Assembly (NCBI GenBank): GCA_902500005.1
Contig: GCA_902500005.1_3678.1
Length of the DNA stretch: 64,000 nt
Reading direction: 5' to 3' (one strand)
From: Escherichia coli
GTDB taxonomy: Bacteria > Pseudomonadota > Gammaproteobacteria > Enterobacterales > Enterobacteriaceae
Within the stretch, counting starts at the first letter, position 1. Each line of letters opens with the position of its first letter. Positions 1 through 64,000 of the stretch are shown piece by piece. Both the position numbers and the translations under genes were made by a program. The notes beneath the pieces are model-generated. The model was not told the origin of the DNA. It saw nothing but the letters and a program-made list of their open reading frames with translations, and did no database searches.

Positions 1-250
1 GCTGCTGGCTAGGTCTGTGCGGGTATTCAGAGACAATACCTCAAATAGACATTGTTGTAGAAGCCTGTATGAAGCTACTGCAAAAGCACCACTTCATCAA
101 TGGGGATAATGTTTTAAACGGCTGCTGGGCAGTTTCTGATCCGGTGGGCTATCACTCTGGCGAAATCCTTCGCGGTCTGGGCCTTTATGCTCAATACCGT
201 GGATTGTACCTTTAACATAGGGGGCTGTTTGCCCCCTTTCAGGAGAAAGA

Positions 251-3200
251 ATGGCTGATATTAAAGTTGTCAGAATTGAATCTCTTCCTGCCACTACCGC
301 AGTGACAGAGGATGATTACCTGGTTGTTCAACAACCAGACCTGACCCGTCGTGTAAAAATTGGCGATGTTGTCCATGTGGATGGGACTGTTTCTCATGTA
401 ATCTCCTTTAAGGAAGGTGGTAAGTTAAACGGCCCAATGGATTTTGCCTATTTCGAAGAGGAAGATCTCTACCTGCGTTGGAAAGGCGAATTTCCACACA
501 CTGTTCCTGCACTATCTTCACCGTACTCCGATGGTGGGATTACTGACGCTGCATGGATGGTATATACTGACCCGTCCCTAAGGGAGGAGCTGGAATCTAC
601 CATTGGCGCATCTATGATCATGACAGCCGAAGGGCAGTCTGTCCAGGATGTAATGGATGTTACTGTTCAGACAGCTAACGATGCTAAAGCACTTGCACAG
701 CGTGTAGATTTTGGTACGGTGCACACTGTAGGTGATGTTATTCACCTTGATAACTTTGTGGGTCCTGCAGTTATTGAAGAGGGAAGAACCACCAACTACC
801 CTTCTGTAGCAGCTGGTGAAAAATTTCTGAACGGTGTGGTATCTCGTCGTGATACTACAACTGTTGATGGTATTTTCCGTGGCGCTACATCCGGAGCCAT
901 GTATACCATCGCAGTAACCAACGGTGTAGCAACAACAAAAAGAATAGCACTTCGTGATGAATTTAAACGCCTGGAGGCAAACAACCCAACAAGAACAGTT
1001 ATCCGTGCTGGAGATGATTTAAACACGGCAGGGTACTTGCAGCTTGACGCAACAGGCCGTTGGGGCATGTGGAACCAACAAACAGCCTCGTGGCAGCCTC
1101 TTGCTATAGAGCAAGGCGGTACGGGGGCCAGAGATGCCGCAGGTGCACGCATTAACTTAGGGGCTTTCTATAAGCAACGTGCAGCTCTTGAGTCAAATTT
1201 CAATATCAATAACTTGACTGGTAATCAGGATGGTGTATACTACCAGCCGATGACTGCTTATGCAACTGAGGCAAATGGTTACCCTGCAGGTTCTGGTGCT
1301 GGTCACTTGATTGTTTGGCAGAACAATGCTAACGGCGGTACAGGTTGTCGTCAGGAATACTATCCATTCTCTAACGTGGATGTTTGGTATTTGAGAACCT
1401 ATCAGGCCAACACAAACCAGTGGACTGCATGGCAGCCAATGGTCAGACCTCGTAACGATGATACCTTTAGATCGCACATCGGTCTCGGGTCTAGAAACTC
1501 CCCTACCTTCGGGCACCTTTACCTGTCTCAAAGTTCTGCTGATGTTAAGTCAGCATCAGGTATTGTTAACGGGGACAAATACAGCGCTGACGGTGTCCTT
1601 GAGCATGGATATAGGATCTACTCTGAGGTAAGAAACGACAATAAGGCTTGGTTGACAATCCACCTGCACAAAGGTGCAAAAGGATCTGAAACCCATAGAT
1701 ATTTAGGTTTCCGCGAAGACGGCGTGTTAGACTGTCCTAAATACATGCAGGTTGGGGATCTTACTGGTCAGCTGACAAACTGGGGACTTGGAGAGTGGAT
1801 TCGTAGTTCAGGAGCAGAAAGAGGCTTCTGGGGGTCCAAGAAAGCCGCCAAGATGGTTATCTGGGATGGTGGGATGGACGAATCCGGTAACGGCACTCTG
1901 GAATGGGGTGTTTATAACAACCGGAAGGCCAAGTGGGAACCTCTACCTCAAGCCGCAGGTGGCACCGGGGCTACAACTTTAGCAGATGCTCAGAATCTGT
2001 TCAAAGTTCCTATAGCAGCAGGTGTAAAAGACTTCTTAACACTGCCAAGAACTGCAGGAATGGAAGATGGGAAATACTACCCAATCATCGTTAGAACAGA
2101 TCCGTATTACGCCCCTTCGACAGGTACAGATATTACTATAGTCACCAGGTCTTCATCTGGAAATGACCCTATGAACTGTGCCACCCTGCAGTGTCACTAT
2201 AGAACTGGCGGCTGGACGGACAGGGGAGACTCTTTCTACGGGGTAGTAAATTTCTACCAGAATGAAAAAGCACTTCTTGGGATGGTTGCTCCAACAAGGG
2301 GTAAACAAGAGTATGTTGCTTTCTATGTAGAGGCTCGTGCTTTCCCTGTCAGCATATACGCAAGTAGAAATGTTGTCGAAGTGTTTACCAGAGAGCAAGA
2401 TTATCAAGTCGGCTCTGTAACAAACAATCAGGATGGGGTTAAGTTCGTTGCACCTCTTCAATCAGCAGATTTGAATCTTGCTATTCTTGGAGATAACAAC
2501 ACCAATACCAGACCTATTGTTGACTTCAAAGGTACTTCAGGATTCTACACTGGTGGCGGCACACAGTGGCACTATATAGGTTCTGCTGAACGCTATGCTG
2601 TGATGAGCAAAATGAATATGCCAAAAGTCGAGCTATGGGCAGACGGTCTTGACTATTTGTGCTACGGCAGTCCTAGAAAGGCGTTATTCTCTAATGCAGG
2701 ATTCCAGTGTGCATCCGATGGGACAGAGGATCTGACTAACGGTACGTTTACCTCTAAATGCGGTAATGGTGCTGGTCTCAAAGGTCAGGCAGAGTTCAGA
2801 TCTACTCCGGAAGCGGGTCAAGTTATTGTTCGCGATGTTGTAGGCACAGCTCATAGATTCTACAACTTCAACAAGGATGGTACTTTCTCAGCACCAGGTG
2901 GTTTTGTATGCCACACAGGTGCAGACTGGAACAACCAGTTCGGGAATAACAACCCTTCTAAAATAATGGCAGGCAATGTCAACGGACCTGAAGGATCGAT
3001 GGTTGTTGGTGGGTTGTCTGTGGCATTTTCTGGAAACTACGCTTTCCAGATGGCAGGTCGTTTAGATCAGCTGTACACTCGTTCCATAGAGCAGGGAAAC
3101 CACAGAGCGTGGAACAAAGTTATTCAGCACCGTGGTCAAGGGTTGGGAACTAATGACCTTAACGACTACAAGGCAGATCGTGAAGGGATTTACCATCAAG

Positions 3201-4690
3201 AGGCAAATGCCAACGCCACAGCGGAAAGAAATTACCCACCAGGGCAGCAGATGGCTGGTACGCTGATCGTTCTTAGAAACTCCGCTAACGAAGGAACAGG
3301 TTGTATCCAGATATATAAAATGTATCTTGGTGGAACATGGGAAAGGTATTACAATAACCTTGGCAGCGGAATGGCTTGGAGCCCTTGGAAGAGAACAAGC
3401 TTCCCAGAAAACACCACCGCTCCAGTTATGCCTGACTTGTGGTTGCCTTTAACCTCTAACCTAAAACCTGCACTGGGTGAAGGTGAGATGGTCTTCTCCA
3501 GACCTTCTACAGCAACCTATTTCACTAAGCGTGGTGTTATGGCTGTTGCACAAGCAAACCAACCACGTTTTGAAAGAGATGGTCTGCTTATTGAAGGGCA
3601 AAGGACAAACCTAATGCTTAACAGTGAAGACCCTAGTAAATGGGGAGCCAGTCAACAGATTACTGTTGGTGGTACTGTGACAAACACCAACGGCACAAAA
3701 GGTGCAAGATTTACAGTAAACACTGCATCCGGTGTGGAAACAACAGCGTTAAACCTTGCTACAGTTCCAGCCACCAGAGGTGCCGATGTAACAGGTGCTG
3801 AGAAATTCTGTACTGGGTCTATTATTGCAAGGGGAGGTAAAGCGAACCAGAGATTACGTATAAGATTCGACATGTACGACGGATCCACCACAACATTTCA
3901 AGGTGATGCTTATGTTAACCTGTCAACACTTGAAGTTAAAACAACAGGTGTTGCAGCGGGGAGAATTAAAGTAAAAGCTGAGAGATGGCAAACAGCCGGA
4001 CCTGCTTGGATAAGGGTTGTTGCTACGTTTGAGGCAGTGTCCTCTGACAGGAATATCGGTTGCCAGTTCCAGATTGCCCCGCCGGAGAGTTCTCAACATG
4101 CCGTAGGGGATTGGGTTGACGTTGCAATACCTCAGTTTGAGTTGGGATCTTGTGAGTCCTCGTTTATCCCTACAGGGTCTTCACCTGTAACCAGGGCGGC
4201 AGATCTTTGTAAATTCCCAATGACGGATAACCTAGCGCCCAGACCATTCACTATCGCCGCTACGGTTGATGCCAACTGGAGAGGCTGGGGCAAAGCTCCT
4301 AACGCAGCCCCTAGGGTTATTGATACAGAGGGTCATCAATCCGGTGCTGCATTTATCATGGGGTTTGGCTCTGCAACAAATATTGCGGAGGACGGTTATC
4401 CATACTGTGATATTGGAGGGTCAAACAGACGTGTTTACGAGATGGCTAAAGCCCGTAAATTGAAAATTGGGTTCAGGATAAAAGATGACGGTAAAACCTG
4501 CTCTTTTGCTAACGGACTGGTGAGCACGGAAACGCAGTCTTCTTGGGAATTCCTAGCAGGAGGCGCTTTCATCCGCATTGGTGGTCAAACGGCGACAGGT
4601 GAAAGACACTTATTTGGTCATATTAAGGACATAAGAGTTTGGAACTCTGCACTGACAGACACCCAGCTTATGATGGAGAGTGTTGAATAA
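251..4690 (+). CDS. long tail fibre / receptor-binding protein (1479 aa) with internal repeats and C-terminal LamG-like domain
   Basis: ATG 7 nt after AGGAG; Gly/Thr/Asn-rich; two copies of a ~50-aa motif (…ANGGTGCRQEYY… / …ANEGTGCIQIYK…); C-terminal …HLFGHIKDIRVWNSALTDTQL resembles LamG/ConA-like jelly-roll motif. Confidence 0.65.
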   Translation: MADIKVVRIESLPATTAVTEDDYLVVQQPDLTRRVKIGDVVHVDGTVSHVISFKEGGKLNGPMDFAYFEEEDLYLRWKGEFPHTVPALSSPYSDGGITDAAWMVYTDPSLREELESTIGASMIMTAEGQSVQDVMDVTVQTANDAKALAQRVDFGTVHTVGDVIHLDNFVGPAVIEEGRTTNYPSVAAGEKFLNGVVSRRDTTTVDGIFRGATSGAMYTIAVTNGVATTKRIALRDEFKRLEANNPTRTVIRAGDDLNTAGYLQLDATGRWGMWNQQTASWQPLAIEQGGTGARDAAGARINLGAFYKQRAALESNFNINNLTGNQDGVYYQPMTAYATEANGYPAGSGAGHLIVWQNNANGGTGCRQEYYPFSNVDVWYLRTYQANTNQWTAWQPMVRPRNDDTFRSHIGLGSRNSPTFGHLYLSQSSADVKSASGIVNGDKYSADGVLEHGYRIYSEVRNDNKAWLTIHLHKGAKGSETHRYLGFREDGVLDCPKYMQVGDLTGQLTNWGLGEWIRSSGAERGFWGSKKAAKMVIWDGGMDESGNGTLEWGVYNNRKAKWEPLPQAAGGTGATTLADAQNLFKVPIAAGVKDFLTLPRTAGMEDGKYYPIIVRTDPYYAPSTGTDITIVTRSSSGNDPMNCATLQCHYRTGGWTDRGDSFYGVVNFYQNEKALLGMVAPTRGKQEYVAFYVEARAFPVSIYASRNVVEVFTREQDYQVGSVTNNQDGVKFVAPLQSADLNLAILGDNNTNTRPIVDFKGTSGFYTGGGTQWHYIGSAERYAVMSKMNMPKVELWADGLDYLCYGSPRKALFSNAGFQCASDGTEDLTNGTFTSKCGNGAGLKGQAEFRSTPEAGQVIVRDVVGTAHRFYNFNKDGTFSAPGGFVCHTGADWNNQFGNNNPSKIMAGNVNGPEGSMVVGGLSVAFSGNYAFQMAGRLDQLYTRSIEQGNHRAWNKVIQHRGQGLGTNDLNDYKADREGIYHQEANANATAERNYPPGQQMAGTLIVLRNSANEGTGCIQIYKMYLGGTWERYYNNLGSGMAWSPWKRTSFPENTTAPVMPDLWLPLTSNLKPALGEGEMVFSRPSTATYFTKRGVMAVAQANQPRFERDGLLIEGQRTNLMLNSEDPSKWGASQQITVGGTVTNTNGTKGARFTVNTASGVETTALNLATVPATRGADVTGAEKFCTGSIIARGGKANQRLRIRFDMYDGSTTTFQGDAYVNLSTLEVKTTGVAAGRIKVKAERWQTAGPAWIRVVATFEAVSSDRNIGCQFQIAPPESSQHAVGDWVDVAIPQFELGSCESSFIPTGSSPVTRAADLCKFPMTDNLAPRPFTIAATVDANWRGWGKAPNAAPRVIDTEGHQSGAAFIMGFGSATNIAEDGYPYCDIGGSNRRVYEMAKARKLKIGFRIKDDGKTCSFANGLVSTETQSSWEFLAGGAFIRIGGQTATGERHLFGHIKDIRVWNSALTDTQLMMESVE

Positions 4691-5022
4691 TGAATACTTT
4701 TACCCTTGGGTTTACTGACAGGGAGGATTTTAACGGTTTCATGGACGAAATCGGCTTTTACGAGAATGAGGTGTTGCAAAACACCCTTCTTGTAGAGGTT
4801 GTCGGGTTCATTTACACAGAGACTGGAGACACTTATGAGGCCGAAGATGAATTTGGCAACATGGTTGTCTACCCGGTTTGCGAGAAAAGTGAATTGTTTT
4901 ATGTTAACGTTCTGGCTCTGGACGAGGATGCAGAAAACATCGTCTCTAAAAGCGGAAAAGTTGTAGATCCGATAAGGTTGAACATGTTCGACCCATCAGT
5001 ATCCACCTTGGAAGCACTTTAA
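4690..5022 (+). CDS. hypothetical protein (110 aa), translationally coupled to fibre gene
   Basis: ATG overlaps upstream stop (TAATG); followed by terminator hairpin. Confidence 0.45.
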   Translation: MNTFTLGFTDREDFNGFMDEIGFYENEVLQNTLLVEVVGFIYTETGDTYEAEDEFGNMVVYPVCEKSELFYVNVLALDEDAENIVSKSGKVVDPIRLNMFDPSVSTLEAL

Positions 5023-5028
5023 AGTATT

Positions 5029-5056
5029 GCCCTCGCTTCGGCGGGGGCTTTTTGTT
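5029..5056 (+). terminator. rho-independent terminator (GCTTCGGC-loop hairpin + T-run)
   Basis: gccctcgcttcggcgggggc followed by tttttgtttg. Confidence 0.55.
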
Positions 5057-5120
5057 TGTATTGCGTATTAACTTAAAATCTGGTAAAATAACTATCATGA
5101 TTGTTTAACCTGGAGGCACA

Positions 5121-5711
5121 ATGTTTTTATGGGAAAGGCCTAGATACCTTCCGGATATTAGATTGGAGCTGCTGGCAGATATTGTTATGTTTAAAAGTCC
5201 GTTTACAGGTAAAACGCAAAAAGTAACCTATGCCACACCTAATTGGAAAGGCACTTTGACAGTTTCCAATATCAGCGAGTCACAGTTGCTGGAGCTTAAG
5301 AGCTTTGTTGATCAGGTGTATAGAGATGGAAACATCTTTCTTATTAAAACTTACGGTCACTCAGTTACAGCTAATGAGCCAATCGCCCTTGGGCCTACTG
5401 GTAACGACGATTTTTTGAAGACGGTTGGGTGGGAGCCAAACAGAGACATAGCTAGAGCTGGGGATAAAATATCTGTCAATGATGAATTGAAAGTGGTAAC
5501 AGCTCCAGTGCGTAGCGATGGTGTTGGGTCTGCTGTTATAAGCATATCTCCAAGACTTAGAAAACCTATTGCCGCAGGGGACACTATGAAGATAATAACT
5601 CAATCCCCGAAGGGTAGGTTTCATATCAGAGATATTTATAAAATTAAGCAAAAAGTCGATGCTATGCAAAAAGGTGATAATATAGTTATCAACTTCTTTG
5701 AGGATTTCTAA
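5121..5711 (+). CDS. putative tail-tip associated protein (196 aa)
   Basis: ATG with GGAGG RBS; position immediately upstream of gpK-like/gpJ-like genes. Confidence 0.45.
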   Translation: MFLWERPRYLPDIRLELLADIVMFKSPFTGKTQKVTYATPNWKGTLTVSNISESQLLELKSFVDQVYRDGNIFLIKTYGHSVTANEPIALGPTGNDDFLKTVGWEPNRDIARAGDKISVNDELKVVTAPVRSDGVGSAVISISPRLRKPIAAGDTMKIITQSPKGRFHIRDIYKIKQKVDAMQKGDNIVINFFEDF

Positions 5712-5712
5712 G

Positions 5713-6264
5713 ATGATCAGAGCGCCATTAGATAATTTATTTCTTGAAAAGCTGGAGCTTGATGGTGTTGAGATCTTAATTGCTGCAAAGCTGGAGCTAC
5801 CGACAGGAACTGTCAGGGTGTGCTCAGGCACTGGTGTTGTAGTAATTGAGGGGCAACATTTTATAGGGATAGGTGGATCAGCAACGTTAACTGCTGTGTC
5901 TGAGAAAGATGCCACCAACTTCGGATCTGTGGTAGCGACATTGAACGGGTTTGATCCTAAGTATGTGGGTGATCTGCTAAAGACTGAGTATTCTGGTTGT
6001 CGTGCCACGTTGTACATTACCGCTATGGAGAATGGTCTGCCTGTTACAACTAATGGCTTGTTTGACGGCCTTATAACAGATATGGCTATTCAGACAGGTG
6101 AGAATAGCGCTTTGTCCATATCCATCTCTTCCATCTTTAACAGTTGGTTAAGAGGTTTTCCTTATCGGTACACGGAGGAAAGCCACAGCTCAAGAAACGA
6201 TAATGACAGATTTTTTAAATATGTGGATCAGGTGGCGAGCCGCCCGATCATTTGGGAGGTTTAA
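5713..6264 (+). CDS. putative tail-tip assembly protein (184 aa)
   Basis: Track start 5698 is TTG; in-frame ATG at 5713 sits 7 nt after GAGGA and 1 nt after upstream stop. Confidence 0.45.
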   Translation: MIRAPLDNLFLEKLELDGVEILIAAKLELPTGTVRVCSGTGVVVIEGQHFIGIGGSATLTAVSEKDATNFGSVVATLNGFDPKYVGDLLKTEYSGCRATLYITAMENGLPVTTNGLFDGLITDMAIQTGENSALSISISSIFNSWLRGFPYRYTEESHSSRNDNDRFFKYVDQVASRPIIWEV

Positions 6265-6689
6265 TGAGCACACACCCTCGTTTAGTGGATTGGCAAGAAA
6301 GATTGTGGAAAGTGTTTGACGAAGAGGCCACCATACCTTTTGAATGGGGATTCCACGATTGCTGCACCTTTGCAGCTAAGTGTGTTGATGCCCAATACGG
6401 AACAGATTTTCTTTCTAACTTCGAAGGAACGTATAAAACAGAGTTGGAAAGCAAAAGATGGTGCATGCTCCGTTTCAAAACCACACACCTGCCTACTATT
6501 TTTGATCTCTTTATGACTCGACTAGATACTCCTAAACAGGTTCAGCGTGGCGATATTGTTATCTTCGAAGGTCTGAACGGGCTCACCGCTGGTGTGTTCT
6601 GGAACAACCAGATTTGGGCGAAAGGTGATAAAGGGGTCTTTATGTTCGACATGAAAGATTCTATAGTTGTTGATGTCTGGAGGTATTAA
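6264..6689 (+). CDS. NlpC/P60-like tail-tip protein (similar to C-terminal half of lambda gpK)
   Basis: FEWGFHDCCTFAAKCVDAQY…GDIVIF matches lambda gpK FEHGVTDCYTLFRDAYH…GDVLL (recalled from memory); ATG overlaps upstream stop. Confidence 0.55.
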   Translation: MSTHPRLVDWQERLWKVFDEEATIPFEWGFHDCCTFAAKCVDAQYGTDFLSNFEGTYKTELESKRWCMLRFKTTHLPTIFDLFMTRLDTPKQVQRGDIVIFEGLNGLTAGVFWNNQIWAKGDKGVFMFDMKDSIVVDVWRY

Positions 6690-9600
6690 TGCCAATTGCA
6701 ATGATTGATAACATCGTTGCTTCTGCAAGATCTTCAAGTTATGACTGGAACGCATCCAAGGCAGCTCTGGCTGACAGCCTGAACACTGTTACCACCAGAA
6801 CTCTGGATAAGATTTTTGAGGGCAACAAATCTTACAGAAGTCAGCAAGATAGACAAAAGCTTCTCAGATCTTCTGCTGCACCCTGCTCTGTAGTGTATGG
6901 GAAGACACGCACATCCGGATTGCTTGCGTTTTTGGAGCAGGATAGCGACAGAACCCTCCATTGTGCTATTGTTCTTGCCAATCACCCTCTGGAAGGTATA
7001 GAAGATATACTTATCGACGGTAATCCTATTTCCTCGTATGGAGATCTGGTATCGTGGGAGCTACATAACGACAGAAAAACATCTGACCCTTTCATGGGTA
7101 CACACTGCCCATCATGGTCACCCGACATGATAGGTAGAGGGATCAGTTGGCTACGTGCCAGCTTCAGGTTTGACCCTAACAAGTTTCCTTTTGGGTTGCC
7201 AAACGTTACACTTGTCAAGGTTGGTAAAAAATGCTATGATCCTCGTATCAGTAAAGAGGTGTATACCAATAACGCGGCCTTGGTGATCCTAGACTATTTA
7301 AGAACGTACCTTAAATGTCCTGACGAAACCATTAACTGGGAGTCCTTCAAGGAGGCTGCCAACATATGCGACGAGGCGGTAAAAAACGCTGACGGAACCA
7401 GTGAGCGACGTTACACCATTAACGGTGAGTTTGACATGGATGAGGCCCCAGCAAGCATTATGGCAGAAATGCTGAAAGCTTGTGGTGCAGATCTCAGCTA
7501 TGTAGCTGGTAAGTATGGTTTGCTGGTTGGTGCATACTATGGCCCGGCAACAATGACACTGAGTGAGGATTGTGTCTGTGGTGAGGTCAAGATCTATCCG
7601 GAAGCCTCATTTGACAAAAGATCCAACACAATAACTGGCAGATTCACCAGTCCTACCAAAGGGTATTCTGAAACAGATTTTCCATCAGTGTTTGTCCCAG
7701 AGTGGATAGAGAAGGATGGAGAAAGAAAGATAATCGATATAGACTATCGCTTTGTTACCAGTCCTTATCAAGCTCAGCGTGTTTCTGCAATCTTCCTAAG
7801 ACGTGCCAGAGCTGGCAGGATTATTGAAGTCACCTGCAATATGCGAGGTTTCAAATTTAAACCTGGTCGTTACGTTACAATGGACCTCCCAAGTATTGGT
7901 ATAGTGGGCCAAGAAATGAGGGTTCTTGAATGGGAGTTCACCAAAAAGGGCGGTGTCAAGGTAAAACTTCGTCAAGATGCTAAAGAGTGGAATGATGCCA
8001 CAGGGCAACTTCCGGATTCCGGCGATGTAGATATTCCGATATCCCCGTCCGGTGTAGCTCAGCCGCAAAACTTCAGATACTCCGTTCTCCAAGCTGGGGA
8101 AGTAACTCACGGTGTTTTGGCTTGGGACAACGTTGGAACTTACGCTCAAAATATTGTGCAGGTAAGAAAGAACGGAGAGATTGTTTGGACAGCACAGACA
8201 GTTGAGCAGTTTGTCAAAGTAGAAGGCTTGACCAAAGGGTCATACACAGCAACCGTGGTTGCAACATCTTATAAAGGTGGTGTATCTCCGGAAGCATATT
8301 GTGAGTTCAACATTCAGGCACCTGAAGCTCCTGTTTCTGTGGAGGTTAAACAGGGATACTTTGCTATTACCCTGATCCCGCACAGCAGAGACTTGGCTAG
8401 TGTAAGCACCCAGTACGACTTTTGGACATCTGGGATGACAAGATTGCCAGATACCAGTGATGCAACCGTTACTTCAAAAGCCACTCGTATGGGTGTTGGT
8501 TCAACTTGGACATCTGAAGGTCTGCAGAACGATAAGATTTATTACTGGTATATCAGGACAACAAATGCTTTTGGTTCATCTGCTTTTGTGGAGTGTGCAG
8601 CCCACTGTTACACATCCATAGAAGATCTTATGCCACAGATTGATGCTGAGTTCAAAAAGACAGAGACTTATAAAGAGCTTACCGCCAATCTTGATAATGC
8701 AGTCAAGGAAATGGATAAAAATGTTGGTGCAGTCAATGACCGTGTTACTAGCATTTTTGAAGAGCTTGGGGATACAATAGAGGGTGTTGTCAGAGAGACG
8801 ACAGAAAAATTTACAGGGGTTAATGGAGAAATTTCTGCCCTTAACAGTAAGCTGGTAGCAGCTCAGCAATCATTTGACGATAAACTTGCAGCAGAGTCTG
8901 GTAGGCTTGGGTCACTAATCGAGACAACAAATAGATCAACCGTTGATCTTGTTAATCGTAAAACTCAAGCATTGAGTGAGCAAATAACTGCAACTCAAGG
9001 TACTCTGCGGGAAGAGTTGAAGAACACTGAGAGCAAACTTAACTCCTCTATTCAAGAAACCAACAAGGCAACAACAGATCTGCTAAATAAGACAACGGAA
9101 GCTATTAAGCAGGATCTGGTGGCAGCTACAGGGAAGATCACCAAGCTGGAAGATGATGTGCAGAAAGAGGTTGCCAATCTGCAAGCATCTATTCAAGAAA
9201 CTAATAGTACAACAGTCGATCTTGTTAATAATACAGCCACAGCGATCCGTCAAGAACTTACCTCTGCAAAACAAGAAATTGTTGACGAAATGGGTAATAT
9301 TGATGAGCTCAGGGCTACAGTATCTAATACCTCTAAAGCTGTAACAACACTTGATGGTAAAATAAATGCTCAGTGGGGAGCTAAGATTCAGGTAGACTCT
9401 GCAGGGAATAAGTATGTTGCAGGTATCCAGCTGGGCATGGAGGGGTCTGGAGGACAAGTTCAATCCTACTTCATGGTTAGTGCAAACAATTTTGCGGTAT
9501 ACAACCCTGGAAATGGAACAGCAACCCTTGCTTTCGCAATCAAGAACAACCAAGCGTTCTTGAAAGACGCTTTTATAGAGAATGGCACGATCTCCTCTGC

Positions 9601-10288
9601 CAAGATCGCACAAGAAATTTCGTCAAACAACTACGATGGCAACGGGTACCATAAATACGGTTGGTACATTAACAAGAACGGGCACGCCCAATTTATGGAT
9701 GTGTGGGTGAAAGGCAACATCAACGCCAGTTCTGGTAACTTCACAGGGGCAGTTAACGCCACCAGTGGTACCTTCCGTGGTGATGTTTATGCCAATAATG
9801 GTAGCTTTAGAGGCACCATAGATGCAACCGGAGGTACCTTCCGTGGTCGTGTAGAAGCTTCTGTTATCCGTGCTAACCAGTTCGAAGGTGCGATTGTTGC
9901 ACACAGGACTTACGGAGATTGTGCTCCAGTATATAACTCCCAGCAAAGGGTTTGCCGTTGGAGGTGGAGATACGTAGATAACGTTTCAGGTCAGGGTAAG
10001 AACGTAACATTCTTCTTTAAACTGAATGGTACTCTTGCCAGCTCCCAACTGAATGCATGGATAGCTGGTCATCAGATCCTTGCTGGCAAGAAGTATTTTA
10101 ACGACAACAACGGCATGTGTGCGGTAGGGATAACAGGTCTGGGTGAACAAACTATAGACATTGTTATCGAGATTTACACACCGTGGTCAACGTCGAGCGT
10201 GACAGGTGTCACAATCTCCTGTCCCACTGTGATCGTTAGTCGTTCTAACTCAAGCTTCCAGGGACCTTGGAACGAGTCTCACGACTAA
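6689..10288 (+). CDS. central tail fibre / host-specificity protein, lambda gpJ-like (1199 aa)
   Basis: Segments …APEAPVSVEVKQGYFAITLIPH…YYWYIRTTNAFGSSAFVE… and …KYVAGIQLGMEGSGGQ…FMVSANNFAVYNP… closely resemble lambda J FN3/C-terminal regions (from memory); internal coiled-coil repeats. Confidence 0.8.
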   Translation: MPIAMIDNIVASARSSSYDWNASKAALADSLNTVTTRTLDKIFEGNKSYRSQQDRQKLLRSSAAPCSVVYGKTRTSGLLAFLEQDSDRTLHCAIVLANHPLEGIEDILIDGNPISSYGDLVSWELHNDRKTSDPFMGTHCPSWSPDMIGRGISWLRASFRFDPNKFPFGLPNVTLVKVGKKCYDPRISKEVYTNNAALVILDYLRTYLKCPDETINWESFKEAANICDEAVKNADGTSERRYTINGEFDMDEAPASIMAEMLKACGADLSYVAGKYGLLVGAYYGPATMTLSEDCVCGEVKIYPEASFDKRSNTITGRFTSPTKGYSETDFPSVFVPEWIEKDGERKIIDIDYRFVTSPYQAQRVSAIFLRRARAGRIIEVTCNMRGFKFKPGRYVTMDLPSIGIVGQEMRVLEWEFTKKGGVKVKLRQDAKEWNDATGQLPDSGDVDIPISPSGVAQPQNFRYSVLQAGEVTHGVLAWDNVGTYAQNIVQVRKNGEIVWTAQTVEQFVKVEGLTKGSYTATVVATSYKGGVSPEAYCEFNIQAPEAPVSVEVKQGYFAITLIPHSRDLASVSTQYDFWTSGMTRLPDTSDATVTSKATRMGVGSTWTSEGLQNDKIYYWYIRTTNAFGSSAFVECAAHCYTSIEDLMPQIDAEFKKTETYKELTANLDNAVKEMDKNVGAVNDRVTSIFEELGDTIEGVVRETTEKFTGVNGEISALNSKLVAAQQSFDDKLAAESGRLGSLIETTNRSTVDLVNRKTQALSEQITATQGTLREELKNTESKLNSSIQETNKATTDLLNKTTEAIKQDLVAATGKITKLEDDVQKEVANLQASIQETNSTTVDLVNNTATAIRQELTSAKQEIVDEMGNIDELRATVSNTSKAVTTLDGKINAQWGAKIQVDSAGNKYVAGIQLGMEGSGGQVQSYFMVSANNFAVYNPGNGTATLAFAIKNNQAFLKDAFIENGTISSAKIAQEISSNNYDGNGYHKYGWYINKNGHAQFMDVWVKGNINASSGNFTGAVNATSGTFRGDVYANNGSFRGTIDATGGTFRGRVEASVIRANQFEGAIVAHRTYGDCAPVYNSQQRVCRWRWRYVDNVSGQGKNVTFFFKLNGTLASSQLNAWIAGHQILAGKKYFNDNNGMCAVGITGLGEQTIDIVIEIYTPWSTSSVTGVTISCPTVIVSRSNSSFQGPWNESHD

Positions 10289-10296
10289 CCTTTAAA

Positions 10297-10324
10297 GCCC
10301 CGCTTCGGCGGGGTTTATTTTTAT
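10297..10324 (+). terminator. rho-independent terminator
   Basis: gccccgcttcggcgggg hairpin + tttattttt. Confidence 0.55.
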
Positions 10325-10393
10325 GCTCAGATTGACTATTGTTACAAAATTTGGTAAAATACCTTGTAGAGATTTTCATACCGGAGGAGTGAC

Positions 10394-11884
10394 GTGGCTA
10401 AGTATGGATTGACAGAGGCTGGTTTCGTTATACCAACCCTAAATGACCTAATCGTTGAAACTAAGCAAAGCCTGATCCGTGCTTTTGGCGAAAACTTCAA
10501 CGTACAGAGTAACTCCGTTGCAGATAAGCTGACCACTATCTTCAACGAGCGAGAGTATCAACTTATTCTTATGGCAGCATCTGTATACGCATCACAGACG
10601 CTGTATGGGGCAGAAGGTATCTACCTAGATGAGCTTCTTGGAAGACAGGGTATTTACCGAAGAGGCCGTTCTAAATCATCAGGTACCTGCCAGTTGACAA
10701 TCAACACAACTGTGCCGTACAATATGATTTATGATTCCAAAACTTATACGCTGGACAGTGGCAACTTTGTTCTTAGCAACGATGTGCAAGTAGCAGGGAA
10801 TCTTATTGCTCACAGAATAAATGCTCCAGACCTAAGGATTGGGAAATACAACTTCCAAATTACCAACCAGACAGATGGAAGTATCAAAACAAAAAGCCTG
10901 GTTTTAACAGATAAATCTCTGGACTCTTCTGATTTGCCAAGCTTTTACGGAGAGATTAAGCAATTCATTGTCGATAATACAACCCTGTTGAACGACGATT
11001 TGATTCAGATCGATATGTTGACAGGAACGTTGTGGATAGGGTACAATTCGAATCTTGATCAAGTTGGACTTAACAGTAGGGTAGATTTCAGAGTATCCCC
11101 GATTGTAGGGGAAAGAACTATCACACTGGATGTTATCGCTAACGAGGCTGGTGAGCTGTCAAGAGAAGCAGAAACCGTGACAACAATGTCACCTACTCCT
11201 AGTGGATTTATCAAGCTTACCAACCGAGAAAGATTCAATGAGGGCAGGGATGTTGAGAAAGACTCAGAGTATCGCTTAAGAGCTTCCAGCACAAAACAGT
11301 TAACATCTAAGGCTACCCGTCCTGCAATCCTTAGCGCTGTAAGCGAGGTGAAAGGTGTTGAGAAAGTGAGAGTGTTCTCCAACAACACCGATAAAACTGA
11401 TGCTAAAGGTATACCTCCTTACAAGTTCCAAGTGGTTGTGTTTGGTGGTGCAACGGAAGACATTTGCCAAGCACTTTACCAAACTATAGCCTGTACGAAC
11501 AGGACTTATGGTAATATTTTCTACGATGTCACTACATCTGACGGTCAAACTGAAAGAATTTATTACTCCAAGGCAAACACCTACCGCCTAGATGTAAGAA
11601 TTACCTACTCCGGTGCTGCGCTTTCTACAACCGAAAAAGATGCCATTATAGAGGCTCTTTTGCAGGTTGTTAACGGACTGGATGTTGCAGATACGTTGTA
11701 TAATATCCAATTGGTAGGTGCTGCATCTGCTGCTGTGTCAATAGGCAGATTTAATAGGCTGGTAATTCAAGTTAAATCCGTAGGAGCTTCTGATGAAGCT
11801 TACACTACAAACGATATTGTTGCGAACATGACCGAGGTGTTTGACCTCGACGAAAGTAATATAACTTTCCAACAAACTATTTAA
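10394..11884 (+). CDS. tail/baseplate structural protein (496 aa)
   Basis: GTG start 5 nt after GGAGG; N-terminal region resembles baseplate-J-like proteins (weak, from memory). Confidence 0.45.
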   Translation: MAKYGLTEAGFVIPTLNDLIVETKQSLIRAFGENFNVQSNSVADKLTTIFNEREYQLILMAASVYASQTLYGAEGIYLDELLGRQGIYRRGRSKSSGTCQLTINTTVPYNMIYDSKTYTLDSGNFVLSNDVQVAGNLIAHRINAPDLRIGKYNFQITNQTDGSIKTKSLVLTDKSLDSSDLPSFYGEIKQFIVDNTTLLNDDLIQIDMLTGTLWIGYNSNLDQVGLNSRVDFRVSPIVGERTITLDVIANEAGELSREAETVTTMSPTPSGFIKLTNRERFNEGRDVEKDSEYRLRASSTKQLTSKATRPAILSAVSEVKGVEKVRVFSNNTDKTDAKGIPPYKFQVVVFGGATEDICQALYQTIACTNRTYGNIFYDVTTSDGQTERIYYSKANTYRLDVRITYSGAALSTTEKDAIIEALLQVVNGLDVADTLYNIQLVGAASAAVSIGRFNRLVIQVKSVGASDEAYTTNDIVANMTEVFDLDESNITFQQTI

Positions 11885-11895
11885 GGCGGCGAGAT

Positions 11896-12582
11896 ATGGC
11901 AGAGATTAAGTCGGATGTTAACCACATCCACACTCTGCCAGATTTTGTTCAGGGAGGTCTTGACTACCTGCCTGGAGATTTTCTGGCTGAGAAGGTTAAT
12001 TTAGTCACATTCTTAACCGTATACCTTAAAAGGTTGGAGGATGTTGATAAGATGCTGGTAGGTTTGGCTGAAGGAAGATTGCTTAACAATGCCAGCGGAA
12101 GATACCTTGACGAAGTTGGTAATCAACTTGGTATTCTTAGGAATGGACTTTCAGATGCTGATTTTCGTGCCACACTAATTATTCAGCAGGCCGCAGCATC
12201 AAGGGGCGGGACTCGCGAAGATGTCATCTCCACCTTGCGACAATTGTTCGGAAGAGACAATTTCGATACGTGGAAAGGAGACAACTTCAGGTTTGACATA
12301 AATATTAGAAAAACTTGCTTTGACATATTGCAGTCTATCGATCAGATCTTAGATATGCTACCATTGCCTTGTCATTTGCGTCTTACAGAATCGCAAGGGC
12401 AAGCTTTTGGTTTTGAAGGGGACTCTACAGCTCTTGGCTTCGGATCAGTATGGGAAGAAAACCAGTTTGGAGTTGGTGGGCTGGCTACTTTGCTGTATGT
12501 TCCTGACGTAAGACCTGATTGGGACACCACAACCATTTATTGTGAAAGTATTACAGTAAACGCAACTAGACAGGAGGGTTAA
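11896..12582 (+). CDS. tail structural protein (228 aa)
   Basis: ATG start; position between structural genes. Confidence 0.45.
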   Translation: MAEIKSDVNHIHTLPDFVQGGLDYLPGDFLAEKVNLVTFLTVYLKRLEDVDKMLVGLAEGRLLNNASGRYLDEVGNQLGILRNGLSDADFRATLIIQQAAASRGGTREDVISTLRQLFGRDNFDTWKGDNFRFDINIRKTCFDILQSIDQILDMLPLPCHLRLTESQGQAFGFEGDSTALGFGSVWEENQFGVGGLATLLYVPDVRPDWDTTTIYCESITVNATRQEG

Positions 12583-14654
12583 TGGCAACAGCTGTTTTTA
12601 AACCTTACCGTGATTACTCTACAATGGCTGCACGGTTTCATTACCGAACAGTTCAGGATACTGCCGTTCCTGGTAGGGATTATGATCATGTCGAGGGCGA
12701 TGTAACTATCCCAGTTGGGGCAACCAGTATTGAGATCCCCGTGGAAATTGTTGACAAATTACCCAACAGGTTGCCAAGAAGCTTCTTTATGGAGTTTTCA
12801 TCAAAATCTCAAGGGGTGATGATTGGAACACAAAGGGCGAAATGTACAATAGTTTCAGATGAGAATCTTGACAGGATATCTTGGGATACTGTTGAGGAGA
12901 GAATGTTTCACCCAAGATATTGGGTTACAACCACTCAGCAGACTGAAAGTACCTGTATTGTTGCAGATAACAACTGTTGTATTAACCGTTTAGTGTCAAG
13001 AACATATGGAGGTATGGCTGGGTGCATTTGGGAAACAGTTGACAAGTATGACCATTTCGGTATTGGGTTTGATGATCACTATGAGATGAGAAACACCAAG
13101 CTTTGGTTCAGAATGTCAATAACCAACGCCAGCAACTTCTCCACTCCTGAAAAGATGATTATGACTGTAGACCTTGTTGATGGCACAATCATCTATGTTC
13201 CTTTAGCTCAATATGCTGTCAGCATCTCAGAGGATAAGAATGTTGCAGAAATTCATATTGATTTTGAGGACTGCGTCGGGATGGACCAGAACAACAACAT
13301 GATGGGTGTTGATCCTCGGCAGGTGAGAAGGATTTTAATACCGCTTATGCCTAAAGACTGGGTAAGTAATAGCACAGACCCGAGAACGGAAAATGTAGAG
13401 TGTGAGTTGCGCCTAGATCTGCTTCAGCCAGACACAGGCTGGAAAATGATGCAACTTAACAATATCCAGGTGAGAGAGCACGATGTTGGGATCTGCACCG
13501 CATATGACGATATGTGGAACGTGTCTCCTTTAAGGGTGTTGAACAATATCAAGCGTCTGGGCTATACCGGAACCATAAACCATTATGTTGGTATGAGTCA
13601 TTATTATGACTACACATGGTCAGGAACCCAATGGTCTATAAACAGAACAGGAGCGCTAAACGCTGCAGCTTATAAATGGCATGATGATTTTATGTACAAT
13701 GCCAAACGACATAACTTCGACGTTATGCAATCTGTAAGTTTTGAGCTTTTCAGCGATGCCTGCCCGTTGGAATGGACCCAAAGAGACTGGAACGATAACT
13801 ACGCTAAAACAGGGTATACACCTTGTAGCTACCTCCTGTCTCCAACCATTGAAGAGGGTATGAATTTCCTTACTGCAGTATTTAAGAATTTTGCATCAGC
13901 CGCTATGAGAAACAACCTGCCAGTGATTATGCAGGTTGGTGAACCGTGGTGGTGGTACAATACCGATACTCGTAGACCTTGTATTTATGATTACCCTACA
14001 AAACAGGCGTTTTATGATGAGACAGGCGAGTATGCATTAGATATTGGGACTATTGACGATCCTAAAACTGGCGGTGTTTACGATAAGTATGTAGCATTTT
14101 GTCGTGGTAAGCTTGGCGCTCGTATTGCGGCTATTTCAAAGGCAATAAAGGCACACGCTGCATCAGCTCAGATGACAGCTCTGCTGTTTTTCCCAACCAT
14201 TATGGAAACCGAGCTTACGCAAAAGCTTAACCTTGCTGACCAATATAAAAAGGAAGCAGGTGCTCTTGATTTCTTCTGCACCGAGTGCTACGATTGGGTG
14301 ATGCAGGGAGGTATTGAAAAGGCAAAAGAGTCTGTAAACATACCTATCGTTAAGTTAGGTTGGCAACCGTCTGAAATACAATACCTTGCAGGGTTCGTTC
14401 CTAGTAAAGAGCTTGCTCCGGTATATGGTTACGACCCAACCAGGAATTACCAAGAATTTTTATGGAGATGTATTTGCGGAAACATGGCAACTATAGAGTA
14501 TAGATATCCTGAGGTAAAACAGTATGTGTGGGCATACCCGCAAGTAATGTCTGACAGCATCACTGTTACCGCTAGAGATTCTACCGTGCTTCATATGGGG
14601 CAGGTTGCTCTGAAAGGGTATGTAGAAGATGTTGTCCCGCCAGACTTCTCATAA
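12582..14654 (+). CDS. putative tail spike / receptor-binding protein (690 aa), possible carbohydrate-active domain
   Basis: ATG overlapping upstream stop, AGGAGGG RBS; N-terminal Calx-beta/Ig-like motif (GDVTIPVGATSIEIPVEIVD); Trp/Tyr-rich C-terminal region. Confidence 0.45.
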   Translation: MATAVFKPYRDYSTMAARFHYRTVQDTAVPGRDYDHVEGDVTIPVGATSIEIPVEIVDKLPNRLPRSFFMEFSSKSQGVMIGTQRAKCTIVSDENLDRISWDTVEERMFHPRYWVTTTQQTESTCIVADNNCCINRLVSRTYGGMAGCIWETVDKYDHFGIGFDDHYEMRNTKLWFRMSITNASNFSTPEKMIMTVDLVDGTIIYVPLAQYAVSISEDKNVAEIHIDFEDCVGMDQNNNMMGVDPRQVRRILIPLMPKDWVSNSTDPRTENVECELRLDLLQPDTGWKMMQLNNIQVREHDVGICTAYDDMWNVSPLRVLNNIKRLGYTGTINHYVGMSHYYDYTWSGTQWSINRTGALNAAAYKWHDDFMYNAKRHNFDVMQSVSFELFSDACPLEWTQRDWNDNYAKTGYTPCSYLLSPTIEEGMNFLTAVFKNFASAAMRNNLPVIMQVGEPWWWYNTDTRRPCIYDYPTKQAFYDETGEYALDIGTIDDPKTGGVYDKYVAFCRGKLGARIAAISKAIKAHAASAQMTALLFFPTIMETELTQKLNLADQYKKEAGALDFFCTECYDWVMQGGIEKAKESVNIPIVKLGWQPSEIQYLAGFVPSKELAPVYGYDPTRNYQEFLWRCICGNMATIEYRYPEVKQYVWAYPQVMSDSITVTARDSTVLHMGQVALKGYVEDVVPPDFS

Positions 14655-14666
14655 TCAGGAGATAAA

Positions 14667-15707
14667 ATGTCAAAACCTAGTTTTCCATTAGAGATTTGGG
14701 CAGAGGAGGATCAGGTTCTGCCTAACACCCACAGACAGAACAGGCTACGCCCGATTGATGATTTGTGGAGAAAAGGTTGGGATCTTGGTCAAAAGCCCTC
14801 ATGTGAAGAACTTAACTATATTTTCAATATGCTCGGGACTTGGGCAAAATACATTGCTGACGAGCAGATCCCAGCTCAAGAAGGCCGTTATCTGGTACGT
14901 GATAATAACTTGAGCGATCTTTTGAACATTCCTGTTGCCCGTAGAAACCTTGGGATTATCACTAAGGAAGAGGCAGACGCCAGGTATGTAAAAGTTACAG
15001 GTGATACAATGACAGGCCCCTTGGGGTTGCAACGTATCAACTTTAAAGCTGCCGAGACAGATAAGGCTTGGATAGAGACAACTATTGGCCCAGATAAGAC
15101 AACCCTCGACTTTGGGTTAAGTGATAATACCGGGTCGTTTGATGATGGTGGTACATCTACAGTAGATGCGTTTCGTTGGAGATTCCAGCCAACTCAGCCG
15201 GATATTAATCCAGAGTTCACTTTGATGTACCTTAACGCGATCACGGCTAATCGTGCGCTGTTGAAAGTGGTAGGCAATGTTGAAGTTGTCGATAACATGA
15301 GGTGCAATAACCTTACTATCAGCAATACAGCAACATTCACCAACTGTAATGTGGCCAGTCAGTTGACGGCTGGGTCAGTATATGTTAATGGTGGTGCAAG
15401 TTGTGACAGTATGGTTGTAAGAAGCCAGCACTGTGTTGTCGGTAACAGAAATGTGGTGCGCTCCGTGAATGGAGTGACGGCTAACGGTAACGGTGATGTA
15501 ACGATCACTATCCCGCAGACAGGTGTGCAAGACATCAGAATCGGTGCAAGACTTGTGGACGGCGTTTCTGAATCTCCAATCCGCAACGGCTACGTTGTCA
15601 CAGGCTGGCATTTCGGTGACAAAAAAGAGATGCGTGGTTCAACCTACTGGGCAGGACCTTTACAAAAACTTGTAAATGGTCAATGGATCACTGTTAATTA
15701 TGCATAG
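14667..15707 (+). CDS. tail fibre protein, paralog A (346 aa)
   Basis: Paralogous to 16722..17765 along its length; C-terminal …QKLVNGQWITVNYA shared. Confidence 0.6.
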   Translation: MSKPSFPLEIWAEEDQVLPNTHRQNRLRPIDDLWRKGWDLGQKPSCEELNYIFNMLGTWAKYIADEQIPAQEGRYLVRDNNLSDLLNIPVARRNLGIITKEEADARYVKVTGDTMTGPLGLQRINFKAAETDKAWIETTIGPDKTTLDFGLSDNTGSFDDGGTSTVDAFRWRFQPTQPDINPEFTLMYLNAITANRALLKVVGNVEVVDNMRCNNLTISNTATFTNCNVASQLTAGSVYVNGGASCDSMVVRSQHCVVGNRNVVRSVNGVTANGNGDVTITIPQTGVQDIRIGARLVDGVSESPIRNGYVVTGWHFGDKKEMRGSTYWAGPLQKLVNGQWITVNYA

Positions 15708-15721
15708 ATCGGAGGACTAGC

Positions 15722-16306
15722 ATGAAAATACTTCAAGAGTTTAAACTTTACCAACCGGGATCTGGCGAATACCACTCCAACAAGGAAACCAAGGAGCTGA
15801 CCCCTCAAGAGGTCGAGGATTACACCGCATACACTGGGTATTTTTTACGTAATGATGATGGTGATTGGTATGTGCAGTCACGAACATTACGACAAGAAAA
15901 TCCAGGGTGTATCTTCCTACTTGTTGACGAGAAGGGAATTCTTAAGACATCTACAGAAGAACCTGATGCCTTATGGCCTGCTCCAGGTCTTCGTGTGGTT
16001 ATCGCCAAAAAAGAAGAGGTACCAGAAAACATTATGCTTCACCACGACGCTTTGCGTTTAGTTGGTGATGAATTTGTCACAGACAATGAATTCTTTGTTC
16101 AACAGGCAGAGGGTGTCATAGAGACAGAACTTGCTTGGGCTACTGCTAGAATTGGTGCCTATCAAGACATGATTGACCTTGAATATGATCTTACTGATGA
16201 CCAGAAACGTAACATCAGAGATTTGAAAATGTACAGGGTAAAACTTCTTGAAATAGATACATCTAAAGCCCCTGACATTTTCTTCCCGGAGCGACCTACC
16301 CTCTAA
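15722..16306 (+). CDS. hypothetical fibre-associated protein (194 aa)
   Basis: ATG with GGAGG RBS; between the two fibre paralogs. Confidence 0.45.
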   Translation: MKILQEFKLYQPGSGEYHSNKETKELTPQEVEDYTAYTGYFLRNDDGDWYVQSRTLRQENPGCIFLLVDEKGILKTSTEEPDALWPAPGLRVVIAKKEEVPENIMLHHDALRLVGDEFVTDNEFFVQQAEGVIETELAWATARIGAYQDMIDLEYDLTDDQKRNIRDLKMYRVKLLEIDTSKAPDIFFPERPTL

Positions 16307-16317
16307 GAGGAGGTGTT

Positions 16318-16632
16318 GTGGAGTTGGATTTGGCGGCATTGTACGGTATCTGCATGGGTACCGTTGTCCCGATCTGTGTATGGGCTTTCAACCAGTGGCA
16401 CACCAAATGGAAAGGCATTTCCAAGAGGTTGGATGAGCTGGAGAAAGACCTCATCTTAGTGAAAAACAGTATGGTTACAAAAGATAAACTTGATTCCGTT
16501 ATAGAGACCCGGTTAAGCAAGCTAGAGGCCGATATTAACGACCTTAAGCAGGATGTCAGGACAGATGTCTCCGGCATCAGAGCCGATGTACAAAAGATTT
16601 TGCACATGCTCGTAGAGCATAGTAAAAGGTAA
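16318..16632 (+). CDS. small membrane/coiled-coil protein (104 aa)
   Basis: GTG start after GAGGAGG; hydrophobic N-terminus then heptad-like region. Confidence 0.4.
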   Translation: MELDLAALYGICMGTVVPICVWAFNQWHTKWKGISKRLDELEKDLILVKNSMVTKDKLDSVIETRLSKLEADINDLKQDVRTDVSGIRADVQKILHMLVEHSKR

Positions 16633-16721
16633 ACAAAGGTCAGAACGGAAAGGACTCCGTTCTTGCATTTTGTTCCCTAAAGTGTTAAAATAGTCCTAAG
16701 GAATTTTCTCAGGAGAACGTG

Positions 16722-17765
16722 ATGACTAAACCAGTTATCCCTCTTGATATTTGGGCCAATCAGGATGTTGTGCTTGAAAATACGGGAGAGTTGAATAAGT
16801 CTCAACCAAAAAAAGAAGAGAGATTGAAAGGTTGGGATATGACACAAAGAGTGGCATGTGAAGTTGTTAACTTTGAACTTCACATGCTTTCTGCGTGGTT
16901 AAAGCATTTAACAGAAGATGTTGTCCCAGGATGGGATAATAGATTCTTAAGGGTCACTAATAATCTAGCAGACGTTCCAGACAAAGCTGCTGCACGTCAA
17001 GTTCTCAATGTATACTCGCCTGAAGAAATGGACGATCTGTATGTTGACAAGTCTGGAGACATAATGACTCAGACTCAAACTTTAGGCCTTCAAAGAATCG
17101 AGTTTGCATCTGCGTCAACAGACAATGCGGCAATATATACCACCATAACTCCAGACAAGACGACGATGGATTTCTGGATTATGGACAACATCGGTGGTGC
17201 TGACGGCACAGACCTTGATGATCCTTCTCACCAAATAGACGGGTTCCGTTGGAGATTTCAACCTTCTGGTGGGCAGCCTGTGTTTTCGGCTATGAAGCTC
17301 AATGCTATAACTGCCAACCGTGCAAGACTGGCCATCCAAGGAAATCTTGAATGCAACGATGCAAAAAGTTCCTCTGCAAATGCCAATGCGGTCACGATAC
17401 CAAGAGCCACTGTTAACGGACAACAATCCTGCGGAAGCGCTCAAATAGGTGGAAGAGTTGATTGTAACGATGAAACAGTCAGGGGTCAATATGCAACAGT
17501 TGGTGGAAGAAACGTGGTCCGCAGGGTAAATGGTAACGGCGCAGACAGTAGTGGTAACCTTACTATCCCTATGCCCAGCAGAGGGGTTGATGATGTAAGG
17601 ATAGCAAACCGTTTCAAAACCACCTACAGAGAGTCAAGAGTCTACCCTGGACATGTGATGTGCTCTGGTAACTACGCTTATAAACACCCTTATCAAGGTG
17701 ATTACTGGACAGGTGCTATCCAAAAACTTGTAAATGGTCAATGGATCACTATATCTTATGCTTAA
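16722..17765 (+). CDS. tail fibre protein, paralog B (348 aa)
   Basis: ATG 6 nt after AGGAG (track start 16719 is GTG); paralog of 14667..15707. Confidence 0.6.
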   Translation: MTKPVIPLDIWANQDVVLENTGELNKSQPKKEERLKGWDMTQRVACEVVNFELHMLSAWLKHLTEDVVPGWDNRFLRVTNNLADVPDKAAARQVLNVYSPEEMDDLYVDKSGDIMTQTQTLGLQRIEFASASTDNAAIYTTITPDKTTMDFWIMDNIGGADGTDLDDPSHQIDGFRWRFQPSGGQPVFSAMKLNAITANRARLAIQGNLECNDAKSSSANANAVTIPRATVNGQQSCGSAQIGGRVDCNDETVRGQYATVGGRNVVRRVNGNGADSSGNLTIPMPSRGVDDVRIANRFKTTYRESRVYPGHVMCSGNYAYKHPYQGDYWTGAIQKLVNGQWITISYA

Positions 17766-17776
17766 AAAGAGGGTAA

Positions 17777-18043
17777 ATGAAACTAACTCAGTTTTTATGG
17801 GGACTGGTTGCGGCATCTGATGACCCTACGAAAGTGTCCCAAACTAAGCTATGGTCGAACATAGGCATGGCGGTGATGACTGGGGTGTTTATTCATATGG
17901 GGTATAATGATACGCTTCCTGAATGGTATGCGTGGATATACGCGCCTTCAGTAGCTTGCCCCCAGCTTATTAGCAAATTCATCTCGCTCCGGTGGGGTTG
18001 CCAGCACCCTGACCACGTTAAAAACGAAGAGCAAAAAGCTTAA
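17777..18043 (+). CDS. small hydrophobic protein (88 aa)
   Basis: ATG start; three hydrophobic segments. Confidence 0.4.
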   Translation: MKLTQFLWGLVAASDDPTKVSQTKLWSNIGMAVMTGVFIHMGYNDTLPEWYAWIYAPSVACPQLISKFISLRWGCQHPDHVKNEEQKA

Positions 18044-18052
18044 GGAGAAATC

Positions 18053-19798
18053 ATGGCGCAAGACATGACAAGCTTTGAGCAGGCGGTAGATCAAGTAATT
18101 GTTGATTCTGAACGTTTGCACTTGGTTGTCAACGGTAACGCTGTGGATGAAGTTGTCGTAGAGGATGGGACCACCATCCCTACGGTACGAAAAGCCATGC
18201 TTGACAACCTTTATTTTAAAACGCCACCGATCCCTTGGGCGTATGGTGCATCCACAACAGTTTTTAACCAGCTGTACGAGTTTAAAGGGGACACAGGCCC
18301 TCAGTGGTGGTACGCTCCCGCAGCATCAAAATCTAACCCGGTTAGAATGCCAGCAGATCCTTCACAATCTCCAAACTGGAGATTATATACCGACTCTGCA
18401 GTAATGGCAAAATACTACGCAAAACTTAACAGCCCGAGGTTCGAAGGTGACCCACGAGTACCTACACCTCCAATGGACGATAAGTCAGAGTCCATAGCAA
18501 ACACAGAGTTTGTTGTTGACTATGTTGATAGCATATTTAAAGCCATGGAGGGGATGAAAGTTACTGTAGGGTCTTTGGTGGTAAAAGGTCTTACAGAACT
18601 CGCTAACACTATAGTTGGTGGCACCCTTACCTTACATGGACCTGTTAATGGGGCAGATTCTACTGCACGCTTTAGGAATCTAATCCTCACGGCAAATACT
18701 TCTACACTTACTTTTGCGTGGAGCGATCCTAAGCATGCAGACTGGAGAAGTACAGAGCTGCAACCTCATGAAGTGTCCACCCACAGGGTTATAGCTGACA
18801 CTATAACTTCTGGGAAACCAGTGGCTAATAATAACGATGTGCATTTTGATGGTCTGGGTAATAACTTTTTTGACTACGTGTACATTCGTGGTAATGCCAT
18901 GAAGGCAGCAACCGAACCGACATTGCAGGTAGATGGGACCACCAGGGTTAAGAACCTTGAGGTGACAGGTACCGTTACAGGGATAACATACTCTGTCGAT
19001 GGCACCATGATCTACCCTAGCTATATTGAAAGCACTGGTGATGCATTGATAAATGGCGATTTGGAGGTTGGCGGGTCTGTAGTTATTCGAGGTACGGCCT
19101 CTATCCAAAACATAGCTCTGAATACCTTAAGAGTCAATGAGCGTGCAACTTTTGAAGGAGAAGGGCTTACAGCCAACAAAGGTGTAATTACCGAGCTGAC
19201 AACAACCACTTTAACTGCAACAACTGCAAACTCTGAAAACTGCAACGTTACCCGCAACTTGCAGGTAAATGGAGATGTCAGTTTAAACGCAGCAGGGACT
19301 GGCACCACCTCTGTTCACAACCTTGAAATATCCGGCACGGTGACTGGGTGGTTGCCTGACTTCTCTAATGTCAACTTTGTCTGTAATGGCATTAACTCCA
19401 GTGGCAAGATAACCACCTCTCAAGAAATTGAGGCGGGTAAAACCATTACTGCCCCTACTTTCCACGCAGGAAAGGTAGATTTTGATTTAGAGGAGGTTGA
19501 CGCGTCCAGTGGGACATGGACACCTAACGGGCAGGCCAGTATGTATGTTGTTCACGCGAAAGGGGATTTTACAATAGGACAGTGGCCTGGGACATCAGCG
19601 GAAGATAAACCTTATCCATTCACTGCGGTTATCTATGTAATTCAGGATGCTGTAGGTCACAACGTGACTTTGCACGATAAGTATGCTATCCTGTCGGCAA
19701 CACCTGTTATTAACAACAAGGCTAACAGTGTTACCTTGCTGCAATTAACGTATTGTGGTGTTGGTGATATCGTAGACGTAGTAATTGCACAACGTTAA
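18053..19798 (+). CDS. tail fibre/spike protein (581 aa)
   Basis: ATG after AAGGAG; repetitive T/G/N-rich beta-rich composition typical of fibre proteins. Confidence 0.5.
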   Translation: MAQDMTSFEQAVDQVIVDSERLHLVVNGNAVDEVVVEDGTTIPTVRKAMLDNLYFKTPPIPWAYGASTTVFNQLYEFKGDTGPQWWYAPAASKSNPVRMPADPSQSPNWRLYTDSAVMAKYYAKLNSPRFEGDPRVPTPPMDDKSESIANTEFVVDYVDSIFKAMEGMKVTVGSLVVKGLTELANTIVGGTLTLHGPVNGADSTARFRNLILTANTSTLTFAWSDPKHADWRSTELQPHEVSTHRVIADTITSGKPVANNNDVHFDGLGNNFFDYVYIRGNAMKAATEPTLQVDGTTRVKNLEVTGTVTGITYSVDGTMIYPSYIESTGDALINGDLEVGGSVVIRGTASIQNIALNTLRVNERATFEGEGLTANKGVITELTTTTLTATTANSENCNVTRNLQVNGDVSLNAAGTGTTSVHNLEISGTVTGWLPDFSNVNFVCNGINSSGKITTSQEIEAGKTITAPTFHAGKVDFDLEEVDASSGTWTPNGQASMYVVHAKGDFTIGQWPGTSAEDKPYPFTAVIYVIQDAVGHNVTLHDKYAILSATPVINNKANSVTLLQLTYCGVGDIVDVVIAQR

Positions 19799-19806
19799 TA
19801 TATCTA

Positions 19807-19832
19807 ACCGCTCCTGACGGGGCGGTTTTCTT
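19807..19832 (+). terminator. putative terminator/attenuator hairpin
   Basis: ccgctcctgacggggcgg hairpin + ttttctt. Confidence 0.35.
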
Positions 19833-19846
19833 ATCTGGAGAACACA

Positions 19847-22800
19847 ATGCTTCCAATCCCTTTGCTAAAACTTGGTCGTCATTTCCTCGATAAGAGGGGT
19901 GGAATTAAGGAACTTGCTGTTCTGTCATACCCAATAGACAACAGTGATGGTACAAGCAACACAGTATCCTATGTAAATAGCTTAGCTATACTTTTTGATG
20001 ATGGTCAGCTTAATATTACTGGCTATAACAAGTTCGGAGAGTGCCGCACTGGGGATCGTAGCCCTATAAACTATCCGAGCGAAACAGCCTGGAATGTTGA
20101 TCATGTGTGGAGAGCAGACCGCGCGTTTGTGATCCGGACTTTTGATAACCAGTTTTTCTACATCGGCTGCACTGCAGGTCTTATCGGATCCACTGCGGCA
20201 GGCGGTAATGATGTTTGCGTAAACGAGTGGACACCACTCCCAGAGCAGATTGTTAAAGGATTGCACCTTGACACCCACCCAGAACGCCTTATTGAGGTGA
20301 TGGGCGGTATTAACAACACTGTCTGGGTTATTGCAGAGGCAGAAGGTACTGGCATACTTAACCTGTATGGATCTGGTAACAACACCTACGGATCTTTGCA
20401 TGTAGATAAAAATCAGCATGCAACCCCTGTAAAGATTGGTGAGACATCGGAAAATCCTGAAACAGGCCCTTGGAAAAACCCAAGCATCAACTGTGAGGTG
20501 CATGACAACTCTGTTATTTTCGGTGGTCCTAGGGGTTTCTGGATTGCTGGATACGACTTTCTGAGAAATAACAGTAGAAACGACCTTGTTTGGCCTCCTG
20601 TGCAGATTACTCGTAACGATTTGAGGGGCATTCCTGCAGATGAGGAGTGGAAAGGGTTTATGTGTGGTCCTAACGGGGCAGTAATTGCTACACAGAGGAT
20701 GCATAGACCCGATGACCAGCAGCTTGTTAACGTATTTTATGGTCAAAACATTTGGGGAGATGATACATGGCGGGAACTGAATATCACCTACACCCATGAG
20801 GTAATGATGGCTCGTGGGTACGGCACAAGTGGCATTTTCTTCAATAATGGCACTAAGCAGTATCGTGGGTTCTCTCGCAACTTATGTAATGATATTGGTG
20901 CACAATCTGCAAACAATAGTCCTAGGGCCGATTTTATCCACTATCAAGCTCTTGCTACAGCTAAATATGTTGAGCAACGCCTGCCAGTCAGCTGGACAGA
21001 GAGTGTTTATTTCCAAGGCATCCACAGAGAAGGTTTCTTAGGGACCTTTACTGTTGTTAATGGTAAACTTTGGTGGTCAGGTATCCCAAGGGGAAGTTTT
21101 ACAGGCTCTAATAACCTGTTTGGCGGCAGACTTAATAGTCAGGGGTTCACAGAGGTTCCTGAGAATTGGTATAAAAATGTCCCAGTAGACAGTTGGGGCG
21201 TTGATGATATTTTCGACGTTAATGGTGTTAGCAGTGTTAGCAATATCTACATTGGTGACACGGTCAAGATGAAATTGAAGCCTCAGCCAGAGGGAGCTAC
21301 GTTCATCATTGACAAGATTGAACTGGTGAATGCTGCAGGTACGGTTGTTACAGATGCAAATTACCAATTCTCCACCAACTGGAACCACGGCGGGGCCAAC
21401 GAAGTTGTTGTTACCCAGTATAACAGAAATGTTAACAGACGTGGCCTGTACTCTGTAAAAATAACCTATCATGACAAGCATGGCACAGGCAGAACTCACA
21501 CGACAAGGACTTTGAACTGGAACACCATAGTTCCTGCGTATCCGTCCAACGGCAAGTGGCATACCGTTGGTAGAAACAAGCAGTTCCATGTTAACGATAC
21601 TGTATACTTTGGGCTGAATGGGACCCAGCCTGCAGTAGAAGGGGATACATCGTATATGGTCAGACTCCACAGAATGGATGCTGGATCAGTCACTTATGAT
21701 GTGACCCAAGAGATCTACGATCAAAGACGCGCCACGTATGACAATATTGTGAAAACACAAGCCTTGTGGGAGTTCAATCCTAATGGCAAGGGTGGTAAAA
21801 TGTTGCAGGTTAATGAGCAGAACGGAACGTCGTTGACTGTTCACGAACACCCAGACCCTTGGCCTGATCCTGGAAAACCTCACCCGGGAGCTCGTACACT
21901 GAAAATTGTCAGCCATGATGCAGGATATTTCGGAATACGCTGGGAAGCTACAGTAAGATATGTCGACGGGACAACAAACAACATAGGGATTACACTTGGC
22001 GGCACTAGTGAAGATAGCTCGCTGAAAATTGCCTACACGCCCAGAGGTATCTCTATTGATAATATGGATGTTGTTCGCAATGGTTACGGCGATGTGAATG
22101 TCAAAGTTACTCTTGGCGAACATCTTGGTGGGGAAAGGATCATCATGTATGCCTTTGATCATGATCCACGCACCAATGGAACTTATGCAAATCAGGCATG
22201 GAGTTACCTGATAAATGCACCTGAGCCGAATACTAAAGAGTTCTACTATGGTATGAAGCGAGATGTGTGCAAGAAAACAGGAACACATGACTGGATTGCT
22301 ATCTGCGTTAAAGATGAGCGCACAGCTTGGGATGAGCCTGTTAACAGATGGTTCATAGGTATTCCTACCAGAAGTGATAAGTATGTCGCAGAATATATTG
22401 TATGCATGGGCGGTACCAACCTAAACATGTGTTGGAACGAAGATGTAAACAAATACTCTGATTATGACTATATGAGGGATTACTCTTGTAATTTGTGGTT
22501 TAACCAAACTACAGGTTACCCTCCAAGACAGGCGAGAGTAAACCCTGCAATCTTCACAGACACGCAGGTTTTCTTGACAAAACAGGCCAACGAGGTTCAG
22601 ACCTTCAAGAATAAATACGATCCTAACAAGTGGTTCTACAACTGTTACGGCGCATTTTTCTGGGGACCTGGTGAGTTACCTGGTGGGGGATCTTGCTTGA
22701 ATGAGGCAACTTACGCAAGTGACTACATCATGGGGCAGGTCAAGAAGTATAAGATAATCCCCGGTCCTGAGACTTTGGGCAATGCCGTTGACCCTTATAT

Positions 22801-25483
22801 CATCATGACTGCACTGAGATCAAACATGGATGGGACATCCATGTCCATGCAAATTCCGGTAACAAACGGATACAAACGTGTTGTGATGATCATTAAGTGC
22901 GACCTGATAGGTAAACAAGTTCTTGCAGAAAACGGGACATCCACACATCCTTTTGAGATCGCTCTGCACTATCAGTTTGCTGACTCACCTTTTGCAGGGG
23001 ATAAGAGAATATCTGATACAGACGCACAGCGTTGTAAGAAAGTATTGTTGGGTGCAGGTTGGTGGTGGTATGAGTTTGATTTAACAGACAAATTCACCGA
23101 CACGTCTAAAGTTGTAACAGGACTTCGTCTAGACCTTGGCGAGAACATGCACAAAGCTGTTTGTGATGGCACCTATGGTGACCCTACAATATACCTAAAA
23201 TATGTTTCTTTTGAGCATCCGGAAGATGTTGTCTACGGTCCAAAACTGAGATTGTTTGGCAGCTGGATTGCAAAAGATAGGGTAGGCATGGGTAAGAAGG
23301 TAAGAGGGTTCTTGGTTGATGCAGGAACAGAAGACATGCTGGTTAATGCAGTATGGCCTGAATTACCTGGGACTCAGTGGGACAACTCAGCCAAATCTAT
23401 AAACTGGTTTAACATTCATAGGGCCATGTGGACCACTAACTGCTACTTGTGGAGAGAGCTTAACGATCAGGCCTTTGGATTCAGCGATGGTAGAAGGATG
23501 GCGATCATTTGCTGGACAACACTGCAAAGATGTTATGACCATGACTATGAGATTGGGGGCAGGGCATGGAAAAATATCAGGGATAGAATCATAACCAATT
23601 TTGCAGACGACAACGGTGGTGGAGCACATAACTTTGGCACAAGCCGACTCATCCATTTGAACGGATCCTCAGCCTACAAGAAAGAAGGTTACTCTGGGTC
23701 TATGATCGAGTGGGGTCTGGTGAAAGATGCTCGCGTATTGATGGGCCAGCAACTTGCTGCCGCAATAGGTCCCAGCGCAGTGCAGTCGGTTAAACCAGCG
23801 TGGTTCGATATTCCATTGTGGTCACCCGGAACACCGGGAACTGCTGCAATCAACCCTACCACTGGGGATCTAGAAATCTCCTGGGAGGACTTGAAGCAGG
23901 TCGGTGGTTGGGACAAAACAGGGTACCAGGTTCAGTGGTGGAGAGCTGATGGATCTTTAGCTGCTGATGAGTTTGTTAAGGACAATTTCTACACTATGTC
24001 CTCTGCAAAAGCACAGCAATTATTTGGTCAGGCAACTCCGTCAACGATCACCATGTCTATGTGCTGTAAAGACAACAGGACTGGAGCTTTGGGGCCAAGG
24101 GTTGCTAAAGTTTTCTCAGGTATTAAATGGAATCTACCTGTCCAAAGTATTTCATGGAAGCAAATAGGTGATAACAAGCTGCTGGTTACCCCTGCCTGTC
24201 AGTTCAACGCAACTCTTAACGTTGATCCTGCTGTTGCGGCAAACTCAGCTAAAGCTTCTGACTTCTCTGTGTCTAACACTGCTATGGCAGATGTGAGGAA
24301 GATTGACACGCTGAACGCCAGAATTACCTGTAAAAACACTTATGGCACATTCCAAATCATCAACAACTTCACAGATGCTGATTCTAAGGTAGTGAGGACA
24401 GCAAGCCAGACTCTGAGTTTAGGAACTCTGGCCTATGCGGCCCTGATCACCGAACAGTCGGCAACACTCCAAGGAGGTGGTGTAGGCAAGTCCATTACAA
24501 CACCTGTGTGGAAGCCAAATGAGTGGGTTGTGTTTGATTTGACTGTGGACTTCTCCAGCGATAATAACTGGACATGGGTAAGGAATTGCTTGTCACAACT
24601 GATGGGTGGTCCAAGCTCCGTTAGTGATAGCTACGACTCCACTGACCCGAGTGTGTTTCAGGTGGGTAAAACTCACCCGGAGACTGGAGCAACGTTGCCT
24701 GACAGGAAGTATGCTTTGGTTTGCATCTCTTACGGGAAGGCAGATGTCACCTTCTCAGGGACACACACTTATAACGGAACCTACAACTTCTCAAGGAAGT
24801 ATAGTCTCAAAGCAGGGAACATTATAGACGAGGTTGGTGTGCTGTATAATCCGGGCAACGGCATAGGGATTGTGGGTGGTAAACTGCAGATGCAGGAACC
24901 TTCTATTACCCCTTCCAACGTATCCGGGATTAGAAAGACTTGGGAAAGTAGTAATACCAACATTGCAACAGTGGATGCCACCACAGGACTGGTAACATTT
25001 AAAGCTACTGGGAATGTCACCATAAAGTTTGTAGTTACAGATGATGCAGGGCGCAAAACGTCTTCAACATCTTTTACTGTCAAACAGATGGCACCACAGT
25101 GGAGAATGTGGATAGGTACAGCAACAAACGGGGCATACCCTAATCCGGCAGGTACTTCTGGTATGAAGACTTTCTCTACAAGCAAACCGATGGAGTACGG
25201 CAGCGGTCCTAAGGTAGGGCAGATGGTGTACTTTGGTGCGTATATTCCTGAAATTATAGGGCTTCCGAGAAGTCAGCTTCAGTTGCTGTTTGGGGCTGGT
25301 GTTGACGATCTTGCCACTTTCGGGTATAGCGACAACATCGAGGCTGCAAGGAGTTCAGGATGGGTAGGGTTCAGAATGGAGTCTGGAAAGGAAGGCAGGA
25401 TTCTAGGGACAGCCTCTATAGGTGTTATGTTCCCTGGTGACCAGCAGTATCGTCTAGAAGCCTACGCAACCTTTTCTCGTTAA
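19847..25483 (+). CDS. giant tail fibre/adhesin-like protein (1878 aa) with Big_2 Ig-like domain
   Basis: ATG start; Big_2-like segment …SSNTNIATVDATTGLVTFKATGNVTIKFVVTDDAGRKTS… near C-terminus. Confidence 0.6.
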   Translation: MLPIPLLKLGRHFLDKRGGIKELAVLSYPIDNSDGTSNTVSYVNSLAILFDDGQLNITGYNKFGECRTGDRSPINYPSETAWNVDHVWRADRAFVIRTFDNQFFYIGCTAGLIGSTAAGGNDVCVNEWTPLPEQIVKGLHLDTHPERLIEVMGGINNTVWVIAEAEGTGILNLYGSGNNTYGSLHVDKNQHATPVKIGETSENPETGPWKNPSINCEVHDNSVIFGGPRGFWIAGYDFLRNNSRNDLVWPPVQITRNDLRGIPADEEWKGFMCGPNGAVIATQRMHRPDDQQLVNVFYGQNIWGDDTWRELNITYTHEVMMARGYGTSGIFFNNGTKQYRGFSRNLCNDIGAQSANNSPRADFIHYQALATAKYVEQRLPVSWTESVYFQGIHREGFLGTFTVVNGKLWWSGIPRGSFTGSNNLFGGRLNSQGFTEVPENWYKNVPVDSWGVDDIFDVNGVSSVSNIYIGDTVKMKLKPQPEGATFIIDKIELVNAAGTVVTDANYQFSTNWNHGGANEVVVTQYNRNVNRRGLYSVKITYHDKHGTGRTHTTRTLNWNTIVPAYPSNGKWHTVGRNKQFHVNDTVYFGLNGTQPAVEGDTSYMVRLHRMDAGSVTYDVTQEIYDQRRATYDNIVKTQALWEFNPNGKGGKMLQVNEQNGTSLTVHEHPDPWPDPGKPHPGARTLKIVSHDAGYFGIRWEATVRYVDGTTNNIGITLGGTSEDSSLKIAYTPRGISIDNMDVVRNGYGDVNVKVTLGEHLGGERIIMYAFDHDPRTNGTYANQAWSYLINAPEPNTKEFYYGMKRDVCKKTGTHDWIAICVKDERTAWDEPVNRWFIGIPTRSDKYVAEYIVCMGGTNLNMCWNEDVNKYSDYDYMRDYSCNLWFNQTTGYPPRQARVNPAIFTDTQVFLTKQANEVQTFKNKYDPNKWFYNCYGAFFWGPGELPGGGSCLNEATYASDYIMGQVKKYKIIPGPETLGNAVDPYIIMTALRSNMDGTSMSMQIPVTNGYKRVVMIIKCDLIGKQVLAENGTSTHPFEIALHYQFADSPFAGDKRISDTDAQRCKKVLLGAGWWWYEFDLTDKFTDTSKVVTGLRLDLGENMHKAVCDGTYGDPTIYLKYVSFEHPEDVVYGPKLRLFGSWIAKDRVGMGKKVRGFLVDAGTEDMLVNAVWPELPGTQWDNSAKSINWFNIHRAMWTTNCYLWRELNDQAFGFSDGRRMAIICWTTLQRCYDHDYEIGGRAWKNIRDRIITNFADDNGGGAHNFGTSRLIHLNGSSAYKKEGYSGSMIEWGLVKDARVLMGQQLAAAIGPSAVQSVKPAWFDIPLWSPGTPGTAAINPTTGDLEISWEDLKQVGGWDKTGYQVQWWRADGSLAADEFVKDNFYTMSSAKAQQLFGQATPSTITMSMCCKDNRTGALGPRVAKVFSGIKWNLPVQSISWKQIGDNKLLVTPACQFNATLNVDPAVAANSAKASDFSVSNTAMADVRKIDTLNARITCKNTYGTFQIINNFTDADSKVVRTASQTLSLGTLAYAALITEQSATLQGGGVGKSITTPVWKPNEWVVFDLTVDFSSDNNWTWVRNCLSQLMGGPSSVSDSYDSTDPSVFQVGKTHPETGATLPDRKYALVCISYGKADVTFSGTHTYNGTYNFSRKYSLKAGNIIDEVGVLYNPGNGIGIVGGKLQMQEPSITPSNVSGIRKTWESSNTNIATVDATTGLVTFKATGNVTIKFVVTDDAGRKTSSTSFTVKQMAPQWRMWIGTATNGAYPNPAGTSGMKTFSTSKPMEYGSGPKVGQMVYFGAYIPEIIGLPRSQLQLLFGAGVDDLATFGYSDNIEAARSSGWVGFRMESGKEGRILGTASIGVMFPGDQQYRLEAYATFSR

Positions 25484-25495
25484 CAAAGGGGTAAA

Positions 25496-25527
25496 TAAAA
25501 AGGGGCCAAACGGCCCCTTTCTTTTTA
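25496..25527. terminator. bidirectional rho-independent terminator between convergent blocks
   Basis: aaaaa-aggggccaaacggcccct-ttcttttt: hairpin flanked by A-run and T-run. Confidence 0.65.
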
Positions 25528-25530
25528 TAG

Positions 25531-25731
25531 TTAGTAATACTCCCAACATGCCCCATCTTCAGACGGCTTGACGCGCTTACCTTTATGGTCAACATAGGTA
25601 TAGCCACAACCTTCACAAATAACAGGTGCTGCATAGCCTTCCTTCCACTGATCCTCAGTGATCAGACCTTCCAAATCTTTGCAGTCAAAGCCAAACAACT
25701 CTTCAGAGCAATCTTTACAAAAATCAGCCAT
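25531..25731 (-). CDS. small zinc-ribbon protein (66 aa)
   Basis: ATG with GAGGA RBS; CKDC…CEGC cysteine pairs. Confidence 0.4.
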   Translation of the reverse strand: MADFCKDCSEELFGFDCKDLEGLITEDQWKEGYAAPVICEGCGYTYVDHKGKRVKPSEDGACWEYY

Positions 25732-25734
25732 TTC

Positions 25735-26142
25735 TCAGTCCTCGCATTTAACAAATTTTTCTATAGATCCACCAAGCACAGCTTGTTGTTTGATGGCACT
25801 TTCTTCATCATAGTGGATAGACTTATGTTCCGTACCTCCAAACTTACCTGTGTGGAAGGTGTGCACCCAAATCTCTTTAGGAAGGGATTTATTCTCTTCC
25901 TCCACCAACTCCCACATACCCCACAAGTGATCTGTGATATCTCTGATGAAATATCCCTCGCCGAGGTTTGTATTCACACTGTAAGCTGATTCGTGATCTC
26001 CGCAAATATAACGGAAGGCAGTGTACTCTTTACCTGGTGTGAAGTGAGTATCCATTAGTATGGCTGTTAAAGAATAAGGGTCTCGAAAGCCCAAGAACTT
26101 TAGTTTAACAATTTCGACATTTACATCTGCAAGATTATCCAT
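25735..26142 (-). CDS. hypothetical protein (135 aa)
   Basis: Track start 26199 is TTG; in-frame ATG at 26142 preceded by GAGGAG. Confidence 0.4.
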   Translation of the reverse strand: MDNLADVNVEIVKLKFLGFRDPYSLTAILMDTHFTPGKEYTAFRYICGDHESAYSVNTNLGEGYFIRDITDHLWGMWELVEEENKSLPKEIWVHTFHTGKFGGTEHKSIHYDEESAIKQQAVLGGSIEKFVKCED

Positions 26143-26303
26143 GACGATCTCCTCTGTTTGGTTGGTGAGAATTATATATAGATCTGGTGGTGGTGTCAAG
26201 CTTAATTTTAAGAGATCTGAGAGGGTATTTTATTCAGGAAGGCAATCGCACAGGGTGGAGAAATTTATGAAGGCACAGGCCTCGTTTGAGGCCTTAAATT
26301 CTA

Positions 26304-26684
26304 TTATGACACTTTGACATAGCGCTCTGACAAAGCTGGGAAGCCAAAAGTAGTGCCTATACTACCATAGGCTATCCACCATTGGAGTTCATCGTGACAC
26401 CATTTTCCGATCAGGAAGGTGCTGGGATAGCGGGTCAGTATTTTGGCATAAGCTTTAGGATCTGCATCTTCTGGGATAATGATGCTTGGAATATCTTTGT
26501 TATGACCACAGCAGCAGTTTAGCGTTTTCAAACCTGCTGCCCACAAACTCATGATAGGCTTAGCCATACACTTATCAAGGCACACACGTTTTTTGCCGTC
26601 ACGAAGATTTTTAGGCACATCAACGATAACATTTGGATGCTTGGCACCTTTCACTTTCCAATTATAGGATTTACACTTGCACAT
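26304..26684 (-). CDS. Cys-rich hypothetical protein (126 aa)
   Basis: ATG with GGAG RBS; CKCK…CLDKC…CCCGH cysteine clusters. Confidence 0.4.
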   Translation of the reverse strand: MCKCKSYNWKVKGAKHPNVIVDVPKNLRDGKKRVCLDKCMAKPIMSLWAAGLKTLNCCCGHNKDIPSIIIPEDADPKAYAKILTRYPSTFLIGKWCHDELQWWIAYGSIGTTFGFPALSERYVKVS

Positions 26685-26910
26685 TTAATCAGTCTCCGTC
26701 TAGAAAGCCGCACTATACGTTTTTGAGGTATACTTTACTTAAAGTCTTTATCACCTGCCACGATTGCATGAATCCACTCATTGTGATGCTCAATAGCGGT
26801 GAGATGTAACATGATGTAGTGATCGTCATTGCCAAACATGATATGATAGGCTTTGGCAGCATTTTGATATAACTTCCACATCAGGTAATGATATCTTCGC
26901 CTCATGGCTC

Positions 26911-27381
26911 TTACTCCGGTTCAGGATCTGGGTAATCTTCAATAATAAAGGGCCATCCGTTCCGCTTAGCCTCAGACTTATACTCAATCTCCTTCATTGC
27001 AAACTCTAACTGATTCTTAGCCGGAATACATGCCGGAGAATCATCAATCCAGATATCTGGGTAGATATCAAACTGCGCCAGGTAGGCTGCCTTCTGAACA
27101 CCACCTGTGTAGAACACACCAACATCGAGCTCCTTGCGCCAATACTCAATGTCTACATTGTCTTGAGTAATGAATCGGAAAGTCACAAGGTAGACTGTCC
27201 ACCCCTCCTTCTTCAGATCCCTGATCAGGCTGGAGAAGATGAAAGGGCTCGCATTAAACGTTCCATCAAAGTCGATGGCAATGATGTGCGTGCCGTGGCG
27301 AGTCTCATATGGATTGCTCGTGGTAAGATTGCTGTAATTAAAAGGGACTTCTTCCCCGCAGTAGCTGTAGTCCATATTCAC
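26911..27381 (-). CDS. HAD-superfamily phosphatase (possible nucleotidase / 3'-phosphatase)
   Basis: HAD motif I HIIAIDFDGTF near N-terminus; GTG start overlapping upstream stop (alternative ATG at 27375). Confidence 0.55.
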   Translation of the reverse strand: MNMDYSYCGEEVPFNYSNLTTSNPYETRHGTHIIAIDFDGTFNASPFIFSSLIRDLKKEGWTVYLVTFRFITQDNVDIEYWRKELDVGVFYTGGVQKAAYLAQFDIYPDIWIDDSPACIPAKNQLEFAMKEIEYKSEAKRNGWPFIIEDYPDPEPE

Positions 27382-27653
27382 ACCTTCTCGTTGATAAATT
27401 TACGGGCGGTTTGGTGAGTTGTTTCTGCTGTCTTCAGAATGATATTAATTTTATCGTCAAGATCATTCATCTCGGCAGTTAATTCAGGAATCTCTCCGGC
27501 ATGCATGGTGAAATCATACATAGACATGCCCAAGATCTCATTGATGCGGCGGTTGCATTCTGCAGCACGCTGGTTCATTTTCCAAGCTAACACCAAAGCC
27601 TCCTGCGTAGCCTCTAGTGCAAAATCTAATACGTCGGCCTCTTCTTTCGTCAT
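27378..27653 (-). CDS. hypothetical protein (91 aa)
   Basis: ATG with AGGAGAG RBS. Confidence 0.4.
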   Translation of the reverse strand: MTKEEADVLDFALEATQEALVLAWKMNQRAAECNRRINEILGMSMYDFTMHAGEIPELTAEMNDLDDKINIILKTAETTHQTARKFINEKV

Positions 27654-27710
27654 CTTAGTCTCTCCTGTTGTATTGTTGGTAGGTGTATGAATACCTTATA
27701 ACTCACCTTT

Positions 27711-28277
27711 TTATTCAAACTGCAATAGTAAGTCCACCACCGCGCTAGGTCTGTCAACAAATTCCCCAGGTCCACATGCCCACAGAGGGTATCCGTCTAC
27801 ATACCGCCAAATCCAACCTGCAGTGTGGAGTTCGAGCAGGGCAGTACCGTCCTTACTGTCAACCACTCTTTCCCACAGTGTCGGGCAGCGAAGCTTGAGG
27901 ATCGGATCCCCTCCCTTATACCCATCCATGTAGATACCCATTGCAAAGTTCAGCATCATCTTTTTGTGCACTGATCTTTTACTGAGGGTACTCATCACTT
28001 CCTCTTTGTGAATGTTTGTAAGCTTCTCCTTGGCTACCCGCAGATCGTTGCAACCATTGTTCAGCAGATCTTCCAGACACTTGATCCGAAGGTCGTGAAT
28101 GTCTTTGTCGTGTACCGTTGGCACAGGGTCGTAGCGGTATAGCACTGTTGATACAAGGTTGCTCGGGTGTGGGTCTGACAGCAACCCATAACCCCAATAC
28201 TCTTCTGTATCTGAAAGGACAAGACACCCAATGTCTCTGTCAAGCTTTCCTGTGTTGTAAGCCACATTGACCGCCAT
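27711..28277 (-). CDS. hypothetical protein (188 aa)
   Basis: ATG with GGAG RBS. Confidence 0.4.
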   Translation of the reverse strand: MAVNVAYNTGKLDRDIGCLVLSDTEEYWGYGLLSDPHPSNLVSTVLYRYDPVPTVHDKDIHDLRIKCLEDLLNNGCNDLRVAKEKLTNIHKEEVMSTLSKRSVHKKMMLNFAMGIYMDGYKGGDPILKLRCPTLWERVVDSKDGTALLELHTAGWIWRYVDGYPLWACGPGEFVDRPSAVVDLLLQFE

Positions 28278-28279
28278 GA

Positions 28280-28525
28280 CTATAGCTCCACTAGCAAAGT
28301 GCTTTCAAAGTGCCGTTCATGCAAACCGTTGTAAGGGACCACTTCTACAACGCCATCACGGACATATGGGGCCATCATGGTGGTATAATCTCCAAACGGG
28401 TTGGTATTGTCACTAACCACAACCACCTTCTGCCCTTCCTTGGCAGAGTGCCAAATAGATCTGCACTTCATCAGGTGTTCGAGAGCTCCAGGTAAAATTT
28501 TGTTACGTTCTTTACGGGTCTTCAT
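28280..28525 (-). CDS. hypothetical protein (81 aa)
   Basis: ATG overlapping upstream stop (ATGA). Confidence 0.35.
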   Translation of the reverse strand: MKTRKERNKILPGALEHLMKCRSIWHSAKEGQKVVVVSDNTNPFGDYTTMMAPYVRDGVVEVVPYNGLHERHFESTLLVEL

Positions 28526-28971
28526 AACAGATATAGCTCCTTATGAAAGTGGTCTTTTAATTTCTCACTGAGAAACTTCTTGATACCTTCCTCTAAAGTG
28601 TTTTCGATGTAGTCCAGCTTAACTGCTTCGATGGACATATCATAGATTGCCAGCTCTAAGCTGTCAAGTCCCATCATAGCATGAACCATAAGATTTTCAT
28701 CTTCAGATACATTCAGGGGACTTCCTATAACATCTGGAGGCAGAATAGTTTCCCAATTATTCTGGGTGGTAGTTCTCCCGCCATCTACTTTACGGCGCAG
28801 TTCGAATGTGTTCTTAGTGTAGAACACTTCATAAGAAACGATACGACTGTCACTCTCATAATAAACGAAGTTCAGGTAGGAGCCTAGCCGCAGTCGGCAA
28901 ACTTCCACCCCAAACCATTGTTTCTTATAAGAATTCAGGCTAATGCTGTCGCATTCACGTTTGCTCAACAC
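28522..28971 (-). CDS. hypothetical protein (149 aa)
   Basis: GTG start 6 nt after AAGGAG. Confidence 0.4.
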   Translation of the reverse strand: MLSKRECDSISLNSYKKQWFGVEVCRLRLGSYLNFVYYESDSRIVSYEVFYTKNTFELRRKVDGGRTTTQNNWETILPPDVIGSPLNVSEDENLMVHAMMGLDSLELAIYDMSIEAVKLDYIENTLEEGIKKFLSEKLKDHFHKELYLL

Positions 28972-28987
28972 GGCTATCTCCTTTTTG

Positions 28988-29221
28988 TTAATCTTCGTAA
29001 ATCAGGATTTCTGCTTTAGGTTTTCGTGCTTTCAGGTCCAGCTCTATCCAGTGCACCATAGCTGTTTCAAGAAAAACAGCTTGGATGCATCCGTCCTCAG
29101 CGTGCCCCACCAACATAACGAGATCTTCACCTTCGTCATCTGCATCACGAACATAAAGAATCTCTCCAGATTCGAAGTCTTTCACAACCTGATTGCTAGA
29201 TAATTTTCTAATTTTTGCCAT
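28988..29221 (-). CDS. small paralog family member 4 (77 aa)
   Basis: Fourth gene of tandem, translationally coupled array; shares G(E/T)(I/V)… and acidic patches with the other three. Confidence 0.45.
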   Translation of the reverse strand: MAKIRKLSSNQVVKDFESGEILYVRDADDEGEDLVMLVGHAEDGCIQAVFLETAMVHWIELDLKARKPKAEILIYED

Positions 29222-29222
29222 A

Positions 29223-29486
29223 TCAGAAACCCTCTAAAAAGCTCTTGTAGAAAACAATCTCAGTATCCACACCAGTCACAATCTTGTCGTTCCTGATTTC
29301 ATCGGTAAGATAGGTGTCAAAACGCAGAACCTGTGTGGTGTTGTCACACATCCACTCAGCTGTGACCATTGCGAAAATCTTAGCATCTTCATTATCTGGT
29401 GTGAATGTTACCACCTCACCGCACTTAAACTTTTCGATAGGCTGAGTGTTAGCTTTCGGTTCTGCGATAGTGATTTTTGTGGTCAT
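29223..29486 (-). CDS. small paralog family member 3 (87 aa)
   Basis: …KCGEVVTF… / …VTGVDTEIVF… align with members 1 and 2. Confidence 0.5.
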   Translation of the reverse strand: MTTKITIAEPKANTQPIEKFKCGEVVTFTPDNEDAKIFAMVTAEWMCDNTTQVLRFDTYLTDEIRNDKIVTGVDTEIVFYKSFLEGF

Positions 29487-29749
29487 TATTCTCCTCCTTC
29501 TTTTGAATAGCTTGTCTCTCCAAGGATGGTAATTTTGGTGTCAAGCTCTGTAACTTTCATGTTTGGCGGCAGATCGTACAACTCATTATTTTCTAAATCG
29601 AACCCCCACACACAATGTTCTCCTGTTTTGACAATCATAACTATGTTTTGAATGCCGTCTCCGTCGCAACTTACCACGGTCCCACACGGAAAACTGTCTG
29701 CACGCTTTTTGTTCTTCACCTTAGAATTGAATACAATGCTGGTAGCCAT
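29486..29749 (-). CDS. small paralog family member 2 (87 aa)
   Basis: MAT…K.KK…GTVV…IVK…FDL…LP…VTELD..ITILGE shared with member 1. Confidence 0.5.
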   Translation of the reverse strand: MATSIVFNSKVKNKKRADSFPCGTVVSCDGDGIQNIVMIVKTGEHCVWGFDLENNELYDLPPNMKVTELDTKITILGETSYSKEGGE

Positions 29750-30012
29750 TATTGTTCCTCCACCATAACTTCGCCAAGAATTTCTATGCAGGCATCCATT
29801 TCTGTAACAACCAAACTGTGAGGTAGTTCTACAAACACCTTTCTGAACAGATCAAATACCCCAACATATATGTTTGCAGGATGTGATTTTACAACAAGTG
29901 CTGTATTCACATCCCCAAGTTCATCAACAAACATCACCACAGTGCCTGGAGCTACTGAGGACAGATACTTCTTAGTTTTACGGTTTGATGCAAATTTTAA
30001 CTCTGTTGCCAT
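29749..30012 (-). CDS. small paralog family member 1 (87 aa)
   Basis: ATG after GAGGAGG; same length and motifs as member 2. Confidence 0.5.
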   Translation of the reverse strand: MATELKFASNRKTKKYLSSVAPGTVVMFVDELGDVNTALVVKSHPANIYVGVFDLFRKVFVELPHSLVVTEMDACIEILGEVMVEEQ

Positions 30013-30027
30013 AAATAACCTCCTCTC

Positions 30028-31488
30028 TTACTTAGCGTACTCGATTAATTCCACAGTTTTCCCAAAGCTCGGGATATAATTTTTATTATACCCCTCAGTG
30101 AGGACCCATAGAGTATCGTACTTTTTCCACTTGTTGTCAACAACCTTTTGTTCAAAGTTATGCTCAAAGTATAGGTCGGTCAGGACGATGACATCTTTTG
30201 CATTAGGTATGTTGGCATCCAGATACTCGAACACGCAAGCAGCTGTTGTGCCCCATGTTGAGTGGACCTCATAGTTGATCATCTCATCTATGTTACCGCG
30301 AGTGTATACTTTAACCTCTCCAACCTCAGTTGACCAACAGAACATTGTAACCTTAAACTCTTTATACAGATTGCACAATCCGGTGATTTCATTGAACATT
30401 TTCTTTAAAGTTCTTTGAGAGATCGAGCCAGAAACGTCTAAAGCTACAACAATATCTATGGTGTTTTCCGGATTACGACCAGGAACAATAACGTGCTGGT
30501 TCTTGTTTATAGCCCCAACTTTTCGCATTGTGCTGGTCAAAGACCCAGATCGGCGACCAGGTTTTCTGTAGGTCAGTTCAGCCTTTCGTTTAGACAACAT
30601 GCGTTGCTTAATGATGTCTATATAGTTGATTACAGGCTTACCCCTGTTCTTGACAAACTCACGCACCGCCTCAGGGCAACGACCTCCGGAAGCTTGCATT
30701 GCTGCCTCCAGCATATCACCAGAGTCCTGCATGGCCTGATCTTTATCAGATTGACTGATTACAGGTTGTGGCTGATCATACCCCATAGCCTTTCCAAGAT
30801 TATCACTGGTGCCACCGTTCCCACTCATGTGATCATCGGTTTGTCGCTTATCACTTTGAGAGTTCTCACCTTTACCGTTCTTACTTTTACCGTTATTCTG
30901 ATCTCTTTGCTTATCAAGAACTGCATAAACGTTCTCAGCAATCCATCCATGAAACTTCATGTCGCAGTAGCAGCTGGCTAAGAAGCCAAAAGGCTTACCT
31001 TTCATGAACGTAGTGCTTTTCCCCTTCGGGAAGAAAACACAAGGAGGTTTGCTAAAGTCAACCACAAGGCCTGTGTTGATAACGTGATCACAAGCAATAT
31101 TGAACAGTTCCGGCTCAAAGCTTTTACCACGGACTAGGTGATCACAGATAATATGCCCCACCTCATGTGACAGAAGGAAGGCCACCTCTTTCACAGATTT
31201 TGGGGAATAGAAAACTTCAGCCATCTCAAACTGCTCGTCAGTTAGAGAAGCCTTAAGAATAGCCTTGCGCTCATCAGCCAATCCCATAATGAACTCAGGA
31301 CTGTAATAGATGCGTTTATGGTCGGTTGCCATGGTGGAGCACCATGTGTGGTTTTCTACGAACTGCAACCCTGACAGTAGTGTGCCATAAAACGGCAGCT
31401 TTTCAAGGAGATACATACGTGCAGCCTGCAACATTCTCAGGGCATCATCTTTTTGTGAGGCAATGATTTCTGAACTTCTGCTATCCAT
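30028..31488 (-). CDS. metallopeptidase-domain + von Willebrand A domain protein (DUF2201-like)
   Basis: HExxH motif (SHEVGHIICDH) in N-terminal half; vWA MIDAS motif (VVALDVSGS) in C-terminal half; ATG at 31488 after GGAG (track start is TTG). Confidence 0.65.
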   Translation of the reverse strand: MDSRSSEIIASQKDDALRMLQAARMYLLEKLPFYGTLLSGLQFVENHTWCSTMATDHKRIYYSPEFIMGLADERKAILKASLTDEQFEMAEVFYSPKSVKEVAFLLSHEVGHIICDHLVRGKSFEPELFNIACDHVINTGLVVDFSKPPCVFFPKGKSTTFMKGKPFGFLASCYCDMKFHGWIAENVYAVLDKQRDQNNGKSKNGKGENSQSDKRQTDDHMSGNGGTSDNLGKAMGYDQPQPVISQSDKDQAMQDSGDMLEAAMQASGGRCPEAVREFVKNRGKPVINYIDIIKQRMLSKRKAELTYRKPGRRSGSLTSTMRKVGAINKNQHVIVPGRNPENTIDIVVALDVSGSISQRTLKKMFNEITGLCNLYKEFKVTMFCWSTEVGEVKVYTRGNIDEMINYEVHSTWGTTAACVFEYLDANIPNAKDVIVLTDLYFEHNFEQKVVDNKWKKYDTLWVLTEGYNKNYIPSFGKTVELIEYAK

Positions 31489-31521
31489 TAAAACTCCAGA
31501 AGGGGCCAATGGCCCCTGTCA

Positions 31522-32562
31522 TTATTTAACGTGTTTGAAAATACCTGCCAACTCGGTCATTGTCATGCGGGTGGTCTTCATAAGATCTGTCATAGCTTTC
31601 TCCATAATTGGAGATACTACCATAAAGTTTCCTTTAGTGAAACCTTTATTCCAGTCGGTCACCAACAGGGGTTTAAGTCCAGCTCCAAGACGTTCACCAG
31701 TTAAAGCACAGCATTTGCGAATATACGAACTCTTAAATTGGCTGAACGACAGATCAACTTTCATACCTACATCGTAGAACGTTTGGCAATAGAAAGTGTA
31801 AGCTTTGGCAATCTCAACATCATCAGGTAGTGCAGGAACCTCTTCTGTAAGCTCCTCTTCGACCCCTTGAGTCTCTTTTTCCTCTTCATGCACCTGTTGC
31901 GTCATTTCTTCAATCTCTTCTGTGATAGGCTCGTTTACAATGTCGGAAATGTGCTTCTTGGGTGCACGATAAGTAACTTTAGACATCGGTAGCATATCTT
32001 CCTCCTCTTCTTCGTCAAAGAGTGCTAGTTTATCCTCTTCCGTTCCATATTGCAAGATGAAATCTTCAAAAGTATAATCACCTTTCAATTTCTCCATACG
32101 CTCTTCGCTCAGGTGGAGCATCATCTGCTGGACAATTTTTCGATCAGTTTCGTCTTTAATCAAGACTGCAGTCTTTTTATCTACCAGACAGTCCTTTAGA
32201 GAGTTGCATCTCAATCCCACCACACAACAGTTATCAACCGCATAAGGACCTTCATCATCTATCCGCTCCAGAGATGGGTAGAAAGGATTCCCCAGCCCGT
32301 TTTCATCTGTGTGCATGTCAAAAGGTATAAGGGTATAGTCGCATACTCCATCTCCTAAAAGTTTTTTACCAAATAGGAGGTATTCTTCCCATGACAGGTC
32401 GAACTCTATATCTCGTTTCCGTGCGTTATTCTGTTTGCGTCTATATTTTTTGAGCAAGCGCTCTAACTCTTCTGGTGTATAATATTTTTCAAGATTCATG
32501 AGTCGTCTCTCGTGCTCTGTAAGTGAAGAAATCGTATCAATTGTCTCAACAGATGTCAACAT
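31522..32562 (-). CDS. HNH-like (His-Me finger) domain protein with acidic linker (347 aa)
   Basis: …PSLERIDDEGPYAVDNCCVVGLRCNSLK resembles HNH endonuclease signature (from memory); poly-Glu linker; internal Met preceded by GAGGAGG. Confidence 0.45.
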   Translation of the reverse strand: MLTSVETIDTISSLTEHERRLMNLEKYYTPEELERLLKKYRRKQNNARKRDIEFDLSWEEYLLFGKKLLGDGVCDYTLIPFDMHTDENGLGNPFYPSLERIDDEGPYAVDNCCVVGLRCNSLKDCLVDKKTAVLIKDETDRKIVQQMMLHLSEERMEKLKGDYTFEDFILQYGTEEDKLALFDEEEEEDMLPMSKVTYRAPKKHISDIVNEPITEEIEEMTQQVHEEEKETQGVEEELTEEVPALPDDVEIAKAYTFYCQTFYDVGMKVDLSFSQFKSSYIRKCCALTGERLGAGLKPLLVTDWNKGFTKGNFMVVSPIMEKAMTDLMKTTRMTMTELAGIFKHVK

Positions 32563-32572
32563 CAAAAACGTG

Positions 32573-32601
32573 TTGACTTTACTCTAACTCCACAATATAG
32601 T
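32573..32601 (+). promoter_or_regulatory. sigma70-like promoter in divergent intergenic region
   Basis: TTGACT-17 nt-TATAGT, about 40 nt upstream of 32642 gene. Confidence 0.45.
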
Positions 32602-32641
32602 GCACCCATTCGAAAGAAAACTAACATAGGAGCACTTACTT

Positions 32642-33541
32642 ATGGCAAATCTTAACAGTTTTAGTACGCGGTGGAAACAGGACATAACAACCAATCTTTC
32701 AGCTGGGGACATCCTTTCTGCAATTTACGAGGCTTTAGATGATAAAGCTACTTCAAAAGCGGTTTGTACCAACCCATTAATTCCTATAGTGATGAAGGTT
32801 ATTGAGCGTAGATTGGTATCTGGGTCTGATAAGTGGACATATTTAGATAATGAAGGACACACCTATTCCAATGGGTATGTCGATATAAAAGTAGAATACG
32901 CGGTATCATACCGCCGGAGCGGTTCTGTAACTTTCAACTTCTCTGGAGGTTTTCGATCTCTGGCTACCTCACCTTTTGTTTCCTCAGAGGAGAAGTATGA
33001 GCTGCCATTTCTTTGGATGATGGCTAACGCGACAGGAAAAACCCCCGTTAGCATCCGAGTAAAATACAACTACAACGGATCTAGTAAGATCTATGCCGAA
33101 AGTGTCTCAGCAAGTTTTTATTTTGTGATGGGGGATGGAATCCTTAAACATATAAAGATGTGCGATATGCATGATGTTATAAATGAAGTGACTGATAAGA
33201 ATGTTCTAGTGAAAGACCTCAACAATTTTTATACACCCGGAGACTATTACGTCAGCCGTCCACTGTGCATCTTTAATGCCGCACACCCTCTAGGTGAGTA
33301 TTTGATCGCCAATAGCGATATTGCCAATAACCGCTTCGAGGTAGCAAGAGTTCAGAATGAGGTATTGACATCTTGCAAGAGCGGTGATAAGTTTACCGAA
33401 GAAGAGATGGGTGTTTTAGAAATGATGGGATATAAGTGTAGCCTTTGGGTAGATGAGGTGTTTAATGATTGCATCTATGGACAGGATATTTACCCATTAA
33501 AGAAGTATACTGATACAAGTTTAATTTATGCGAGGGTTTGA
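32642..33541 (+). CDS. hypothetical protein (299 aa)
   Basis: ATG with TAGGAG RBS; first gene of rightward block. Confidence 0.5.
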   Translation: MANLNSFSTRWKQDITTNLSAGDILSAIYEALDDKATSKAVCTNPLIPIVMKVIERRLVSGSDKWTYLDNEGHTYSNGYVDIKVEYAVSYRRSGSVTFNFSGGFRSLATSPFVSSEEKYELPFLWMMANATGKTPVSIRVKYNYNGSSKIYAESVSASFYFVMGDGILKHIKMCDMHDVINEVTDKNVLVKDLNNFYTPGDYYVSRPLCIFNAAHPLGEYLIANSDIANNRFEVARVQNEVLTSCKSGDKFTEEEMGVLEMMGYKCSLWVDEVFNDCIYGQDIYPLKKYTDTSLIYARV

Positions 33542-33543
33542 CT

Positions 33544-33816
33544 ATGATGAAGGCATGTGGTAATGTATATTACGTCGGTGAACATGTTCAGGCAGACAGT
33601 GTGTGGAAATCTATTAAGTCCACCACTGACGATGCCTTTCTGAGTGGACTATGTTTCCCCAATCCGGGAGACATCCTCCCTCATCCTGGAGATTTTGTTG
33701 TCAACAAGATGGACGGTTATACCGTGTGCCTGATGGTTGAAAAAATCTTTTTAGACACTAGACACAATCACCGTCTTGTGTTAAAATTTCAAGAATGTAA
33801 AATGACAATTGCCTAA
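33544..33816 (+). CDS. hypothetical protein (90 aa)
   Basis: ATG 7 nt after GAGGG (track start 33538 is TTG). Confidence 0.4.
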   Translation: MMKACGNVYYVGEHVQADSVWKSIKSTTDDAFLSGLCFPNPGDILPHPGDFVVNKMDGYTVCLMVEKIFLDTRHNHRLVLKFQECKMTIA

Positions 33817-33829
33817 GGAGACCTTACCG

Positions 33830-34186
33830 ATGTCTAAAGTTACTTATCGTGCAGCTATTTACTGCAATGAACACCCAATCAATAATGATGGTCACTGCCT
33901 TTTTAAAGAAAATCAATTGGGCTGTATTGTCCTCCCTGATGAAGGGGAAGGTTATCTTATTGCATTGACAGGGTTTGAACCTGAGGCTCTGGAAGCCAAT
34001 CTGGACTACCTGGTAGAAGAGGGTGCTGCAGACCTGGTTGCCAATGGCCTCTCCATAAGCCTTGACGAAGTAGAGCGCTTCATGGGCAATTACCGTGTAG
34101 TGCGTGAGTTTACTATCGAGGTGGAAACTCCGGAGTGGGGTAGCCATGAAACTAATGCCGAAGAAAAAGAAGAGGAGGTAGAATAA
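33830..34186 (+). CDS. acidic hypothetical protein (118 aa)
   Basis: ATG 8 nt after AAGGAG (track start 33809 is TTG); acidic C-terminus. Confidence 0.45.
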   Translation: MSKVTYRAAIYCNEHPINNDGHCLFKENQLGCIVLPDEGEGYLIALTGFEPEALEANLDYLVEEGAADLVANGLSISLDEVERFMGNYRVVREFTIEVETPEWGSHETNAEEKEEEVE

Positions 34187-34443
34187 TGAAAGTGCAGATC
34201 TTGACTAATGCCGAGAAGATGTTTATTGAAGATACACCTTTTGAAGCTGGTGAGCTACAGTTCATTTATTTTGTTGACTTAGATAAGGTGTTCCCTGCAC
34301 TGAATCTTGGTCTGGATGAAGTTCCTCATAAGGTTTTGTGCCAAGTTGTTCGTGCATTAGCGGCAGATGGGGAGTTCCACACCCTTGAAGATGTCCAGAC
34401 CTACGGGTATCTTGAACTACAACGAGAAGAAGAGGTGGACTGA
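34186..34443 (+). CDS. acidic hypothetical protein (85 aa)
   Basis: ATG overlapping upstream stop. Confidence 0.4.
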   Translation: MKVQILTNAEKMFIEDTPFEAGELQFIYFVDLDKVFPALNLGLDEVPHKVLCQVVRALAADGEFHTLEDVQTYGYLELQREEEVD

Positions 34444-34445
34444 TA

Positions 34446-34826
34446 ATGGCCCAGTGGAAGACAACAGTTGACCTTCATGATCAGTGGTTAGGACGCATCG
34501 CTGAAGACGGGAAGCTAGTGGAGTGGGACAATAAGCATGTTAGCGAGTTGGCAAGTATTGTAGCTGGCAAGTTACGCTCCAAGTTCCCTGAACAACTGGA
34601 TCCTGATAGTTCAAAGTTCGATCCTGAGTTAGAGGATGTTGTATACTACTTCGACACCGTTGATGACTACGACGCGTGGTTTGCAGCACGGGAGCTTTAC
34701 CCACAAGGCTCTGCTATGCGCCAGATGGAAGAAGATTATCCTCCGTGTGAGCAATTCAATAGTGCAATGACTTGCCTCTATGATTGGGCAGATAAGAACC
34801 TTGTCTGGATTCGGACTGCATTTTAG
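34446..34826 (+). CDS. hypothetical protein (126 aa)
   Basis: ATG start immediately after upstream stop. Confidence 0.45.
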   Translation: MAQWKTTVDLHDQWLGRIAEDGKLVEWDNKHVSELASIVAGKLRSKFPEQLDPDSSKFDPELEDVVYYFDTVDDYDAWFAARELYPQGSAMRQMEEDYPPCEQFNSAMTCLYDWADKNLVWIRTAF

Positions 34827-34870
34827 TGGGCAGGAATGGCGGCAAGGATGCTGCTTAAGGAGTAGTAGAG

Positions 34871-35140
34871 ATGTTATACCAGCAATATGAACTTCGTGCA
34901 GAAAAAGAGTTAAATTTTGACAAAGATATTCACAGATATTATTATGGGAAAGTTAGAGGGCAAGCAAGAAAGTGTACTCCAACACTCTTTTATGCCAGCA
35001 GACGACTAGCGCCAGAAGAGGCAACAGCAGAAAGGGTTGCGTACAACTGGAGAGTCACGTATGATATTGACAGATTCGATGTGATATCTGTTTTGGAAAA
35101 CTTTGAAAACACTTACACACAAGTAGAGGACTTTTACTAA
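34871..35140 (+). CDS. hypothetical protein (89 aa)
   Basis: ATG with GGAG RBS. Confidence 0.4.
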   Translation: MLYQQYELRAEKELNFDKDIHRYYYGKVRGQARKCTPTLFYASRRLAPEEATAERVAYNWRVTYDIDRFDVISVLENFENTYTQVEDFY

Positions 35141-36324
35141 TGTCAAGAAACGTATTCGAAAGTGGTCAAATCACTGTCCGTGAGTTGCCAGCTATTATTC
35201 AGTTTGCCCAACGTCATAGCCGATCTGTCCTAATTTTGGGACCAATGGGTGTGGGTAAAAGCCAGGTGATGAAGCAGATCGCTGATAATATGTTCGGTGA
35301 GCGAGATGACAACCTTGTTGACGTGCGACTGTCAGATAAAGATCCTGCCGACTTATCTGGGCTACCTATCCCTGTAGAAGCGGATGGAACTACACGTACA
35401 GTGTTTGCAATTCCAGAATTTTGGCCTGCGGATCCTGACTGGAGCGGAATTATCTTTCTGGATGAGCTCACTCATGCAGATAACTACCTGCAAAAGGTTG
35501 CAATGCAAATTATGCTTGACCACAAGTGCGGCACCTATGCATTCCCTAAGGGTTCTGTTTTTGTGGCTGCGGGTAACCGTTCTACAGATGGTGCGGTTCT
35601 TTCGGCGCTCGAAGCCCCTCTGGCTAACCGTTTTATCATTGTAGAGGTTACAAGCAATGCAGAGGTGTTTATTGAGGACTACGCATTCCTTAATGGGGTG
35701 CATTCCTCTGTAATTGGATATTTGAAAAGAGTTCCATCAGCTATTGATAATTATGAGGCTATGGCTGAGATTAATTGTCCATCTTTTGCCACACCACGAT
35801 CTTGGGTTGCTGCATCTGACATCTTGCACGATTTTGACAGCGGTATTATTTCTGACGCTATGGCCCGTGTTCTTCTGCAAGGTGCTATTGGTCACACTGC
35901 AGCGGTAGAGATCTGGACATACCACACCAAGAAACGCAATTTACCGGAAATCGGTCGGATTATGGCAGGTGGCTGCAAAGAATACGTAGGTCCTAAGCAG
36001 CCAGACATTTTGTGGATTCTTGGATCTGAAGGTTGTATCGCTATTCGTAATATGATGGAAAATGCAAGTATCTCAGACGAAGATCTTGTCAGCTGCGTGG
36101 CAAACTTCCTCGATTTCCTTTGGGAAAACTTCAAGGACGAGAACCGAGATTTTGTATTCTCAGTCTTTATGGCGATGATGAAACCTAATGCCTTAGGAAA
36201 TGCCTTGCTTATCGGTAAAGGGCGTGACAAGATTGTTGCTCAGCTGATCAAAGCATACCCAAACCTGATGAAGATTGTAAAAGAGTTTGGTGAAGAGTTT
36301 AGCGCCATTTTGGCTAAAGCTTAA
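35140..36324 (+). CDS. AAA+ ATPase, MoxR/CbbQ (AAA_5) type
   Basis: Walker A ILGPMGVGKSQ; Walker B IIFLDELTHA; sensor-1 VFVAAGNRS. Confidence 0.75.
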   Translation: MSRNVFESGQITVRELPAIIQFAQRHSRSVLILGPMGVGKSQVMKQIADNMFGERDDNLVDVRLSDKDPADLSGLPIPVEADGTTRTVFAIPEFWPADPDWSGIIFLDELTHADNYLQKVAMQIMLDHKCGTYAFPKGSVFVAAGNRSTDGAVLSALEAPLANRFIIVEVTSNAEVFIEDYAFLNGVHSSVIGYLKRVPSAIDNYEAMAEINCPSFATPRSWVAASDILHDFDSGIISDAMARVLLQGAIGHTAAVEIWTYHTKKRNLPEIGRIMAGGCKEYVGPKQPDILWILGSEGCIAIRNMMENASISDEDLVSCVANFLDFLWENFKDENRDFVFSVFMAMMKPNALGNALLIGKGRDKIVAQLIKAYPNLMKIVKEFGEEFSAILAKA

Positions 36325-36334
36325 GGGGGGTTGT

Positions 36335-36715
36335 ATGGCTAAAGTAGGTAAGCGGGGAAACTACCTGGTGGTATTGACCGAGGAGCCGGAGAAGGAGTAC
36401 GAATGCAGCTCCACTTGCGTGATCGATATCCGAGAAAAAGATGTAGATGAAATCTGGTTTAAAATATTGGACGCTTGCGATAGCAGTGATTATTTCTTCA
36501 TTTATGTCAACGATAAGGCTGGATTCTTCCATGACGACGGAGAGTTGCCGTATGAAATCTATGAACTTGTAGAGGCTTGCCATCGTGGAGATGCGGAGTT
36601 GTTTGGCCTACGGCTGAAAAGCGGTAAATTCTTCTATCAAGATGAGTGCATGAATCTTCATAACTTTGTAGAGGGAACTTGCAACGATGGAGAGATTTTG
36701 GCACACTACGATTAA
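36335..36715 (+). CDS. hypothetical protein (126 aa)
   Basis: ATG after AAGGGGGG (track start 36287 is TTG). Confidence 0.4.
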   Translation: MAKVGKRGNYLVVLTEEPEKEYECSSTCVIDIREKDVDEIWFKILDACDSSDYFFIYVNDKAGFFHDDGELPYEIYELVEACHRGDAELFGLRLKSGKFFYQDECMNLHNFVEGTCNDGEILAHYD

Positions 36716-36725
36716 TTTCTAAGAC

Positions 36726-36754
36726 CTCCCCCGCTTCGGCGGGGATTTTCTATT
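36726..36754 (+). terminator. rho-independent terminator
   Basis: cccccgcttcggcgggg hairpin + attttctattt. Confidence 0.5.
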
Positions 36755-36764
36755 TGGAGTCATT

Positions 36765-37265
36765 GTGAAAATTAAGATCTTTGCTATTATTTTGAGCGCA
36801 CTTTTATCGCTGCCTGTTGTTGCAGCACCAAAACAAAAAGTATATCATACTTGCAAGCCCTCAGATACTAAGGAAAACATTCTGGCATGCAATATCTACA
36901 GGGAGGCTAGAGGGGATGGCACGATGGGTATGCTGGCATCAGGGTTTGCCACACTAAACAGGAAATCTCACCCCAAATACCCAGACACTATAAGAAAGAT
37001 TGTCTACCAACCTAATCAGTTTTCGTGGACAAACCACGGCAAAACTTTTAAGGTGACAGAAAAAGATTCATGGGATCACGCTAAAAGTCTTGCAAAGATG
37101 CTTCTAAAGGTCTATAATAACAACCATGTTGCATACATGGCTATGGACATAACAGGTGGAGCAACACACTACCATACAACCAAAGTACGACCGAAATGGG
37201 CAAAAAAGATGCAGAGGACAGCTCAATTCGGGAGTCATATCTACTACAAGGAGCGCAATAAATGA
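36765..37265 (+). CDS. secreted SleB-like cell-wall hydrolase (166 aa)
   Basis: GTG start after GGAG; signal peptide MKIKIFAIILSALLSLPVVAAP; SleB-family motifs (IYREARGDG, ATLNRKSHP, VYQPNQFSWT). Confidence 0.55.
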   Translation: MKIKIFAIILSALLSLPVVAAPKQKVYHTCKPSDTKENILACNIYREARGDGTMGMLASGFATLNRKSHPKYPDTIRKIVYQPNQFSWTNHGKTFKVTEKDSWDHAKSLAKMLLKVYNNNHVAYMAMDITGGATHYHTTKVRPKWAKKMQRTAQFGSHIYYKERNK

Positions 37266-39244
37266 TTGTAAACAGTAATGAAACTAAAGCAGTACTAACC
37301 GGAAATATGGAGGTCACCAGGGGCTCAATTTCTCTGAACAAAGAGACTTTTGGGCTAATCATTAAAGGGATTTACGAAGATAAGGTGCTGGCAAGCTGCC
37401 GTGAACCAATCTTCAATGCTGTGGACTCTCATGTTGAGTCTGGACGGGGTGATGTACCGATCATCATTCACTCCCCTACAGACCTTGAACCATACTTCTT
37501 TGTGCAGGACGTTGGATTGGGCATGTCAGAAGAGATGGTCCGCAACACTTTCATGAACCTCGGGGAGTCAACCAAGCGCAACAGCAACGCTCTGGTAGGT
37601 AATAAAGGTGTTGGTTCAAAGGCTCCGTTCAGCATGGTGGACACTTTCGATGTTATCAGTGTGCACAATGGTGTTGAAAGCACATATCTATTGTTCTTGG
37701 ATCAGGGTATCCCAAACGTTACCAAGATCCGCGAGCGGAAGACTGAAGAGCACAACGGGGTAAAAGTTCAGTTCCATGTTAAGAAAGAGCATGTCCTGAA
37801 ATATCGCACTGCTATTGCGTCATGCCTACGCTATGCAAAGTTTCCGTTTACCGTTACCGACCCTATGACCAGTAAGATGCTGGAAGGTGACAAGGTTGAG
37901 GCGCAGTATCACTACGAGAAGGATGGTTGGAAAATGACCATCCTGAAAGGTTATACCAGCTCTGATGAGAGCCGTGTGGTGATGGGACACCAACCTTACC
38001 GCTCTAAGTTTCTGGAAACATTGACAGACTACCCTGCAATCTGTGTAGAGATCCCTATCGGGGATTGCAATATTAACCCTGGGCGCGAATGGACCATAGA
38101 GGGGCACGACGATGGTGGATTCCAAGAGCGTCTGGAGGCTTTTGTCAAAGAGGGTATCCGTCTTCGTGGGGCAGAAGTTGTTGCGGAATTGGAGACAGCA
38201 AAAACATCCTCAGAAGCACGTGAGATGATGAAGAACAGTGGAGTGTTCGGGCACATCTTCGGTAAGAATTTTATGTGGGACAGATGGGAAGAAACAGGGC
38301 TTGGCGACTTAGGCGATTGTGAAATTTTCGCTGGAGGCTTAAATAAAGGCCGCATAGGCTATGCTCGTTACGGAAAGTCGGAGTTCTTACGAGGTGTATA
38401 CCTTGTATTTAACGACGGAGATGGCAAATATAACCGAAATAAGTGTAACTATTTAAGCGAAATCACCGGACGCAACGTTTTCTATTGCCGGAACACGGAC
38501 CTAGTGAAAGAGTTTAAAGAGGCGGCACACCATCCGTTCTTTGCAGATACTGTCAAATTGTTATCAGAGCTCCCTCGCCGACCTGCGAAGAAAGGTGAAA
38601 CAAAAACTCATTACGAGCCAGGTTATTGGGTTAAAAAGCTTGAGAAGGATGGTTACTTCCGTCGTGAACGTATTACTAAGGCAGAGTTCAAGAAGATTAA
38701 GCACTGCATTCCTTATGAGGGTGATATCCAACGTGGAAGTTGTTGGCTGGGACAGCTGAGTAACATCTACCAGCAAAATTATGACCGTGTGCGTGCGGCA
38801 CTCCAGATTCCTGAAGGGGAAGACCTGTACCTGGTATCAGAATCCCGTCTGCTTTGGACTGATCCTGATTGCCAGTATGTTACAGAGAAAAATGTGGAAC
38901 ATTTGTTGAAAGAGGACGCCTGGAAATTCTTACTGACTCGCGCAGCAAATGAAACTTCATATGACAGCCTGTATAGACAATTAGGGAAAATTATCCCCAT
39001 GCAGGATTTTGGAAATTATCGGCCACATTTCCACAAGTGGGAAGGTAACACCGCGTGGAAGCACAGTGAGCTAAATCATCGTGCCAAAATCTTAATCGCC
39101 AACCGGGTTAAGTGCGGGAAGGCCTATATTGCAAGATTGGAAAAGAAATATCCACTTTTGAAGCATGTGGGCTTGAAATATTGGGACACTCCTGCTATGA
39201 TTGAATACCGTGAACTGATTGATACAAAGAATAACATCAAATAA
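37262..39244 (+). CDS. GHKL-superfamily ATPase (Hsp90/MORC-like), 660 aa
   Basis: Bergerat-fold motifs in order: N-box REPIFNAVDS, G1 VQDVGLGMS, G2 GNKGVGSKAPF; C-terminal two thirds unassigned. Confidence 0.6.
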   Translation: MIVNSNETKAVLTGNMEVTRGSISLNKETFGLIIKGIYEDKVLASCREPIFNAVDSHVESGRGDVPIIIHSPTDLEPYFFVQDVGLGMSEEMVRNTFMNLGESTKRNSNALVGNKGVGSKAPFSMVDTFDVISVHNGVESTYLLFLDQGIPNVTKIRERKTEEHNGVKVQFHVKKEHVLKYRTAIASCLRYAKFPFTVTDPMTSKMLEGDKVEAQYHYEKDGWKMTILKGYTSSDESRVVMGHQPYRSKFLETLTDYPAICVEIPIGDCNINPGREWTIEGHDDGGFQERLEAFVKEGIRLRGAEVVAELETAKTSSEAREMMKNSGVFGHIFGKNFMWDRWEETGLGDLGDCEIFAGGLNKGRIGYARYGKSEFLRGVYLVFNDGDGKYNRNKCNYLSEITGRNVFYCRNTDLVKEFKEAAHHPFFADTVKLLSELPRRPAKKGETKTHYEPGYWVKKLEKDGYFRRERITKAEFKKIKHCIPYEGDIQRGSCWLGQLSNIYQQNYDRVRAALQIPEGEDLYLVSESRLLWTDPDCQYVTEKNVEHLLKEDAWKFLLTRAANETSYDSLYRQLGKIIPMQDFGNYRPHFHKWEGNTAWKHSELNHRAKILIANRVKCGKAYIARLEKKYPLLKHVGLKYWDTPAMIEYRELIDTKNNIK

Positions 39245-39254
39245 GGAGACCAAG

Positions 39255-40460
39255 ATGATTTTCATCTACGAACATTTCAAAACCCGTAAAGAAGCACGAG
39301 ACCGCCGTGCAGAACTTGAGAAGAAGGGTTTCACATGTGCCATTGAGAAAGGCGACACAACCTGGACACTGGCAGTTGGTGCCCCAGAGTTGTTCGATCC
39401 TGACCGTGACAGCGTCTGCTACACCCGTGAGGATTTTGAAACCCGCGAAGAGGCCCGTTTATTTCGATACGGTCTGGAAGATAACGGTAAGTACGCTATG
39501 ATCTTAGATTTAGGCGAAGGTTCCGTTAAACGTTGGGGCGTGGTATACCCACTGTGTGTTGTTCACGGTGTGGGGTTCACTGGGGTAGCAATCAAGTCAG
39601 AAGAACCTTTAGTAGAAGTCAAAGATCCGGTGCTGGAGGTGGTGAGCAGTGTGTCTCAGCAACAGACTCGAAGCATCGAGCCTTTGGTAGTTATTTGTGG
39701 GGAACTCCTCCAGATCACCTGCAACGAAGGCATTTTTGAAATTCGCCGCAGCGAAAGTGAGGAAGTTTACCAGAAAGTCTTCGACCATATCTCTGTTCAG
39801 GAATATGACGAGGCAATTGGTGAAATCCTTGTCTGGTTGGAACGCAAGAATGAGTTCACCACACTTGCAGACAACCTGATCATGAAGGATGGTAAGCTCT
39901 ACTACTACGGTGTAGAGATGCGATCCACCATTGCAAAGAAAATTGAGAAAGATTATGCAGACGGAACACTGGATGACCGCTATGTGAAATTCCTAGTTCG
40001 CCTGCTACGCAATCCTTCTGCAAAATCTGTAAACATGCTCTACGATTTTATGCAGGCCAACGATATCCAGATTGCAGAAGATGGTCGAATCATTTGCTAC
40101 AAAGGGGTTCAGTTTAACGGCAGCAAGTGGGTGGATTGGCACAGTGGTAAAGTTCCACAATACCAGGGTGCTTTTGTATCCATGCCTCGTAACTTTGTAG
40201 AGGATGATCCGGAAGCTGCGTGCTCCTATGGCTTACACTGCGCCAGCAAAGAGTATGCAAAGAGCTACGGCACTGTAATGACTGTTATGGTTGATCCTGC
40301 AGATGTGGTTAGTGTGCCATACCAACACAATAGCGCTAAGTGCCGTGCATGCCGCTATGAGATTGTGGTAGCTCCGGAAGCACGCAAAGATGGAGACCCT
40401 ATTGAATATGTAGTTGATCGTGACGGTAACACTATCGACATTCTTTACGAGGAGGCGTAA
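39255..40460 (+). CDS. hypothetical protein with two N-terminal repeated small domains (401 aa)
   Basis: ATG after AAGGAGACC; residues 1-40 and ~55-95 are internal repeats (…TRKEARDRRAELEKKGFT… / …TREEARLFRYGLEDNGKY…). Confidence 0.5.
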   Translation: MIFIYEHFKTRKEARDRRAELEKKGFTCAIEKGDTTWTLAVGAPELFDPDRDSVCYTREDFETREEARLFRYGLEDNGKYAMILDLGEGSVKRWGVVYPLCVVHGVGFTGVAIKSEEPLVEVKDPVLEVVSSVSQQQTRSIEPLVVICGELLQITCNEGIFEIRRSESEEVYQKVFDHISVQEYDEAIGEILVWLERKNEFTTLADNLIMKDGKLYYYGVEMRSTIAKKIEKDYADGTLDDRYVKFLVRLLRNPSAKSVNMLYDFMQANDIQIAEDGRIICYKGVQFNGSKWVDWHSGKVPQYQGAFVSMPRNFVEDDPEAACSYGLHCASKEYAKSYGTVMTVMVDPADVVSVPYQHNSAKCRACRYEIVVAPEARKDGDPIEYVVDRDGNTIDILYEEA

Positions 40461-41830
40461 TGGAAAAAGGGCAGTATGATGTAGGCACAGATGCTGCCCT
40501 CGTTGCAATCATGAGCGGTGAGAATGTCTTCGTTTCAGGACCCGCAGGTTGTGGGAAGACGTACCTCATCAACATGATCCAGTCAATGTATGGAGACTCT
40601 TGCATAACGGTTGCCCCGACAGGGGTTGCCGCTTTAAACGTTAATGGAGCAACAGCACACCGAACCTTCGATCTTGCAGCAGGTGTGAGCATGGAGTCAG
40701 ACTGGACTGCAATAAGGGCAAAAACAGCAAAGCCTTTGAAAAGCAAGGCATTTACCATCCTAATTATCGATGAAATCTCTATGATCCGTGCTGATAAGTT
40801 TATAGAGATGGATAGGAAACTCCGCTTCCTTCGAAAAAATGACAAACCTTTCGGAGGCATACAGGTCATATTGTTTGGCGATTTTTACCAGGCACCTCCT
40901 GTTGTCTCTTCTATGGAGAAGGAAGCCTACTTCAACTTCTACCATACGGATCTGTGTTGCTATACCGAATCTTGGAAAGAGCTTGACCTCCACAACATAG
41001 CCCTAATAGATCAGTTCCGACAGGAGTCTATTCGATTTGCCACAATGCTCAACTGTGTTCGTGAAGGTCGCCGCATAAAAGAGGTTGTAGCAGAACTTAA
41101 TGCTCGCTGTTACAAAGGTGGTGTACCAACAGATGCTCTCACAATTTGCGCCACCAACAAACAAGCAGAGGAGGTGAACAGAAGGTTCTATGATGCCATC
41201 AACGCCCCAGAGAAGGTATACACTGGTGAAATGAAGGGTAAGTTTCCCTCCACCCTGCCAGTTGAGCAGGAGATGAAGTTGAAAATTGGCATGAAAGTTA
41301 TGATAACCGCCAACGATGTTGACCCGACGCACAAAGTACCTTATTATGTTAACGGAACACGTGCCACAATTGTTAAATTTAAGAACAAGGCAGTGGTGGT
41401 AGAGCTTGAAGATGGAACTCAGGTTGACATAGAGCAGAGGTTGTGGGAGAATAACGAGTATAAGCCATCTCAGAGATACAACATTGCAGAAAGGAAGATG
41501 GAGAAGTTTATAGAGAGGGTAGTGATTGGGTCATACAAGCAACTTCCTCTGAAATCTGGGTATGCCGTAACATCTCATAAAAGTCAAGGACTTACGCTAG
41601 ATTGTTACAACCTAGACCTTGGAAAGAACGGAGCTTTCTCTCCTGGGATGACGTATGTTGCTTTGAGTCGAGTTAAGACAATACAAGGAATAAACTTGTT
41701 GCGTCCACTAAGAGAAGTTGACATTATTGTTGACCCGCGAGTCGTAGAGTTTTACAATACAACATTCCCTGACTTAGACAAAATTGTCAGGAAAGATTTT
41801 GAAACCAGAGCAGAAGAGGGGGACGTATGA
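40460..41830 (+). CDS. SF1B DNA helicase, Dda/RecD/Pif1-like
   Basis: Walker A GPAGCGKTY; motif II IIDEISMI; motif V VTSHKSQGLTLD. Confidence 0.8.
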   Translation: MEKGQYDVGTDAALVAIMSGENVFVSGPAGCGKTYLINMIQSMYGDSCITVAPTGVAALNVNGATAHRTFDLAAGVSMESDWTAIRAKTAKPLKSKAFTILIIDEISMIRADKFIEMDRKLRFLRKNDKPFGGIQVILFGDFYQAPPVVSSMEKEAYFNFYHTDLCCYTESWKELDLHNIALIDQFRQESIRFATMLNCVREGRRIKEVVAELNARCYKGGVPTDALTICATNKQAEEVNRRFYDAINAPEKVYTGEMKGKFPSTLPVEQEMKLKIGMKVMITANDVDPTHKVPYYVNGTRATIVKFKNKAVVVELEDGTQVDIEQRLWENNEYKPSQRYNIAERKMEKFIERVVIGSYKQLPLKSGYAVTSHKSQGLTLDCYNLDLGKNGAFSPGMTYVALSRVKTIQGINLLRPLREVDIIVDPRVVEFYNTTFPDLDKIVRKDFETRAEEGDV

Positions 41831-42168
41831 GTTTGTGGAGAAATATAGTTAACTACGTGTGTGGCAATCCAACTCCTGAAGAGAAGGATGTTGTGATTCA
41901 CGATTTTACTAAAAGATCTCGTGAAAAAGATCTACTGCTGACAAAGGTGACTGATAAAGATCCTGCAGTAGGTGACTGGGCGGGTTTTGCATTTACATCG
42001 GACAAATACACCTTTAACAAAGGTGACTACCTTGTTGTGGATTTTAACGAAGACATCGAGGGTGCTGAACCTTACTATCAGACCCTTATTGTTGCAGGGT
42101 GTGTTGATCTCTCTGCAGGCATGCACAGTTTGATTCTTTTTGAGCTTGACTCTGAAGACCTTGAGTAG
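41827..42168 (+). CDS. hypothetical protein (113 aa)
   Basis: ATG overlapping upstream stop. Confidence 0.4.
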   Translation: MSLWRNIVNYVCGNPTPEEKDVVIHDFTKRSREKDLLLTKVTDKDPAVGDWAGFAFTSDKYTFNKGDYLVVDFNEDIEGAEPYYQTLIVAGCVDLSAGMHSLILFELDSEDLE

Positions 42169-42228
42169 TAAGATGTGAGTCTAAAGGGGAGGCACTCCTC
42201 CCCACAAAAACTAAGGAAGCACTAAACG

Positions 42229-42531
42229 ATGAAACGTTATAAACCATACACTTTTGAAATCGATTTCGAACTTGACGATATGTTTACTGTGGAAGCTCAG
42301 GCAGTTGTCCAGTTGCCAGACCCGGAGTGCCGTGATTCTGATGTTGACTATTACGGATTTAGACAAATTACCGATGTGCATGTTTACCGCAACGGTGAAG
42401 AGGTGGACTTCCACCAACTGCCAAACGATATGCGCCACTCAATTTACAAACGTGCAGCCCGTGAACTAGAGTCCTATCTGGATGCAGCGACGACAGCAGC
42501 TGCATTTGCCGAAGAAGTGGGAGGTTTCTGA
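42229..42531 (+). CDS. hypothetical protein (100 aa)
   Basis: ATG with AAGGAAG RBS. Confidence 0.4.
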   Translation: MKRYKPYTFEIDFELDDMFTVEAQAVVQLPDPECRDSDVDYYGFRQITDVHVYRNGEEVDFHQLPNDMRHSIYKRAARELESYLDAATTAAAFAEEVGGF

Positions 42532-42929
42532 TGATTACAGGTGTGAAGATTCTCCAATACCACTTAACCAAATTGGAAGATGCTGAAAAAGAGCTTGCAG
42601 AAGTTCTGAATAGTGGATATACTTTGCTATCATGCGCCTGCTCAGACACCTACGTTGTGTGGACACTTATCCGGAAGGAAGAGCCTGCAGGGATCTTGGT
42701 GCCAAACCCTAAGATTATTAGTGAGGTGGATGACTATTCCCAGGACGGCCTGCCAGAAGGCTGGGAAGTATGGGAAGGTGGTGAAAACCCTGCACCAGGT
42801 AAGTGGGTAAAATATAAACTACGTAGTGGTGCACAGTACGCTGACTACTCTGATGACCTAGACTGGAGTCATTCTTCACCAGGATCGTCTGCAAGTTCAT
42901 ATGATATCGTTGCTTTTCAGGAAGAATAA
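42531..42929 (+). CDS. hypothetical protein (132 aa)
   Basis: ATG overlapping upstream stop (TGATG). Confidence 0.4.
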   Translation: MITGVKILQYHLTKLEDAEKELAEVLNSGYTLLSCACSDTYVVWTLIRKEEPAGILVPNPKIISEVDDYSQDGLPEGWEVWEGGENPAPGKWVKYKLRSGAQYADYSDDLDWSHSSPGSSASSYDIVAFQEE

Positions 42930-42941
42930 GGAGATAGTGTT

Positions 42942-43424
42942 ATGTCAGATTTTATGTGGAAAGTAGGTTACGCAGCTCCTGAAATGTGTGAGGCTTGCTT
43001 TGTGAAAATAGGCCGCGAGGATATCGACAAAGTGATCCTTAAGTTTCGTGATGTGGCTGTGATCGGCAACCGAGTGCTTAAGCACTTAAAGAATCTGAAG
43101 CTCACCAAAAAGAAATTCTTCGGGCTTTTCGAAGAGAAAGTTGATGCTTGGACCCATTGCATTCAGGAAGCTAAATCTCACTACAGTGCTATCGTTACCC
43201 CAGAACGGGTAGCCAAGATGGAAGGACTCATCAACAGCACAGAGTTTGAGTGTCTGAAAGCTGCACTCGATAGTTATCCGAAATGCCTCAAGCACTTGGA
43301 CAAGTATGTAGAAAAGGATGGGGAAATGTATCTCACCCTGGACGCATATTATGAGATGCAAGAAATTTTAAATTTAGATTTGACATTGGTATCCACCGAG
43401 TATACAATAGGTATCCGGGTTTAA
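42942..43424 (+). CDS. hypothetical protein (160 aa)
   Basis: ATG with AAGGAG RBS. Confidence 0.45.
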   Translation: MSDFMWKVGYAAPEMCEACFVKIGREDIDKVILKFRDVAVIGNRVLKHLKNLKLTKKKFFGLFEEKVDAWTHCIQEAKSHYSAIVTPERVAKMEGLINSTEFECLKAALDSYPKCLKHLDKYVEKDGEMYLTLDAYYEMQEILNLDLTLVSTEYTIGIRV

Positions 43425-43430
43425 CACTAG

Positions 43431-43457
43431 GCCCTGCCCGAAAGGGTGGGGCTTTTT
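43431..43457 (+). terminator. rho-independent terminator (GAAA tetraloop hairpin), copy 1 of 2
   Basis: gccctgcccgaaagggtggggc + tttttg; identical hairpin at 55048. Confidence 0.55.
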
Positions 43458-43475
43458 GCATTAGGAGACAGCAAA

Positions 43476-44240
43476 TTGAAATTTATCTACAAAGAACACT
43501 ACCACAAAGGTGTTGTGTGGAGCCTATTTGACGGATCTGGTGGTGCAGTCATTGACTGGGCAAAAGCTGGGTATCTGTGCCTGTGCTTTAATGCAGAAGG
43601 TGCTGATCACGGCAGTTATGCAGAGGTGATAACCGATCATCCCAACATTCACTATGTGGATTATTGGATTGACCCATGGTTCCCTCAGGAAACTTTTTGC
43701 ATGTACCCAGCTCCAGACTTTATTCTTGCATTTCCTCCGTGCACGCATTTAGCGGTATCAGGTGCTGCACATTTTAAGAAAAAGCTGGCTAAGGACCCCA
43801 TGATCCAAATTAATGCTGTAAGGGATGCTCGGGTTGCGGAAGAGCTGGGAGAGATTTACGATTGCCCGTGGCATGTAGAGAATCCTGTAGGTGTTATGTC
43901 CACACTGTGGCGCAAACCTGATTACCGTTTTCATCCTTCTGACTATGGCGGGTATTTACCGGAAGATGATGTAAACCCATGGTTTCCTGAATTTATAGCT
44001 CCACGTGATGCCTATCCAAAAATAACTTGCGGCTGGATAGGTAATGGATTTATAATCCCGGCCACAAAACCTGTCCCGCAAATAGTTGACGTGGTTAGCG
44101 GGTATTCCATGCAACACGCCAAGCTGGGTGGAAAGAGTGCAAGAACGAAGATGATTCGAAGCCTCACACCACGTGGCTGGGCAAAAGCCGTATTCTTAGC
44201 AAACGAGCCTGTAGTAAGGAGCAGAATTAATGGGAAGTAA
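43476..44240 (+). CDS. compact DNA cytosine-C5 methyltransferase-like protein (~254 aa)
   Basis: Motif I LFDGSGGA (FxGxGG), motif IV FPPCTHLAVSGA (PC catalytic Cys), motif VI HVENPVG (ENV); only in-frame start after the terminator is TTG 43476, 8 nt after AGGAG. Confidence 0.55.
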   Translation: MKFIYKEHYHKGVVWSLFDGSGGAVIDWAKAGYLCLCFNAEGADHGSYAEVITDHPNIHYVDYWIDPWFPQETFCMYPAPDFILAFPPCTHLAVSGAAHFKKKLAKDPMIQINAVRDARVAEELGEIYDCPWHVENPVGVMSTLWRKPDYRFHPSDYGGYLPEDDVNPWFPEFIAPRDAYPKITCGWIGNGFIIPATKPVPQIVDVVSGYSMQHAKLGGKSARTKMIRSLTPRGWAKAVFLANEPVVRSRINGK

Positions 44241-46308
44241 ATTTATGGCATCTGCATACAACCGTTTCGGTGAGCCAAACCCGAAAGCAACTAAGTATAA
44301 AAGTGGGGGAAGTGTGAAACGAGACTATCGTGATGAAAAAGAAGTTGAAACTGTAGAGACTGTTTTAGAAAATACTAAAATTGTCCCTGTCCCACAACAA
44401 AATATCGGTCTGATGGCTGCACAATATTTTGGTGTGCGATCAGCATTATCCCAAGAAGATGGTGTGACAGTCACTGCAACATATTTCCCATATTACGACC
44501 GCTACGGAAATCTGTCCGGTTTCAAAAAGCGTGACTGGACGATTCCTAAAGAGCAAAGAGGCCATTTCTCCGTTGTTGGCATAGTAAAGGCTAACTCTCA
44601 GATGTTTGGTCAAAAGCTGTGTGCATCTTCCAACAACCGTAAGCAGATTAACGTTTGTGAGGGAGAAGGTGATGTTATTGCAGCATGGCAGGCTGCATAT
44701 CAGATACAAGTAAAAGGGATTCTCACCAACGCTAAAGCCCCGGCAAAGGTGAAACAGTGGGCTAAAGAGGTCCAGGACGGGATCGATGCAGTTATCAACG
44801 GTGGTGATCTGGCAGGAAAACCATGCCTGCCTTTTGTTGGAATTAACTGTGGATGTGCAAACGCAGTAGATACTTTTGCAAACAATGAGAAGTTTATCCG
44901 TAGCTATGGAACAGTTGTGCTGGCAATGGATAACGATGCAGCTAACGAGGTAGAGAAGCAAAAACACGTCATTAAAGGTGTTGAGGCCACGCACAATATC
45001 GCAGCATTTTTGATGGCTGATAACGTTTACCACGTAGAATACCCCGGTGAGGTAAACGATCCTGACGGTGTAAAAGATATCCGTGACATGCTAAAGGCTA
45101 AAAAGCTGGAAGATATTGTAAACATGTTCCGGCATCCTGTTAAGTATGTGCCTGATGCTGTGTCGGATTTAGAAGACTTCTCTATCGAATCTTTGCGGAA
45201 AAAGACTTCCAACGGGGTAGATATCAGCGCAGAGTTTCCAAAACTGCAAAAAATGCTAAAAGGCTTGCACAAAGGGACACTCGTAATGCTTACAGGGCCA
45301 TCAGGGGGCGGTAAAACAACTGTAGCTAAAAAACTGGAACATTGTATTGCAAGATACTTGATGGACCCGACATGCCCGAAGGCCGATGACTATGAAGAGG
45401 ATGATCGTCTATGCATGATCCATCTTGAGGAGGACCCAGAGGAAGCAATTAACTCCTTGTATGCAAACCAGCTAGGGTTTGATGTTAAAGAGTTTGTTGA
45501 AGATCCTAGCCAGTTTTTAACTGATCAAGAACACGCAGAGATTCACCAATCATGGGCAAAAGCTGGAAAAATCAAAGTGTTCAAACATTTCGGGTCTATT
45601 CCGGTGGACGAGTTGATTACCAAGCTTAAGCAAATGGTTTGCCTGTACCATTGCCGTTATATTGTGCTGGATCACCTGTCCATGGTAATTTCGGGGCTTA
45701 ATGTTAAGGATGAGCGAAAAGAACTGGACATGGCTATGACCCAGCTGGCTGCGTTTTGTAAGCAGTTCAATGTGTTTATCTTGGTGATCGCTCACCTCAA
45801 ACGTACAGAGATTGTGCCTCCTAAGGACAAGGATGGTAACCCGTTACCTTTCTGGTATCCTGTGCGAAAAGAGAATTTGCGAGGATCGGCTGGGCTTGAA
45901 CAGTTGAGTTGGGTAGTCATAGGTGTCGAGGCCGAAGAAATGGTGGATCGTTCTCGTGGGCGTGTCCGACTGGTAGGTCTTAAAAACCGTCCAGCAAAAA
46001 CTTTAGGTATTGCAGACACTTTGGTTATGGACCCACATACAGGTAAGTTCCATGATGCCAGTAATTGGTACTGGGACAAAGAAATGCAAATGTTTACAGA
46101 TGGAGAAGGTGGGGAGGTTGTTTGGAGACCTCAGGCTATGTTTGAGGATCAGGAGCATGCAGTTGTAGAAACACCTATGGGTAAGGTTGTGGCTGATAAG
46201 GTTGTAACACCCACTGTCAAGCCTATTGACACGCAGGAAGACCTCCAATACGATGATCCATCCTCTGATCCGGTCCCTGGTTTTGAGGATGATGAAACAC
46301 CTTTTTAA
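44230..46308 (+). CDS. DNA primase-helicase (Toprim + DnaB-like helicase, T7 gp4-like organisation)
   Basis: Toprim EGEGD and MDNDAAN motifs in N-terminal half; Walker A GPSGGGKTT and Walker B IVLDHLS in C-terminal half. Confidence 0.8.
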   Translation: MGSKFMASAYNRFGEPNPKATKYKSGGSVKRDYRDEKEVETVETVLENTKIVPVPQQNIGLMAAQYFGVRSALSQEDGVTVTATYFPYYDRYGNLSGFKKRDWTIPKEQRGHFSVVGIVKANSQMFGQKLCASSNNRKQINVCEGEGDVIAAWQAAYQIQVKGILTNAKAPAKVKQWAKEVQDGIDAVINGGDLAGKPCLPFVGINCGCANAVDTFANNEKFIRSYGTVVLAMDNDAANEVEKQKHVIKGVEATHNIAAFLMADNVYHVEYPGEVNDPDGVKDIRDMLKAKKLEDIVNMFRHPVKYVPDAVSDLEDFSIESLRKKTSNGVDISAEFPKLQKMLKGLHKGTLVMLTGPSGGGKTTVAKKLEHCIARYLMDPTCPKADDYEEDDRLCMIHLEEDPEEAINSLYANQLGFDVKEFVEDPSQFLTDQEHAEIHQSWAKAGKIKVFKHFGSIPVDELITKLKQMVCLYHCRYIVLDHLSMVISGLNVKDERKELDMAMTQLAAFCKQFNVFILVIAHLKRTEIVPPKDKDGNPLPFWYPVRKENLRGSAGLEQLSWVVIGVEAEEMVDRSRGRVRLVGLKNRPAKTLGIADTLVMDPHTGKFHDASNWYWDKEMQMFTDGEGGEVVWRPQAMFEDQEHAVVETPMGKVVADKVVTPTVKPIDTQEDLQYDDPSSDPVPGFEDDETPF

Positions 46309-46366
46309 TGTTTAACAAAGAGTGGGAGGGGTAGTACAACCGCCTCCCCTTTAAGGAGAACTGTAT

Positions 46367-48790
46367 ATGAGCATGTGGTCGTTCGATTTTGAGTCATCCG
46401 GTTTGCTGGAAGACCCAGATCTTTATTATCATTGCGGCCTGTTTAAAGAGCTGAATAAGAACCGTTTTATGCTGTTCCTTCCTCTAAATGACCGCACACA
46501 CTACTCCGAGGAGGATATAGAGAAGGCTAAGAACTTTATTCTGGCAAAGAAAACTCTTTATAAAGATTTTGAAGTTCGCATAGCAGATTTTTCGGAGTTG
46601 GAAGGTTGGCTTACAGGAAATTCCGACTGGTCACCAACAGCTTTGAACTGCCATAACTGCTACAGTTATGACTTTATGCTGATGGAGAGATTATCTGGTA
46701 TTCATTTTGATATGTTCCGTGATCCTAAATGTATGGGGACTATCAACGACCACCAGGTTAACCTGTTCGATACGTTGGCGATGAGCCGAATCTTGTGGCC
46801 TGATCGCCCTTTACCAAAAGGTTGTCCGGACTCTGTATTCAACCCGGTTACTAAGAAAATGCAGCCTGTTGGTCCTCACGGCCTTATGGCATGGGGCTAC
46901 GCTCTTGGTAACCAGAAAGTTCAAATTGATGACTGGCGCGATCTTCCGCTGTGGAAGTATGTGGATCGTGTATTCGAGGACGTTATCATCCAGGAGTTGC
47001 TCTGGAAAGAGCTGGTAGCGGAATCAAAAGGTGTATTCTACGGCAAATCTGACATGCAGAACTTTATGTACGATCCTGCCAAAGAGAAGCCAAAAGGGTT
47101 CAAGAAGATCACCTGGAAGAACGCATTACGCCGAGGCATGCTGCAGCACTTCCTGATGGAGCTGCAGGCCCGTCAGGGTGTGTATTTCGACATAGACGGG
47201 GCTATTGCTTTACGTGACCGTTGCGATGCGTGGATGAAAGAAATAGCTGATCGTGTTGAACCACAACTACCTTTAAAAGAGCTGTCAATGTCTCAGCGGC
47301 CCAAGTTCCCTGAAAAGCCGTTTAACCAAGATGGGACAATCTCCAATAATGGTTGGAAATGGTTAAAAGATAAGCTTGGCTATCCTGTAGACATGAGCGC
47401 TTTAGAGTTCAAAGCCCCACCTAAGCGAGCATTTACCTCCACAGGAGATGTCAGTAAAATGGGGATAAAATGGTGTGAAGAGATGGGCTGCAAAGACCCA
47501 GACAAGATGGCTGATTTCTTGAGAGGTTATATTAAGGGCACCTCCACACCACAACCTTTACCTAAAGAGCTGATGGATCAGGCAATAAGCGATCTGCAGC
47601 AGAAGCGAATGCCTGACTGCAAGATACCTATGAAAATCAGCAATCAGGACGATATTAAGCGATACCTGATCAGTGCTGGTTGGCTTCCGACAATGTGGAG
47701 AACTAAGGATGTAACTAAAGACAGCAAGAAGAAAGCTCTACCTGATGCAGATGTTGATGCACGAGTATATGCATATATGGACGAGCTTTTAGAGTCAGAG
47801 TATTGTGACCTGATTATCAACTTCTGGAACAAAACTGATGCTAAGTTCCAGACAACCGTGCACAAGTTCCGAAGCTTTCCTAACTCCGAAAGGATTAAAA
47901 AGGAAGTATTCGGGAAAATACGTAGAAAAGCCAGGGCACTTATTACTTCTCCGCAACTGAAAGATACGTTTGGACACCTATGTCCGAATCTTGAAAAATT
48001 GAACGGAGAGATGGCTAAAGATATCGTCTTGTGGTTATCATTGCGAAACCGCAGATCGGTCCTTGATCCAATTAAGGAGGATAAGGTTGATACTGGTCTT
48101 CTTAATCACCCACGTTTGAAGATTGACCATAAGCTTCCTGCTAAAAGCTCTGGATTAACAAACACTTCCAGACAGAAACACAGTATTTGTGCAAACATGC
48201 CTAAACCATCTCCTAAAGTGGTTATGGGTAAAGAGATGCGTAGTCTGTGGGGTGTTCCTCCAGGATACTTTGAGATCGGTATTGACGGGTCCAACTTAGA
48301 GCAGCTTATCGGGGCTTGGGGTGCCTTTGAGTTCGACAACGGCTTGTATTATGATGTTGTAAGTAACGGGGACGCACACCAAAACAATGCTGAGGCATAT
48401 ACAAAAGTAGCAGGCAGAGAGGTGTCTCGTAACGACGGTAAACCTATCACGTATGGGGTTATGTACGGGGCACAAAAAGATAAAGTTGCAGATATGCTGG
48501 ACATCTCTCCAGAGTTGGGACAAAGGGTGATCGATGCACTTTGGGATGCCAACCCTGGTCTTAAGGGGCGTAAAGAGGATCTGGAGAAATTCTGGGAAGC
48601 AACGGGTAAGAAGTTTATCTACTCTTTTGATGGTCATGCCATCTGGACCCGATCTAAACACTCTTTACTTAATGCATACCAACAGAATGGTGGTGCATCG
48701 CTGTGTGACTTAGTTGGGATACTTATGCACCACCAAATGGTGAAGCGTGGGTGGTACGATGAAGGTGTTCGTCGTATTATCTATTACCAT
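46367..48790 (+). CDS. DNA polymerase, family A, exon 1 (808 codons; 3'-5' exonuclease + polymerase motifs A and B)
   Basis: Exo I FDFESSG; motif A DGSNLEQ; motif B RNDGKPITYGVMYG; ORF stops 2 codons after …IIYYH, just before the expected motif C. Confidence 0.85.
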
Positions 48791-49633
48791 AAATAACATT
48801 GTGGCTTCATAGAGTGATCTATGTCGAATAACCTCTTTAATCGACGGGAAAGCTAAGTTGACTTTTACACCTGAGTATGGTAAAAGCTCAATATGCTAAT
48901 CCGCAGCGAAGACTAAAGGGGTGTAGTTAAAATGGCTAGAACAGCTGATTATCACGGGTATACCGTGTTTGATGATGGAACAATACCTTTATCGAAACGT
49001 GATCATACAACAATGTTTTGTTTTGATAATGGTAGAGGTTACCTTTGCGTAACCATGCTAATCGAGGGGAAGCAGTGCACAAAAGGTGTCCACCACCTGG
49101 TTGCTGAATGCTTTGTATCAAACCCAGATCCTGAAAGGCTCACATGGGTGAACCATAAGGATGGGAATAAGTACAACAATGCATACTGGAACCTGGAATG
49201 GACCACCCCTGGTGGAAATATCAAGCACGCCTATGATAATGACCTCAGAGTAAGGCCAGTTGGTGAGTATAATGCCAACGCTGTGCTGACAGAAGATGAG
49301 GTAATAGAGATTTGCGAACTGTTGCAGAGTGGTCTACGACAATGCGAGATTAGGGATCTTGGATATCCTTATGAGACCGTCAGGGCTATAAAGCAAAGAA
49401 GACAGTGGAAACATATCTCTAAAAACTACACCTGGTAGTAACGTTCAGAGACTATCGAAAGCATAGCGCCAACATAAATTGGTGCGAAGAAGCGAGTAGA
49501 GTAGGCCAGCAAGTGCGGTCGAAATGGGAGGTGCCTTGGTAACAAGGTAGTGAGATAGTCCGATCCATACAGGAAACTGTATGGCTGTGCACGTAATGGT
49601 GCGGGGTAGCTTAACGACCTACCTGAACTATTG
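48791..49633 (+). mobile_element. group I self-splicing intron interrupting the DNA polymerase gene, carrying an HNH homing endonuclease ORF
   Basis: Conserved elements P-like gacgggaaag (48842), Q aatccgcagc (48898), R gttcagagacta (49443), S agatagtcc (49553; P7 gacta/tagtc pairing); 5' exon ends in U, intron ends in G; IGS gtgg (48801) pairs with exon end ccaT; splicing joins …IIYYH to DEYQLQV… restoring motif C. Confidence 0.75.
48932..49438 (+). CDS. HNH homing endonuclease (HNH_3-type), intron-encoded
   Basis: …VHHLVAECFVSNPDPERLTWVNHKDGNKYNNAYWNLEWTT… classic HNH motif; ORF sits between intron Q and R elements. Confidence 0.8.
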   Translation: MARTADYHGYTVFDDGTIPLSKRDHTTMFCFDNGRGYLCVTMLIEGKQCTKGVHHLVAECFVSNPDPERLTWVNHKDGNKYNNAYWNLEWTTPGGNIKHAYDNDLRVRPVGEYNANAVLTEDEVIEICELLQSGLRQCEIRDLGYPYETVRAIKQRRQWKHISKNYTW

Positions 49634-49987
49634 GATGAGTACCAACTTCAAGTCCCTGACACGCCTAAGTATAAGACTGTGTACACCTTCGACACAATTG
49701 AAGAACTGGAAGCATTTAAGGCAGAGCAGGAAGCCAAACTTCATGTGTTCGACGGTCATAAGTACAAAAAGGCACGCAAGGATGAGGACGGAAACGAAGT
49801 GGTTGACAGAGACGGAAACACGGTGTACGATCCTATCCTGAACGATGACGGAAAGCTTGAACTTATCTGGAGCCCTGTGGGTGAAATGGTGGTGCATTGC
49901 TTCTGGCAAGCTTCTAAAATGATGGGAGTCCCGTTCCAGATCACAGGTGAATACTTGTGTGGTCGTAACTGGGGTGATTGTCACTAA
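49634..49987 (+). CDS. DNA polymerase, family A, exon 2 (117 codons; motif C to C-terminus)
   Basis: Begins DEYQLQV (HDE motif completed by exon-1 His); ends …GRNWGDCH, matching T7 DNAP C-terminus …GPNWAICH (from memory). Confidence 0.75.
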   Translation, partial: DEYQLQVPDTPKYKTVYTFDTIEELEAFKAEQEAKLHVFDGHKYKKARKDEDGNEVVDRDGNTVYDPILNDDGKLELIWSPVGEMVVHCFWQASKMMGVPFQITGEYLCGRNWGDCH

Positions 49988-50036
49988 TGTAAACTATCAG
50001 CACAGGGAGGTGCTGTTGAGCAAAGAGGAGACTTTT

Positions 50037-50321
50037 ATGGTAGTAGAGCCAACAAAAACATTTACATCCATGACCATTCCTGTTATTATGCAGGTGGAGT
50101 GTGTTCAGGTATCTCAAGTGTGGCCTGGCACCAAAATCCCAACAGGGCCTGATTTCTTTCAGGTTGGGAAAGTGTACAATGTCTGGAAGGCACCAGATTG
50201 TTACCCTTTCATTAAAGATGACCGTGGGATGCTGTGGTATCTTGGAAATGACTTGACACTGCACCTTGGGAATGCTATTATTGCAGTATTCAGACTTAAC
50301 AAGAAGGAGACCGATCAATGA
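50037..50321 (+). CDS. hypothetical protein (94 aa)
   Basis: ATG 6 nt after GAGGAG; track start 49947 is GTG inside polymerase exon 2. Confidence 0.35.
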   Translation: MVVEPTKTFTSMTIPVIMQVECVQVSQVWPGTKIPTGPDFFQVGKVYNVWKAPDCYPFIKDDRGMLWYLGNDLTLHLGNAIIAVFRLNKKETDQ

Positions 50322-50545
50322 CGACTTTGGTTAAAGCTACCTTTGTAGAAGAAAAGATGACAGACCTGTCATTCTTTAAAGAAGGAAAGACCTACGAGGT
50401 TTATTACGATAAAGCTCGTGCAAACAAAATGATTAAAGACGAGGAAGGGGTTGCCTGGTATATCTCTCACCTGGCAAACGGTGAGTATCATATCTACGGA
50501 ACCACTTTGCTTGCCAAGTTTGTAGTTGTTGAAGAGGACCTATGA
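50318..50545 (+). CDS. hypothetical protein (75 aa)
   Basis: ATG after AAGGAG, overlapping upstream stop. Confidence 0.4.
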   Translation: MTTLVKATFVEEKMTDLSFFKEGKTYEVYYDKARANKMIKDEEGVAWYISHLANGEYHIYGTTLLAKFVVVEEDL

Positions 50546-50736
50546 AAGTAAAGTATCTTGCTGAAGGTATGAATAGGTATTTTACCCTTGGGGAAGAATA
50601 TTGGCCCTTTACAAGCAACGGCGATGTCTACGTGAAAGATAATTTCGGCACGCCGTGGTTTCTGCACTCTAATGGGCTGGGATACTCCATTTACTGTGGT
50701 GCAGTGAACAACACAACCCTTGCAGAGTTCGTTTAG
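50542..50736 (+). CDS. hypothetical protein (64 aa)
   Basis: ATG overlapping upstream stop. Confidence 0.4.
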   Translation: MKVKYLAEGMNRYFTLGEEYWPFTSNGDVYVKDNFGTPWFLHSNGLGYSIYCGAVNNTTLAEFV

Positions 50737-50746
50737 AGGAGGTAGG

Positions 50747-51118
50747 ATGTTAGTAAAAGGTACCCACACAGTCAAACAACGTATTGAAGTTGAGATTGAT
50801 GATTGTGAGCTGAAGCATATTTTACGGTCATGCTCCAACGTTTTGCTCCTTAGTATTCTTCAGGAGCGAGCGGAGAATGAGTTCTTAAATGCATTGGCAG
50901 GCCGTCCCGGTGACTTCTGTGTGCGTAAGCGTGGTGACAACAAGTCATGGTTGTGGGAAATCGATGCCGACTGGGATTACCACAAAAATGAGGGTATAGA
51001 TGAGCCTATTCGTGAACTGACTGAAAACGAAGTTCAGATGTACGAAGATGTTTGCCAGTGGGCAAAAAGTCAACAAACCTACCTTGATCCTTGGTGGATG
51101 ATTGAAAATAGTCGTTGA
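50747..51118 (+). CDS. hypothetical protein (123 aa)
   Basis: ATG after AGAGGAGG (track start 50720 is TTG). Confidence 0.4.
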   Translation: MLVKGTHTVKQRIEVEIDDCELKHILRSCSNVLLLSILQERAENEFLNALAGRPGDFCVRKRGDNKSWLWEIDADWDYHKNEGIDEPIRELTENEVQMYEDVCQWAKSQQTYLDPWWMIENSR

Positions 51119-51143
51119 CAAGAAGTAAGGTTAGATGTAAGAT
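51115..51143 (+). promoter_or_regulatory. sigma70-like promoter
   Basis: TTGACA-17 nt-TAAGAT upstream of 51195 gene. Confidence 0.5.
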
Positions 51144-51194
51144 ACTCCTCACAAACAGAGTATTGATTGTTAAATAATTAAGGAGACCTCTAAG

Positions 51195-51449
51195 ATGAAA
51201 ATCATGTTGAAACCAGAATGCGTTGCAAACGACCGAGCTTTTAAAGATTGCACACTTGGCGCTACTTATGAAGCAGAGTTTTGTGAGAACCCTTTGGTAA
51301 AAGCCCTTTTGGAAGAAGGGGCCCCTCTATCACAAGAAGAGCTTGATGAGCTGGAAAACTCAGCACAGTGCCTTACCTTTAAAGATGATGAAGGAGACTC
51401 TGTCTGGTGCACTGTTAACGAAGTAGTTTTTGTAAAAACTGAACATTAA
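51195..51449 (+). CDS. hypothetical protein (84 aa)
   Basis: ATG after AAGGAGACC. Confidence 0.45.
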   Translation: MKIMLKPECVANDRAFKDCTLGATYEAEFCENPLVKALLEEGAPLSQEELDELENSAQCLTFKDDEGDSVWCTVNEVVFVKTEH

Positions 51450-51452
51450 TAC

Positions 51453-51481
51453 TTGACAACAGCGATAGGACCTAATACAAT
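51453..51481 (+). promoter_or_regulatory. sigma70-like promoter
   Basis: TTGACA-17 nt-TACAAT. Confidence 0.5.
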
Positions 51482-51512
51482 GGTCCTATCAAAACGAAAG
51501 GGGACCACAGCA

Positions 51513-51773
51513 ATGACCAAACAATATCAACGAATTAAAGCCAAGGTTAAGCCAGACTATCTAGAGAAGGACTCTGCTTTTCGGGACTGCACAGCCGACA
51601 AAGTTTACACAGGGGCTGTCCTGTTGAACGATAAACTTGAAGTAGATGTGCTGGGTAAAGAGGCCGTTATCGAGGATGACAACGGTGACTGTGTTTTCTG
51701 CACCACACGAGAGCTAGAAGTCTTAGAATATTTCGGTGAAATCTTCAACTCCTTAGACGACGAGGAAGCGTGA
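51513..51773 (+). CDS. hypothetical protein (86 aa)
   Basis: ATG downstream of promoter; track start 51453 is TTG inside the -35 element. Confidence 0.4.
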   Translation: MTKQYQRIKAKVKPDYLEKDSAFRDCTADKVYTGAVLLNDKLEVDVLGKEAVIEDDNGDCVFCTTRELEVLEYFGEIFNSLDDEEA

Positions 51774-52162
51774 TGAAAAATATTTGGGATATCGATATCT
51801 TTGAAGCCTCTAAGCTTGACGGTGCTGATGGAGTGATTATGGTGTCTGATGGCAAGGCAACACTAACTTCCGGAGATATCATCTATGCCTTGGACGAGCT
51901 GGCGCTTCTGAAATCTACCGGTAACACTTTGGAGGAGCGTCTTCAAGGATTCGCTTTCAAAGAAGGTACAAATACAGCCATGATGTGCACCACACGGACA
52001 GTTCAGGTTGGTAACGGTGTCTATATGATTATTGCTGTGTGTCCTAAATTCAGCAACGTCAACAAAGATGATGCTGACGCGGTCAACGATGTGGTTGTTC
52101 TCTTCGTGGGTGACGCTATGGCAGATCTGATGAATGCAGGAGAAGCAGCAAATGAAGACTGA
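51770..52162 (+). CDS. hypothetical protein (130 aa)
   Basis: ATG overlapping upstream stop (GTGATGA). Confidence 0.45.
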   Translation: MMKNIWDIDIFEASKLDGADGVIMVSDGKATLTSGDIIYALDELALLKSTGNTLEERLQGFAFKEGTNTAMMCTTRTVQVGNGVYMIIAVCPKFSNVNKDDADAVNDVVVLFVGDAMADLMNAGEAANED

Positions 52163-52454
52163 AAACATCACCCCAGCAGGGTTCTTAAAAGTATACCGTG
52201 AACTGCTATATACTACAGAGGACAGTGTTCTAGAGTATCCAGAATATCTTTTGCTGTATAAGTATCTGCAGGAGGCTGGTGAAAATCTGCCAGTTAGTGC
52301 AGAAGGTGGTCCAAACTGGATATACAGCGCATGGAGAAAGGTTGACATTCTCCCAGACCCAGGTAAAGATATGGTAGTTTGGCAGCTTATCAACAACATC
52401 GGGATTCCAATCTTTGATGAAGCTGTTAAAATCTATTTTGAACTTGACGATTAA
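52152..52454 (+). CDS. hypothetical protein (100 aa)
   Basis: ATG after AGGAG; overlaps upstream gene by 11 nt. Confidence 0.4.
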   Translation: MKTENITPAGFLKVYRELLYTTEDSVLEYPEYLLLYKYLQEAGENLPVSAEGGPNWIYSAWRKVDILPDPGKDMVVWQLINNIGIPIFDEAVKIYFELDD

Positions 52455-52471
52455 TATCAGGAGACCTTAAG

Positions 52472-52717
52472 ATGACTGAAGCAGTTGCTCGCGCAGGACA
52501 GAAAGTACGTTGTGTTGAAGTAGGTTTTGGTGGCAAAGGGTGTCAAAACTTGACTCAAGGCAAGGAATATGCTGTTATCTCTGGGGGTGGCGACGAAAGT
52601 ATTGTGTTCGAGGGCCACATCCTGGATGCTGAAAACTTTGAAATCTTTGACGACGATGGGGATCCGATCACCTGCCTGCTGGACGGGAATTGGGGAACTT
52701 TCGAAGTGATTGGCTAA
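52472..52717 (+). CDS. hypothetical protein (81 aa)
   Basis: ATG after CAGGAGACC. Confidence 0.45.
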   Translation: MTEAVARAGQKVRCVEVGFGGKGCQNLTQGKEYAVISGGGDESIVFEGHILDAENFEIFDDDGDPITCLLDGNWGTFEVIG

Positions 52718-52800
52718 CAAATACCTATTGTAATTTACAGAAGGGGATGCTAAAATAGTGTCTCCTTCTATGTTGTTCAAATAAAATCGGAGATTCCATA

Positions 52801-53166
52801 ATGGAACAAATGAACGATCAAGCGTCGGTTGCGATGAACGAGCAAGAACAACCTCAAGAATTTTTCTTAGGGTTAAGTAAAGATCAAGTGTCTCTTCTGC
52901 TAGTGCTTTCTTCTTTCATGGGAAGACTTCAGGAGCTTACACAACAGCCAGAGGCTGAACAATTATTCCAGGCTCTGCGTGAAGAAGAAAAATATCGTCG
53001 TTTGGACTATGCCTTAGGTTGGGTAGCTCAACAACGAGATATGCTGATGGCCCTCTCTGGGACCACAAGTTTTGCAATGGGCCTGTTGGCTCAAGTTCAG
53101 GACAAATTAATTCAAGCAGGGTTTGCACACACGGCAAACACTAACGAAGAACAAGGAGATAAATAA
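52801..53166 (+). CDS. hypothetical protein (121 aa)
   Basis: ATG after GGAG. Confidence 0.45.
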   Translation: MEQMNDQASVAMNEQEQPQEFFLGLSKDQVSLLLVLSSFMGRLQELTQQPEAEQLFQALREEEKYRRLDYALGWVAQQRDMLMALSGTTSFAMGLLAQVQDKLIQAGFAHTANTNEEQGDK

Positions 53167-54437
53167 TGAGCGTTATTCAACAATTCGCTAACCCGATGAA
53201 TCCGCGTGAAACTGTTTTACTAGCTCACGGCATGATTAAACGTGTCAGCATCAAGCCTATCAAAGGTGCTGATCCTACAACAGGTATTAAAACCACTGTG
53301 TGGCAAGGTAAGAAAATTGAATCCAGCCACACCATCTCTTTACTGATTTCTGAACTGGATTCCTCTGATAACCTACTTCAAGGTGGTGAAGAAGTTTGGA
53401 TCAGTATGGGCGATAAGCTGCTTAAACCGGGTCATCAAGACTCTGTCTCTGTTAAAATTGATGACAAGTGGGAAACCGTAACGCCAGGATGGATCGTAAA
53501 TATCCCTTTGAAGGCAAACGAGCATAACGGTAAGACCTACTACAAAGGCTCACTGGCTAAGATGGTTAAGCTGGGTGCAGGAGAGGCTCCAGCAGCGACT
53601 CAGCAGCAAAAACAGCAACAAGGTGCACAATCACAAGGCCAGAAGCAGAAACCTCAGCAGAATGCCAATCAGGACGTTTTACGCATCTATGGTGATGTGA
53701 CTCAGATTGTTGGCAACGTGGTTACTGTTAATGACCACAAGATTGGTGAAGGTGCTATGGTTGTAACTGATGAGCAGCTTAAAGACCTGGTGGTAGGTGG
53801 TCGTGTTGCAGCCATTGTTGACAAAGACACCGGAAACATTATCAGTGGTTTCAAAGCCTATCCTCCTAAGGCAGAGAACGGTACTCAAGGCTCCGGTGGC
53901 AAGCGTAAATCCTCTTACGACCCTATCGGTGTGGAAACGGGGCATAGCATCAATGCGTTGCAGATCATCCTGGATCGCGGGTTTAAGGTAGACGACCCAC
54001 TGGGCGTGGCTAAAACACTGCACGTAGTCACCATTGAGCTTAAGAAAGAGTATGCTCAAGCCACCAACCGAACTGAAGATGAAGTAGGTGCCAGTGTCGG
54101 TAATGCGGTGTTGAACGCTTGTCGCCGTATTGACAAGAAAACGAAAGTTGATGATTTTGCAGTGGCAATTACTGCAGAAGCAAAAGATGTCTTGACTAAT
54201 CTAGCTGAGCCGTTGTACGATTGGATCAAGAACGGTGCTGAGTCCACTGACCATCAAGAACCTCAGGCTGCCAAACAGGAAGCAGCTCCACAGCAAAACA
54301 CTGTAGACGCTCCTCCTGTAAATGATGCGGAAGATGACCCAATGGATCAGAATCCAGCACAGTATGACTTCTGTGATGACATACCTTTCGCTCCGGTGGG
54401 TTTGCAATATGGCAAAAGTAGAATCCACGCATTGTAA
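53166..54437 (+). CDS. putative single-stranded DNA-binding protein (SSB-like acidic tail)
   Basis: Gln-rich low-complexity linker; …DFCDDIPF near C-terminus resembles the bacterial SSB tail DDDIPF but is followed by 15 extra residues. Confidence 0.4.
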
Positions 54438-55032
54438 GAGGTGCATCAAGTGCGGAGAGGTGAAAAACCTCTCCGAGTTCTACAAACACCCAAAGATGTC
54501 TGACGGTCATCTTAATAAGTGCAAAGAGTGTTGTAAGAAGGCCAGCAGGGAGGCTGACCAATTTTCCCACGACTCTTCAGAAAAAGGTGTGATCCGCGTG
54601 TTGTACAAGACTCAAAAGTGCAACAGTAAGAAGAGAGGTCACCCGCCTCCGACTTACACCAAAAAGGAGTTTAAGGAGTGGCTATACCTGAACGGTTACA
54701 AAGAGTTGTATGATCAGTGGGTAGCCAGCGGATACGACAAAAGGAAAAAGCCTTCTTGTGATAGGATAGATGATTTCAAAGGGTACTCTTTTGATAATAT
54801 CCGTTTAACGACCTGGGGAGAAAATAAAGACAAGCAGACGGAGGATATTCTGTTGCATAGAAGCACCAGCGGTAGACGGTGTAAAAATGTAAGGAGGCTG
54901 GACATGAATGGTAACGTTCTTAAAGAATGGGTATCCCACAATTCTTGTAGAAGAGAAACCGGAATATGTGTTGATTACTACATTCATGAAAAAATTCCAG
55001 CTCCCGATGGATACCTCTATGAATACTTTTAG
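54409..55032 (+). CDS. zinc-ribbon nuclease-like protein (possible HNH/EndoVII-type homing endonuclease)
   Basis: CKRCIKCG…H…DGH…CKECC zinc-binding cluster; C-terminal …[14 protein letters not shown]-like tail; ATG 54409 overlaps SSB-like gene 3' end. Confidence 0.35.
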
Positions 55033-55047
55033 CACCTAACTGACATA

Positions 55048-55076
55048 GCCCTGCCCGAAAGGGTGGGGCATTTTTG
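55048..55076 (+). terminator. rho-independent terminator, copy 2 of identical hairpin
   Basis: gccctgcccgaaagggtggggc + atttttg. Confidence 0.55.
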
Positions 55077-55094
55077 TATAAGGAGATCTGAAAA

Positions 55095-55511
55095 ATGACA
55101 TTAGAAGATATCATTGTTAAACCTGAGAACTATGACCAATACAACCTGTCAACTCAATCTGTAGACCTCGGATGCGCCACAGTCAGTGCATGGCTGGTTA
55201 ACGGAAAAGAGCTTGACGAGTGCCTGGAAGCACACATGTCGGTGAATAAATTTCTTGATGAAAATACCCACTGGCTAGAGGGTGCAGGAGTATATGCTTC
55301 ATGGTTGGAGAGTATGGGATTCGACTACCAATCTGAAGAGGGGTGGTGGAGCTATCTGGCTATCTGTCCAGAAACACTACAATGCTTCATGAAATACTCT
55401 GAAGATCTTGAGTACCGGGCGGTGGTTGATAGTGCTATTGCCCGTTATAGCCGTAAACCTTTTTCCCACGACATTAAAACTGTGGAAGAGTTTGTTGAAG
55501 TTTTCTGTTGA
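55095..55511 (+). CDS. hypothetical protein (138 aa)
   Basis: ATG after AAGGAG. Confidence 0.45.
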   Translation: MTLEDIIVKPENYDQYNLSTQSVDLGCATVSAWLVNGKELDECLEAHMSVNKFLDENTHWLEGAGVYASWLESMGFDYQSEEGWWSYLAICPETLQCFMKYSEDLEYRAVVDSAIARYSRKPFSHDIKTVEEFVEVFC

Positions 55512-55537
55512 CACAGGTTGAAAGGTGTGCAATTATA
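55508..55537 (+). promoter_or_regulatory. sigma70-like promoter
   Basis: TTGACA-17/18 nt-AATTAT/ATTATA. Confidence 0.4.
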
Positions 55538-55607
55538 ACTTCATATGACTGGAGGACGTGATGAACGAAGAAAACTGGGATGTATAACTAACAGGAGGCC
55601 ACTGCCC

Positions 55608-55805
55608 ATGATTTATCGAATCCGTGTAAGAGAAGATGCACCAGGCTGTTACTTTGACTGGCGTGGGTGGTGGTTTCTCCACCCAATGGATGGACTCACA
55701 GATAGAATGCTGGATGCTGCCCTTTATACAGATACCGACATAGAGTATAATCTCTATCTGAAGGACGGTATAGATAACGGCCTGTTTGAAGCAATTCCTG
55801 TGTAA
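55608..55805 (+). CDS. hypothetical protein (65 aa)
   Basis: ATG 9 nt after AGGAGG; the track's upstream ATG lies at the predicted transcript start. Confidence 0.35.
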   Translation: MIYRIRVREDAPGCYFDWRGWWFLHPMDGLTDRMLDAALYTDTDIEYNLYLKDGIDNGLFEAIPV

Positions 55806-55873
55806 GAGACTGTGATAGCTATGTTTTATGATCTTCCTGTAGCACCACCACCTGTTGAACCCGGAGAACTAAG

Positions 55874-56299
55874 ATGATCTATGAAATGCCAAAACTGATT
55901 CGTGACGATGCCCAAAACGCTCACACCATTATTATGGGCAAACGCATGGATATTATTTGTCATAAAGATTTCTGGGAAGGAAGTTACTTCACAGAGTATT
56001 TTGGTAAACTGGACAATGGTCTGCTGATCCAGTTCTACACCGATGCGGAAAACAACATTCACTGGGAGTTCGAAACTGAAGATATCCATAAACTTTTCAC
56101 CTTCCTCGGTATTAAGGTTGAGGCCAAGTTTGAAGAAGGTGAGTGCGACGATTGTGGATTCTATGAGGTAACAGATTTCTATCTCCCGAGTGGTGAGAAC
56201 CTTTACTATGAAAGCCACTTCGGTAACTCCAATATGCCACAGTGCTGGACTGAGTTTTTTGAAATTGCGGAAGAGGAGCTGGCATACCGTGATTATTGA
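55874..56299 (+). CDS. hypothetical protein (141 aa)
   Basis: ATG after GGAG. Confidence 0.45.
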   Translation: MIYEMPKLIRDDAQNAHTIIMGKRMDIICHKDFWEGSYFTEYFGKLDNGLLIQFYTDAENNIHWEFETEDIHKLFTFLGIKVEAKFEEGECDDCGFYEVTDFYLPSGENLYYESHFGNSNMPQCWTEFFEIAEEELAYRDY

Positions 56300-56747
56300 T
56301 ACTGTAGAGGGAGATTTAATCTCCCTTTTTAAGAGCGGTGCTGGTCACCTGATCCACGGTTGTAACTGCTTTCACACAATGGGTGCAGGTATAGCGAAAG
56401 ATATTGCCCGTGAGTTCCCTCAAGCACTGGCAGCCGACAAAGAGACTGCTTATGGTAATCTAGACAAGCTGGGTATGTTTTCTTGTTGGGAGCATTTTGC
56501 CAAGAACAGGGTCGTATATGGAATCAACCTGTATACCCAGTTCTACCCAGGGCCCAATGCTGAATACTTCTCAATCATGAAAGGTTTTGAGCGAGTCAAC
56601 GAGGTATTCAAAGGTGTGTCATTGCCGTTCTACATTCCTAAAATCGGATGCGGTATTGGCGGTCTAAAGTGGGAACATGTGGAAGATGTAATTAATCTTG
56701 CAACCACAGATATTGATGTGGTTGTAGTAGAGTACAAAAAGTGTTGA
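56289..56747 (+). CDS. macro-domain protein (ADP-ribose binding/processing)
   Basis: …HLIHGCNCFHTMGAGIAKDIAREFP… and …IGCGIGGL… resemble macro-domain signature motifs; GTG start overlapping upstream stop (track ATG at 56190 lies inside upstream gene). Confidence 0.6.
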   Translation: MIIDTVEGDLISLFKSGAGHLIHGCNCFHTMGAGIAKDIAREFPQALAADKETAYGNLDKLGMFSCWEHFAKNRVVYGINLYTQFYPGPNAEYFSIMKGFERVNEVFKGVSLPFYIPKIGCGIGGLKWEHVEDVINLATTDIDVVVVEYKKC

Positions 56748-56772
56748 CGACCATCTTCTGAGGTGATATAGT
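56744..56772 (+). promoter_or_regulatory. sigma70-like promoter
   Basis: TTGACG-17 nt-TATAGT. Confidence 0.5.
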
Positions 56773-56801
56773 TTCCACAACAACTAAGAGAGGAGAGCAC
56801 T

Positions 56802-57002
56802 GTGGAGACTAAAATCTTAATTCTTGCTGTGGTAGATACAACCGAAGGAGCTATATTCGAATCTGCAGGAGGGTATTTCTACCTACCATACGGAAAAAGA
56901 ACTTCCGAGCCAAGTAAAGATTCAATCCTCAAAGTGTTCCCGTGTGCTTTCTGGCTGGAGATTCTGGTAGAAGATTGCAGAGGATTAGGGAGAAAATTAT
57001 GA
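56802..57002 (+). CDS. hypothetical protein (66 aa)
   Basis: GTG after AGAGGAGAG. Confidence 0.35.
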   Translation: METKILILAVVDTTEGAIFESAGGYFYLPYGKRTSEPSKDSILKVFPCAFWLEILVEDCRGLGRKL

Positions 57003-57193
57003 GAAACAAGAAAGAACTTTACTCCGGTGAGTGGATCAACGATCAACAGGTGGGAGAGGTAACCTGCTTCCGATGTTTTACCAGGTACAATCTTAAAACT
57101 GCACCAAAAAGTGTTCCAAAGACTGACGGTTATTACATAAAAGAACCTCATTGCCCAAAATGTAAATGCCGATTGTACTGGAGCAATCTATAA
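56999..57193 (+). CDS. zinc-ribbon protein (64 aa)
   Basis: ATG after AGGGAG; CFRC…CPKCKC cysteine pairs. Confidence 0.4.
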   Translation: MRNKKELYSGEWINDQQVGEVTCFRCFTRYNLKTAPKSVPKTDGYYIKEPHCPKCKCRLYWSNL

Positions 57194-57197
57194 GAGG

Positions 57198-57225
57198 TTG
57201 ACATCTGAAAACTGCAGTGTATAGT
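57198..57225 (+). promoter_or_regulatory. sigma70-like promoter
   Basis: TTGACA-16 nt-TATAGT. Confidence 0.5.
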
Positions 57226-57256
57226 ATACGCATAAACTAACAGAGAGCGATGTATT

Positions 57257-57448
57257 ATGGTAATTTTTAACCGGGATGGTATCATAGTTAGACAGCACCC
57301 GTTCCTTGAATACTATCAAATTGAGCAATGGTGCTACGGGGATTGCAGTCACTCCTATGGGCAAAGTTGGGGATATCGTACAGTTTTTGAATCCACAGAC
57401 CTTGACAAAGTAAAACAGAAAGTTTTAGAACTTCTTAACAACAAGTGA
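57257..57448 (+). CDS. hypothetical protein (63 aa)
   Basis: ATG start downstream of promoter. Confidence 0.4.
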   Translation: MVIFNRDGIIVRQHPFLEYYQIEQWCYGDCSHSYGQSWGYRTVFESTDLDKVKQKVLELLNNK

Positions 57449-57458
57449 GTATCGTGCC

Positions 57459-57791
57459 ATGGTAACATTGGAAAGACGTAAAGCTATTGCCGCCACACTG
57501 GCAGACATCTTTTGGGATTGTAATTTAAAATCTACCCGAAATTGTGGTGCATCTGTAGATGTATTATTCCCACGGCCTACTATTGTTGCAATGGGCAACC
57601 TGCTCGATGTGGTATATGGAGCATGGGACAAGGAAGGTGGATTCTATATCTGGCAACCTGACTACGGGACTTGGAAAGAGGTTAGTGGTTCTTCGGACTT
57701 CACTCCTGCAGTGGCTAAAATGGATGGCTGGAAAATCTATGTCGGTAACGACATGGAACTGAAAGGCGAAATTGTTTACTGGTTACCTTAA
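57459..57791 (+). CDS. hypothetical protein (110 aa)
   Basis: ATG start. Confidence 0.45.
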   Translation: MVTLERRKAIAATLADIFWDCNLKSTRNCGASVDVLFPRPTIVAMGNLLDVVYGAWDKEGGFYIWQPDYGTWKEVSGSSDFTPAVAKMDGWKIYVGNDMELKGEIVYWLP

Positions 57792-57812
57792 GAAAGTCCA
57801 GGAGATAAAGTT

Positions 57813-58058
57813 ATGAACAAAGGGTGGACATTTGTAGACGGCGTTAAAAACATGCCTCTAGGAAAGTATATTGTAGCCATGGCAGATGAGAATGGCAAGG
57901 TTGATTTCGGAGTTTGCGAGGTTGTTCTTGCAGGATCTGGTGACTATGCTCACAAAACTGGGATAATTAACGGTCATTTCTACTTTGATTACAACCCTGT
58001 TGTGGCGTATATGGCTATGCCAGAGTTCGAGCTCCCAAAGGAAGGTGCAGATGTTTAA
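57813..58058 (+). CDS. hypothetical protein (81 aa)
   Basis: ATG after AGGAG. Confidence 0.4.
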   Translation: MNKGWTFVDGVKNMPLGKYIVAMADENGKVDFGVCEVVLAGSGDYAHKTGIINGHFYFDYNPVVAYMAMPEFELPKEGADV

Positions 58059-58248
58059 GCTTAAATCTGCATGGAACATCGCTGTGGGGGACGAGATCCG
58101 TATCCCAGGTGGAAAGACCATTATGAAAATATCTCGTATCGAGTACGAAGGTGATCGTGTATTTCATATCTTTGCAGAAGATGGTCGAGAAATTTATATA
58201 CAGGCAGGCTCTCACATCTATATTCGTAAGAAAGGGGAGGACAAATGA
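58051..58248 (+). CDS. hypothetical protein (65 aa)
   Basis: ATG after AAGGAAGG; overlaps upstream stop. Confidence 0.35.
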   Translation: MFKLKSAWNIAVGDEIRIPGGKTIMKISRIEYEGDRVFHIFAEDGREIYIQAGSHIYIRKKGEDK

Positions 58249-58574
58249 CAGAGATCATCATTTCAACTGCAGGGTATGTATTCCTGACAATCATTGCGCT
58301 GGCTATTCTGGTGGCGGTGTATGGATTTGTTATCCTTCCTATTCTTGAGACATTTAGTTTGTGTCGGTGTTGGAGAAAAGCTTACGGTCCACAACCATGG
58401 AAGGACTGGCCCCACCTGGTGCGCTTAGCGTTCTCTTATGCTTACGATCACTCCAGTAGTGCATGCATAACCGGATACCACGCCCACAACTGGAGCTGGG
58501 AAGGGTTGAGGAAATGGAATGTTACAAAGACCATACCTCTGCGCATGTACAAACCTAAAAACAAAGACAACTGA
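58245..58574 (+). CDS. small membrane protein (109 aa)
   Basis: ATG after AGGGGAGG; hydrophobic segment YVFLTIIALAILVAVYGFVILPIL. Confidence 0.4.
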   Translation: MTEIIISTAGYVFLTIIALAILVAVYGFVILPILETFSLCRCWRKAYGPQPWKDWPHLVRLAFSYAYDHSSSACITGYHAHNWSWEGLRKWNVTKTIPLRMYKPKNKDN

Positions 58575-58599
58575 TACTTGAAAATTCCTGGCATATCAA

Positions 58600-59110
58600 G
58601 TATAAGGGGGATTTCTAAAATGGATTTCCTCCTTTTGATATTTCACCGGGCTGGATATTTTAAAATTCTTAGAAAATCAGAAAATGGATCGAAAACTAAA
58701 ATGGATTTTTCAGAGTAGGCGCGACAAGCTGAATAACTCATCCTATCGTTTGCACCATATTCCAGACCACCATTATAGATTTCCCACACATGCTAACCTC
58801 CCTCTACTAGAACTTCCTCCACTTACCCTTGACCTTCTATGGTAACAATCTAACCACTATCTTGAAGTTGCGGTGCAGCTTTCCAGGTACTCGATCTACT
58901 TTTCATTTCAGGGCTTGGATTTTCTGAAAATTTTTCTCGATAAATTTCTCAGTACTCGATCTGTTTTTCGTTTTCTGAATCGGATTTTCTGGAAATCGTT
59001 CCGGATCTCGACCTGAAATTTTTGGGGACGAAATCTATTTTTCGTTTTCAGAAATGGATTTTTAAAATTTCTATATGGGAATATTTTATGGGGCACTGTT
59101 TTATAGGAAA
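58600..59110. repeat. ORF-poor AT-rich region with iteron-like direct repeats
   Basis: ~22-nt unit tactcgatct(a/g)ttttc(a/g)ttt at 58888 and 58953 (related copy 59030); 15-nt unit ggattttctg(a/g)aaat at 58917 and 58982; (a)aaatggat variants at 58617, 58681, 58697, 59052. Confidence 0.55.
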
Positions 59111-59206
59111 TTGTTACGGAGGGTAATTAGCATGCTAATTAAATTTATTAAATGCGAGGGATTCTTATTTAGAATTTTGAATGATAATTATTCTCGTTTG
59201 CAGAAT

Positions 59207-59386
59207 AACGGGCAGGCCCGGTGATTGTCTCCCGGCCCCTGCTGCCCCGGCTTGTTATTATAGTATCACACAGGACAAAGAAGGCAAGGATTTTTTGCAT
59301 AAATTTTTAAATGATAATGATAACCGTTCTCATTTTATGAAGCGCCCATCCCCGGTGGTTGTCTCCCCCGTCACCGGTGCCTGCCG
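59207..59386. repeat. GC-rich repeat elements (two direct copies); inverted copy at 63888-63931
   Basis: ggcaggcccggtgattgtctccc (59207) and ccggtggttgtctcccccgtcaccggtgcctgcc (59350); reverse complement at 63890-63931. Confidence 0.5.
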
Positions 59387-59539
59387 TCCTTTCGATAGGT
59401 ATATTATGCCGCCTGGCGGGGCCGCTGTCAACACTTTTCAAAAAATTTTTCTAACCTGATGCGCTAACCGTTGCAACCTGGCGGGGCCAGCCTGGCAGGT
59501 CCGCACTATAAAGTAAACAGCTACAGAAGAGGTACAAAA

Positions 59540-59713
59540 ATGAAAGGTAATGCTACTCGCCTGGGAAATGTAGTGATTAATGATACGGAAGCTATCGCCC
59601 TGGTTGAAAAGGTTATGGCGGGAGCGTTGGAACATAAAGAAGAGTACGAAAAAATGGTGGTTAACCTGGCGGGGGCGGCAGGTGGATTCTATCATAAAAA
59701 TAATTTAAAATAG
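59540..59713 (+). CDS. hypothetical protein (57 aa)
   Basis: ATG after AGAAGAGG; track start 59471 lies in repeat region. Confidence 0.35.
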   Translation: MKGNATRLGNVVINDTEAIALVEKVMAGALEHKEEYEKMVVNLAGAAGGFYHKNNLK

Positions 59714-59716
59714 TCG

Positions 59717-59744
59717 TTGACAACAAGGTTAATCATGGTATTAT
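59717..59744 (+). promoter_or_regulatory. sigma70-like promoter
   Basis: TTGACA-16 nt-TATTAT. Confidence 0.5.
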
Positions 59745-59794
59745 TACCCTACAAGGTGAACAACACCGCACTAACCAGTAAAGAGGATAAATTT

Positions 59795-59992
59795 ATGAAC
59801 GCATACGGGATCAAAGTACGTCGCAACACTCGCCAGGTGGTCACCAATCAAGTGATTTGCCGGGTGGATGTAACCATCAACAACGGGCAAGGCCTTTATA
59901 AATTTCGTCGCGGTCATAGCTATACCCTGCAACAGCTTAATCGTTGCGCCCTGACAAAAGGTCAGATCAACCACTGGTTTAATAAAAAATAA
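59795..59992 (+). CDS. hypothetical protein (65 aa)
   Basis: ATG after AAGAGGA; track start 59717 is TTG of the -35 element. Confidence 0.4.
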   Translation: MNAYGIKVRRNTRQVVTNQVICRVDVTINNGQGLYKFRRGHSYTLQQLNRCALTKGQINHWFNKK

Positions 59993-59995
59993 GTA

Positions 59996-60024
59996 TTGAC
60001 ATACAGTCCGACACCAAATACACT
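59996..60024 (+). promoter_or_regulatory. sigma70-like promoter
   Basis: TTGACA-17 nt-TACACT. Confidence 0.5.
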
Positions 60025-60056
60025 AAAAGCACAAAAGACACTAAGAGGATAAAATC

Positions 60057-60455
60057 ATGAAAACCACTACCTTTAATTTTGATAATGCAGACTTTTCTTT
60101 TTCTGATGTCAAGAACTGCCGCCGTGATCGTGGATTTTACAAGGCTTATAATCTGGTGGGCCTGGACGATGACAATAATTTGCACGAAGTAGCTGAGATC
60201 CGGTATTATGCCGCCGCCAGCGGGAACACTCACTACTGCGTGTTTTGGATTCACGACAACAAGAACAATAAGTACGGTTATACTGGCGGCAAGGCGAGCG
60301 GTCACGGTTACGATAAAGCTAACGCAGCACTTGAGAGCGCATTAAATGCTATGGGGATCACTGCCGACGGCTGGATCTACGAAGAAGAGTTTTTGTCGGC
60401 ACTTGCTGACCACCTGGGCTATAAAAAACACATTGTAACATGCGCCCACGAATAA
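60057..60455 (+). CDS. hypothetical protein (132 aa)
   Basis: ATG after AAGAGGA. Confidence 0.45.
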   Translation: MKTTTFNFDNADFSFSDVKNCRRDRGFYKAYNLVGLDDDNNLHEVAEIRYYAAASGNTHYCVFWIHDNKNNKYGYTGGKASGHGYDKANAALESALNAMGITADGWIYEEEFLSALADHLGYKKHIVTCAHE

Positions 60456-60461
60456 AAATCA

Positions 60462-60489
60462 TTGACACGCTGCAAAATTTAAGTAAACT
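60462..60489 (+). promoter_or_regulatory. sigma70-like promoter
   Basis: TTGACA-16 nt-TAAACT; followed by leader hairpin ggcgggaatgtttcccgcc. Confidence 0.5.
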
Positions 60490-60537
60490 AGACACAAAAG
60501 GCGGGAATGTTTCCCGCCAGCACAAAGGAAAAAGATC

Positions 60538-60933
60538 ATGAATAAGAACGTACGCCGCATCATGAACGAACTGGCAAACGATGAAAAAATTATTGATATG
60601 CATTTGGTCAACATTTGCCGCCGTTGTGTAACATATAACAACCGCGCCGCAAAAGCGCGTGAGATGAACGCAAAAGGCACCTTAAAGCCCTTTCAGGTGG
60701 TTGTAAAATCTATAACTAGCGCAGCAGGCCAGGCGCAGGACCACAACAACGAGAGCGCTAATATTGATCCGTCTTACGTAATGAAACGGATCCGGACTTG
60801 CAAGAATAAAGAGCAGGTATATAACGTCATAGATTGGCTGGACTCCCTGGGCGATGTGGTTTACAATAGGTTTTCTGCAGCTATCGAGATCCAGCTTGAC
60901 AGATTGGACGGGAAAGTACTAAAAACTTATTGA
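60538..60933 (+). CDS. hypothetical protein (131 aa)
   Basis: ATG after AAGGAAAAAG. Confidence 0.45.
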   Translation: MNKNVRRIMNELANDEKIIDMHLVNICRRCVTYNNRAAKAREMNAKGTLKPFQVVVKSITSAAGQAQDHNNESANIDPSYVMKRIRTCKNKEQVYNVIDWLDSLGDVVYNRFSAAIEIQLDRLDGKVLKTY

Positions 60934-60951
60934 GTTTATTTTTAGATGGCC

Positions 60952-60981
60952 TTGACACCAGGGCCATCAATAAAGTAAACT
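60952..60981 (+). promoter_or_regulatory. sigma70-like promoter inside a palindrome (copy 1 of a 45-bp direct repeat)
   Basis: ATGGCC-TTGACACCAG-GGCCAT; -10 TAAACT; 45-bp repeat 60936-60980 = 61557-61601. Confidence 0.5.
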
Positions 60982-61013
60982 AACCACAGTTGAGCGGAAA
61001 AGGAGGCTTAAAG

Positions 61014-61133
61014 ATGAGCACTACACGCCAGCACACAAAGGTAACCATCATCGTTTGCATCATTGGGTACATCCTGGCGCAAATGTTGATGGGTAGCGCC
61101 AACGGTGTCGCAAAATTTTTCTTAAACTTTTAA
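61014..61133 (+). CDS. small hydrophobic protein (39 aa)
   Basis: ATG 7 nt after AAGGAGG; not in ORF track (below its size cutoff); predicted TM segment. Confidence 0.3.
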   Translation: MSTTRQHTKVTIIVCIIGYILAQMLMGSANGVAKFFLNF

Positions 61134-61161
61134 TTGACAAGCTAACTTAAATCGATATAAT
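61134..61161 (+). promoter_or_regulatory. sigma70-like promoter (consensus)
   Basis: TTGACA-16 nt-TATAAT. Confidence 0.55.
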
Positions 61162-61212
61162 AAGCACATAAACGGGAAAACTTCCCAGAACACACAAAAG
61201 GAGAAAAACACC

Positions 61213-61554
61213 ATGACTACTATGACCGCCTCAGAAAAAGCTATGCAGATCGCTGAACTGAAAAAACAGATCGCAGACCTTGAGAATAAGATCGATAACT
61301 TTGAAATCGACGAGGACAAGTACGACGAAAACTATGATGAATGGTTAGACGAGATCTACGGCGAAATTATGATCGGAAACATTTCTTTTCTTCCGTCGCG
61401 TATCCTCAAGGAGCTAGATCCTATCGCTTACCGCTGCGGATTTAGCGACTACATCGACAGCCTGGATATTGAGGACGATGAAGAATACCAGGAATTACAG
61501 ACAGAGTTAGAAGAAGCAAAAGAAGAGCTTGCGGAGCTGGAAGAAAACGAGTAA
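61213..61554 (+). CDS. highly acidic coiled-coil protein (113 aa)
   Basis: ATG after AAGGAG; Asp/Glu-rich (…DEDKYDENYDEWLDEIYGE…DIEDDEEYQELQTELEEAKEELAELEENE). Confidence 0.45.
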   Translation: MTTMTASEKAMQIAELKKQIADLENKIDNFEIDEDKYDENYDEWLDEIYGEIMIGNISFLPSRILKELDPIAYRCGFSDYIDSLDIEDDEEYQELQTELEEAKEELAELEENE

Positions 61555-61572
61555 GCTTATTTTTAGATGGCC

Positions 61573-61602
61573 TTGACACCAGGGCCATCAATAAAGTAAA
61601 CT
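61573..61602 (+). promoter_or_regulatory. sigma70-like promoter inside a palindrome (copy 2 of the 45-bp direct repeat)
   Basis: Identical to 60936-60980 element. Confidence 0.5.
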
Positions 61603-61643
61603 TTATACTGTTAACACTGAACTAATGCATAGGAGTTAAAACC

Positions 61644-61889
61644 ATGGCAGCACTAATCACCAAATATTATGCCCCTACCAACACCAAAAGCGCCCGTATC
61701 ATGGTAAAAGGCTTCGGACGTAAAAAGGTGTACACCTGGGATTATGCCTTAGACACGGAAGACAACTACACCAACGCAATGACCGATTTTATTAATGAAC
61801 TAAATAAGCAGATCTTGACAAGTTATAAAGTGACCGATATTGCTTATATAGGTGAAGGCGGGATCTGTTTTGTAGGCATTGTGAAATAG
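61644..61889 (+). CDS. hypothetical protein (81 aa)
   Basis: ATG after TAGGAG. Confidence 0.45.
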   Translation: MAALITKYYAPTNTKSARIMVKGFGRKKVYTWDYALDTEDNYTNAMTDFINELNKQILTSYKVTDIAYIGEGGICFVGIVK

Positions 61890-61963
61890 TTATTTTTTCG
61901 GTGGTCCTGGTTGCAGGGCCATCTATAAAGATAATTTATTAACACCATGAAAGGAGAAAGTAC

Positions 61964-62317
61964 ATGATCAGCGGGGCAAGTTTTATTATTGGCGCTATTG
62001 CTACGGCTTTAATTGTAAATAAGATCCAGGATAAAAAGGAAAGAGGAAGTACCGCCCTTGCAGAATATCCATTTTGGGCATTCAACGATAACGAAGATTA
62101 TATTATAAAGTATAAAAATAAAGAAGGTGACCAAGTAACACCGCGACCGATCCCGGCTTACAAAATGCAGGAAACACTATACCGCCTGGAGGCGGGGGGC
62201 GCAAAAATTGTAGACTTTTGGGGATACGACCACACAGATCAGGAAGTTATAAAGCGCCGTATCCGGGCTATTCAGGCCAATATTGAAGTTAGCAAGGGGG
62301 GAATATATGAAAATTAA
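61964..62317 (+). CDS. hypothetical protein with N-terminal TM segment (117 aa)
   Basis: ATG after AAAGGAGAAAG. Confidence 0.45.
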   Translation: MISGASFIIGAIATALIVNKIQDKKERGSTALAEYPFWAFNDNEDYIIKYKNKEGDQVTPRPIPAYKMQETLYRLEAGGAKIVDFWGYDHTDQEVIKRRIRAIQANIEVSKGGIYEN

Positions 62318-62504
62318 TTTCGAGAAAATTGTAAAGCGCCCTCATGATTCCGAAGAGCTGCCAGAACGCCGCCAGCGTAACAATAAACTGAATAAGCCAA
62401 AAAGGTTTGGGAAGATCTGGCGTAATCATTATGATCGTAAATTGCCCGGCCTACTTTTGGAACGTGAACGACAGGCAGAACGATACCGCCATAAAGACAA
62501 ATAA
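62307..62504 (+). CDS. basic hypothetical protein (65 aa)
   Basis: ATG after AAGGGGGG (track start 62283 is further upstream). Confidence 0.35.
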   Translation: MKINFEKIVKRPHDSEELPERRQRNNKLNKPKRFGKIWRNHYDRKLPGLLLERERQAERYRHKDK

Positions 62505-62510
62505 CAACCA

Positions 62511-62540
62511 ACGCCCCGCCATTGTGCGGGGCTTTTTATT
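62511..62540 (+). terminator. rho-independent terminator
   Basis: gccccgccattgtgcggggc + tttttatttc. Confidence 0.6.
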
Positions 62541-62661
62541 TCTATCCTACGAATAGCGCCCCTGGTTGGCCCTGTAAGCGCCAAAAAGGCCCCCACCTAT
62601 GCAATCGCCCCTTTAACCTGAAAACATCGCCCAGGGCCGTTTCATGGCGTTAAAAATATCA

Positions 62662-62689
62662 TTGACATCGTCAACAGGTTAGCTATACT
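62662..62689 (+). promoter_or_regulatory. sigma70-like promoter
   Basis: TTGACA-16 nt-TATACT. Confidence 0.5.
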
Positions 62690-62721
62690 AACCACATCAA
62701 AGAGAGAAAGGAGTAAACGCC

Positions 62722-62982
62722 ATGCGTAAATTAAAAAATTTTGATAAAGTTGATGTTATCCTGAATAATTTTTACTACTGCAACAACAAGGCTATTTGGT
62801 GGCGTGATAGTTCCACCGATAAAGTCAGGGCGCGCTTTCTTCAGGGGCACTGGCAAGGCCGCCCAGTGATTAAAATCATGGGGCAATTGGTAGCGTTTAA
62901 AAATTGCCGCCGTGTTGATGACGTTGAGGAGATTTTAAACATTTTGCGCCACAATAATTTAAAAAATAGTGTTGACAAGTAA
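62722..62982 (+). CDS. hypothetical protein (86 aa)
   Basis: ATG after AAAGGAG. Confidence 0.45.
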   Translation: MRKLKNFDKVDVILNNFYYCNNKAIWWRDSSTDKVRARFLQGHWQGRPVIKIMGQLVAFKNCRRVDDVEEILNILRHNNLKNSVDK

Positions 62983-62999
62983 GCCTCAATAAGTATACT
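62972..62999 (+). promoter_or_regulatory. sigma70-like promoter
   Basis: TTGACA-16 nt-TATACT; followed by leader hairpin ggcgggaaaacttcccgcc. Confidence 0.5.
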
Positions 63000-63056
63000 T
63001 AAACACACAGGCGGGAAAACTTCCCGCCACTAACAAAGAAAATAGGAGAAAATATC

Positions 63057-63194
63057 ATGACCACCGTTAACATTACCGCAGGTTACAATTTATCTTTCGA
63101 CGTGCTGACCGACGAACAAAAAGAAAAAGCCGTTGAAATGGTCCGCGAAAGAGAAGAACACAGCGGGGATAACTTTTTTGCAGAAAGAGGATAG
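63057..63194 (+). CDS. small acidic protein (45 aa)
   Basis: ATG after TAGGAG; not in ORF track (below its size cutoff). Confidence 0.3.
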   Translation: MTTVNITAGYNLSFDVLTDEQKEKAVEMVREREEHSGDNFFAERG

Positions 63195-63199
63195 ACACA

Positions 63200-63484
63200 A
63201 TGAAAAAGATGATCGCAGTAGTTGCCCTGGTTGTTGGACTTAATGCGCCTGTAATGGCTAAAGAGCTGGCAAAAGAGGTTGATCTAACGGATATCCATGC
63301 CGTCAATCAAATCGGGGTTACTTATCGCTTATGCCTTGCCGCTAAAACTTTTAATGACGGTACAACAGAGTACTACGGATTCGAGGGTATCCGGTGCGGT
63401 GAGCTTGCTCGCGACCTTAAGGAAGATCCAGACCTGGAGGATCTACCCATAACCGTGAACGGTAAAGCTTACGTTAACCGTTAA
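63200..63484 (+). CDS. secreted small protein with signal peptide (94 aa)
   Basis: MKKMIAVVALVVGLNAPVMA-KE: Sec-type signal with AxA-like site. Confidence 0.45.
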   Translation: MKKMIAVVALVVGLNAPVMAKELAKEVDLTDIHAVNQIGVTYRLCLAAKTFNDGTTEYYGFEGIRCGELARDLKEDPDLEDLPITVNGKAYVNR

Positions 63485-63633
63485 CCGTGAAAAAGATAAT
63501 CATTACCTTGGGGATTGTGGCGGGATCGCTGGCGCTCTTTCCCCTTATGGTTAGATATGTGCTGATCAGTATTGTCCTGGTGGTCAGTGATCTACTAGAA
63601 ACGGTTGGCACCTTGTTTTAAAGAGCGATAAAA

Positions 63634-63825
63634 ATGAATGTTGAACAAGTTAGAAAGGTATTGGCGGTACTGCGTTATCATAATCATAGAAAGGTCATAG
63701 ACGATCCTGATTATGTTGATTCAAGTCTGGAAGAGGATACACTACAAGCCATAAGTAACATGCAAGAATTGCTAAAGCGCATGACAGAGAAAAACCGACC
63801 GGACTACATAGGCGAAAAAATATAA
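63634..63825 (+). CDS. hypothetical protein (63 aa)
   Basis: ATG start. Confidence 0.4.
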   Translation: MNVEQVRKVLAVLRYHNHRKVIDDPDYVDSSLEEDTLQAISNMQELLKRMTEKNRPDYIGEKI

Positions 63826-63841
63826 TCCTTATTAACTAGAA

Positions 63842-63872
63842 AACAGGGCTTGCAATGGTCCTGTTTTTTGTT
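63842..63872 (+). terminator. rho-independent terminator
   Basis: acagggcttgcaatggtcctgt + tttttg. Confidence 0.5.
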
Positions 63873-63887
63873 ATACTTATTACACGG

Positions 63888-63931
63888 CAGGCACCTGGCG
63901 ACGGGGGGGGGGGAGACAATCACCGGGCCTG
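63888..63931. repeat. inverted copy of the 59.2-59.4 kb GC-rich element, containing a G11 homopolymer tract
   Basis: cggcaggcacctggcgacg-G11-agacaatcaccgggcctgcc is the reverse complement of the 59350/59207 elements; G-run 63903-63913. Confidence 0.5.
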
Positions 63932-63958
63932 CCTGTCATATAAGAACTATAAAAACCG

Positions 63959-63987
63959 TTGACATCTGCCAGGTGGTGGGGTAACAT
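63959..63987 (+). promoter_or_regulatory. sigma70-like promoter
   Basis: TTGACA-17 nt-TAACAT. Confidence 0.4.
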
Positions 63988-64000
63988 TTATCTTGAAGGG

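Follow-up and report, generated by a model that had tools for sequence, protein, structure and literature searches.

A single-domain macrodomain protein of the Tk.4/AdfM family in a Vequintavirus genome as a probable eraser of DarT2-type DNA ADP-ribosylation

The window, a stretch of 64 kb of DNA, belongs to a Vequintavirus (rV5-like) with 98% identity to phage RudolfGeigy, and its only macrodomain is a protein of 152 aa. This protein belongs to the ALC1/TARG1-like class of macrodomains and not to the MacroD/YmdB class. By analogy with its characterised relatives, this orphan member of the phage Tk.4/AdfM family probably erases DNA ADP-ribosylation of the DarT2 type; it would act as a single-domain ADP-ribosyl hydrolase that shields the replicating phage genome from DarT2-type toxins of the host. 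A counter to ADP-ribosyltransferase (ART)-based defence such as DarTG had already been put forward in the original prediction, and this idea gained support from the homology to T4 Tk.4/AdfM and from DarG as the best match among curated families. The gene is a member of a common, recently explained family, and the result is confirmatory more than surprising. It nevertheless provides a testable function for a core protein of the genus Vequintavirus that has so far been called "hypothetical".

The reading frame runs from a GTG codon to a TGA codon at 56745-56747 (Table 1). The two motifs that had been quoted as macro-domain signatures, HGCNCFHTMGAGIAKDIAREFP and IGCGIGGL, are both present in its translation, and the predicted overlap of the GTG start with the upstream stop was confirmed as 11 nt (upstream TGA at 56297-56299). 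The same GTG start is annotated in three other vequintavirus records, and homologues including T4 Tk.4 begin within one or two residues of it ("MI[IV]xxxxGD"). A longer frame from a GTG at 56190 (185 aa) was discarded: it would share 110 nt with the upstream gene, and the N-terminus of the family corresponds to the 56289 start. The upstream 141-aa ORF is probably co-transcribed and translationally coupled with the macrodomain gene. It was rejected as a conserved partner: no Pfam family matches it, and its homologues come from no more than four protein clusters, all on vequintavirus-like contigs.

Table 1. Features of the macrodomain locus (positions in the 64-kb window)
Feature	Position	Strand	Remarks
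Terminator-like hairpin	55048-55069		Precedes the promoter-like site at 55508-55536
Sigma-70-like promoter consensus TTGACA-17-AATTAT, extended TG	55508-55536	+	Nearest strong candidate 5' of the three-gene unit ending with the macrodomain gene; putative
Upstream 141-aa ORF, PHROG 8157	55874-56299	+	Stop overlaps the macrodomain gene start
Shine-Dalgarno-like GAGGAG	56273-56278	+	Read off the sequence; 10 nt 5' of the GTG, within the 3' end of the upstream ORF
Macrodomain CDS, 152 aa, single domain, Tk.4/AdfM-family orthologue	56289-56747	+	ORF and translation, PHROG 335, T4 Tk.4 alignment, AF2, Foldseek
First ADP-ribose-binding loop, H23-G-C-N26-C-F-H-T-M-G32-A-G34-I35	56355-56393	+	113-sequence alignment; DarG, SCO6735, TARG1 and Poa1p alignments
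Gln84 codon CAG	56538-56540	+	Invariant in the 113-sequence alignment; three independent alignments agree on the column
Second (diphosphate-binding) loop, I119-G120-C-G122-I-G-G125	56643-56663	+	113-sequence alignment
Sigma-70-like promoter consensus TTGACG-17-TATAGT, with TG	56744-56772	+	Overlaps the macrodomain gene stop codon

The small genes that follow the replication module form a block; the macrodomain gene lies in it and is probably transcribed from sigma-70-type promoters. Of the strong promoters claimed in the original prediction, an enrichment of plus-strand consensus sites stands: 32 sigma-70-like sites were found between 49 and 60 kb compared to 19.9 +/- 4.7 expected, nearly all of them on the plus strand and including the two sites of Table 1. 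Their use as promoters is putative, and the gene would be expressed early. The next small-gene unit probably begins at the site that overlaps the stop codon of the macrodomain gene. With respect to structured RNAs, the window yielded no Rfam match at the gathering threshold.

The AF2 model (pLDDT 96.3, pTM 0.91) shows alternating strands and helices and, in agreement with Foldseek, the three-layer alpha/beta/alpha fold with a central mixed beta-sheet that defines a macrodomain. The proposed macro-domain identity thus holds with respect to both the fold and the ADP-ribose-binding loops. Foldseek returned 176 PDB matches at E ≤ 0.001; among the 50 listed, nearly all are macrodomains and the rest are designed serine hydrolases. 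The top 17 matches are TARG1, Poa1p and DarG, and viral MacroD-like domains rank below every ALC1-like structure. At the sequence level the match to Pfam Macro (PF01661) is borderline (25.9 bits vs. a cutoff of 22), with the best stretch confined to the 32 N-terminal residues 22-53. The match to PHROG 335, which also contains T4 Tk.4, has an E value of 2.5e-60, and 314 homologues were retrieved from the database; together with the purifying selection described below, this puts the gene well outside chance expectation. A profile search of the PDB gave BT1257 (1.4e-15), SCO6735 (2.8e-14), DarG (4.5e-14), TARG1 (3.3e-13) and Poa1p (3e-12). MacroD/YmdB chains were absent from this search at E ≤ 0.01, and the only matches outside the ALC1-like class were TTHA0132 (1e-4) and coronavirus nsp3 (about 0.009). 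The subtype, which the original prediction had left to be determined, is accordingly ALC1/TARG1/DarG-like. The COG-style name "O-acetyl-ADP-ribose deacetylase (regulator of RNase III)", which JGI gives to homologues and which stands for the MacroD/YmdB subtype, was rejected on the rankings by profile and by fold. The nearest solved structures (TARG1, DarG, SCO6735, BT1257) all represent ALC1/TARG1-like enzymes with thymidine-ADP-ribose (ADPr) hydrolase members.

Both glycine-rich loops (N-x5-G-x-G and G-x-G-x-G-G) are invariant or nearly so in an alignment of 113 sequences. G24, N26, C27 and G34 of the first loop and G120 and G122 of the second are invariant, and G125 is present in at least 90% of the sequences. 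N26 is equivalent to N22 of DarG and N27 of SCO6735, and G120 and G122 align with G126 and G128 of SCO6735. The column of Gln84 is occupied by the catalytic lysine in TARG1 (K84), DarG (K80) and PhiKZ AdfM (K78), whereas SCO6735 has Gln85 at this position. With regard to the catalytic and binding residues, on which the original prediction was to be judged, the ADP-ribose-binding loops are therefore kept, but the lysine of DarG and TARG1 is replaced by Gln84. The loss of the lysine that DarG, TARG1 and PhiKZ AdfM share counts against DNA de-modification. It does not refute activity, since Gln84 corresponds to the catalytically competent arrangement of SCO6735. To judge from the alignments, from which their adjacency is deduced, Gln84 and Asn26 would be arranged like Gln85 and Asn27 of SCO6735.

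SCO6735 of Streptomyces coelicolor (PDB 5E3B) and BT1257 (PDB 2FG1) are orphan single-domain ALC1-like proteins, in which a glutamine fixed by the loop-1 asparagine replaces the catalytic lysine. Residues H24, N27, Q85, G126 and G128 of SCO6735 are H23, N26, Q84, G120 and G122 in the phage protein. Mutagenesis of SCO6735 proved H24, N27, Q85 and G128 to be of importance (PMC9411070), and H23, N26, Q84 and G122 are invariant or nearly so across the 113 sequences of the family. The orphan SCO6735 removes thymine-linked ADP-ribose from DNA better than DarG does and rescues DarT toxicity (PMC9411070). Nevertheless it is only about 22% identical to the phage protein, and it is a bacterial protein induced by DNA damage, not a phage counter-defence factor. 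Its mobile loop is five to six residues longer and carries K89 and K94, whereas the phage protein has the short, lysine-free "QFYPGPN"; furthermore, K34 of SCO6735 corresponds to A33 and V25 to G24. K34, K89 and K94 contribute to DNA binding in SCO6735 (PMC9411070). The lack of conservation of K34 and K89 and the exchange of V25 for glycine count against the proposed de-modification of DNA.

By analogy with these enzymes the following mechanism is proposed. DarT2 modifies single-stranded DNA with ADP-ribose at the N3 position of thymidine, which blocks replication. The two glycine-rich loops of the macrodomain would hold the ADP-ribose, and hydrolysis of the ribose-thymine bond would release ADP-ribose and restore the DNA. 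Catalysis is expected to follow the scheme of SCO6735 and not the lysine scheme of DarG and TARG1: Gln84, held by Asn26, would orient both the distal ribose and the transition state, with a water molecule bound to the backbone serving as proton donor. The biochemistry of SCO6735 and PhiKZ AdfM points to such an enzymatic activity, and the genetics of T4 tk.4 suggests the biological role.

Enzymes of the SCO6735 type also act on Glu/Asp-linked ADP-ribose on proteins and on uracil-linked ADP-ribose on RNA, and DNA may therefore not be the sole or main substrate. A broad-spectrum eraser of this kind, directed mainly at such proteins or RNA and at ART defences or toxins other than DarT2, with DNA as a minor substrate or one of several, appears rather unlikely to us. 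It would fit with the hydrolysis of Glu/Asp-linked protein ADP-ribose (PMC9411070) and uracil-linked RNA ADP-ribose by SCO6735, which has the same Gln/Asn pair, with the same substrate range of the top structural match TARG1, and with the missing DNA-binding lysines. On the other hand, the sole known phenotype of the family, that of T4 tk.4, is DarTG2-specific (10.1101/2025.11.20.689424), and our literature search found no host anti-phage system linked to the Tk.4 family that ADP-ribosylates proteins or uracil. In addition, SCO6735 is inactive on 2'-OH marks of RNA, and it is reported to leave 5'-phosphate-linked marks uncleaved.

DarG provides the best match among curated families with its macro half (NCBIfam NF048014, E 1.2e-12; PADLOC DarG, E 1e-13; residues 5-147/149). 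Residues 5-147 align with positions 3-144 of the 338 positions of the DarG2 model, and the structures (PDB 5M31, 5M3E, 5M3I) share the fold of the phage protein (TM 0.73-0.77) and its asparagine in loop 1. An assignment as DarG was nevertheless rejected: the score of 47.8 bits is far below the NCBIfam cutoff of 250, and the C-terminal DarT-binding domain, an adjacent darT gene and the catalytic Lys80 are all missing. The absent DarG/TARG1 lysine could also mean that the protein is a non-catalytic binder of ADP-ribose, or that it neutralises DarT as a stoichiometric inhibitor bound to the toxin or to its product, and the dead SCO6735 variant Q85A indeed still inhibits DarT in vitro (PMC9411070). 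We regard this as highly improbable, because a protein of 152 aa with this score does not carry the DarT-binding domain and because every residue needed for catalysis by SCO6735 is invariant in the family, which argues for an enzyme.

Foldseek ranks human TARG1/OARD1 (PDB 4J5S; E 1.2e-9) and yeast Poa1p (PDB 6LFR; E 9e-9) highest (TM 0.70-0.79), and both share the macrodomain class and the loop architecture of the phage protein. The catalytic dyad K84/D125 of TARG1 corresponds to Q84/G124. Poa1p takes part in tRNA-splicing metabolism as an ADP-ribose-1''-phosphate phosphatase. It ranks among the best matches by both sequence and fold, which fits a further reading, in which the phage enzyme would act on small ADPr derivatives as an ADP-ribose-1''-phosphate phosphatase, as an O-acetyl-ADP-ribose deacetylase or by degrading an ADPr-derived immune signal or toxic metabolite. 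PHROG 335 and many GenBank records indeed use the terms "phosphatase" or "Poa1p-like" (also "A1pp phosphatase"), and a survey of viral NAD/ADPr metabolism argued that phage macrodomains chiefly target soluble ADPr derivatives (PMC9503650). When an offset of 3 in the SEQRES numbering is allowed for, H23 and S30 of Poa1p, for which crystallised mutants exist, align to H23 and T30, but F152 aligns to G124; the middle part of Poa1p is left unaligned by sequence. The name "phosphatase" is an annotation by homology, a gene of the KptA/Tpt1 type was not seen near the macrodomain gene, and de-modification of DNA accounts for the phenotype of the T4 orthologue (10.1101/2025.11.20.689424). We therefore judge an action on small molecules to be unlikely.

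T4 Tk.4 (155 aa) is homologous to the 152-aa protein over the full length, with 39% identity, 66% positives and E 7e-44 over 150 of the 152 residues. It shares the motifs HGCNCFHTMG.G, NLYTQF.PGPN and P.IG.GIG as well as the glutamine at the lysine position, and the set HGCNC / MGxG / YTQ / IGxGIG within a single-domain macro protein of about 150 aa, as found here, is that of the Tk.4 type. Like its homologue, Tk.4 is a single-domain phage protein with a similar pI that is encoded amid small non-structural genes. The lineages differ (Straboviridae vs. Vequintavirus), and so do the neighbours: tk.4 lies between vs and tk.3, whereas the gene described here follows the unrelated 141-aa ORF. T4 tk.4, renamed adfM (anti-DarT factor Macrodomain), is required for resistance to DarTG2; a transposon screen on DarTG2 yielded it as the single significant T4 gene, and its clean knockout renders T4 DarTG2-sensitive (10.1101/2025.11.20.689424, a 2025 preprint). 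That this evidence is solely genetic and stems from a preprint, and that the identity is no higher, tempers its transfer to the vequintavirus protein. For vequintaviruses no DarTG2 data were found in the literature, and the transposon library of Bas54 was not challenged with DarTG2. Phage T5 is DarTG2-sensitive (10.1101/2025.11.20.689424), and a six-frame search of T5 for the family yielded no homologue (best match E 0.075; positive controls T4 1.3e-49 and PhiKZ 7.8e-11). This phyletic pattern is consistent with an anti-DarTG2 role. If that role applies to vequintaviruses, natural resistance on DarTG2 hosts is predicted for these E. coli phages, which have a broad host range and are frequent candidates for therapy.

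The T-even phages carry the transferases Alt, ModA and ModB alongside Tk.4 (10.1101/2025.11.20.689424), which could suggest that the macrodomain protein reverses or tunes ADP-ribosylation by transferases of the phage itself. The original prediction had also offered this regulatory role, and nothing was found in its favour. Small phage genes flank the macrodomain gene, and Pfam and PHROG scans gave no DarT or ART match for them; no ART is present among the nine neighbouring ORFs or in the annotation of relatives, and there are phages and bacteria in which the family member has no transferase linked to it. Such a role is thus very improbable.

PhiKZ AdfM (gp104) of a chimallivirus is likewise a DarG-like orphan macrodomain of a phage and of similar size, and it was demonstrated biochemically to strip DarT2-made ADP-ribose from DNA (Cell Rep 2026, PMC13309987). 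The loop-1 asparagine and the GxG loops are common to both proteins. Nevertheless, PhiKZ AdfM is only 22% identical (hhalign probability 97%), and of its active pair N23/K78 ("FPTKD") only the asparagine is kept as N26, while the column of Lys78 holds Gln84 ("YTQF"). PhiKZ AdfM is also imported into the phage nucleus, a structure that vequintaviruses are not known to form. The lower identity, the exchange of lysine for glutamine and the nuclear import together place the two proteins named AdfM in different subclades of the ALC1/TARG1-like class. The difference between Gln and Lys at the key catalytic position matters when mechanism, specificity or inhibitor design are transferred from DarG or PhiKZ AdfM to proteins of the T4/rV5 type. 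A more far-reaching idea, which we put forward tentatively and with considerable doubt, is that the Tk.4-type macrodomains, among them the protein described here and T4 AdfM, form a mechanistically distinct lysine-free Gln/Asn lineage of the SCO6735/ALC1 type. Phages would have recruited it from orphan bacterial "genome-guardian" macrodomains and not from DarG antitoxins, and separately from the lysine-type AdfM that nucleus-forming phages carry. In that case they may act as broad erasers of thymine-ADPr on DNA, uracil-ADPr on RNA and Glu/Asp-ADPr on proteins, and several ADP-ribosylating defences could be countered at once, not DarTG2 alone.

The argument from net charge to DNA binding was dropped, because the validated proteins of T4 (pI 5.9) and PhiKZ (pI 5.05) are as acidic as the mildly acidic protein described here (pI 5.7).

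Family members were found in 2,847 of 50,697 phage records. At 41 bacterial loci, none of the 106 neighbours matched DarT in Pfam or PADLOC, and a NADAR gene, encoding an eraser of guanine-linked ADP-ribose on DNA, adjoins the family member at three, in line with the proposed eraser role. Compared with three vequintavirus relatives the gene has pN/pS values of 0.09-0.32, indicating purifying selection, and natural deletion alleles exist as well. Purifying selection alongside such deletions is what one would expect of an accessory gene that is useful under certain conditions.

The macrodomain gene was recovered at exactly the coordinates of the original prediction, both quoted motifs are present in its translation, and its GTG start overlaps the end of the preceding ORF, which stops 11 nt into the gene. 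The same start is annotated in three related phage records. A longer mechanical ORF from GTG 56190 was rejected, since every homologue, including Tk.4 of phage T4, has an N-terminus matching the 56289 start. Among close relatives the gene is under purifying selection (pN/pS 0.09-0.32). Neither an RNA family nor a credible opposite-strand gene was found at the locus.

The 2-kb region around the gene shows 97-98% identity to about 120 genomes of Vequintavirus, rV5-like E. coli myoviruses of ~137 kb, with phage RudolfGeigy/Bas52 as the best match. The gene, labelled 'macro domain protein', 'phosphatase' or 'Poa1p-like' in existing records and 'hypothetical protein' elsewhere, lies in a long plus-strand run of small genes 3′ of a helicase, primase-helicase and DNA polymerase module. 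It had been placed among small early genes behind strong promoters. The block of small genes is present, and sigma-70-like promoter matches are enriched at 49-60 kb of the window (32 vs. 19.9 ± 4.7 in shuffles), nearly all on the plus strand, which makes expression from host-type promoters plausible. The upstream ORF was rejected as a general partner of the macro family, because its homologues are confined to vequintavirus-like contigs.

The small ORF at the second position 3′ of the macro gene has a 'Phage zinc binding domain' match in Pfam (PF23903, E = 1.5e-22), and all small ORFs around it are assigned to PHROGs of unknown function. At 1.2 kb 5′ of the macro gene lies a free-standing gene for an endonuclease VII/HNH-like protein (PHROG 1035, E = 1.6e-41). 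Phage bov10K2 has this gene and the closest relative RudolfGeigy does not, a pattern suggestive of a mobile homing-endonuclease polymorphism. Furthermore, 16 unannotated GenBank 'Campylobacter phage' records (including MG065654, MG065666, MG065659 and MG065655; host Campylobacter jejuni given in 15 of the 16) are 97-98% identical to window positions 55500-57500; their host assignment or sample purity is doubtful.

Coordinates of features at and near the macrodomain gene
Feature	Position	Strand	Remark
DNA polymerase ORF	46367..48796 + continuation
Insertion in DNA polymerase gene	48781-49633	+	843 bp
Group I intron model match	48781-49583		full length
ORF inside the insertion	48932..49438		168 aa
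Endonuclease VII/HNH-like gene	~54388-55043	+	ORF 54322/54454..55032
Terminator-like hairpin	55048-55069		precedes the next feature
Sigma-70-like promoter match	55508-55536	+	3′ of the hairpin
Upstream ORF	55874..56299
10-nt direct repeat	56029-56038 and 56537-56546		P0017 junction
Shine-Dalgarno GAGGAG	10 nt 5′ of GTG 56289	+	read from sequence
Macro gene	56289-56747	+	152 codons; GTG 56289, TGA 56745-56747
TGGGARCAT repeat	56487 and 56670		P0018 deletion
Sigma-70-like promoter match	56744-56772	+	overlaps macro stop codon
Zinc binding domain ORF	56942..57193	+

The protein matches Pfam Macro only marginally (25.9 bits, cutoff 22) and in its N-terminal part, and PHROG 335 with E = 2.5e-60; database homologues number 314. 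A very confident AlphaFold2 model (113 homologues, pLDDT 96.3, pTM 0.91), in which strands and helices alternate as in a macrodomain, bore out the predicted fold, and nearly all of the 50 Foldseek matches listed are macrodomains. Among the PDB matches listed, TARG1 ranked first (E = 1.2e-9, TM 0.73-0.79), followed by Poa1p, DarG of Thermus and Mycobacterium, BT1257 and SCO6735, an orphan macrodomain of Streptomyces coelicolor, with MacroD-like viral domains lower. The family profile retrieved BT1257 (1.4e-15), SCO6735 (2.8e-14), DarG (4.5e-14), TARG1 (3.3e-13) and Poa1p (3e-12) from PDB sequences, and neither MacroD nor YmdB. Among curated families, the best matches were the NCBIfam (E = 1.2e-12) and PADLOC (E = 1e-13) models of the antitoxin DarG, in each case over its macro half. 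According to these results the protein is of the ALC1/TARG1/DarG-like and not of the MacroD/YmdB subtype, a distinction that the original prediction had left to a profile or structure search.

In three independent alignments (MAFFT with DarG and PhiKZ gp104, the profile against PDB sequences, hhalign against PhiKZ gp104) Gln84 ('NLYTQF') occupies the position that is a catalytic lysine in DarG (K80, 'FPTKK'), TARG1 (K84, 'LITKK') and gp104, the PhiKZ AdfM (K78, 'FPTKD'). This Gln is invariant in 113 of 113 aligned family members, is found in T4 Tk.4, and is shared by BT1257 and SCO6735 ('NMIGQHG', Gln85 after subtracting a 20-residue tag offset). SCO6735 removes thymidine-linked ADP-ribose from DNA with higher efficiency than either DarG or TARG1, and it relieves the toxicity of DarT; Q85A and Q85E are inactive, N27S is almost inactive, Asn27 locks Gln85, and a mechanism with a backbone-held water and no lysine was proposed (PMC9411070). 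Its residues H24, N27, Q85, G126 and G128 are kept here as H23, N26, Q84, G120 and G122, whereas A33 and G24 stand in for K34 and V25, and the protein lacks the longer loop with K89 and K94. Thus, of the catalytic residues on which the original prediction depended, the DarG/TARG1 lysine is replaced and those of the SCO6735 type are conserved. Since SCO6735 is active with Gln85, the absent lysine is no argument against activity. A non-catalytic binder is highly improbable. The alignments place the protein and T4 Tk.4, also named AdfM, in the Gln-type branch of the class and thereby apart from PhiKZ AdfM, which is of the Lys type; this difference between the two 'AdfM' types at the catalytic position goes slightly beyond the published literature as surveyed.

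By translated search, 2,847 of the 50,697 phage records contain a relative. Among them are T-even, RB49-like (69% identity), Felix O1-like, PAK_P1-like, Vi01-like and KVP40-like phages, and many of the relatives bear the label 'Tk.4'. T4 Tk.4 itself is 39% identical across the whole length (E = 7e-44). In a T4 transposon library on a host with the DarTG2 defence (toxin DarT2, antitoxin DarG), tk.4 was the sole significant gene, and its clean knockout made T4 DarTG2-sensitive, after which the gene was renamed adfM (2025 preprint, 10.1101/2025.11.20.689424). PhiKZ gp104, separately named AdfM in 2026, strips DarT2-made ADP-ribose from DNA (PMC13309987); it shows just 22% identity to our protein, with a clear relationship at the profile level (hhalign probability 97%). 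The phage family to which the gene belongs is known and very common, and its role was elucidated in 2025-2026; to a specialist the gene is therefore unsurprising. Phage T5, which is DarTG2-sensitive (10.1101/2025.11.20.689424), yielded no family member in an unfiltered six-frame hmmsearch (best E = 0.075), the positive controls T4 Tk.4 and PhiKZ gp104 reaching 1.3e-49 and 7.8e-11. The macro gene encodes the only macrodomain found in the window by six-frame hmmsearch. No vequintavirus experiments on this function were found in the literature, and the preprint's Bas54 library was unchallenged with DarTG2.

Homology to T4 Tk.4, the DarG matches and the macro fold uphold the original reading of ADP-ribosylation reversal and anti-defence. 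The analysis itself establishes the gene, its fold, its class and family, the conserved residues and its orphan status. Its activity and role we infer from the genetics of T4 and the biochemistry of SCO6735 and PhiKZ: the protein is probably an orphan enzyme that erases thymidine ADP-ribosylation of the DarT2 type; catalysis would follow the SCO6735-type Gln/Asn mechanism, and erasure would keep phage DNA replicable. A broader eraser acting mainly on proteins or RNA is unlikely; in its favour, SCO6735 and TARG1 act on Glu/Asp-ADPr and uracil-ADPr. Quite unlikely is an enzyme for small-molecule ADPr derivatives, as implied by the old 'A1pp phosphatase' label: a survey argued that phage macrodomains mainly target soluble ADPr derivatives (PMC9503650) and Poa1p H23 and S30 have H23 and T30 as their counterparts in the protein, but the counterpart of Poa1p F152 is G124. 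With no transferase seen near the locus, regulation of the phage's own ADP-ribosylation is very unlikely.

The strict family motif occurs at only 43 loci in genomes of 185,579 bacterial and archaeal species, mostly in marine Alphaproteobacteria and never in enterobacteria; at the two loci read in detail the gene lies amid housekeeping genes. No DarT was detected among 106 flanking ORFs at 41 bacterial loci (Pfam, PADLOC), so these cellular relatives are orphans like SCO6735 and not toxin-linked antitoxins. A NADAR gene was the neighbour at 3 of the 41 loci; NADAR erases guanine-linked ADP-ribose from DNA (10.1101/2025.11.20.689424), and this occasional pairing fits a nucleic-acid repair role. 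Two of the three NADAR neighbours also match Pfam Phage_30_3, named for bacteriophage protein GP30.3. Class I aminoacyl-tRNA synthetase genes were neighbours at 9 of the 41 loci, with the macro gene directly 3′ and a stop/start overlap at one locus (L008); in T4 (L002:4923-5734) tk.4 directly adjoins the valyl-tRNA synthetase modifier gene vs. This adjacency in bacteria and T4 may be coincidence.

In public assemblies the macro gene also occurs as natural deletion alleles whose junctions lie at short direct repeats. In the homologue P0017 (121 aa, 135.5-kb contig) residues 1-54 of the upstream ORF are fused in frame to macro residues 84-152, exactly at the repeat CCAGTTCTAC; P0018 (92 aa) carries an internal deletion between two 'WEH' codon repeats. 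Unless they are assembly artefacts, which is possible, these alleles indicate that the gene is dispensable in some lineages, as expected of a conditional counter-defence gene.

The DNA polymerase gene carries an insertion relative to the uninterrupted bov10K2 gene. It matches the Rfam group I intron model with 28.5 bits (E = 4.6e-5), below the gathering score of 50, and its internal ORF weakly matches HNH_3 (E = 0.0028), pointing to a putative group I intron that splits the gene and contains an HNH-like ORF. At this site the insert of RudolfGeigy is shorter.

What the first reader, a model, noticed from the sequence alone, without database searches (positions are those of the whole stretch)
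58575..59110. Iteron-like direct-repeat region, candidate replication origin or regulatory hub
A ~0.5-kb stretch with no convincing ORF contains at least two near-identical ~22-nt units (tactcgatct[a/g]ttttc[a/g]ttt), two 15-nt units (ggattttctg[a/g]aaat) and several (a)aaatggat variants, all in direct orientation, plus a short palindrome (atacttga…tcaagtat) at the 5' edge. Arrays of directly repeated short units in AT-rich DNA are characteristic of origin iterons or clustered binding sites. The region lies just downstream of the replication module.
Basis: seen in the sequence. Interest (0 to 1): 0.5.

Follow-up and report, generated by a model that had tools for sequence, protein, structure and literature searches.

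The report
Conserved repeat-rich non-coding hub, rV5-like phage
A gene-free stretch of about 1 kb in an rV5-like E. coli phage holds three ordered ~70-bp repeats, look-alikes of binding sites for the host iron regulator Fur, and promoters pointing into the repeats; the layout is the same in two phage subfamilies, so this is the best candidate in this window for the unmapped replication origin, or else a master control site, but its function is unproven.

Summary
The repeats are real and non-random: 36 repeated 8-mers against 6.8±3.6 in shuffles (0 of 300 reach it). The window is a Vequintavirus, 99.9% identical to phage naswa.

The finding covers the left two thirds of a 965-bp non-coding region, 58575-59540. 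This region is present in 116 of 117 vequintavirus records. Its substitutions show no codon periodicity.

The same layout recurs in Seunavirus, Certrevirus, Mydovirus, Phapecoctavirus and uncultured relatives:
- GATATTT boxes
- a variable spacer
- three units 63-78 bp apart, spanning 139-145 bp in 9 of 10 genomes
- 1-6 Fur-box palindromes, identical over 17-19 nt to the E. coli ryhB and mntH Fur boxes
- GC-rich elements
- a near-consensus sigma-70 promoter that reads leftward into the repeats in all 14 genomes compared

The repeat part is the most AT-rich DNA of the 64 kb.

My best reading (0.36) is an origin-type assembly site that is activated or primed by leftward transcription. The main rival (0.30) is a transcription-control or ncRNA hub. 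The genome ends lie elsewhere, which rules out a packaging site.

Against the origin reading:
- no initiator protein was found
- no DnaA or IHF sites were found
- the skew shift has the wrong sign
- a DnaA-box cluster sits at the genome end

The parts
58571..58606 (.). 11-bp-arm palindrome right after the stop codon of ORF 58245-58574. It overlaps the first GATAYTT box (GATACTT at 58573).
   Evidence: I15. As RNA it folds no better than shuffles on the - strand (-7.6 kcal/mol, z +0.99) and only slightly better on the + strand (z -1.4). The 3' arm changes without compensation in FV3, and the palindrome is absent in YP6 and slur16. It is probably of minor importance.
58612..58715 (+). Module A: GATATTT boxes at 58637 and 58654, and AAATGGAT boxes at 58618, 58682 and 58699.
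   Evidence: 58655-58715 is nearly invariant among 8 vequintaviruses. In all 12 loci from other genera, 2-5 + strand GATATTT boxes lie 482-673 bp left of the GAATRRC anchor; only two loci also have copies outside that cluster (L009 four, L011 one). AAATGGWTTT boxes recur in the other genera.
58716..58885 (+). Module B: variable spacer, C-rich on the + strand.
   Evidence: Only 24-60% of columns are invariant per 25-nt bin, and there is no codon periodicity. C/G is 2.2. The most C-over-G 170-nt stretch on the + strand of the whole window starts here, at 58736-58905. The C-bias is shared with W70 and ChuuTotoro but not with Mydo or L017.
58886..58950 (+). Repeat unit 1 (GGTACTCGATCTACTTTTCATTT ... 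GGATTTTCTGAAAAT ...).
   Evidence: CTCGATC occurs on the + strand of the window only in units 1 and 2.
58951..59024 (+). Repeat unit 2 (AGTACTCGATCTGTTTTTCGTTTT ... GGATTTTCTGGAAAT ...).
   Evidence: It is nearly invariant in the genus.
59025..59090 (+). Repeat unit 3, with a degenerate first box (GGGACGAAATCTATTTTTCGTTTT ... ATGGATTTTTAAAAT).
   Evidence: (D1, 77% identity to unit 2). Spacings are 63-78 bp in the nine three-unit genomes. The span from unit 1 to unit 3 is 139-145 bp in 9 of 10 genomes.
59053..59152 (.). The least stable 100 bp of duplex in the window. It lies inside the most AT-rich stretch (58893-59210; 26-31% G+C).
   Evidence: this is the lowest G+C of the whole 64 kb at window sizes of 100, 200 and 300 bp, and the weakest nearest-neighbour stability.
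59110..59138 (-). Weak candidate leftward promoter (TTAGCA-17-AACAAT) just left of the Fur boxes.
   Evidence: it matches 8 of 12 positions. Leftward promoter-like sites lie at the same place (-36 to -70 from the anchor) in PVP-SE1, Mydo, W70, L017, L021 and L036, four of them with an extended -10 TG. This is prediction only.
59155..59201 (.). Fur-box look-alikes: a weak half-site at 59155-59175 and the main box at 59177-59201 (TTGAATGATAATTATTCTCGTTTGC).
   Evidence: The main box matches the Fur consensus at 14 of 19 in two overlapping registers. The genus consensus is 17 of 17 identical to the E. coli ryhB promoter box and 19 of 19 identical to a site upstream of mntH. This is the only part of the region conserved at DNA level outside the genus.
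59203..59256 (.). GC-rich element, copy 1 (CGGTGATTGTCTCC at 59219-59232).
   Evidence: The core CGGTGWTTGTCTC (some genera carry variants) follows the Fur box in all genera compared. A short stem after it changes with compensation between genera (GCGA/TCGC, CGGG/CCCG, GTGA/TCAC, CCGG/CCGG; read by eye).
59257..59287 (-). Candidate leftward promoter TTGCCT-19-TATAAT.
   Evidence: Read from the sequence. The spacer is longer than optimal. Other genera have TTGCAA/TTGATC/TTGACC with a 16-17 bp spacer and TATATT/TATTAT at the same relative position, +82 to +88.
59307..59337 (.). Second Fur-box look-alike (AAATGATAATGATAACCGTTCTCATTTTA).
   Evidence: It matches the consensus at 16 of 19, the same score as the genuine ryhB box. 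It shares the best score in the window with one other site, at 63489.
59340..59395 (.). GC-rich element, copy 2 (CGGTGGTTGTCTCC at 59353-59366).
   Evidence: (D8). It occupies the place that a different conserved GC-rich element ('module F') holds in other genera.
59403..59431 (-). Near-consensus leftward sigma-70 promoter TTGACA-17-CATAAT. The predicted start is near 59396, reading toward the repeats.
   Evidence: It ties for the best promoter-like match in 57500-60500 (11 of 12). A promoter scoring 9-12 of 12 lies at the same relative position (+229 to +295) on the same strand in all 14 genomes compared, while the spacer sequence differs.

Best explanation
The finding is the left part of a conserved cis-acting DNA region of about 1 kb, 58575-59540. 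I think this region most likely serves as the phage's origin-type assembly site.

Proposed mechanism, reading right to left:
1. Host RNA polymerase starts at conserved sigma-70 promoters: 59431->59403, weaker candidates at 59287->59257 and 59138->59110.
2. It transcribes leftward across G-rich elements and the Fur-box cluster.
3. It enters the most easily melted DNA of the window (59053-59152) and the three ordered repeat units (58886, 58951, 59025).
4. The units, together with the GATATTT and AAATGGAT boxes further left, are bound by one or more so far unidentified proteins in a fixed geometry.
5. Transcription opens the AT-rich DNA or supplies the primer for the phage's T7-type replisome (family A polymerase, gp4/DnaB-like helicase). 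This resembles the T7 primary origin, T4 oriF/oriG, and transcriptional activation of lambda ori.
6. Fur bound to its boxes would modulate that transcription.

What is shown: the repeats, their conservation and geometry, the AT-rich minimum, the promoter-like and Fur-box-like sequences and their conservation.

What is inferred: that proteins bind, that the promoters fire, that Fur binds, and that replication starts here.
For: - The repeats are non-random, and their motifs occur almost nowhere else in the window.
- The region is in 116 of 117 vequintavirus records. It is non-coding. It is more conserved than the flanking genes: many 25-nt bins are 84-100% invariant, against 16-40% at the end of the upstream gene.
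- The same ordered modules are present in PVP-SE1, CR3, Mydo, W70, ChuuTotoro, ukendt and IMG/VR relatives, although the flanking proteins are not shared.
- Geometry is kept: three units 63-78 bp apart in nine genomes, a span of 139-145 bp in 9 of 10 genomes, and a GATATTT cluster 482-673 bp from the anchor in all 12 other loci.
- The first box of a unit is more alike within a genome (83%) than between genomes (67-69%). At the same time, 11 of 27 units resemble their positional counterpart in another genome more than their neighbours in the same genome. So the three units are old and are not interchangeable.
- The repeat part is the AT-rich and stability minimum of the 64 kb.
- A strong leftward promoter is conserved in position in 14 of 14 genomes.
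- The replisome is T7-like, and no initiator protein was recognised. From my own knowledge, this fits transcription-dependent initiation.
- The origin of rV5 was sought and not found (PMC3606486).
- Homing-endonuclease genes sit at the edges of the region. From my own knowledge, such genes tend to insert next to strongly conserved sequence.
Against: - There is no experimental mapping.
- No protein that could bind the units was identified.
- There are no DnaA or IHF consensus sites, GATC is not enriched, and the resemblance to oriC 13-mers is not above chance (34 matches against 32 expected).
- GC3 skew of + strand genes changes from +0.02..+0.11 upstream to -0.18/-0.06 downstream. That is the opposite of the sign change at a bacterial-type bidirectional origin, though it may only reflect a different class of genes.
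- A transcription-primed origin of the T7 type does not need iterons.
- The Fur boxes have no known role at origins.
- In EdH4 the terminal non-coding region next to the 458-bp repeat has four same-orientation DnaA-box-like repeats within 90 bp. The origin could be there instead.
- No plasmid or satellite has borrowed this region.
Confidence: 0.36

Rival explanations
1. The region is a transcription-control and insulator hub with no role in starting replication. It lies where rightward read-through from the middle (replication) operon meets leftward transcription from the conserved promoters. The C-rich spacer acts as a Rho-loading site for the rightward RNA. The repeat units and boxes are operators for phage regulators that time the switch between early and middle expression. 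The Fur boxes make the leftward promoters respond to iron. The leftward RNAs are regulatory or merely interfering.
For: - Leftward promoters are conserved in 14 of 14 genomes.
- The Fur-box look-alikes are identical to real Fur-regulated promoters.
- No intrinsic terminator lies between the upstream operon and the region.
- 58736-58905 is the most C-over-G stretch on the + strand of the window.
- In other genera a conserved element behind the rightmost promoter shows some RNA covariation.
- Copies of the GC-rich element also sit between early genes elsewhere (63912-63925; EdH4 2220).
Against: - These phages otherwise separate operons with simple hairpin terminators. About 1 kb with fixed geometry and three ancient ordered units is far more than an insulator needs.
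- The C-bias of the spacer is not shared by all genera.
- No conserved promoter lies inside the units on either strand.
- RNA folds of the window's GC-rich elements are no better than shuffles (z between -1.8 and +0.6).
- The leftward RNAs have no gene to express and no annotated antisense target.
Confidence: 0.3
2. The repeats act as RNA. A leftward non-coding transcript of about 0.5-0.8 kb carries three repeated modules that bind or sequester an RNA-binding protein or another RNA.
For: - Conserved leftward promoters feed the repeats.
- Each unit contains a short inverted repeat whose sequence differs between genomes while staying complementary, for example ATTTTTTC...GAAAAAAT in PVP-SE1 against ATTTGCTCC...GGAGCAAAT in one unit of L036 (read).
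Against: - The inverted repeats are almost pure A/T in most genomes and would be very weak RNA stems.
- No Rfam family matches.
- No terminator defines an RNA end: the 58571-58606 hairpin is weak and not conserved.
- Fixed spacing in base pairs and a minimum in duplex stability are properties of DNA.
Confidence: 0.1
3. The region is a DNA-entry or anchoring signal like the injection stop signal of T5. It would mark the inner border of the first few kb that enter the cell, which carry the small early genes.
For: - The ends of vequintavirus DNA are fixed, with a 458-459-bp terminal repeat (PMC6563267; PMC6658697).
- The region lies about 11 kb (8%) from the left end in EdH4, with about 30 small early genes between it and the end, transcribed toward the end.
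- The T5 signal is also a highly conserved untranslated region of about 1.2 kb, full of direct and inverted repeats, at about 8% of the genome (bioRxiv 10.1101/866236).
Against: - The paired DnaA boxes that characterise the T5 region are absent here. DnaA-box-like repeats occur instead next to the terminal repeat.
- The region is not inside a long terminal repeat.
- Two-step entry has never been reported for these phages in the papers I could search.
- The distance to the end differs between isolates: the landmark element lies 4.5 kb from the region in this window but 9.2 kb from it in EdH4.
Confidence: 0.07
4. The region is a packaging (pac or cos-type) recognition site. It would resemble the three terminase-binding R sites of lambda cosB.
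For: Three protein-site-like repeats span about 140 bp, which is similar in scale to cosB (my own knowledge).
Against: Two independent reports place the ends in a 458-459-bp non-permuted terminal repeat, in a different non-coding region between convergent transcripts. In EdH4, whose record I take to start at that repeat, this region lies at 11.3-12.6 kb.
Confidence: 0.02

Closest known systems
Iteron-type theta origins (lambda ori; plasmid oriV/oriR of RK2, pSC101, P1)
   Same: Several same-orientation repeats of a specific motif lie next to the most AT-rich, most easily melted DNA. The repeats evolve partly in concert within a genome. There is nearby transcription, as in the activation of lambda ori by pR (my own knowledge).
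   Different: - The units are 65-75 bp and composite, not 17-22 bp.
- There are only three, each with its own conserved identity.
- No Rep/O-type initiator gene is adjacent or was recognised.
- There are no DnaA or IHF sites.
- Function is untested.
Transcription-primed phage origins: T7 primary origin (promoters 1.1A/1.1B plus an AT-rich region) and T4 oriF/oriG (middle promoter plus a downstream unwinding element)
   Same: A promoter or promoters point into an AT-rich unwinding region. The replisome is of the T7 type with no recognisable initiator. The region lies at the border between early genes and DNA-metabolism genes (my own knowledge for T7 and T4).
   Different: - The promoters here are host sigma-70 type.
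- Ordered repeat units and Fur boxes have no counterpart in T7 or T4.
- No R-loop or primer has been shown.
Fur-repressed promoters of Enterobacterales (ryhB, mntH)
   Same: The palindrome AATGAKAATCATTCTCATT matches the 19-bp Fur consensus at 14-16 of 19, and is identical over 17-19 nt to the ryhB and mntH boxes. It occurs in overlapping hexamer registers and in arrays of up to six.
   Different: - It lies in a virulent phage.
- It does not clearly overlap the -10/-35 of a strong promoter. It lies about 50-110 nt downstream of the predicted start of one leftward promoter and just upstream of a weak one.
- Fur binding is untested.
T5 'repeat region 3' / injection stop signal
   Same: A conserved untranslated region of about 1 kb, crowded with direct and inverted repeats, better conserved than neighbouring early genes, and a few percent from the left end.
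   Different: - There are no paired DnaA boxes.
- It is not within a long terminal repeat.
- There is no evidence of two-step entry.

Membership tests
Iteron-type replication origin | Three or more same-orientation copies of a specific repeat, beyond chance | tested here: met
   Three units start at 58886, 58951 and 59025. Repeated 8-mers number 36 against 6.8±3.6, and 0 of 300 shuffles reach that.
Iteron-type replication origin | An adjacent AT-rich DNA unwinding element | tested here: met
   58893-59210 is the G+C minimum of the whole 64 kb at three window sizes, and 59053-59152 is the least stable 100 bp. Actual unwinding was not tested.
Iteron-type replication origin | A cognate initiator protein encoded by the element that binds the repeats | tested here: inconclusive
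   No initiator-like family was found among 10 proteins scanned against Pfam and 10 against PHROGs (a partly overlapping set), nor among the flanking genes. Many small ORFs have unknown function, and binding cannot be tested here.
Iteron-type replication origin | Replication starts at the site, or the site supports replication | not testable with these tools
   This needs marker-frequency sequencing, 2D gels or plasmid amplification. GC3 skew shifts at the site but with the sign opposite to a bacterial origin.
oriC-type origin (DnaA boxes plus GATC-led 13-mers) | Clustered DnaA boxes TTWTNCACA | tested here: not met
   There are no exact boxes in the window's region and no conserved ones in 11 genomes.
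oriC-type origin (DnaA boxes plus GATC-led 13-mers) | 13-mers GATCTNTTNTTTT enriched | tested here: not met
   There are 34 matches in the window against 32±5 expected, and only one unit matches with 2 or fewer mismatches. GATC is not enriched.
Transcription-primed origin (T7 / T4 oriF type) | A promoter directed into an AT-rich region | tested here: met
   TTGACA-17-CATAAT lies at 59431->59403. A promoter is conserved in position and strand in 14 of 14 genomes. This is sequence prediction only.
Transcription-primed origin (T7 / T4 oriF type) | The transcript forms a primer or R-loop used by the replisome | not testable with these tools
   The leftward RNA would be G-rich over the GC-rich elements, but no data on hybrids exist.
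Fur-regulated promoter | Match to the 19-bp Fur box comparable with genuine sites | tested here: met
   59313 scores 16 of 19, the same as the ryhB box scored the same way. There is 17-19-nt identity to the ryhB and mntH boxes.
Fur-regulated promoter | The box overlaps the core promoter it represses | tested here: inconclusive
   The boxes lie between the leftward promoters. They are just upstream of a weak candidate (59138->59110) and downstream of the stronger ones.
Fur-regulated promoter | Fur binds, and expression responds to iron | not testable with these tools
   This needs EMSA or ChIP, and infection of fur mutants or iron-starved cells.
T5-type injection stop signal | Paired DnaA boxes in inverted repeats within the terminal repeat | tested here: not met
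   There are no DnaA boxes. The terminal repeat is only 458-459 bp and lies elsewhere.
Packaging site (pac / cosB) | Lies next to the mature genome end | tested here: not met
   The ends were mapped by others to a different non-coding region. In EdH4 this region is about 11 kb from the record start.
Known RNA families (Rfam 15), tRNA/tmRNA | Covariance-model or ARAGORN match | tested here: not met
   No match at E<=1 in 57500-60500, nor in the corresponding region of six related loci. No tRNA was found.
CRISPR-like mini-array | Identical repeats separated by unrelated spacers | tested here: not met
   Whole units are 70-77% alike along their length, and the stretches between the conserved boxes are conserved across the genus.

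The most novel reading that the evidence does not exclude
The host iron regulator Fur gates a phage replication origin. Fur would bind the 1-6 conserved boxes lying between the leftward promoters and the AT-rich, repeat-bearing part. That would control the transcription that opens or primes the origin, so rV5-like and phAPEC8-like virulent phages would couple the start of DNA replication to the iron status of the cell. A weaker variant of the idea: replicated phage DNA titrates Fur and derepresses the host iron regulon.
Probability: 0.1. Interest if true: 0.8.

Novelty: new variant of a known kind. Interest (0 to 1): 0.55.

Why it matters
The replication origin of rV5-like phages is unknown. 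These phages form a large group used for E. coli O157 typing and biocontrol, and they are in the BASEL collection. The rV5 genome paper looked for the origin by skew analysis and did not find it.

This region gives a precise, testable candidate with defined parts: three units, an AT-rich minimum, three leftward promoters and the Fur boxes. The parts are conserved across Vequintavirinae and Stephanstirmvirinae.

Whatever the function turns out to be, two points are new as far as the literature I could search shows:
- a cluster of sites indistinguishable from host Fur boxes is kept in virulent phages of at least seven host genera
- a sigma-70 promoter firing against the direction of all neighbouring genes is conserved in every genome compared

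In practice, the region is annotated with spurious small ORFs in many records. It is also a place to avoid, or to exploit, when engineering these phages.

Tried and rejected
- **Packaging site or genome end.** Rejected, because the termini were mapped elsewhere.
- **Coding region.** Rejected. Annotations are inconsistent, substitutions show no 3-periodicity, and the apparent RBS+ATG at 59132 heads a 30-codon frame whose substitutions are mostly non-synonymous.
- **Tandem promoters inside the three units.** No conserved -35/-10 pair lies on either strand (by eye on PVP-SE1).
- **oriC-like 13-mers, DnaA, IHF, GATC clustering.** None is above chance.
- **Intrinsic bending.** There is no 10-11-bp AA/TT periodicity.
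- **Known RNA families and tRNA.** None found.
- **Stable RNA structure of the window's GC-rich elements and of the 5' palindrome.** Not better than shuffles.
- **CRISPR-like array.** Rejected.
- **Homology of flanking proteins between genera**, looking for a linked binding protein. None found.
- **An initiator among the replication-module ORFs.** None recognised.
- **Copies of the region in plasmids or E. coli chromosomes**, which a satellite might have borrowed.
- **ICP1, whose origin was mapped near 60 kb.** There is no comparable non-coding region in NC_015157 at 50-70 kb, and the papers give no sequence detail.
- **Homology of the element after the Fur box to the ryhB 5' end.** The shared TTGTCTCGCGAT 12-mer in PVP-SE1 is about what chance allows over the sequences compared. 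I make no claim.
- **Literature searches for any description of this region.** Nothing found.
Full report
**What the window is.** A 1.4-kb stretch around the finding (58200-59600) is 99.9% identical to Escherichia phages naswa, magaca and EmilHeitz. It matches 117 phage records, nearly all Vequintavirus (rV5-like myoviruses), and 116 of them cover at least 80% of the query. All genes from about 32.6 kb to the end of the window are on the + strand. The replication genes lie upstream: a PIF1-like helicase at 40460-41830, a DnaB-like helicase at 44230-46308 and a family A polymerase at 46367-48796. About 20 small genes separate them from the finding, so 'just downstream of the replication module' means about 10 kb.

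**Check of the observation.** The short repeats belong to three longer units that start at 58886, 58951 and 59025, spaced 65 and 74 bp. Against 300 dinucleotide-preserving shuffles of 58575-59110, the region has 36 repeated 8-mers (shuffles 6.8±3.6) and a best direct ungapped alignment score of 20 (shuffles 10±1.2). No shuffle reaches either value. CTCGATC occurs on the + strand of the 64 kb only in units 1 and 2. Four of the six + strand AAATGGAT copies are in this region.

**The region is non-coding.** Different records annotate different small ORFs here, or none. Variable columns in an alignment of eight vequintaviruses fall evenly on the three phases: 30/32/32 in 58716-58885. The gene-free stretch is larger than the finding. 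It runs from the stop codon of ORF 58245-58574 to the ATG at 59541.

**Conservation within the genus.**
- 58655-58715 and 58890-59480 are nearly invariant. Many 25-nt bins are 84-100% invariant.
- 58716-58885 is variable (24-60%).
- The end of the upstream gene is 16-40% invariant.

So most of the non-coding DNA is under stronger constraint than the neighbouring genes.

**Conservation beyond the genus.** A sensitive blastn found only 59139-59274 in other genera, always unannotated. Reading those loci showed that a gap of about 1 kb, without credible genes, exists at the corresponding place in:
- Seunavirus PVP-SE1
- Certrevirus CR3
- Mydovirus Mydo
- W70
- Serratia phage ChuuTotoro
- Phapecoctavirus ukendt (subfamily Stephanstirmvirinae)
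- several IMG/VR contigs of 121-153 kb

The order of parts is the same in all of them. I name the parts as modules:
- **A:** 2-5 GATATTT boxes, followed by AAATGGWTTT-type boxes.
- **B:** a spacer that is not conserved in sequence.
- **C:** three repeat units (four in W70).
- **D:** one to six palindromes of the type AAATGAGAATCATTCTCATTT.
- **E:** a GC-rich element with the core CGGTGWTTGTCTC.
- **F:** a second GC-rich element.

The proteins encoded on either side are not shared between Vequintavirus and the other genera.

**Geometry.**
- Unit 1 to unit 2 is 65-78 bp and unit 2 to unit 3 is 63-74 bp in the nine three-unit genomes. The span from unit 1 to unit 3 is 139-145 bp in 9 of 10 genomes.
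- The + strand GATATTT boxes form a cluster 482-673 bp left of a fixed anchor (GAATRRC, 59203 in the window) in all 12 other loci. The window's own boxes are at -566 and -549. This holds although module B differs completely between genera.
- The first box of a unit is CTCGATCG-like in most genera and CTTGAGAGG-like in W70, L017 and L021. Its first 13 nt are 83% alike within a genome against 67-69% between genomes.
- Yet 11 of 27 units resemble the unit at the same position in another genome more than they resemble their own neighbours.

The three units are therefore old, ordered and not interchangeable, with some concerted change of the first box. This is what I would expect of a nucleoprotein assembly site with a phage-specified binding partner.

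**Physical property.** 58893-59210 has the lowest G+C of the whole 64 kb at window sizes of 100, 200 and 300 bp (26-31% against a mean of 44%). 59053-59152 is the least stable 100 bp by nearest-neighbour energies.

**Promoters.** The best promoter-like match in 57500-60500 is on the minus strand: TTGACA-17-CATAAT at 59431->59403, matching 11 of 12, tied with one + strand site at 59717. In all 14 genomes compared, a minus-strand promoter scoring 9-12 of 12 lies at the same relative position, +229 to +295 from the anchor. Its hexamers are kept while the spacer varies.

A second leftward promoter lies at +82 to +88 in most other genera. In the window it is TTGCCT-19-TATAAT at 59287->59257, which is suboptimal. 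A third, weaker one lies just left of the palindromes. In the window it is TTAGCA-17-AACAAT at 59138->59110, and four genera have an extended -10 there.

No comparable + strand promoter exists in the region. So transcription from the right end is predicted to run leftward, against all neighbouring genes, through modules E and D into the AT-rich DNA and the repeats. This rests on sequence and conservation, not on RNA data.

**The palindromes look like Fur boxes.**
- The consensus of module D hit the yhhX-yhhY intergenic region of E. coli, 17 of 17 nt at the ryhB promoter. I confirmed this by reading RyhB on the opposite strand.
- It also hit a site directly upstream of mntH, 19 of 19 nt.
- Both promoters are Fur-repressed. 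That statement is my own knowledge.
- Scored against GATAATGATAATCATTATC, the window's site at 59313 reaches 16 of 19, the same as the ryhB box. It shares the best score in the 64 kb with one site at 63489. The site at 59177-59201 reaches 14 of 19 in two overlapping registers.
- Related phages carry up to six such boxes in tandem.

The motif is the same in phages of Escherichia, Salmonella, Cronobacter, Klebsiella/Raoultella, Proteus, Serratia and Pectobacterium. This points to a conserved host factor rather than a phage-specific one. Whether Fur binds is untested.

**What it is not.**
- **Not a genome end or packaging site.** EdH4 and HdK5 have 458-bp terminal redundancies (PMC6563267). PhageTerm places a 459-bp non-permuted repeat of LL12 in another non-coding region, between convergent transcripts (PMC6658697). 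In EdH4 this region lies at 11.3-12.6 kb.
- **Not a known RNA.** There are no Rfam or tRNA matches.
- **Not a DnaA-type origin.** There are no DnaA or IHF consensus sites. GATC is not enriched. The resemblance of GATCTGTTTTTCG to oriC 13-mers is at chance level.
- **Not obviously a structured RNA in this phage**.

**Best explanation and its weaknesses.** I favour an origin-type cis-acting site that is opened or primed by leftward host-RNA-polymerase transcription (confidence 0.36). The reasons are:
- the layout of promoter, then unwinding-prone DNA, then ordered repeats
- its presence in nearly every record
- the T7-type replisome without a recognisable initiator
- the failure of the earlier search for an origin in rV5

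The comparison with T7, T4 oriF/oriG and lambda rests on my own knowledge.

Against it:
- Nothing shows initiation here.
- No binding protein is known.
- A transcription-primed origin does not need iterons.
- GC3 skew of + strand genes goes from +0.02..+0.11 upstream to -0.18/-0.06 downstream. That is the wrong sign for a bacterial-type origin, and it may only reflect a different class of genes.
- The terminal non-coding region of EdH4 holds four DnaA-box-like repeats in one orientation within 90 bp: TTTTACACA, GTTTACACA, TTGTTCACA, GTTTACACA. That region is a competing candidate, and it lies outside this window.

**Main rival (0.30).** A transcription-control or insulator hub at the point where rightward read-through meets leftward transcription. 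Two facts support it. There is no intrinsic terminator upstream. And 58736-58905 is the most C-over-G stretch of the + strand in the window, with a C/G ratio of 2.2 in module B, which is like a Rho-loading site. That bias is not shared by all genera.

**Lesser rivals.** An RNA role for the repeats (0.10), a T5-like DNA-entry signal (0.07) and a packaging site (0.02).

**Novelty and interest.** I found no description of this region, of Fur boxes in these phages, or of their origin in the searchable literature. If it is an origin, it is a new variant of a known kind: composite 65-75-bp units, host promoters and Fur boxes. The conserved Fur-box cluster and the conserved 'backward' promoter are unexpected in virulent phages and can be tested directly. 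I score interest at 0.55.

Noticed in passing
window 63878-63945 (- orientation); EdH4 L015:2195-2265: This is a third, inverted copy of the GC-rich element (CGGTGATTGTCTCC at 63912-63925). It sits between a hairpin terminator and the next early promoter. The pattern has 4 matches in the window against 0.6 expected. Its G-run is 11 long here and 7 in EdH4. The same landmark is 4.5 kb from the non-coding region in this window and 9.2 kb from it in EdH4, so the early gene block differs by about 4.7 kb between isolates.
   Followed up: partly
L009:2640-2735, L010:2645-2740, L011:2690-2790 and 16 further loci (not in the window): 'Module F' is a GC-rich element of about 85 nt that is almost invariant across Seuna-, Certre-, Mydo- and Phapecoctavirus. 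It lies directly behind the conserved leftward promoter. A predicted three-helix fold has two covarying pairs and an invariant G·U on the minus strand. There is no Rfam match. Only one hit turned up in 185,579 bacterial species genomes, on a 4-kb MAG contig. It is a candidate new phage ncRNA. In Vequintavirus a second copy of the Fur-box/GC-rich unit takes its place.
   Followed up: partly
L015 (EdH4) 495-582, outside the window: The 1.47-kb gene-free left end of EdH4, just inside the 458-bp terminal repeat, holds repeats spaced 16 bp apart with four DnaA-box-like sites in one orientation. One is an exact TTTTACACA and three have one mismatch. It also has several long inverted repeats. This may be a terminase, DnaA or origin site, and it is a competitor for the origin role.
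   Followed up: partly
L005:761-1405 (YP-6), L009:1393-1980 (PVP-SE1), L032 between modules E and F; window 48932-49438: HNH homing-endonuclease genes are inserted at the left edge of the non-coding region in YP-6 and PVP-SE1. Another gene is inserted between modules E and F in a Ro1-like contig. So the modules can be separated without loss of the phage. A further HNH gene follows the polymerase gene in the window.
   Followed up: partly
window 58736-58905: This is the most C-over-G 170-nt stretch on the + strand of the 64 kb. The best 78-nt bubble has C minus G equal to 35%. It may be a Rho-loading site for read-through from the upstream operon, which has no intrinsic terminator.
   Followed up: partly
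window 58935-58944: TCGATAAATT is invariant in the genus. I did not test it, and in AT-rich DNA it may be chance.
   Followed up: no
window 63489-63507: GAAAAAGATAATCATTACC matches the Fur consensus at 16 of 19. It is the only site outside the non-coding region that scores as high. It lies at the junction of two small early ORFs.
   Followed up: no
window 59300-59169 (- strand): A 43-codon minus-strand ATG frame (MQKILAFFVLCDT...) runs across the first GC-rich element and the Fur box. Substitutions among vequintaviruses are mostly non-synonymous (by eye), so it is probably not a gene.
   Followed up: partly
window 32600-64000: GC skew at third codon positions of + strand genes is +0.02 to +0.11 in five blocks upstream of the region, and -0.18 and -0.06 in the two blocks downstream. 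The shift coincides with the region, but its cause (replication, or a different gene class) is open.
   Followed up: partly
PLSDB record CP057073.1: A 137,565-bp 'non-mobilizable plasmid' of E. coli from pooled cattle faeces carries this region at 92.5% identity. It is evidently a vequintavirus genome assembled with its host.
   Followed up: no
L009:2620-2645 and the same place in CR3, Mydo, ukendt, L036: Two direct copies of TCTTTACAA, 11 bp apart (CGTCTTTACAATTCTTTACAAA), lie between modules E and F in most non-Vequintavirus genera compared. They are absent from the window, and their function is unknown.
   Followed up: no

Follow-up and report, generated by a model that had tools for sequence, protein, structure and literature searches.

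A conserved element of about 50 nt downstream of predicted sigma70-type promoters in rV5-like phages

Described systems and their likeness to the locus

Lambda nutL/nutR and qut, HK022 putL/putR and the ops/RfaH system are promoter-proximal antitermination or factor-loading sites. Transcription-primed origins include the T7 primary origin (with the tandem promoters phi1.1A/B), the T4 oriF/oriG middle promoters, ColE1 RNA II and the mitochondrial CSBII G-tract. The PeSLs of T4-type phages combine a terminator stem-loop with a strong sigma70 early promoter and are repeated in ORFan-rich hyperplastic regions; the passages that describe them mention no extra conserved leader (PMC2839356, PMC4122927).

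The window analysed here, a 64-kb stretch of an rV5-like (Vequintavirus) coliphage, contains three copies of an element that, like nut, put, qut and ops, is a putative short cis signal just past a promoter, present in few copies per genome and read in one orientation, with opposite-orientation copies serving divergent early operons. Unlike nut, the element has no boxA or boxB sequence and, unlike put, no two-stem fold. It does not contain the ops consensus, a GGTAGCGTG-like sequence being found in only one or two copies of an unrelated contig, and no N-, Q- or RfaH-like partner was identified for it. The right copy's promoter and the 49-nt repeats at 60933, 61554 and 61888 have the look of PeSLs. 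However, unlike in PeSLs as described in those passages, conservation here falls on 45-55 nt that lie downstream of the promoter. In addition, the left copies have no upstream terminator, the host phages are not T4-type and the sole mapped indel is not at the element.

Copies of the element and the block between them

A search with the 17-mer core GGGAGACAAYCACCGGG, tolerating 3 mismatches, gave exactly 3 matches in 64 kb, versus 0.16 expected by chance, and none of 100 shuffles reached 3 matches. Two copies are on the - strand (59.2 and 59.35 kb) and one is on the + strand (63.9 kb); a nucleotide profile of the GC-rich element recovered the same 3 copies only within the window. They are designated L1 and L2, which form a tandem direct pair, and R, with spans defined in the G-rich sense (Table 1). 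A repeat search identified inverted arms at 59205-59239 and 63905-63939 (35 nt, 89% complementary) and a second pair at 59351-59381 and 63897-63927 (31 nt, 81%). The GC-rich repeats claimed by the sequence-only reading do exist, at coordinates shifted by 2-5 nt.

Table 1. Features of the locus (positions in the window)
Feature	Position	Strand	Description
AT-rich non-coding stretch	58600..59070		~65-nt repeats, at least 6 iteron-like AAATGGATTT motifs
Left copy L1, short form	59202..59248	-	GGGGCAGCAGGGGCCG-GGAGACAATCACCGG-GCCTGCCCGT-TATTCT; core 59218-59232
L1 promoter-like P1	59257..59287	-	read from sequence; under the scan's 9/12 threshold
Fur-box-like 19-mer	59313..59331	+	GATAATGATAACCGTTCTC, 16/19 to consensus; directly 3' of L2 in the transcribed sense
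Left copy L2, long form	59336..59385	-	GGCAGGCACCGGTGACGGG-GGAGACAACCACCGG-GGATGGGCGC-TTCATA; core 59352-59366
L2 promoter P1	59403..59431	-	TTGACA-17-CATAAT, 11/12 match; from the scan; leftward
Deletion junction versus rV5	63180..63187	+	8-nt microhomology GCAGAAAG
R promoter P1	63837..63877	+	PeSL-like terminator/promoter composite; promoter at 63850-63877
Right copy R, long form	63886..63942	+	GGCAGGCACCTGGCGAC-G11-AGACAATCACCGG-GCCTGCCTGT-CATATA; core 63912-63926, GC-rich 10-mer 63927-63936, A/T hexamer 63937-63942
G11 homopolymer	63903..63913	+	in the variable spacer that separates the GGAGACAA core from the conserved GGCACCTGGCGAC box
Second sigma70-like promoter P2	63959..63987	+	TTGACA-17-TAACAT; 3' of R; annotated P168 in rV5

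The same reading had suggested a mobile or invertible cassette; the repeats would then be the recombination sites or terminal repeats of a 4.5-kb gene block. Inverted repeats of ~35 nt around a few kb of accessory ORFans indeed recall Gin/Cin/Hin invertible segments and IS/MITE-like elements, and block length differs from phage to phage (4.6 to about 11 kb). Yet the block consists of small ORFans and encodes no recombinase, transposase or nuclease. The element is non-palindromic and offers no crossover site with dyad symmetry. Inspection of the outer flanks revealed no direct repeat, and no target-site duplication was found. None of the 25 relatives listed was inverted at the left boundary, and collinearity extended over at least 80% of the query in 91 records. 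Relatives keep the repeats in the same layout, none of them inverted: a left copy on the - strand and a right copy on the + strand are syntenic in at least four genera (Vequintavirus, Certrevirus, a Seunavirus-like Salmonella phage and Phapecoctavirus), as seen in rV5, CR3, DU_PP_I, SSBI34 and phAPEC8, with 4.6-11 kb of variable ORFans in between. The copies are thus ancient features, and in several of these genera all genes that they enclose share one strand. The block of the present phage is short (4.6 kb, against about 9 kb) because of an internal microhomology deletion, unrelated to the repeats: ~4 kb that rV5 has, from the interior of ORF185 to ORF172, is missing here. The occurrence of the element as the tandem L1/L2 pair and, in another phage, as at least 7 scattered copies in co-orientation with the neighbouring gene also speaks against a cassette with recombination ends. 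We consider this explanation, already largely refuted, to be highly improbable; the inverted-repeat appearance would result solely from the left and right promoters firing in opposite directions.

The suggestion that the repeats are paired binding sites fared better in one respect, since binding is compatible with a sequence that is invariant, lacks palindromic symmetry, keeps a fixed register and has no conserved fold, but the copies are better understood as components of promoter modules than as two sites that bracket the block.

Conservation, anatomy and neighbouring promoters

About 186 phage records have the orthologue of the right copy at the same intergenic position. A 48-nt query across L2 showed at least 99% identity in 88 phage records, while L2's own -10 hexamer varies between relatives, a difference that points to strong purifying selection on the element. 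All 11 matches to the bipartite-signal pattern in IMG/VR were rV5-superfamily contigs and one other contig (about 3 matches are expected by chance, by our own estimate). An unrelated large-phage contig, for which no protein similarity to the window or to the rV5-superfamily loci compared was found, contained at least 7 copies beyond the 26 examined. Each is flanked by a terminator and by the promoter of the following gene, whose orientation it shares.

What is conserved is a sequence in fixed register: the 15-mer GGAGACAAWCACCGG, a GC-rich 10-mer (T4 in 22/26, G5 in 23/26 and G9 in 22/26 tabulated copies) and then an A/T hexamer, T-A-T-W-Y-A, at positions 11-16 after the core (n = 26). No shared RNA fold was found with RNAalifold (-6.9 and -1.1 kcal/mol; covariation terms unfavourable), and the copies from the unrelated contig folded no better than shuffles. 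Rfam, host and literature searches gave no match. On sequence grounds, the element is an undescribed conserved signal of ~50 nt (about 45-55 nt).

The G11 tract reported earlier was confirmed; no other homopolymer of the window exceeds 7 nt, and a single A7 comes second. The same tract is G5-G6 in relatives, while EmilHeitz and IMG150 have an interrupted GGGTGG and the unrelated contig has AGGTGG; no BLAST span had a G11-compatible length in the relatives listed. The length and purity of the tract thus differ between copies that retain the element, and the G run is dispensable. G11 is therefore a tolerated variable spacer and, to judge from these comparisons, the G tract is a length-tolerant part of the element. 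In this phage, G11 may be genuine slippage or a sequencing error.

A promoter scan of both strands from 58 to 64 kb gave 23 sites, versus 11.9 +/- 3.5 in shuffles. The view that each enclosed gene has its own promoter was borne out by ~10 high-scoring sigma70-like intergenic promoters on the + strand (59.7-63.96 kb). The scan also called a co-oriented sigma70-like promoter (P1) upstream of L2, of R, of both CR3 copies and of one copy in the unrelated contig. The P1 of L1 has a perfect TATAAT (59262-59257), or TGaTACTAT with TTGCCT 16 nt upstream, and is kept in rV5, Alma, isim, L066 and L108. R is preceded by a composite, in which a terminator-like hairpin (63837-63870) carries the -35 TTGCAA in its loop and is followed by the -10 TATACT; equivalent composites precede the right copy in phAPEC8, DU_PP_I, CR3, SSBI34 and KP2025. 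A -10 hexamer was readable 22-41 nt upstream of the core in every tabulated copy with upstream flank available (25 of the 26), and the further copies of the unrelated contig likewise follow a co-oriented -10 hexamer, some P1 of that contig consisting of this hexamer alone. The start of each copy's own P1 transcript, which like the transcribed strand is predicted from sequence, falls within about 1-12 nt of the beginning of the copy, in identical orientation. The right P1 points into the next operon, and the left ones point away from the ORFan block, towards the AT-rich iteron-like gap.

Fur-like boxes adjoin the left copies: the search gave 2 matches within 3 mismatches, versus 0.00 expected, the weaker one (~59178-59196) being next to L1. 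A related palindrome, AATGAKAAYNRTTMTCATT, lies beside the left copies in rV5, Alma, isim, CR3, DU_PP_I and the Vequintavirus-like contigs L066, L108 and L146. It occurs once in the phAPEC8 locus L124, distant from any copy of the element, and the phAPEC8 left copy is followed by diverged palindromes. In Vequintavirus and Certrevirus, a weak opposing promoter-like sequence on the + strand, TTGAAT-N18-CAGAAT, has the Fur-like box in its spacer, and the C-rich sense of the left copies may be transcribed from it.

The element could itself be an alternative promoter, with the 15-mer as an activator or alternative-sigma site over the -35 (it holds GAGACA, which precedes the hexamer by 18 nt), the A/T hexamer as -10 and the Fur-like palindrome just 3' as operator, acting in tandem with P1 in different infection phases as do T4 early and middle promoters. 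The constant 10-nt gap between core and hexamer fits this, as do the operator-like palindromes starting about 8 nt past the hexamer at the left copies. We think it unlikely: the last position of the hexamer (position 6), where sigma70 needs a T, is mostly A (18/26), L2-type hexamers are displaced by 2 nt, 3 copies of the unrelated contig have a non-uniform A/T hexamer (AATATG, AATCCA, AATGTG) instead of TATWYA, and 3 copies per 64 kb are too few for a promoter class.

The AT-rich gap, which is almost invariant in four Vequintaviruses and has counterparts with palindrome arrays in CR3 and phAPEC8, also suggested that the transcripts could activate or prime replication through a G-rich RNA:DNA hybrid (R-loop), the right copy acting likewise in the opposite direction. 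As in transcription-primed origins, tandem promoters face an AT-rich, repeat-rich non-coding region, and the non-template strand has a G-rich tract of variable length right after the start, before the GC-to-AT switch. Against this, no skew or other evidence of an origin was found (GC skew does not switch at 59-64 kb), the Vequintavirus right copy leads to a promoter and gene within about 20 nt rather than to an AT-rich gap, the copies of the unrelated contig precede ordinary genes, and the G run can be dispensed with. An origin function is quite unlikely in our view.

Finally, the units could produce small non-coding RNAs (about 50 nt) that act in trans, the single-stranded, invariant 15-mer serving as a seed for host or phage RNA, a candidate target being the C-rich complement in rightward transcripts across the left gap. 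Stand-alone promoter-plus-element units between a terminator and the next promoter would suit such RNAs, left and right copies would be complementary if opposite strands are transcribed, and the L1-type and CR3 left copies can form a hairpin followed by UAUUCU (z = -2.8 for the latter). But most copies have no terminator hairpin, the terminator scan called none at the elements, and the 64-kb window has no further site complementary to the core, even at 3 mismatches. Rfam, as mentioned, gave no match, nor did BLAST of E. coli genomes, which is blind to short seed matches. Small RNAs of this kind are, we believe, distinctly unlikely.

Proposed role of the element

The reading we favour, with a confidence that is evenly balanced, is that the three elements are copies of one cis-regulatory signal that goes with a small promoter class (sigma70-type, early) of rV5-like phages. 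This reading sits less easily with the P1 of L1, which is under the scan's threshold, with those P1 of the unrelated contig that are a -10 hexamer alone, with the three non-uniform A/T hexamers there and with the weak opposing promoter-like sequence at the left copies. Each copy sits at the predicted start of its own P1 transcript, and its functional part would be read as sequence, without a hairpin: the invariant 15-mer, the GC-rich 10-mer and the abrupt A/T hexamer. The signal most likely serves cis-acting control of transcription, on an analogy, positional only, with lambda nut, HK022 put, ops/RfaH and Q-utilisation sites. A factor, which may be the RNA polymerase of the host or a protein, from host or phage, that associates with it, would recognise the signal on non-template DNA or in the emerging RNA, with RNA polymerase at the GC-to-AT switch. 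The fate of the P1 transcript would thereby be set, through a pause, termination or read-through of a terminator.

Inverted copies and the block between them

A GC-rich element of about 45-55 nt is present in three copies, two on the left (L1 and L2) and one on the right (R), on either side of a block of small genes. The sequence-only reading had taken these copies for the ends of a mobile or invertible cassette. The inverted repeat itself is real, with arms complementary at 89% over 35 nt and at 81% over 31 nt. The copies also recur as claimed: a 17-mer core was found exactly three times in the 64 kb even when up to three mismatches were allowed (0.16 expected), and a profile built from many copies found no further copy in the window. 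The cassette, by contrast, is not supported. No recombinase, transposase or nuclease was matched by 10 block ORFs in Pfam and PHROGs, the scan covering all block ORFs except four of 39-63 aa each; the block ORFs are ORFans, one of them T7 gene 1.1-like. Of the features of an invertible segment, inverted repeats are present, but no recombinase was found and only one orientation was seen among the genomes compared. The syntenic positions and the missing target-site duplication speak against a transposon, IS or MITE, the outer flanks GCAGAATAAC and TGTCATATAA having no direct repeat in common.

The window region is 98% identical to the Vequintavirus coliphages naswa, EmilHeitz and Alma, and shares about 93-96% identity with many further rV5-like phages. 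Altogether 91 records were collinear with at least 80% of the query, left boundary included, and the 25 high-coverage relatives listed were all collinear across that boundary, mostly in one to three pieces. The element positions proved syntenic in all relatives examined. The layout of minus-oriented left and plus-oriented right copies is syntenic in Vequintavirus, Certrevirus, a Seunavirus-like Salmonella phage and Phapecoctavirus, with a left-right spacing of 4.6 kb in the window, 7.9 kb in DU_PP_I, 8.7 kb in rV5, about 9.4 kb in Alma and naswa, 10.6 kb in CR3 and about 11 kb in SSBI34. The genes between the copies are all on one strand in the annotated loci of rV5, DU_PP_I, CR3, SSBI34 and KP2025. 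The block is short in the window because about 4 kb is deleted relative to rV5, at the 8-nt microhomology GCAGAAAG (63180-63187). The deletion runs from the start of the ORF185 homologue to the region upstream of ORF171 (rV5 reference), and a 45-aa ORF (63057-63194) is the truncated start of that homologue, which is 624 nt long in relatives.

L1 and L2 form a tandem direct pair, 134 nt apart, inside an approximately 1-kb gap (58575-59540), which is unannotated in most relatives as well; from about 54 kb to 64 kb every gene is on the plus strand, according to the window genes and the annotation of relatives. As the promoters of the left units are predicted to fire leftward and that of the right unit rightward, the apparent 'inverted repeat' is a by-product of these opposite directions. 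In annotation, such inverted repeats should not be named mobile-element ends. Short hypothetical-protein CDSs have been annotated over copies in some records, for example bas49_0131 on the right in EmilHeitz (189-278 of the fetched locus) and ORF198 on the left in rV5 (2225-2503); these ORFs are probably spurious.

Promoters, anatomy and conservation of the element

Read in its G-rich sense, every copy starts directly after a co-oriented sigma70-like promoter, here called P1 (see the table of features), and the distance from the -10 hexamer to the conserved core is 22 to 41 nt. In phAPEC8, DU_PP_I, CR3 and SSBI34 the orthologous right copy and the left copies alike show this arrangement of promoter and element, and so does the right copy of KP2025; for CR3 it was confirmed by promoter scan.

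Features in and around the element copies (positions in the window unless a fetched phage locus, L147 or L160, is named)
Feature	Position	Strand	Remark
Element copy L1	59202-59248	-	
Element copy L2	59336-59385	-	
Element copy R	63886-63942	+	
P1 of R	63850-63877	+	TTGCAA-16-TATACT, promoter scan
Terminator hairpin upstream of R	63837-63870	+	-35 hexamer of P1 within its loop
P1 of L2	59431-59403	-	TTGACA-17-CATAAT, 11/12 match, promoter scan
P1 of L1	59262-59257	-	perfect TATAAT read by eye; under scan threshold
Fur-box-like palindrome	59313-59331		
Fur-box-like palindrome	~59178-59196		
Fur-box-like palindrome	63489-63507		
Fur-box-like palindrome	L147:319-337		
Fur-box-like palindromes	L160:~8960-9045		
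49-nt direct repeats	60933-60981, 61554-61602, 61888-61936		98% and 71% identical
GGCGGGAA..TTCCCGCC hairpins	60500-60518, 61173-61187, 63010-63028		conserved

We tabulated 26 copies (24 unique). Their invariant portion is GGAGACAAWCACCGG, which is followed by a GC-rich 10-mer with T at position 4 in 22 of 26 copies, G at position 5 in 23 and G at position 9 in 22, and then by a sharp switch in composition to an A/T hexamer, T-A-T-W-Y-A (positions 11-16). Upstream of this, long-form copies (R and L2) also have the box GGCACC(T/G)G. Across 48 nt, the identity of L2 among 88 genomes is at least 99%, although the -10 hexamer of its own promoter is variable (CATAAT, CACAAT or CAAAAT). A first scan of IMG/VR with a 16-mer was dominated by a chance match in a coding gene of an unrelated prophage, and was replaced by more specific patterns; the bipartite-signal pattern gave 11 matches, all 11 of them either in contigs of the rV5 superfamily (136-153 kb) or in one other contig. 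The right copies of Certrevirus and KP2025 contain the decamer ACCGRACCUG twice, about 35 nt apart (fetched loci L147:11100-11160, L125:12040-12100 and L149:11085-11125), and in KP2025 both decamers share one G-to-A change.

The G11 tract that had been singled out at 63903-63913 is indeed the sole homopolymer above 7 nt in the window. The G run lies between the GGCACC(T/G)G box and the core, and reads G11 in the window, G6 in naswa and rV5, and G5 in HdK5; EmilHeitz and IMG150 have GGGTGG at this place, and the unrelated contig described below has AGGTGG. In naswa, the closest relative, the element is identical apart from the G6, and every listed relative has a BLAST span that is shorter by 4-6 nt, none being compatible with G11. 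Its length thus differs between close relatives, as in a contingency homopolymer. Since the length and purity of the run vary among copies, it behaves as a spacer that tolerates changes in length. G11 would then have arisen in it by recent slippage expansion, or else it is a sequencing error of the homopolymer or poly-G type.

No conserved fold was obtained. RNAalifold gave no consensus for eight right copies across genera (-6.9 kcal/mol, covariation term +0.44) or for 13 diverse left copies (-1.1 kcal/mol, covariation term +0.3), both covariation terms being unfavourable. Single-sequence folds were mostly unremarkable: L2, which lacks the outer stem (z of -0.6), and copies of the unrelated contig and of phAPEC8 (z above 0) are no more stable than shuffles, and a hairpin before UAUUCU folds only in L1-type and CR3-left copies. 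'Outer stems' seen by eye were dropped, as their positions differ between lineages. The terminator scan reported no intrinsic terminator at the three elements. As there is no conserved fold, the signal is most simply read as sequence in a fixed register. A rival explanation is that the copies may give rise to small trans-acting RNAs. At gathering thresholds, Rfam 15 matched neither the window nor any of four related loci, and sensitive Rfam scans of both regions returned chance-level matches only.

The placement and orientation of the element fit a nut/put-type site in every lineage; it would be promoter-proximal in divergent early operons, whose transcription is predicted. This position is what it shares with nut, put, qut and ops-type sites, whereas it fails the tests of sequence and structure that define them; RNAalifold found no covariation-backed fold corresponding to a boxB hairpin or to two put stem-loops. 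The promoter of R, a sigma70-like early promoter with a terminator stem-loop, is PeSL-like (PMC2839356, PMC4122927). The hairpin upstream of P1 was not seen at L1 or L2. PeSL cassettes mark where indels or replacements between close relatives begin and end, but the indel of about 4 kb relative to rV5 ends inside a gene, away from the element, rather than at it. On another rival reading, the element may be an activator-dependent alternative promoter. Promoters for sigma54, sigmaE, sigma32 and sigma28 were rejected on inspection because of misfitting spacing or sequence, or because the match was a short string in some copies only. The same grounds applied to IHF and DnaA sites, CRISPR I-E and I-F repeats, starts like those of T7/SP6 promoters, a tRNA T-arm and a small ORF with AUC as its start, and also to similarities with the 16S rRNA 3' end, the rrn leader, the 23S sarcin-ricin loop and 4.5S RNA. 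A host origin was rejected as well, the left modules giving only three marginal 36-nt matches by BLAST against 5,426 E. coli genomes. The element is unannotated in the inspected records, absent from Rfam and undescribed in the searchable literature, in which we found nothing describing the motif, the gap or the transcriptome of rV5-like phages.

Surroundings of the left copies and genes of the block

Directly downstream of each left copy, in the transcribed sense, lie Fur-box-like palindromes. The 19-bp Fur consensus is GATAATGATAATCATTATC, with the 7-1-7 unit TGATAAT-N-ATTATCA. The palindrome at 59313-59331 matches 16 of 19 positions of this consensus and is a putative binding site; the window contains two matches to the 19-mer within three mismatches (0.00 expected). 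The unit that recurs, TGAGAAT-N-ATTCTCA, departs from the Fur unit by symmetrical changes (12/14 match) and forms arrays in CR3 and phAPEC8. Single or arrayed, palindromes follow the left copies in Vequintavirus, Certrevirus and Phapecoctavirus.

The adjoining stretch 58600-59070 is AT-rich and non-coding, with repeats of about 65 nt (58877-59062) and at least six iteron-like AAATGGATTT motifs, and is almost invariant among four Vequintaviruses. From these sequence features it looks like an origin or control region, and according to a further rival explanation the element's transcripts would form R-loops that prime an origin. GC skew showed no switch, and hence gave no support for an origin there. 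Also in the left gap is a perfect 16-bp palindrome, AATTAGCATGCTAATT (59126-59141), which is fully or almost fully conserved in Alma, isim and rV5. Two IMG/VR Vequintavirus-like contigs (L045 and L146) carry GAATGTTGTAACTAAA just upstream of the leftmost left-copy promoter; it is very similar to the E. coli Ter/Tus core. The window has a degenerate version only, at about 59445-59465. At about 59488-59540 (alignment A3, columns 940-1000), relatives have some 35-50 nt more than the window.

The claim that each block gene has its own promoter was borne out by sigma70-like promoters, several of which are joined to the terminator hairpin before them; for the first gene, which starts at 59540, the scan called none. 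Each of the 49-nt direct repeats in the block folds as a hairpin that carries TTGACA in the loop, with a -10 hexamer after it. They are PeSL-like terminator/promoter cassettes and could give rise to deletions or mini-circles, which have been described for T4-type phages. In several block genes a GGCGGGAA..TTCCCGCC hairpin stands after the promoter and before the ribosome-binding site; these hairpins probably lie at the 5' end of the mRNAs, possibly as stabilisers or processing sites. A 65-aa protein (62307-62504) matches Pfam Phage_1_1, the T7 gene 1.1 protein (E = 2.6e-11); T7 gene 1.1 adjoins the T7 primary origin. Elsewhere in the window, GC skew is negative solely at 26000-32000, suggesting a gene block on the opposite strand. 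In rV5 a stretch of 2.6 kb (12667-15272 of the fetched locus), lying a few genes beyond the right copy on its right side, has no annotated genes; the two gene orientations converge there, and it gave no tRNA or Rfam match. No tRNA or tmRNA was found by scan.

An unrelated contig and the reading of the signal

The one other contig, IMGVR_UViG_3300027123_000194 (46.8 kb), had no BLAST match in the phage collection, tblastn against the window and six fetched loci of the rV5 superfamily showed no protein similarity, and its small ORFs had no PHROG matches. Among its products are a TyrRS fragment, a NADAR domain, an AAA ATPase and a weak ART-like domain, from which we take it to be probably a phage of large or jumbo type. 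It carries at least seven copies of the element, always co-oriented with the downstream gene, in the order terminator, -10 hexamer, CAAUACCUGARAACGGGGGAGACAAWCACC, about 80 nt, full sigma70 promoter and gene. One of these copies and the right copy of Klebsiella phage KP2025 are nearly identical across 35 nt. This suggests either that both are read by the same factor on the host side or that a regulatory cassette has spread horizontally.

The position, orientation, register, conservation and copy number of the element, and its lack of a common fold, are direct observations. As to function, we infer that it is a kind of promoter-proximal control signal. It would act in cis, being read on the non-template DNA or the nascent RNA as the polymerase arrives at the GC-to-AT switch, and may decide on pausing, termination or read-through of transcripts from the P1 class of promoters. 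A bolder proposal, which we regard as rather unlikely, is that ACCUG-N(4-14)-GGAGACAAWCACCGG-GC-rich 10-mer-A/T (31-35 nt) represents a new class of polymerase-directed control signal, read by the host RNA polymerase or a conserved host factor and not by a phage protein. Recognition by a host factor would explain the near-identical signal in lineages without detectable protein similarity, i.e. KP2025 and the jumbo-like metagenomic phage. If this were true, large lytic phages would mark a privileged set of early transcripts with the signal.

The rV5-like phages are widely used in phage therapy and biocontrol collections. To our knowledge, transcription control in this group (Vequintavirinae, Stephanstirmvirinae) is essentially unstudied. 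An orientation-locked, strictly conserved signal at two or three early promoters per genome provides a concrete handle on the control of their early transcription, and may bear on the activation of the iteron-rich, origin-looking non-coding region.
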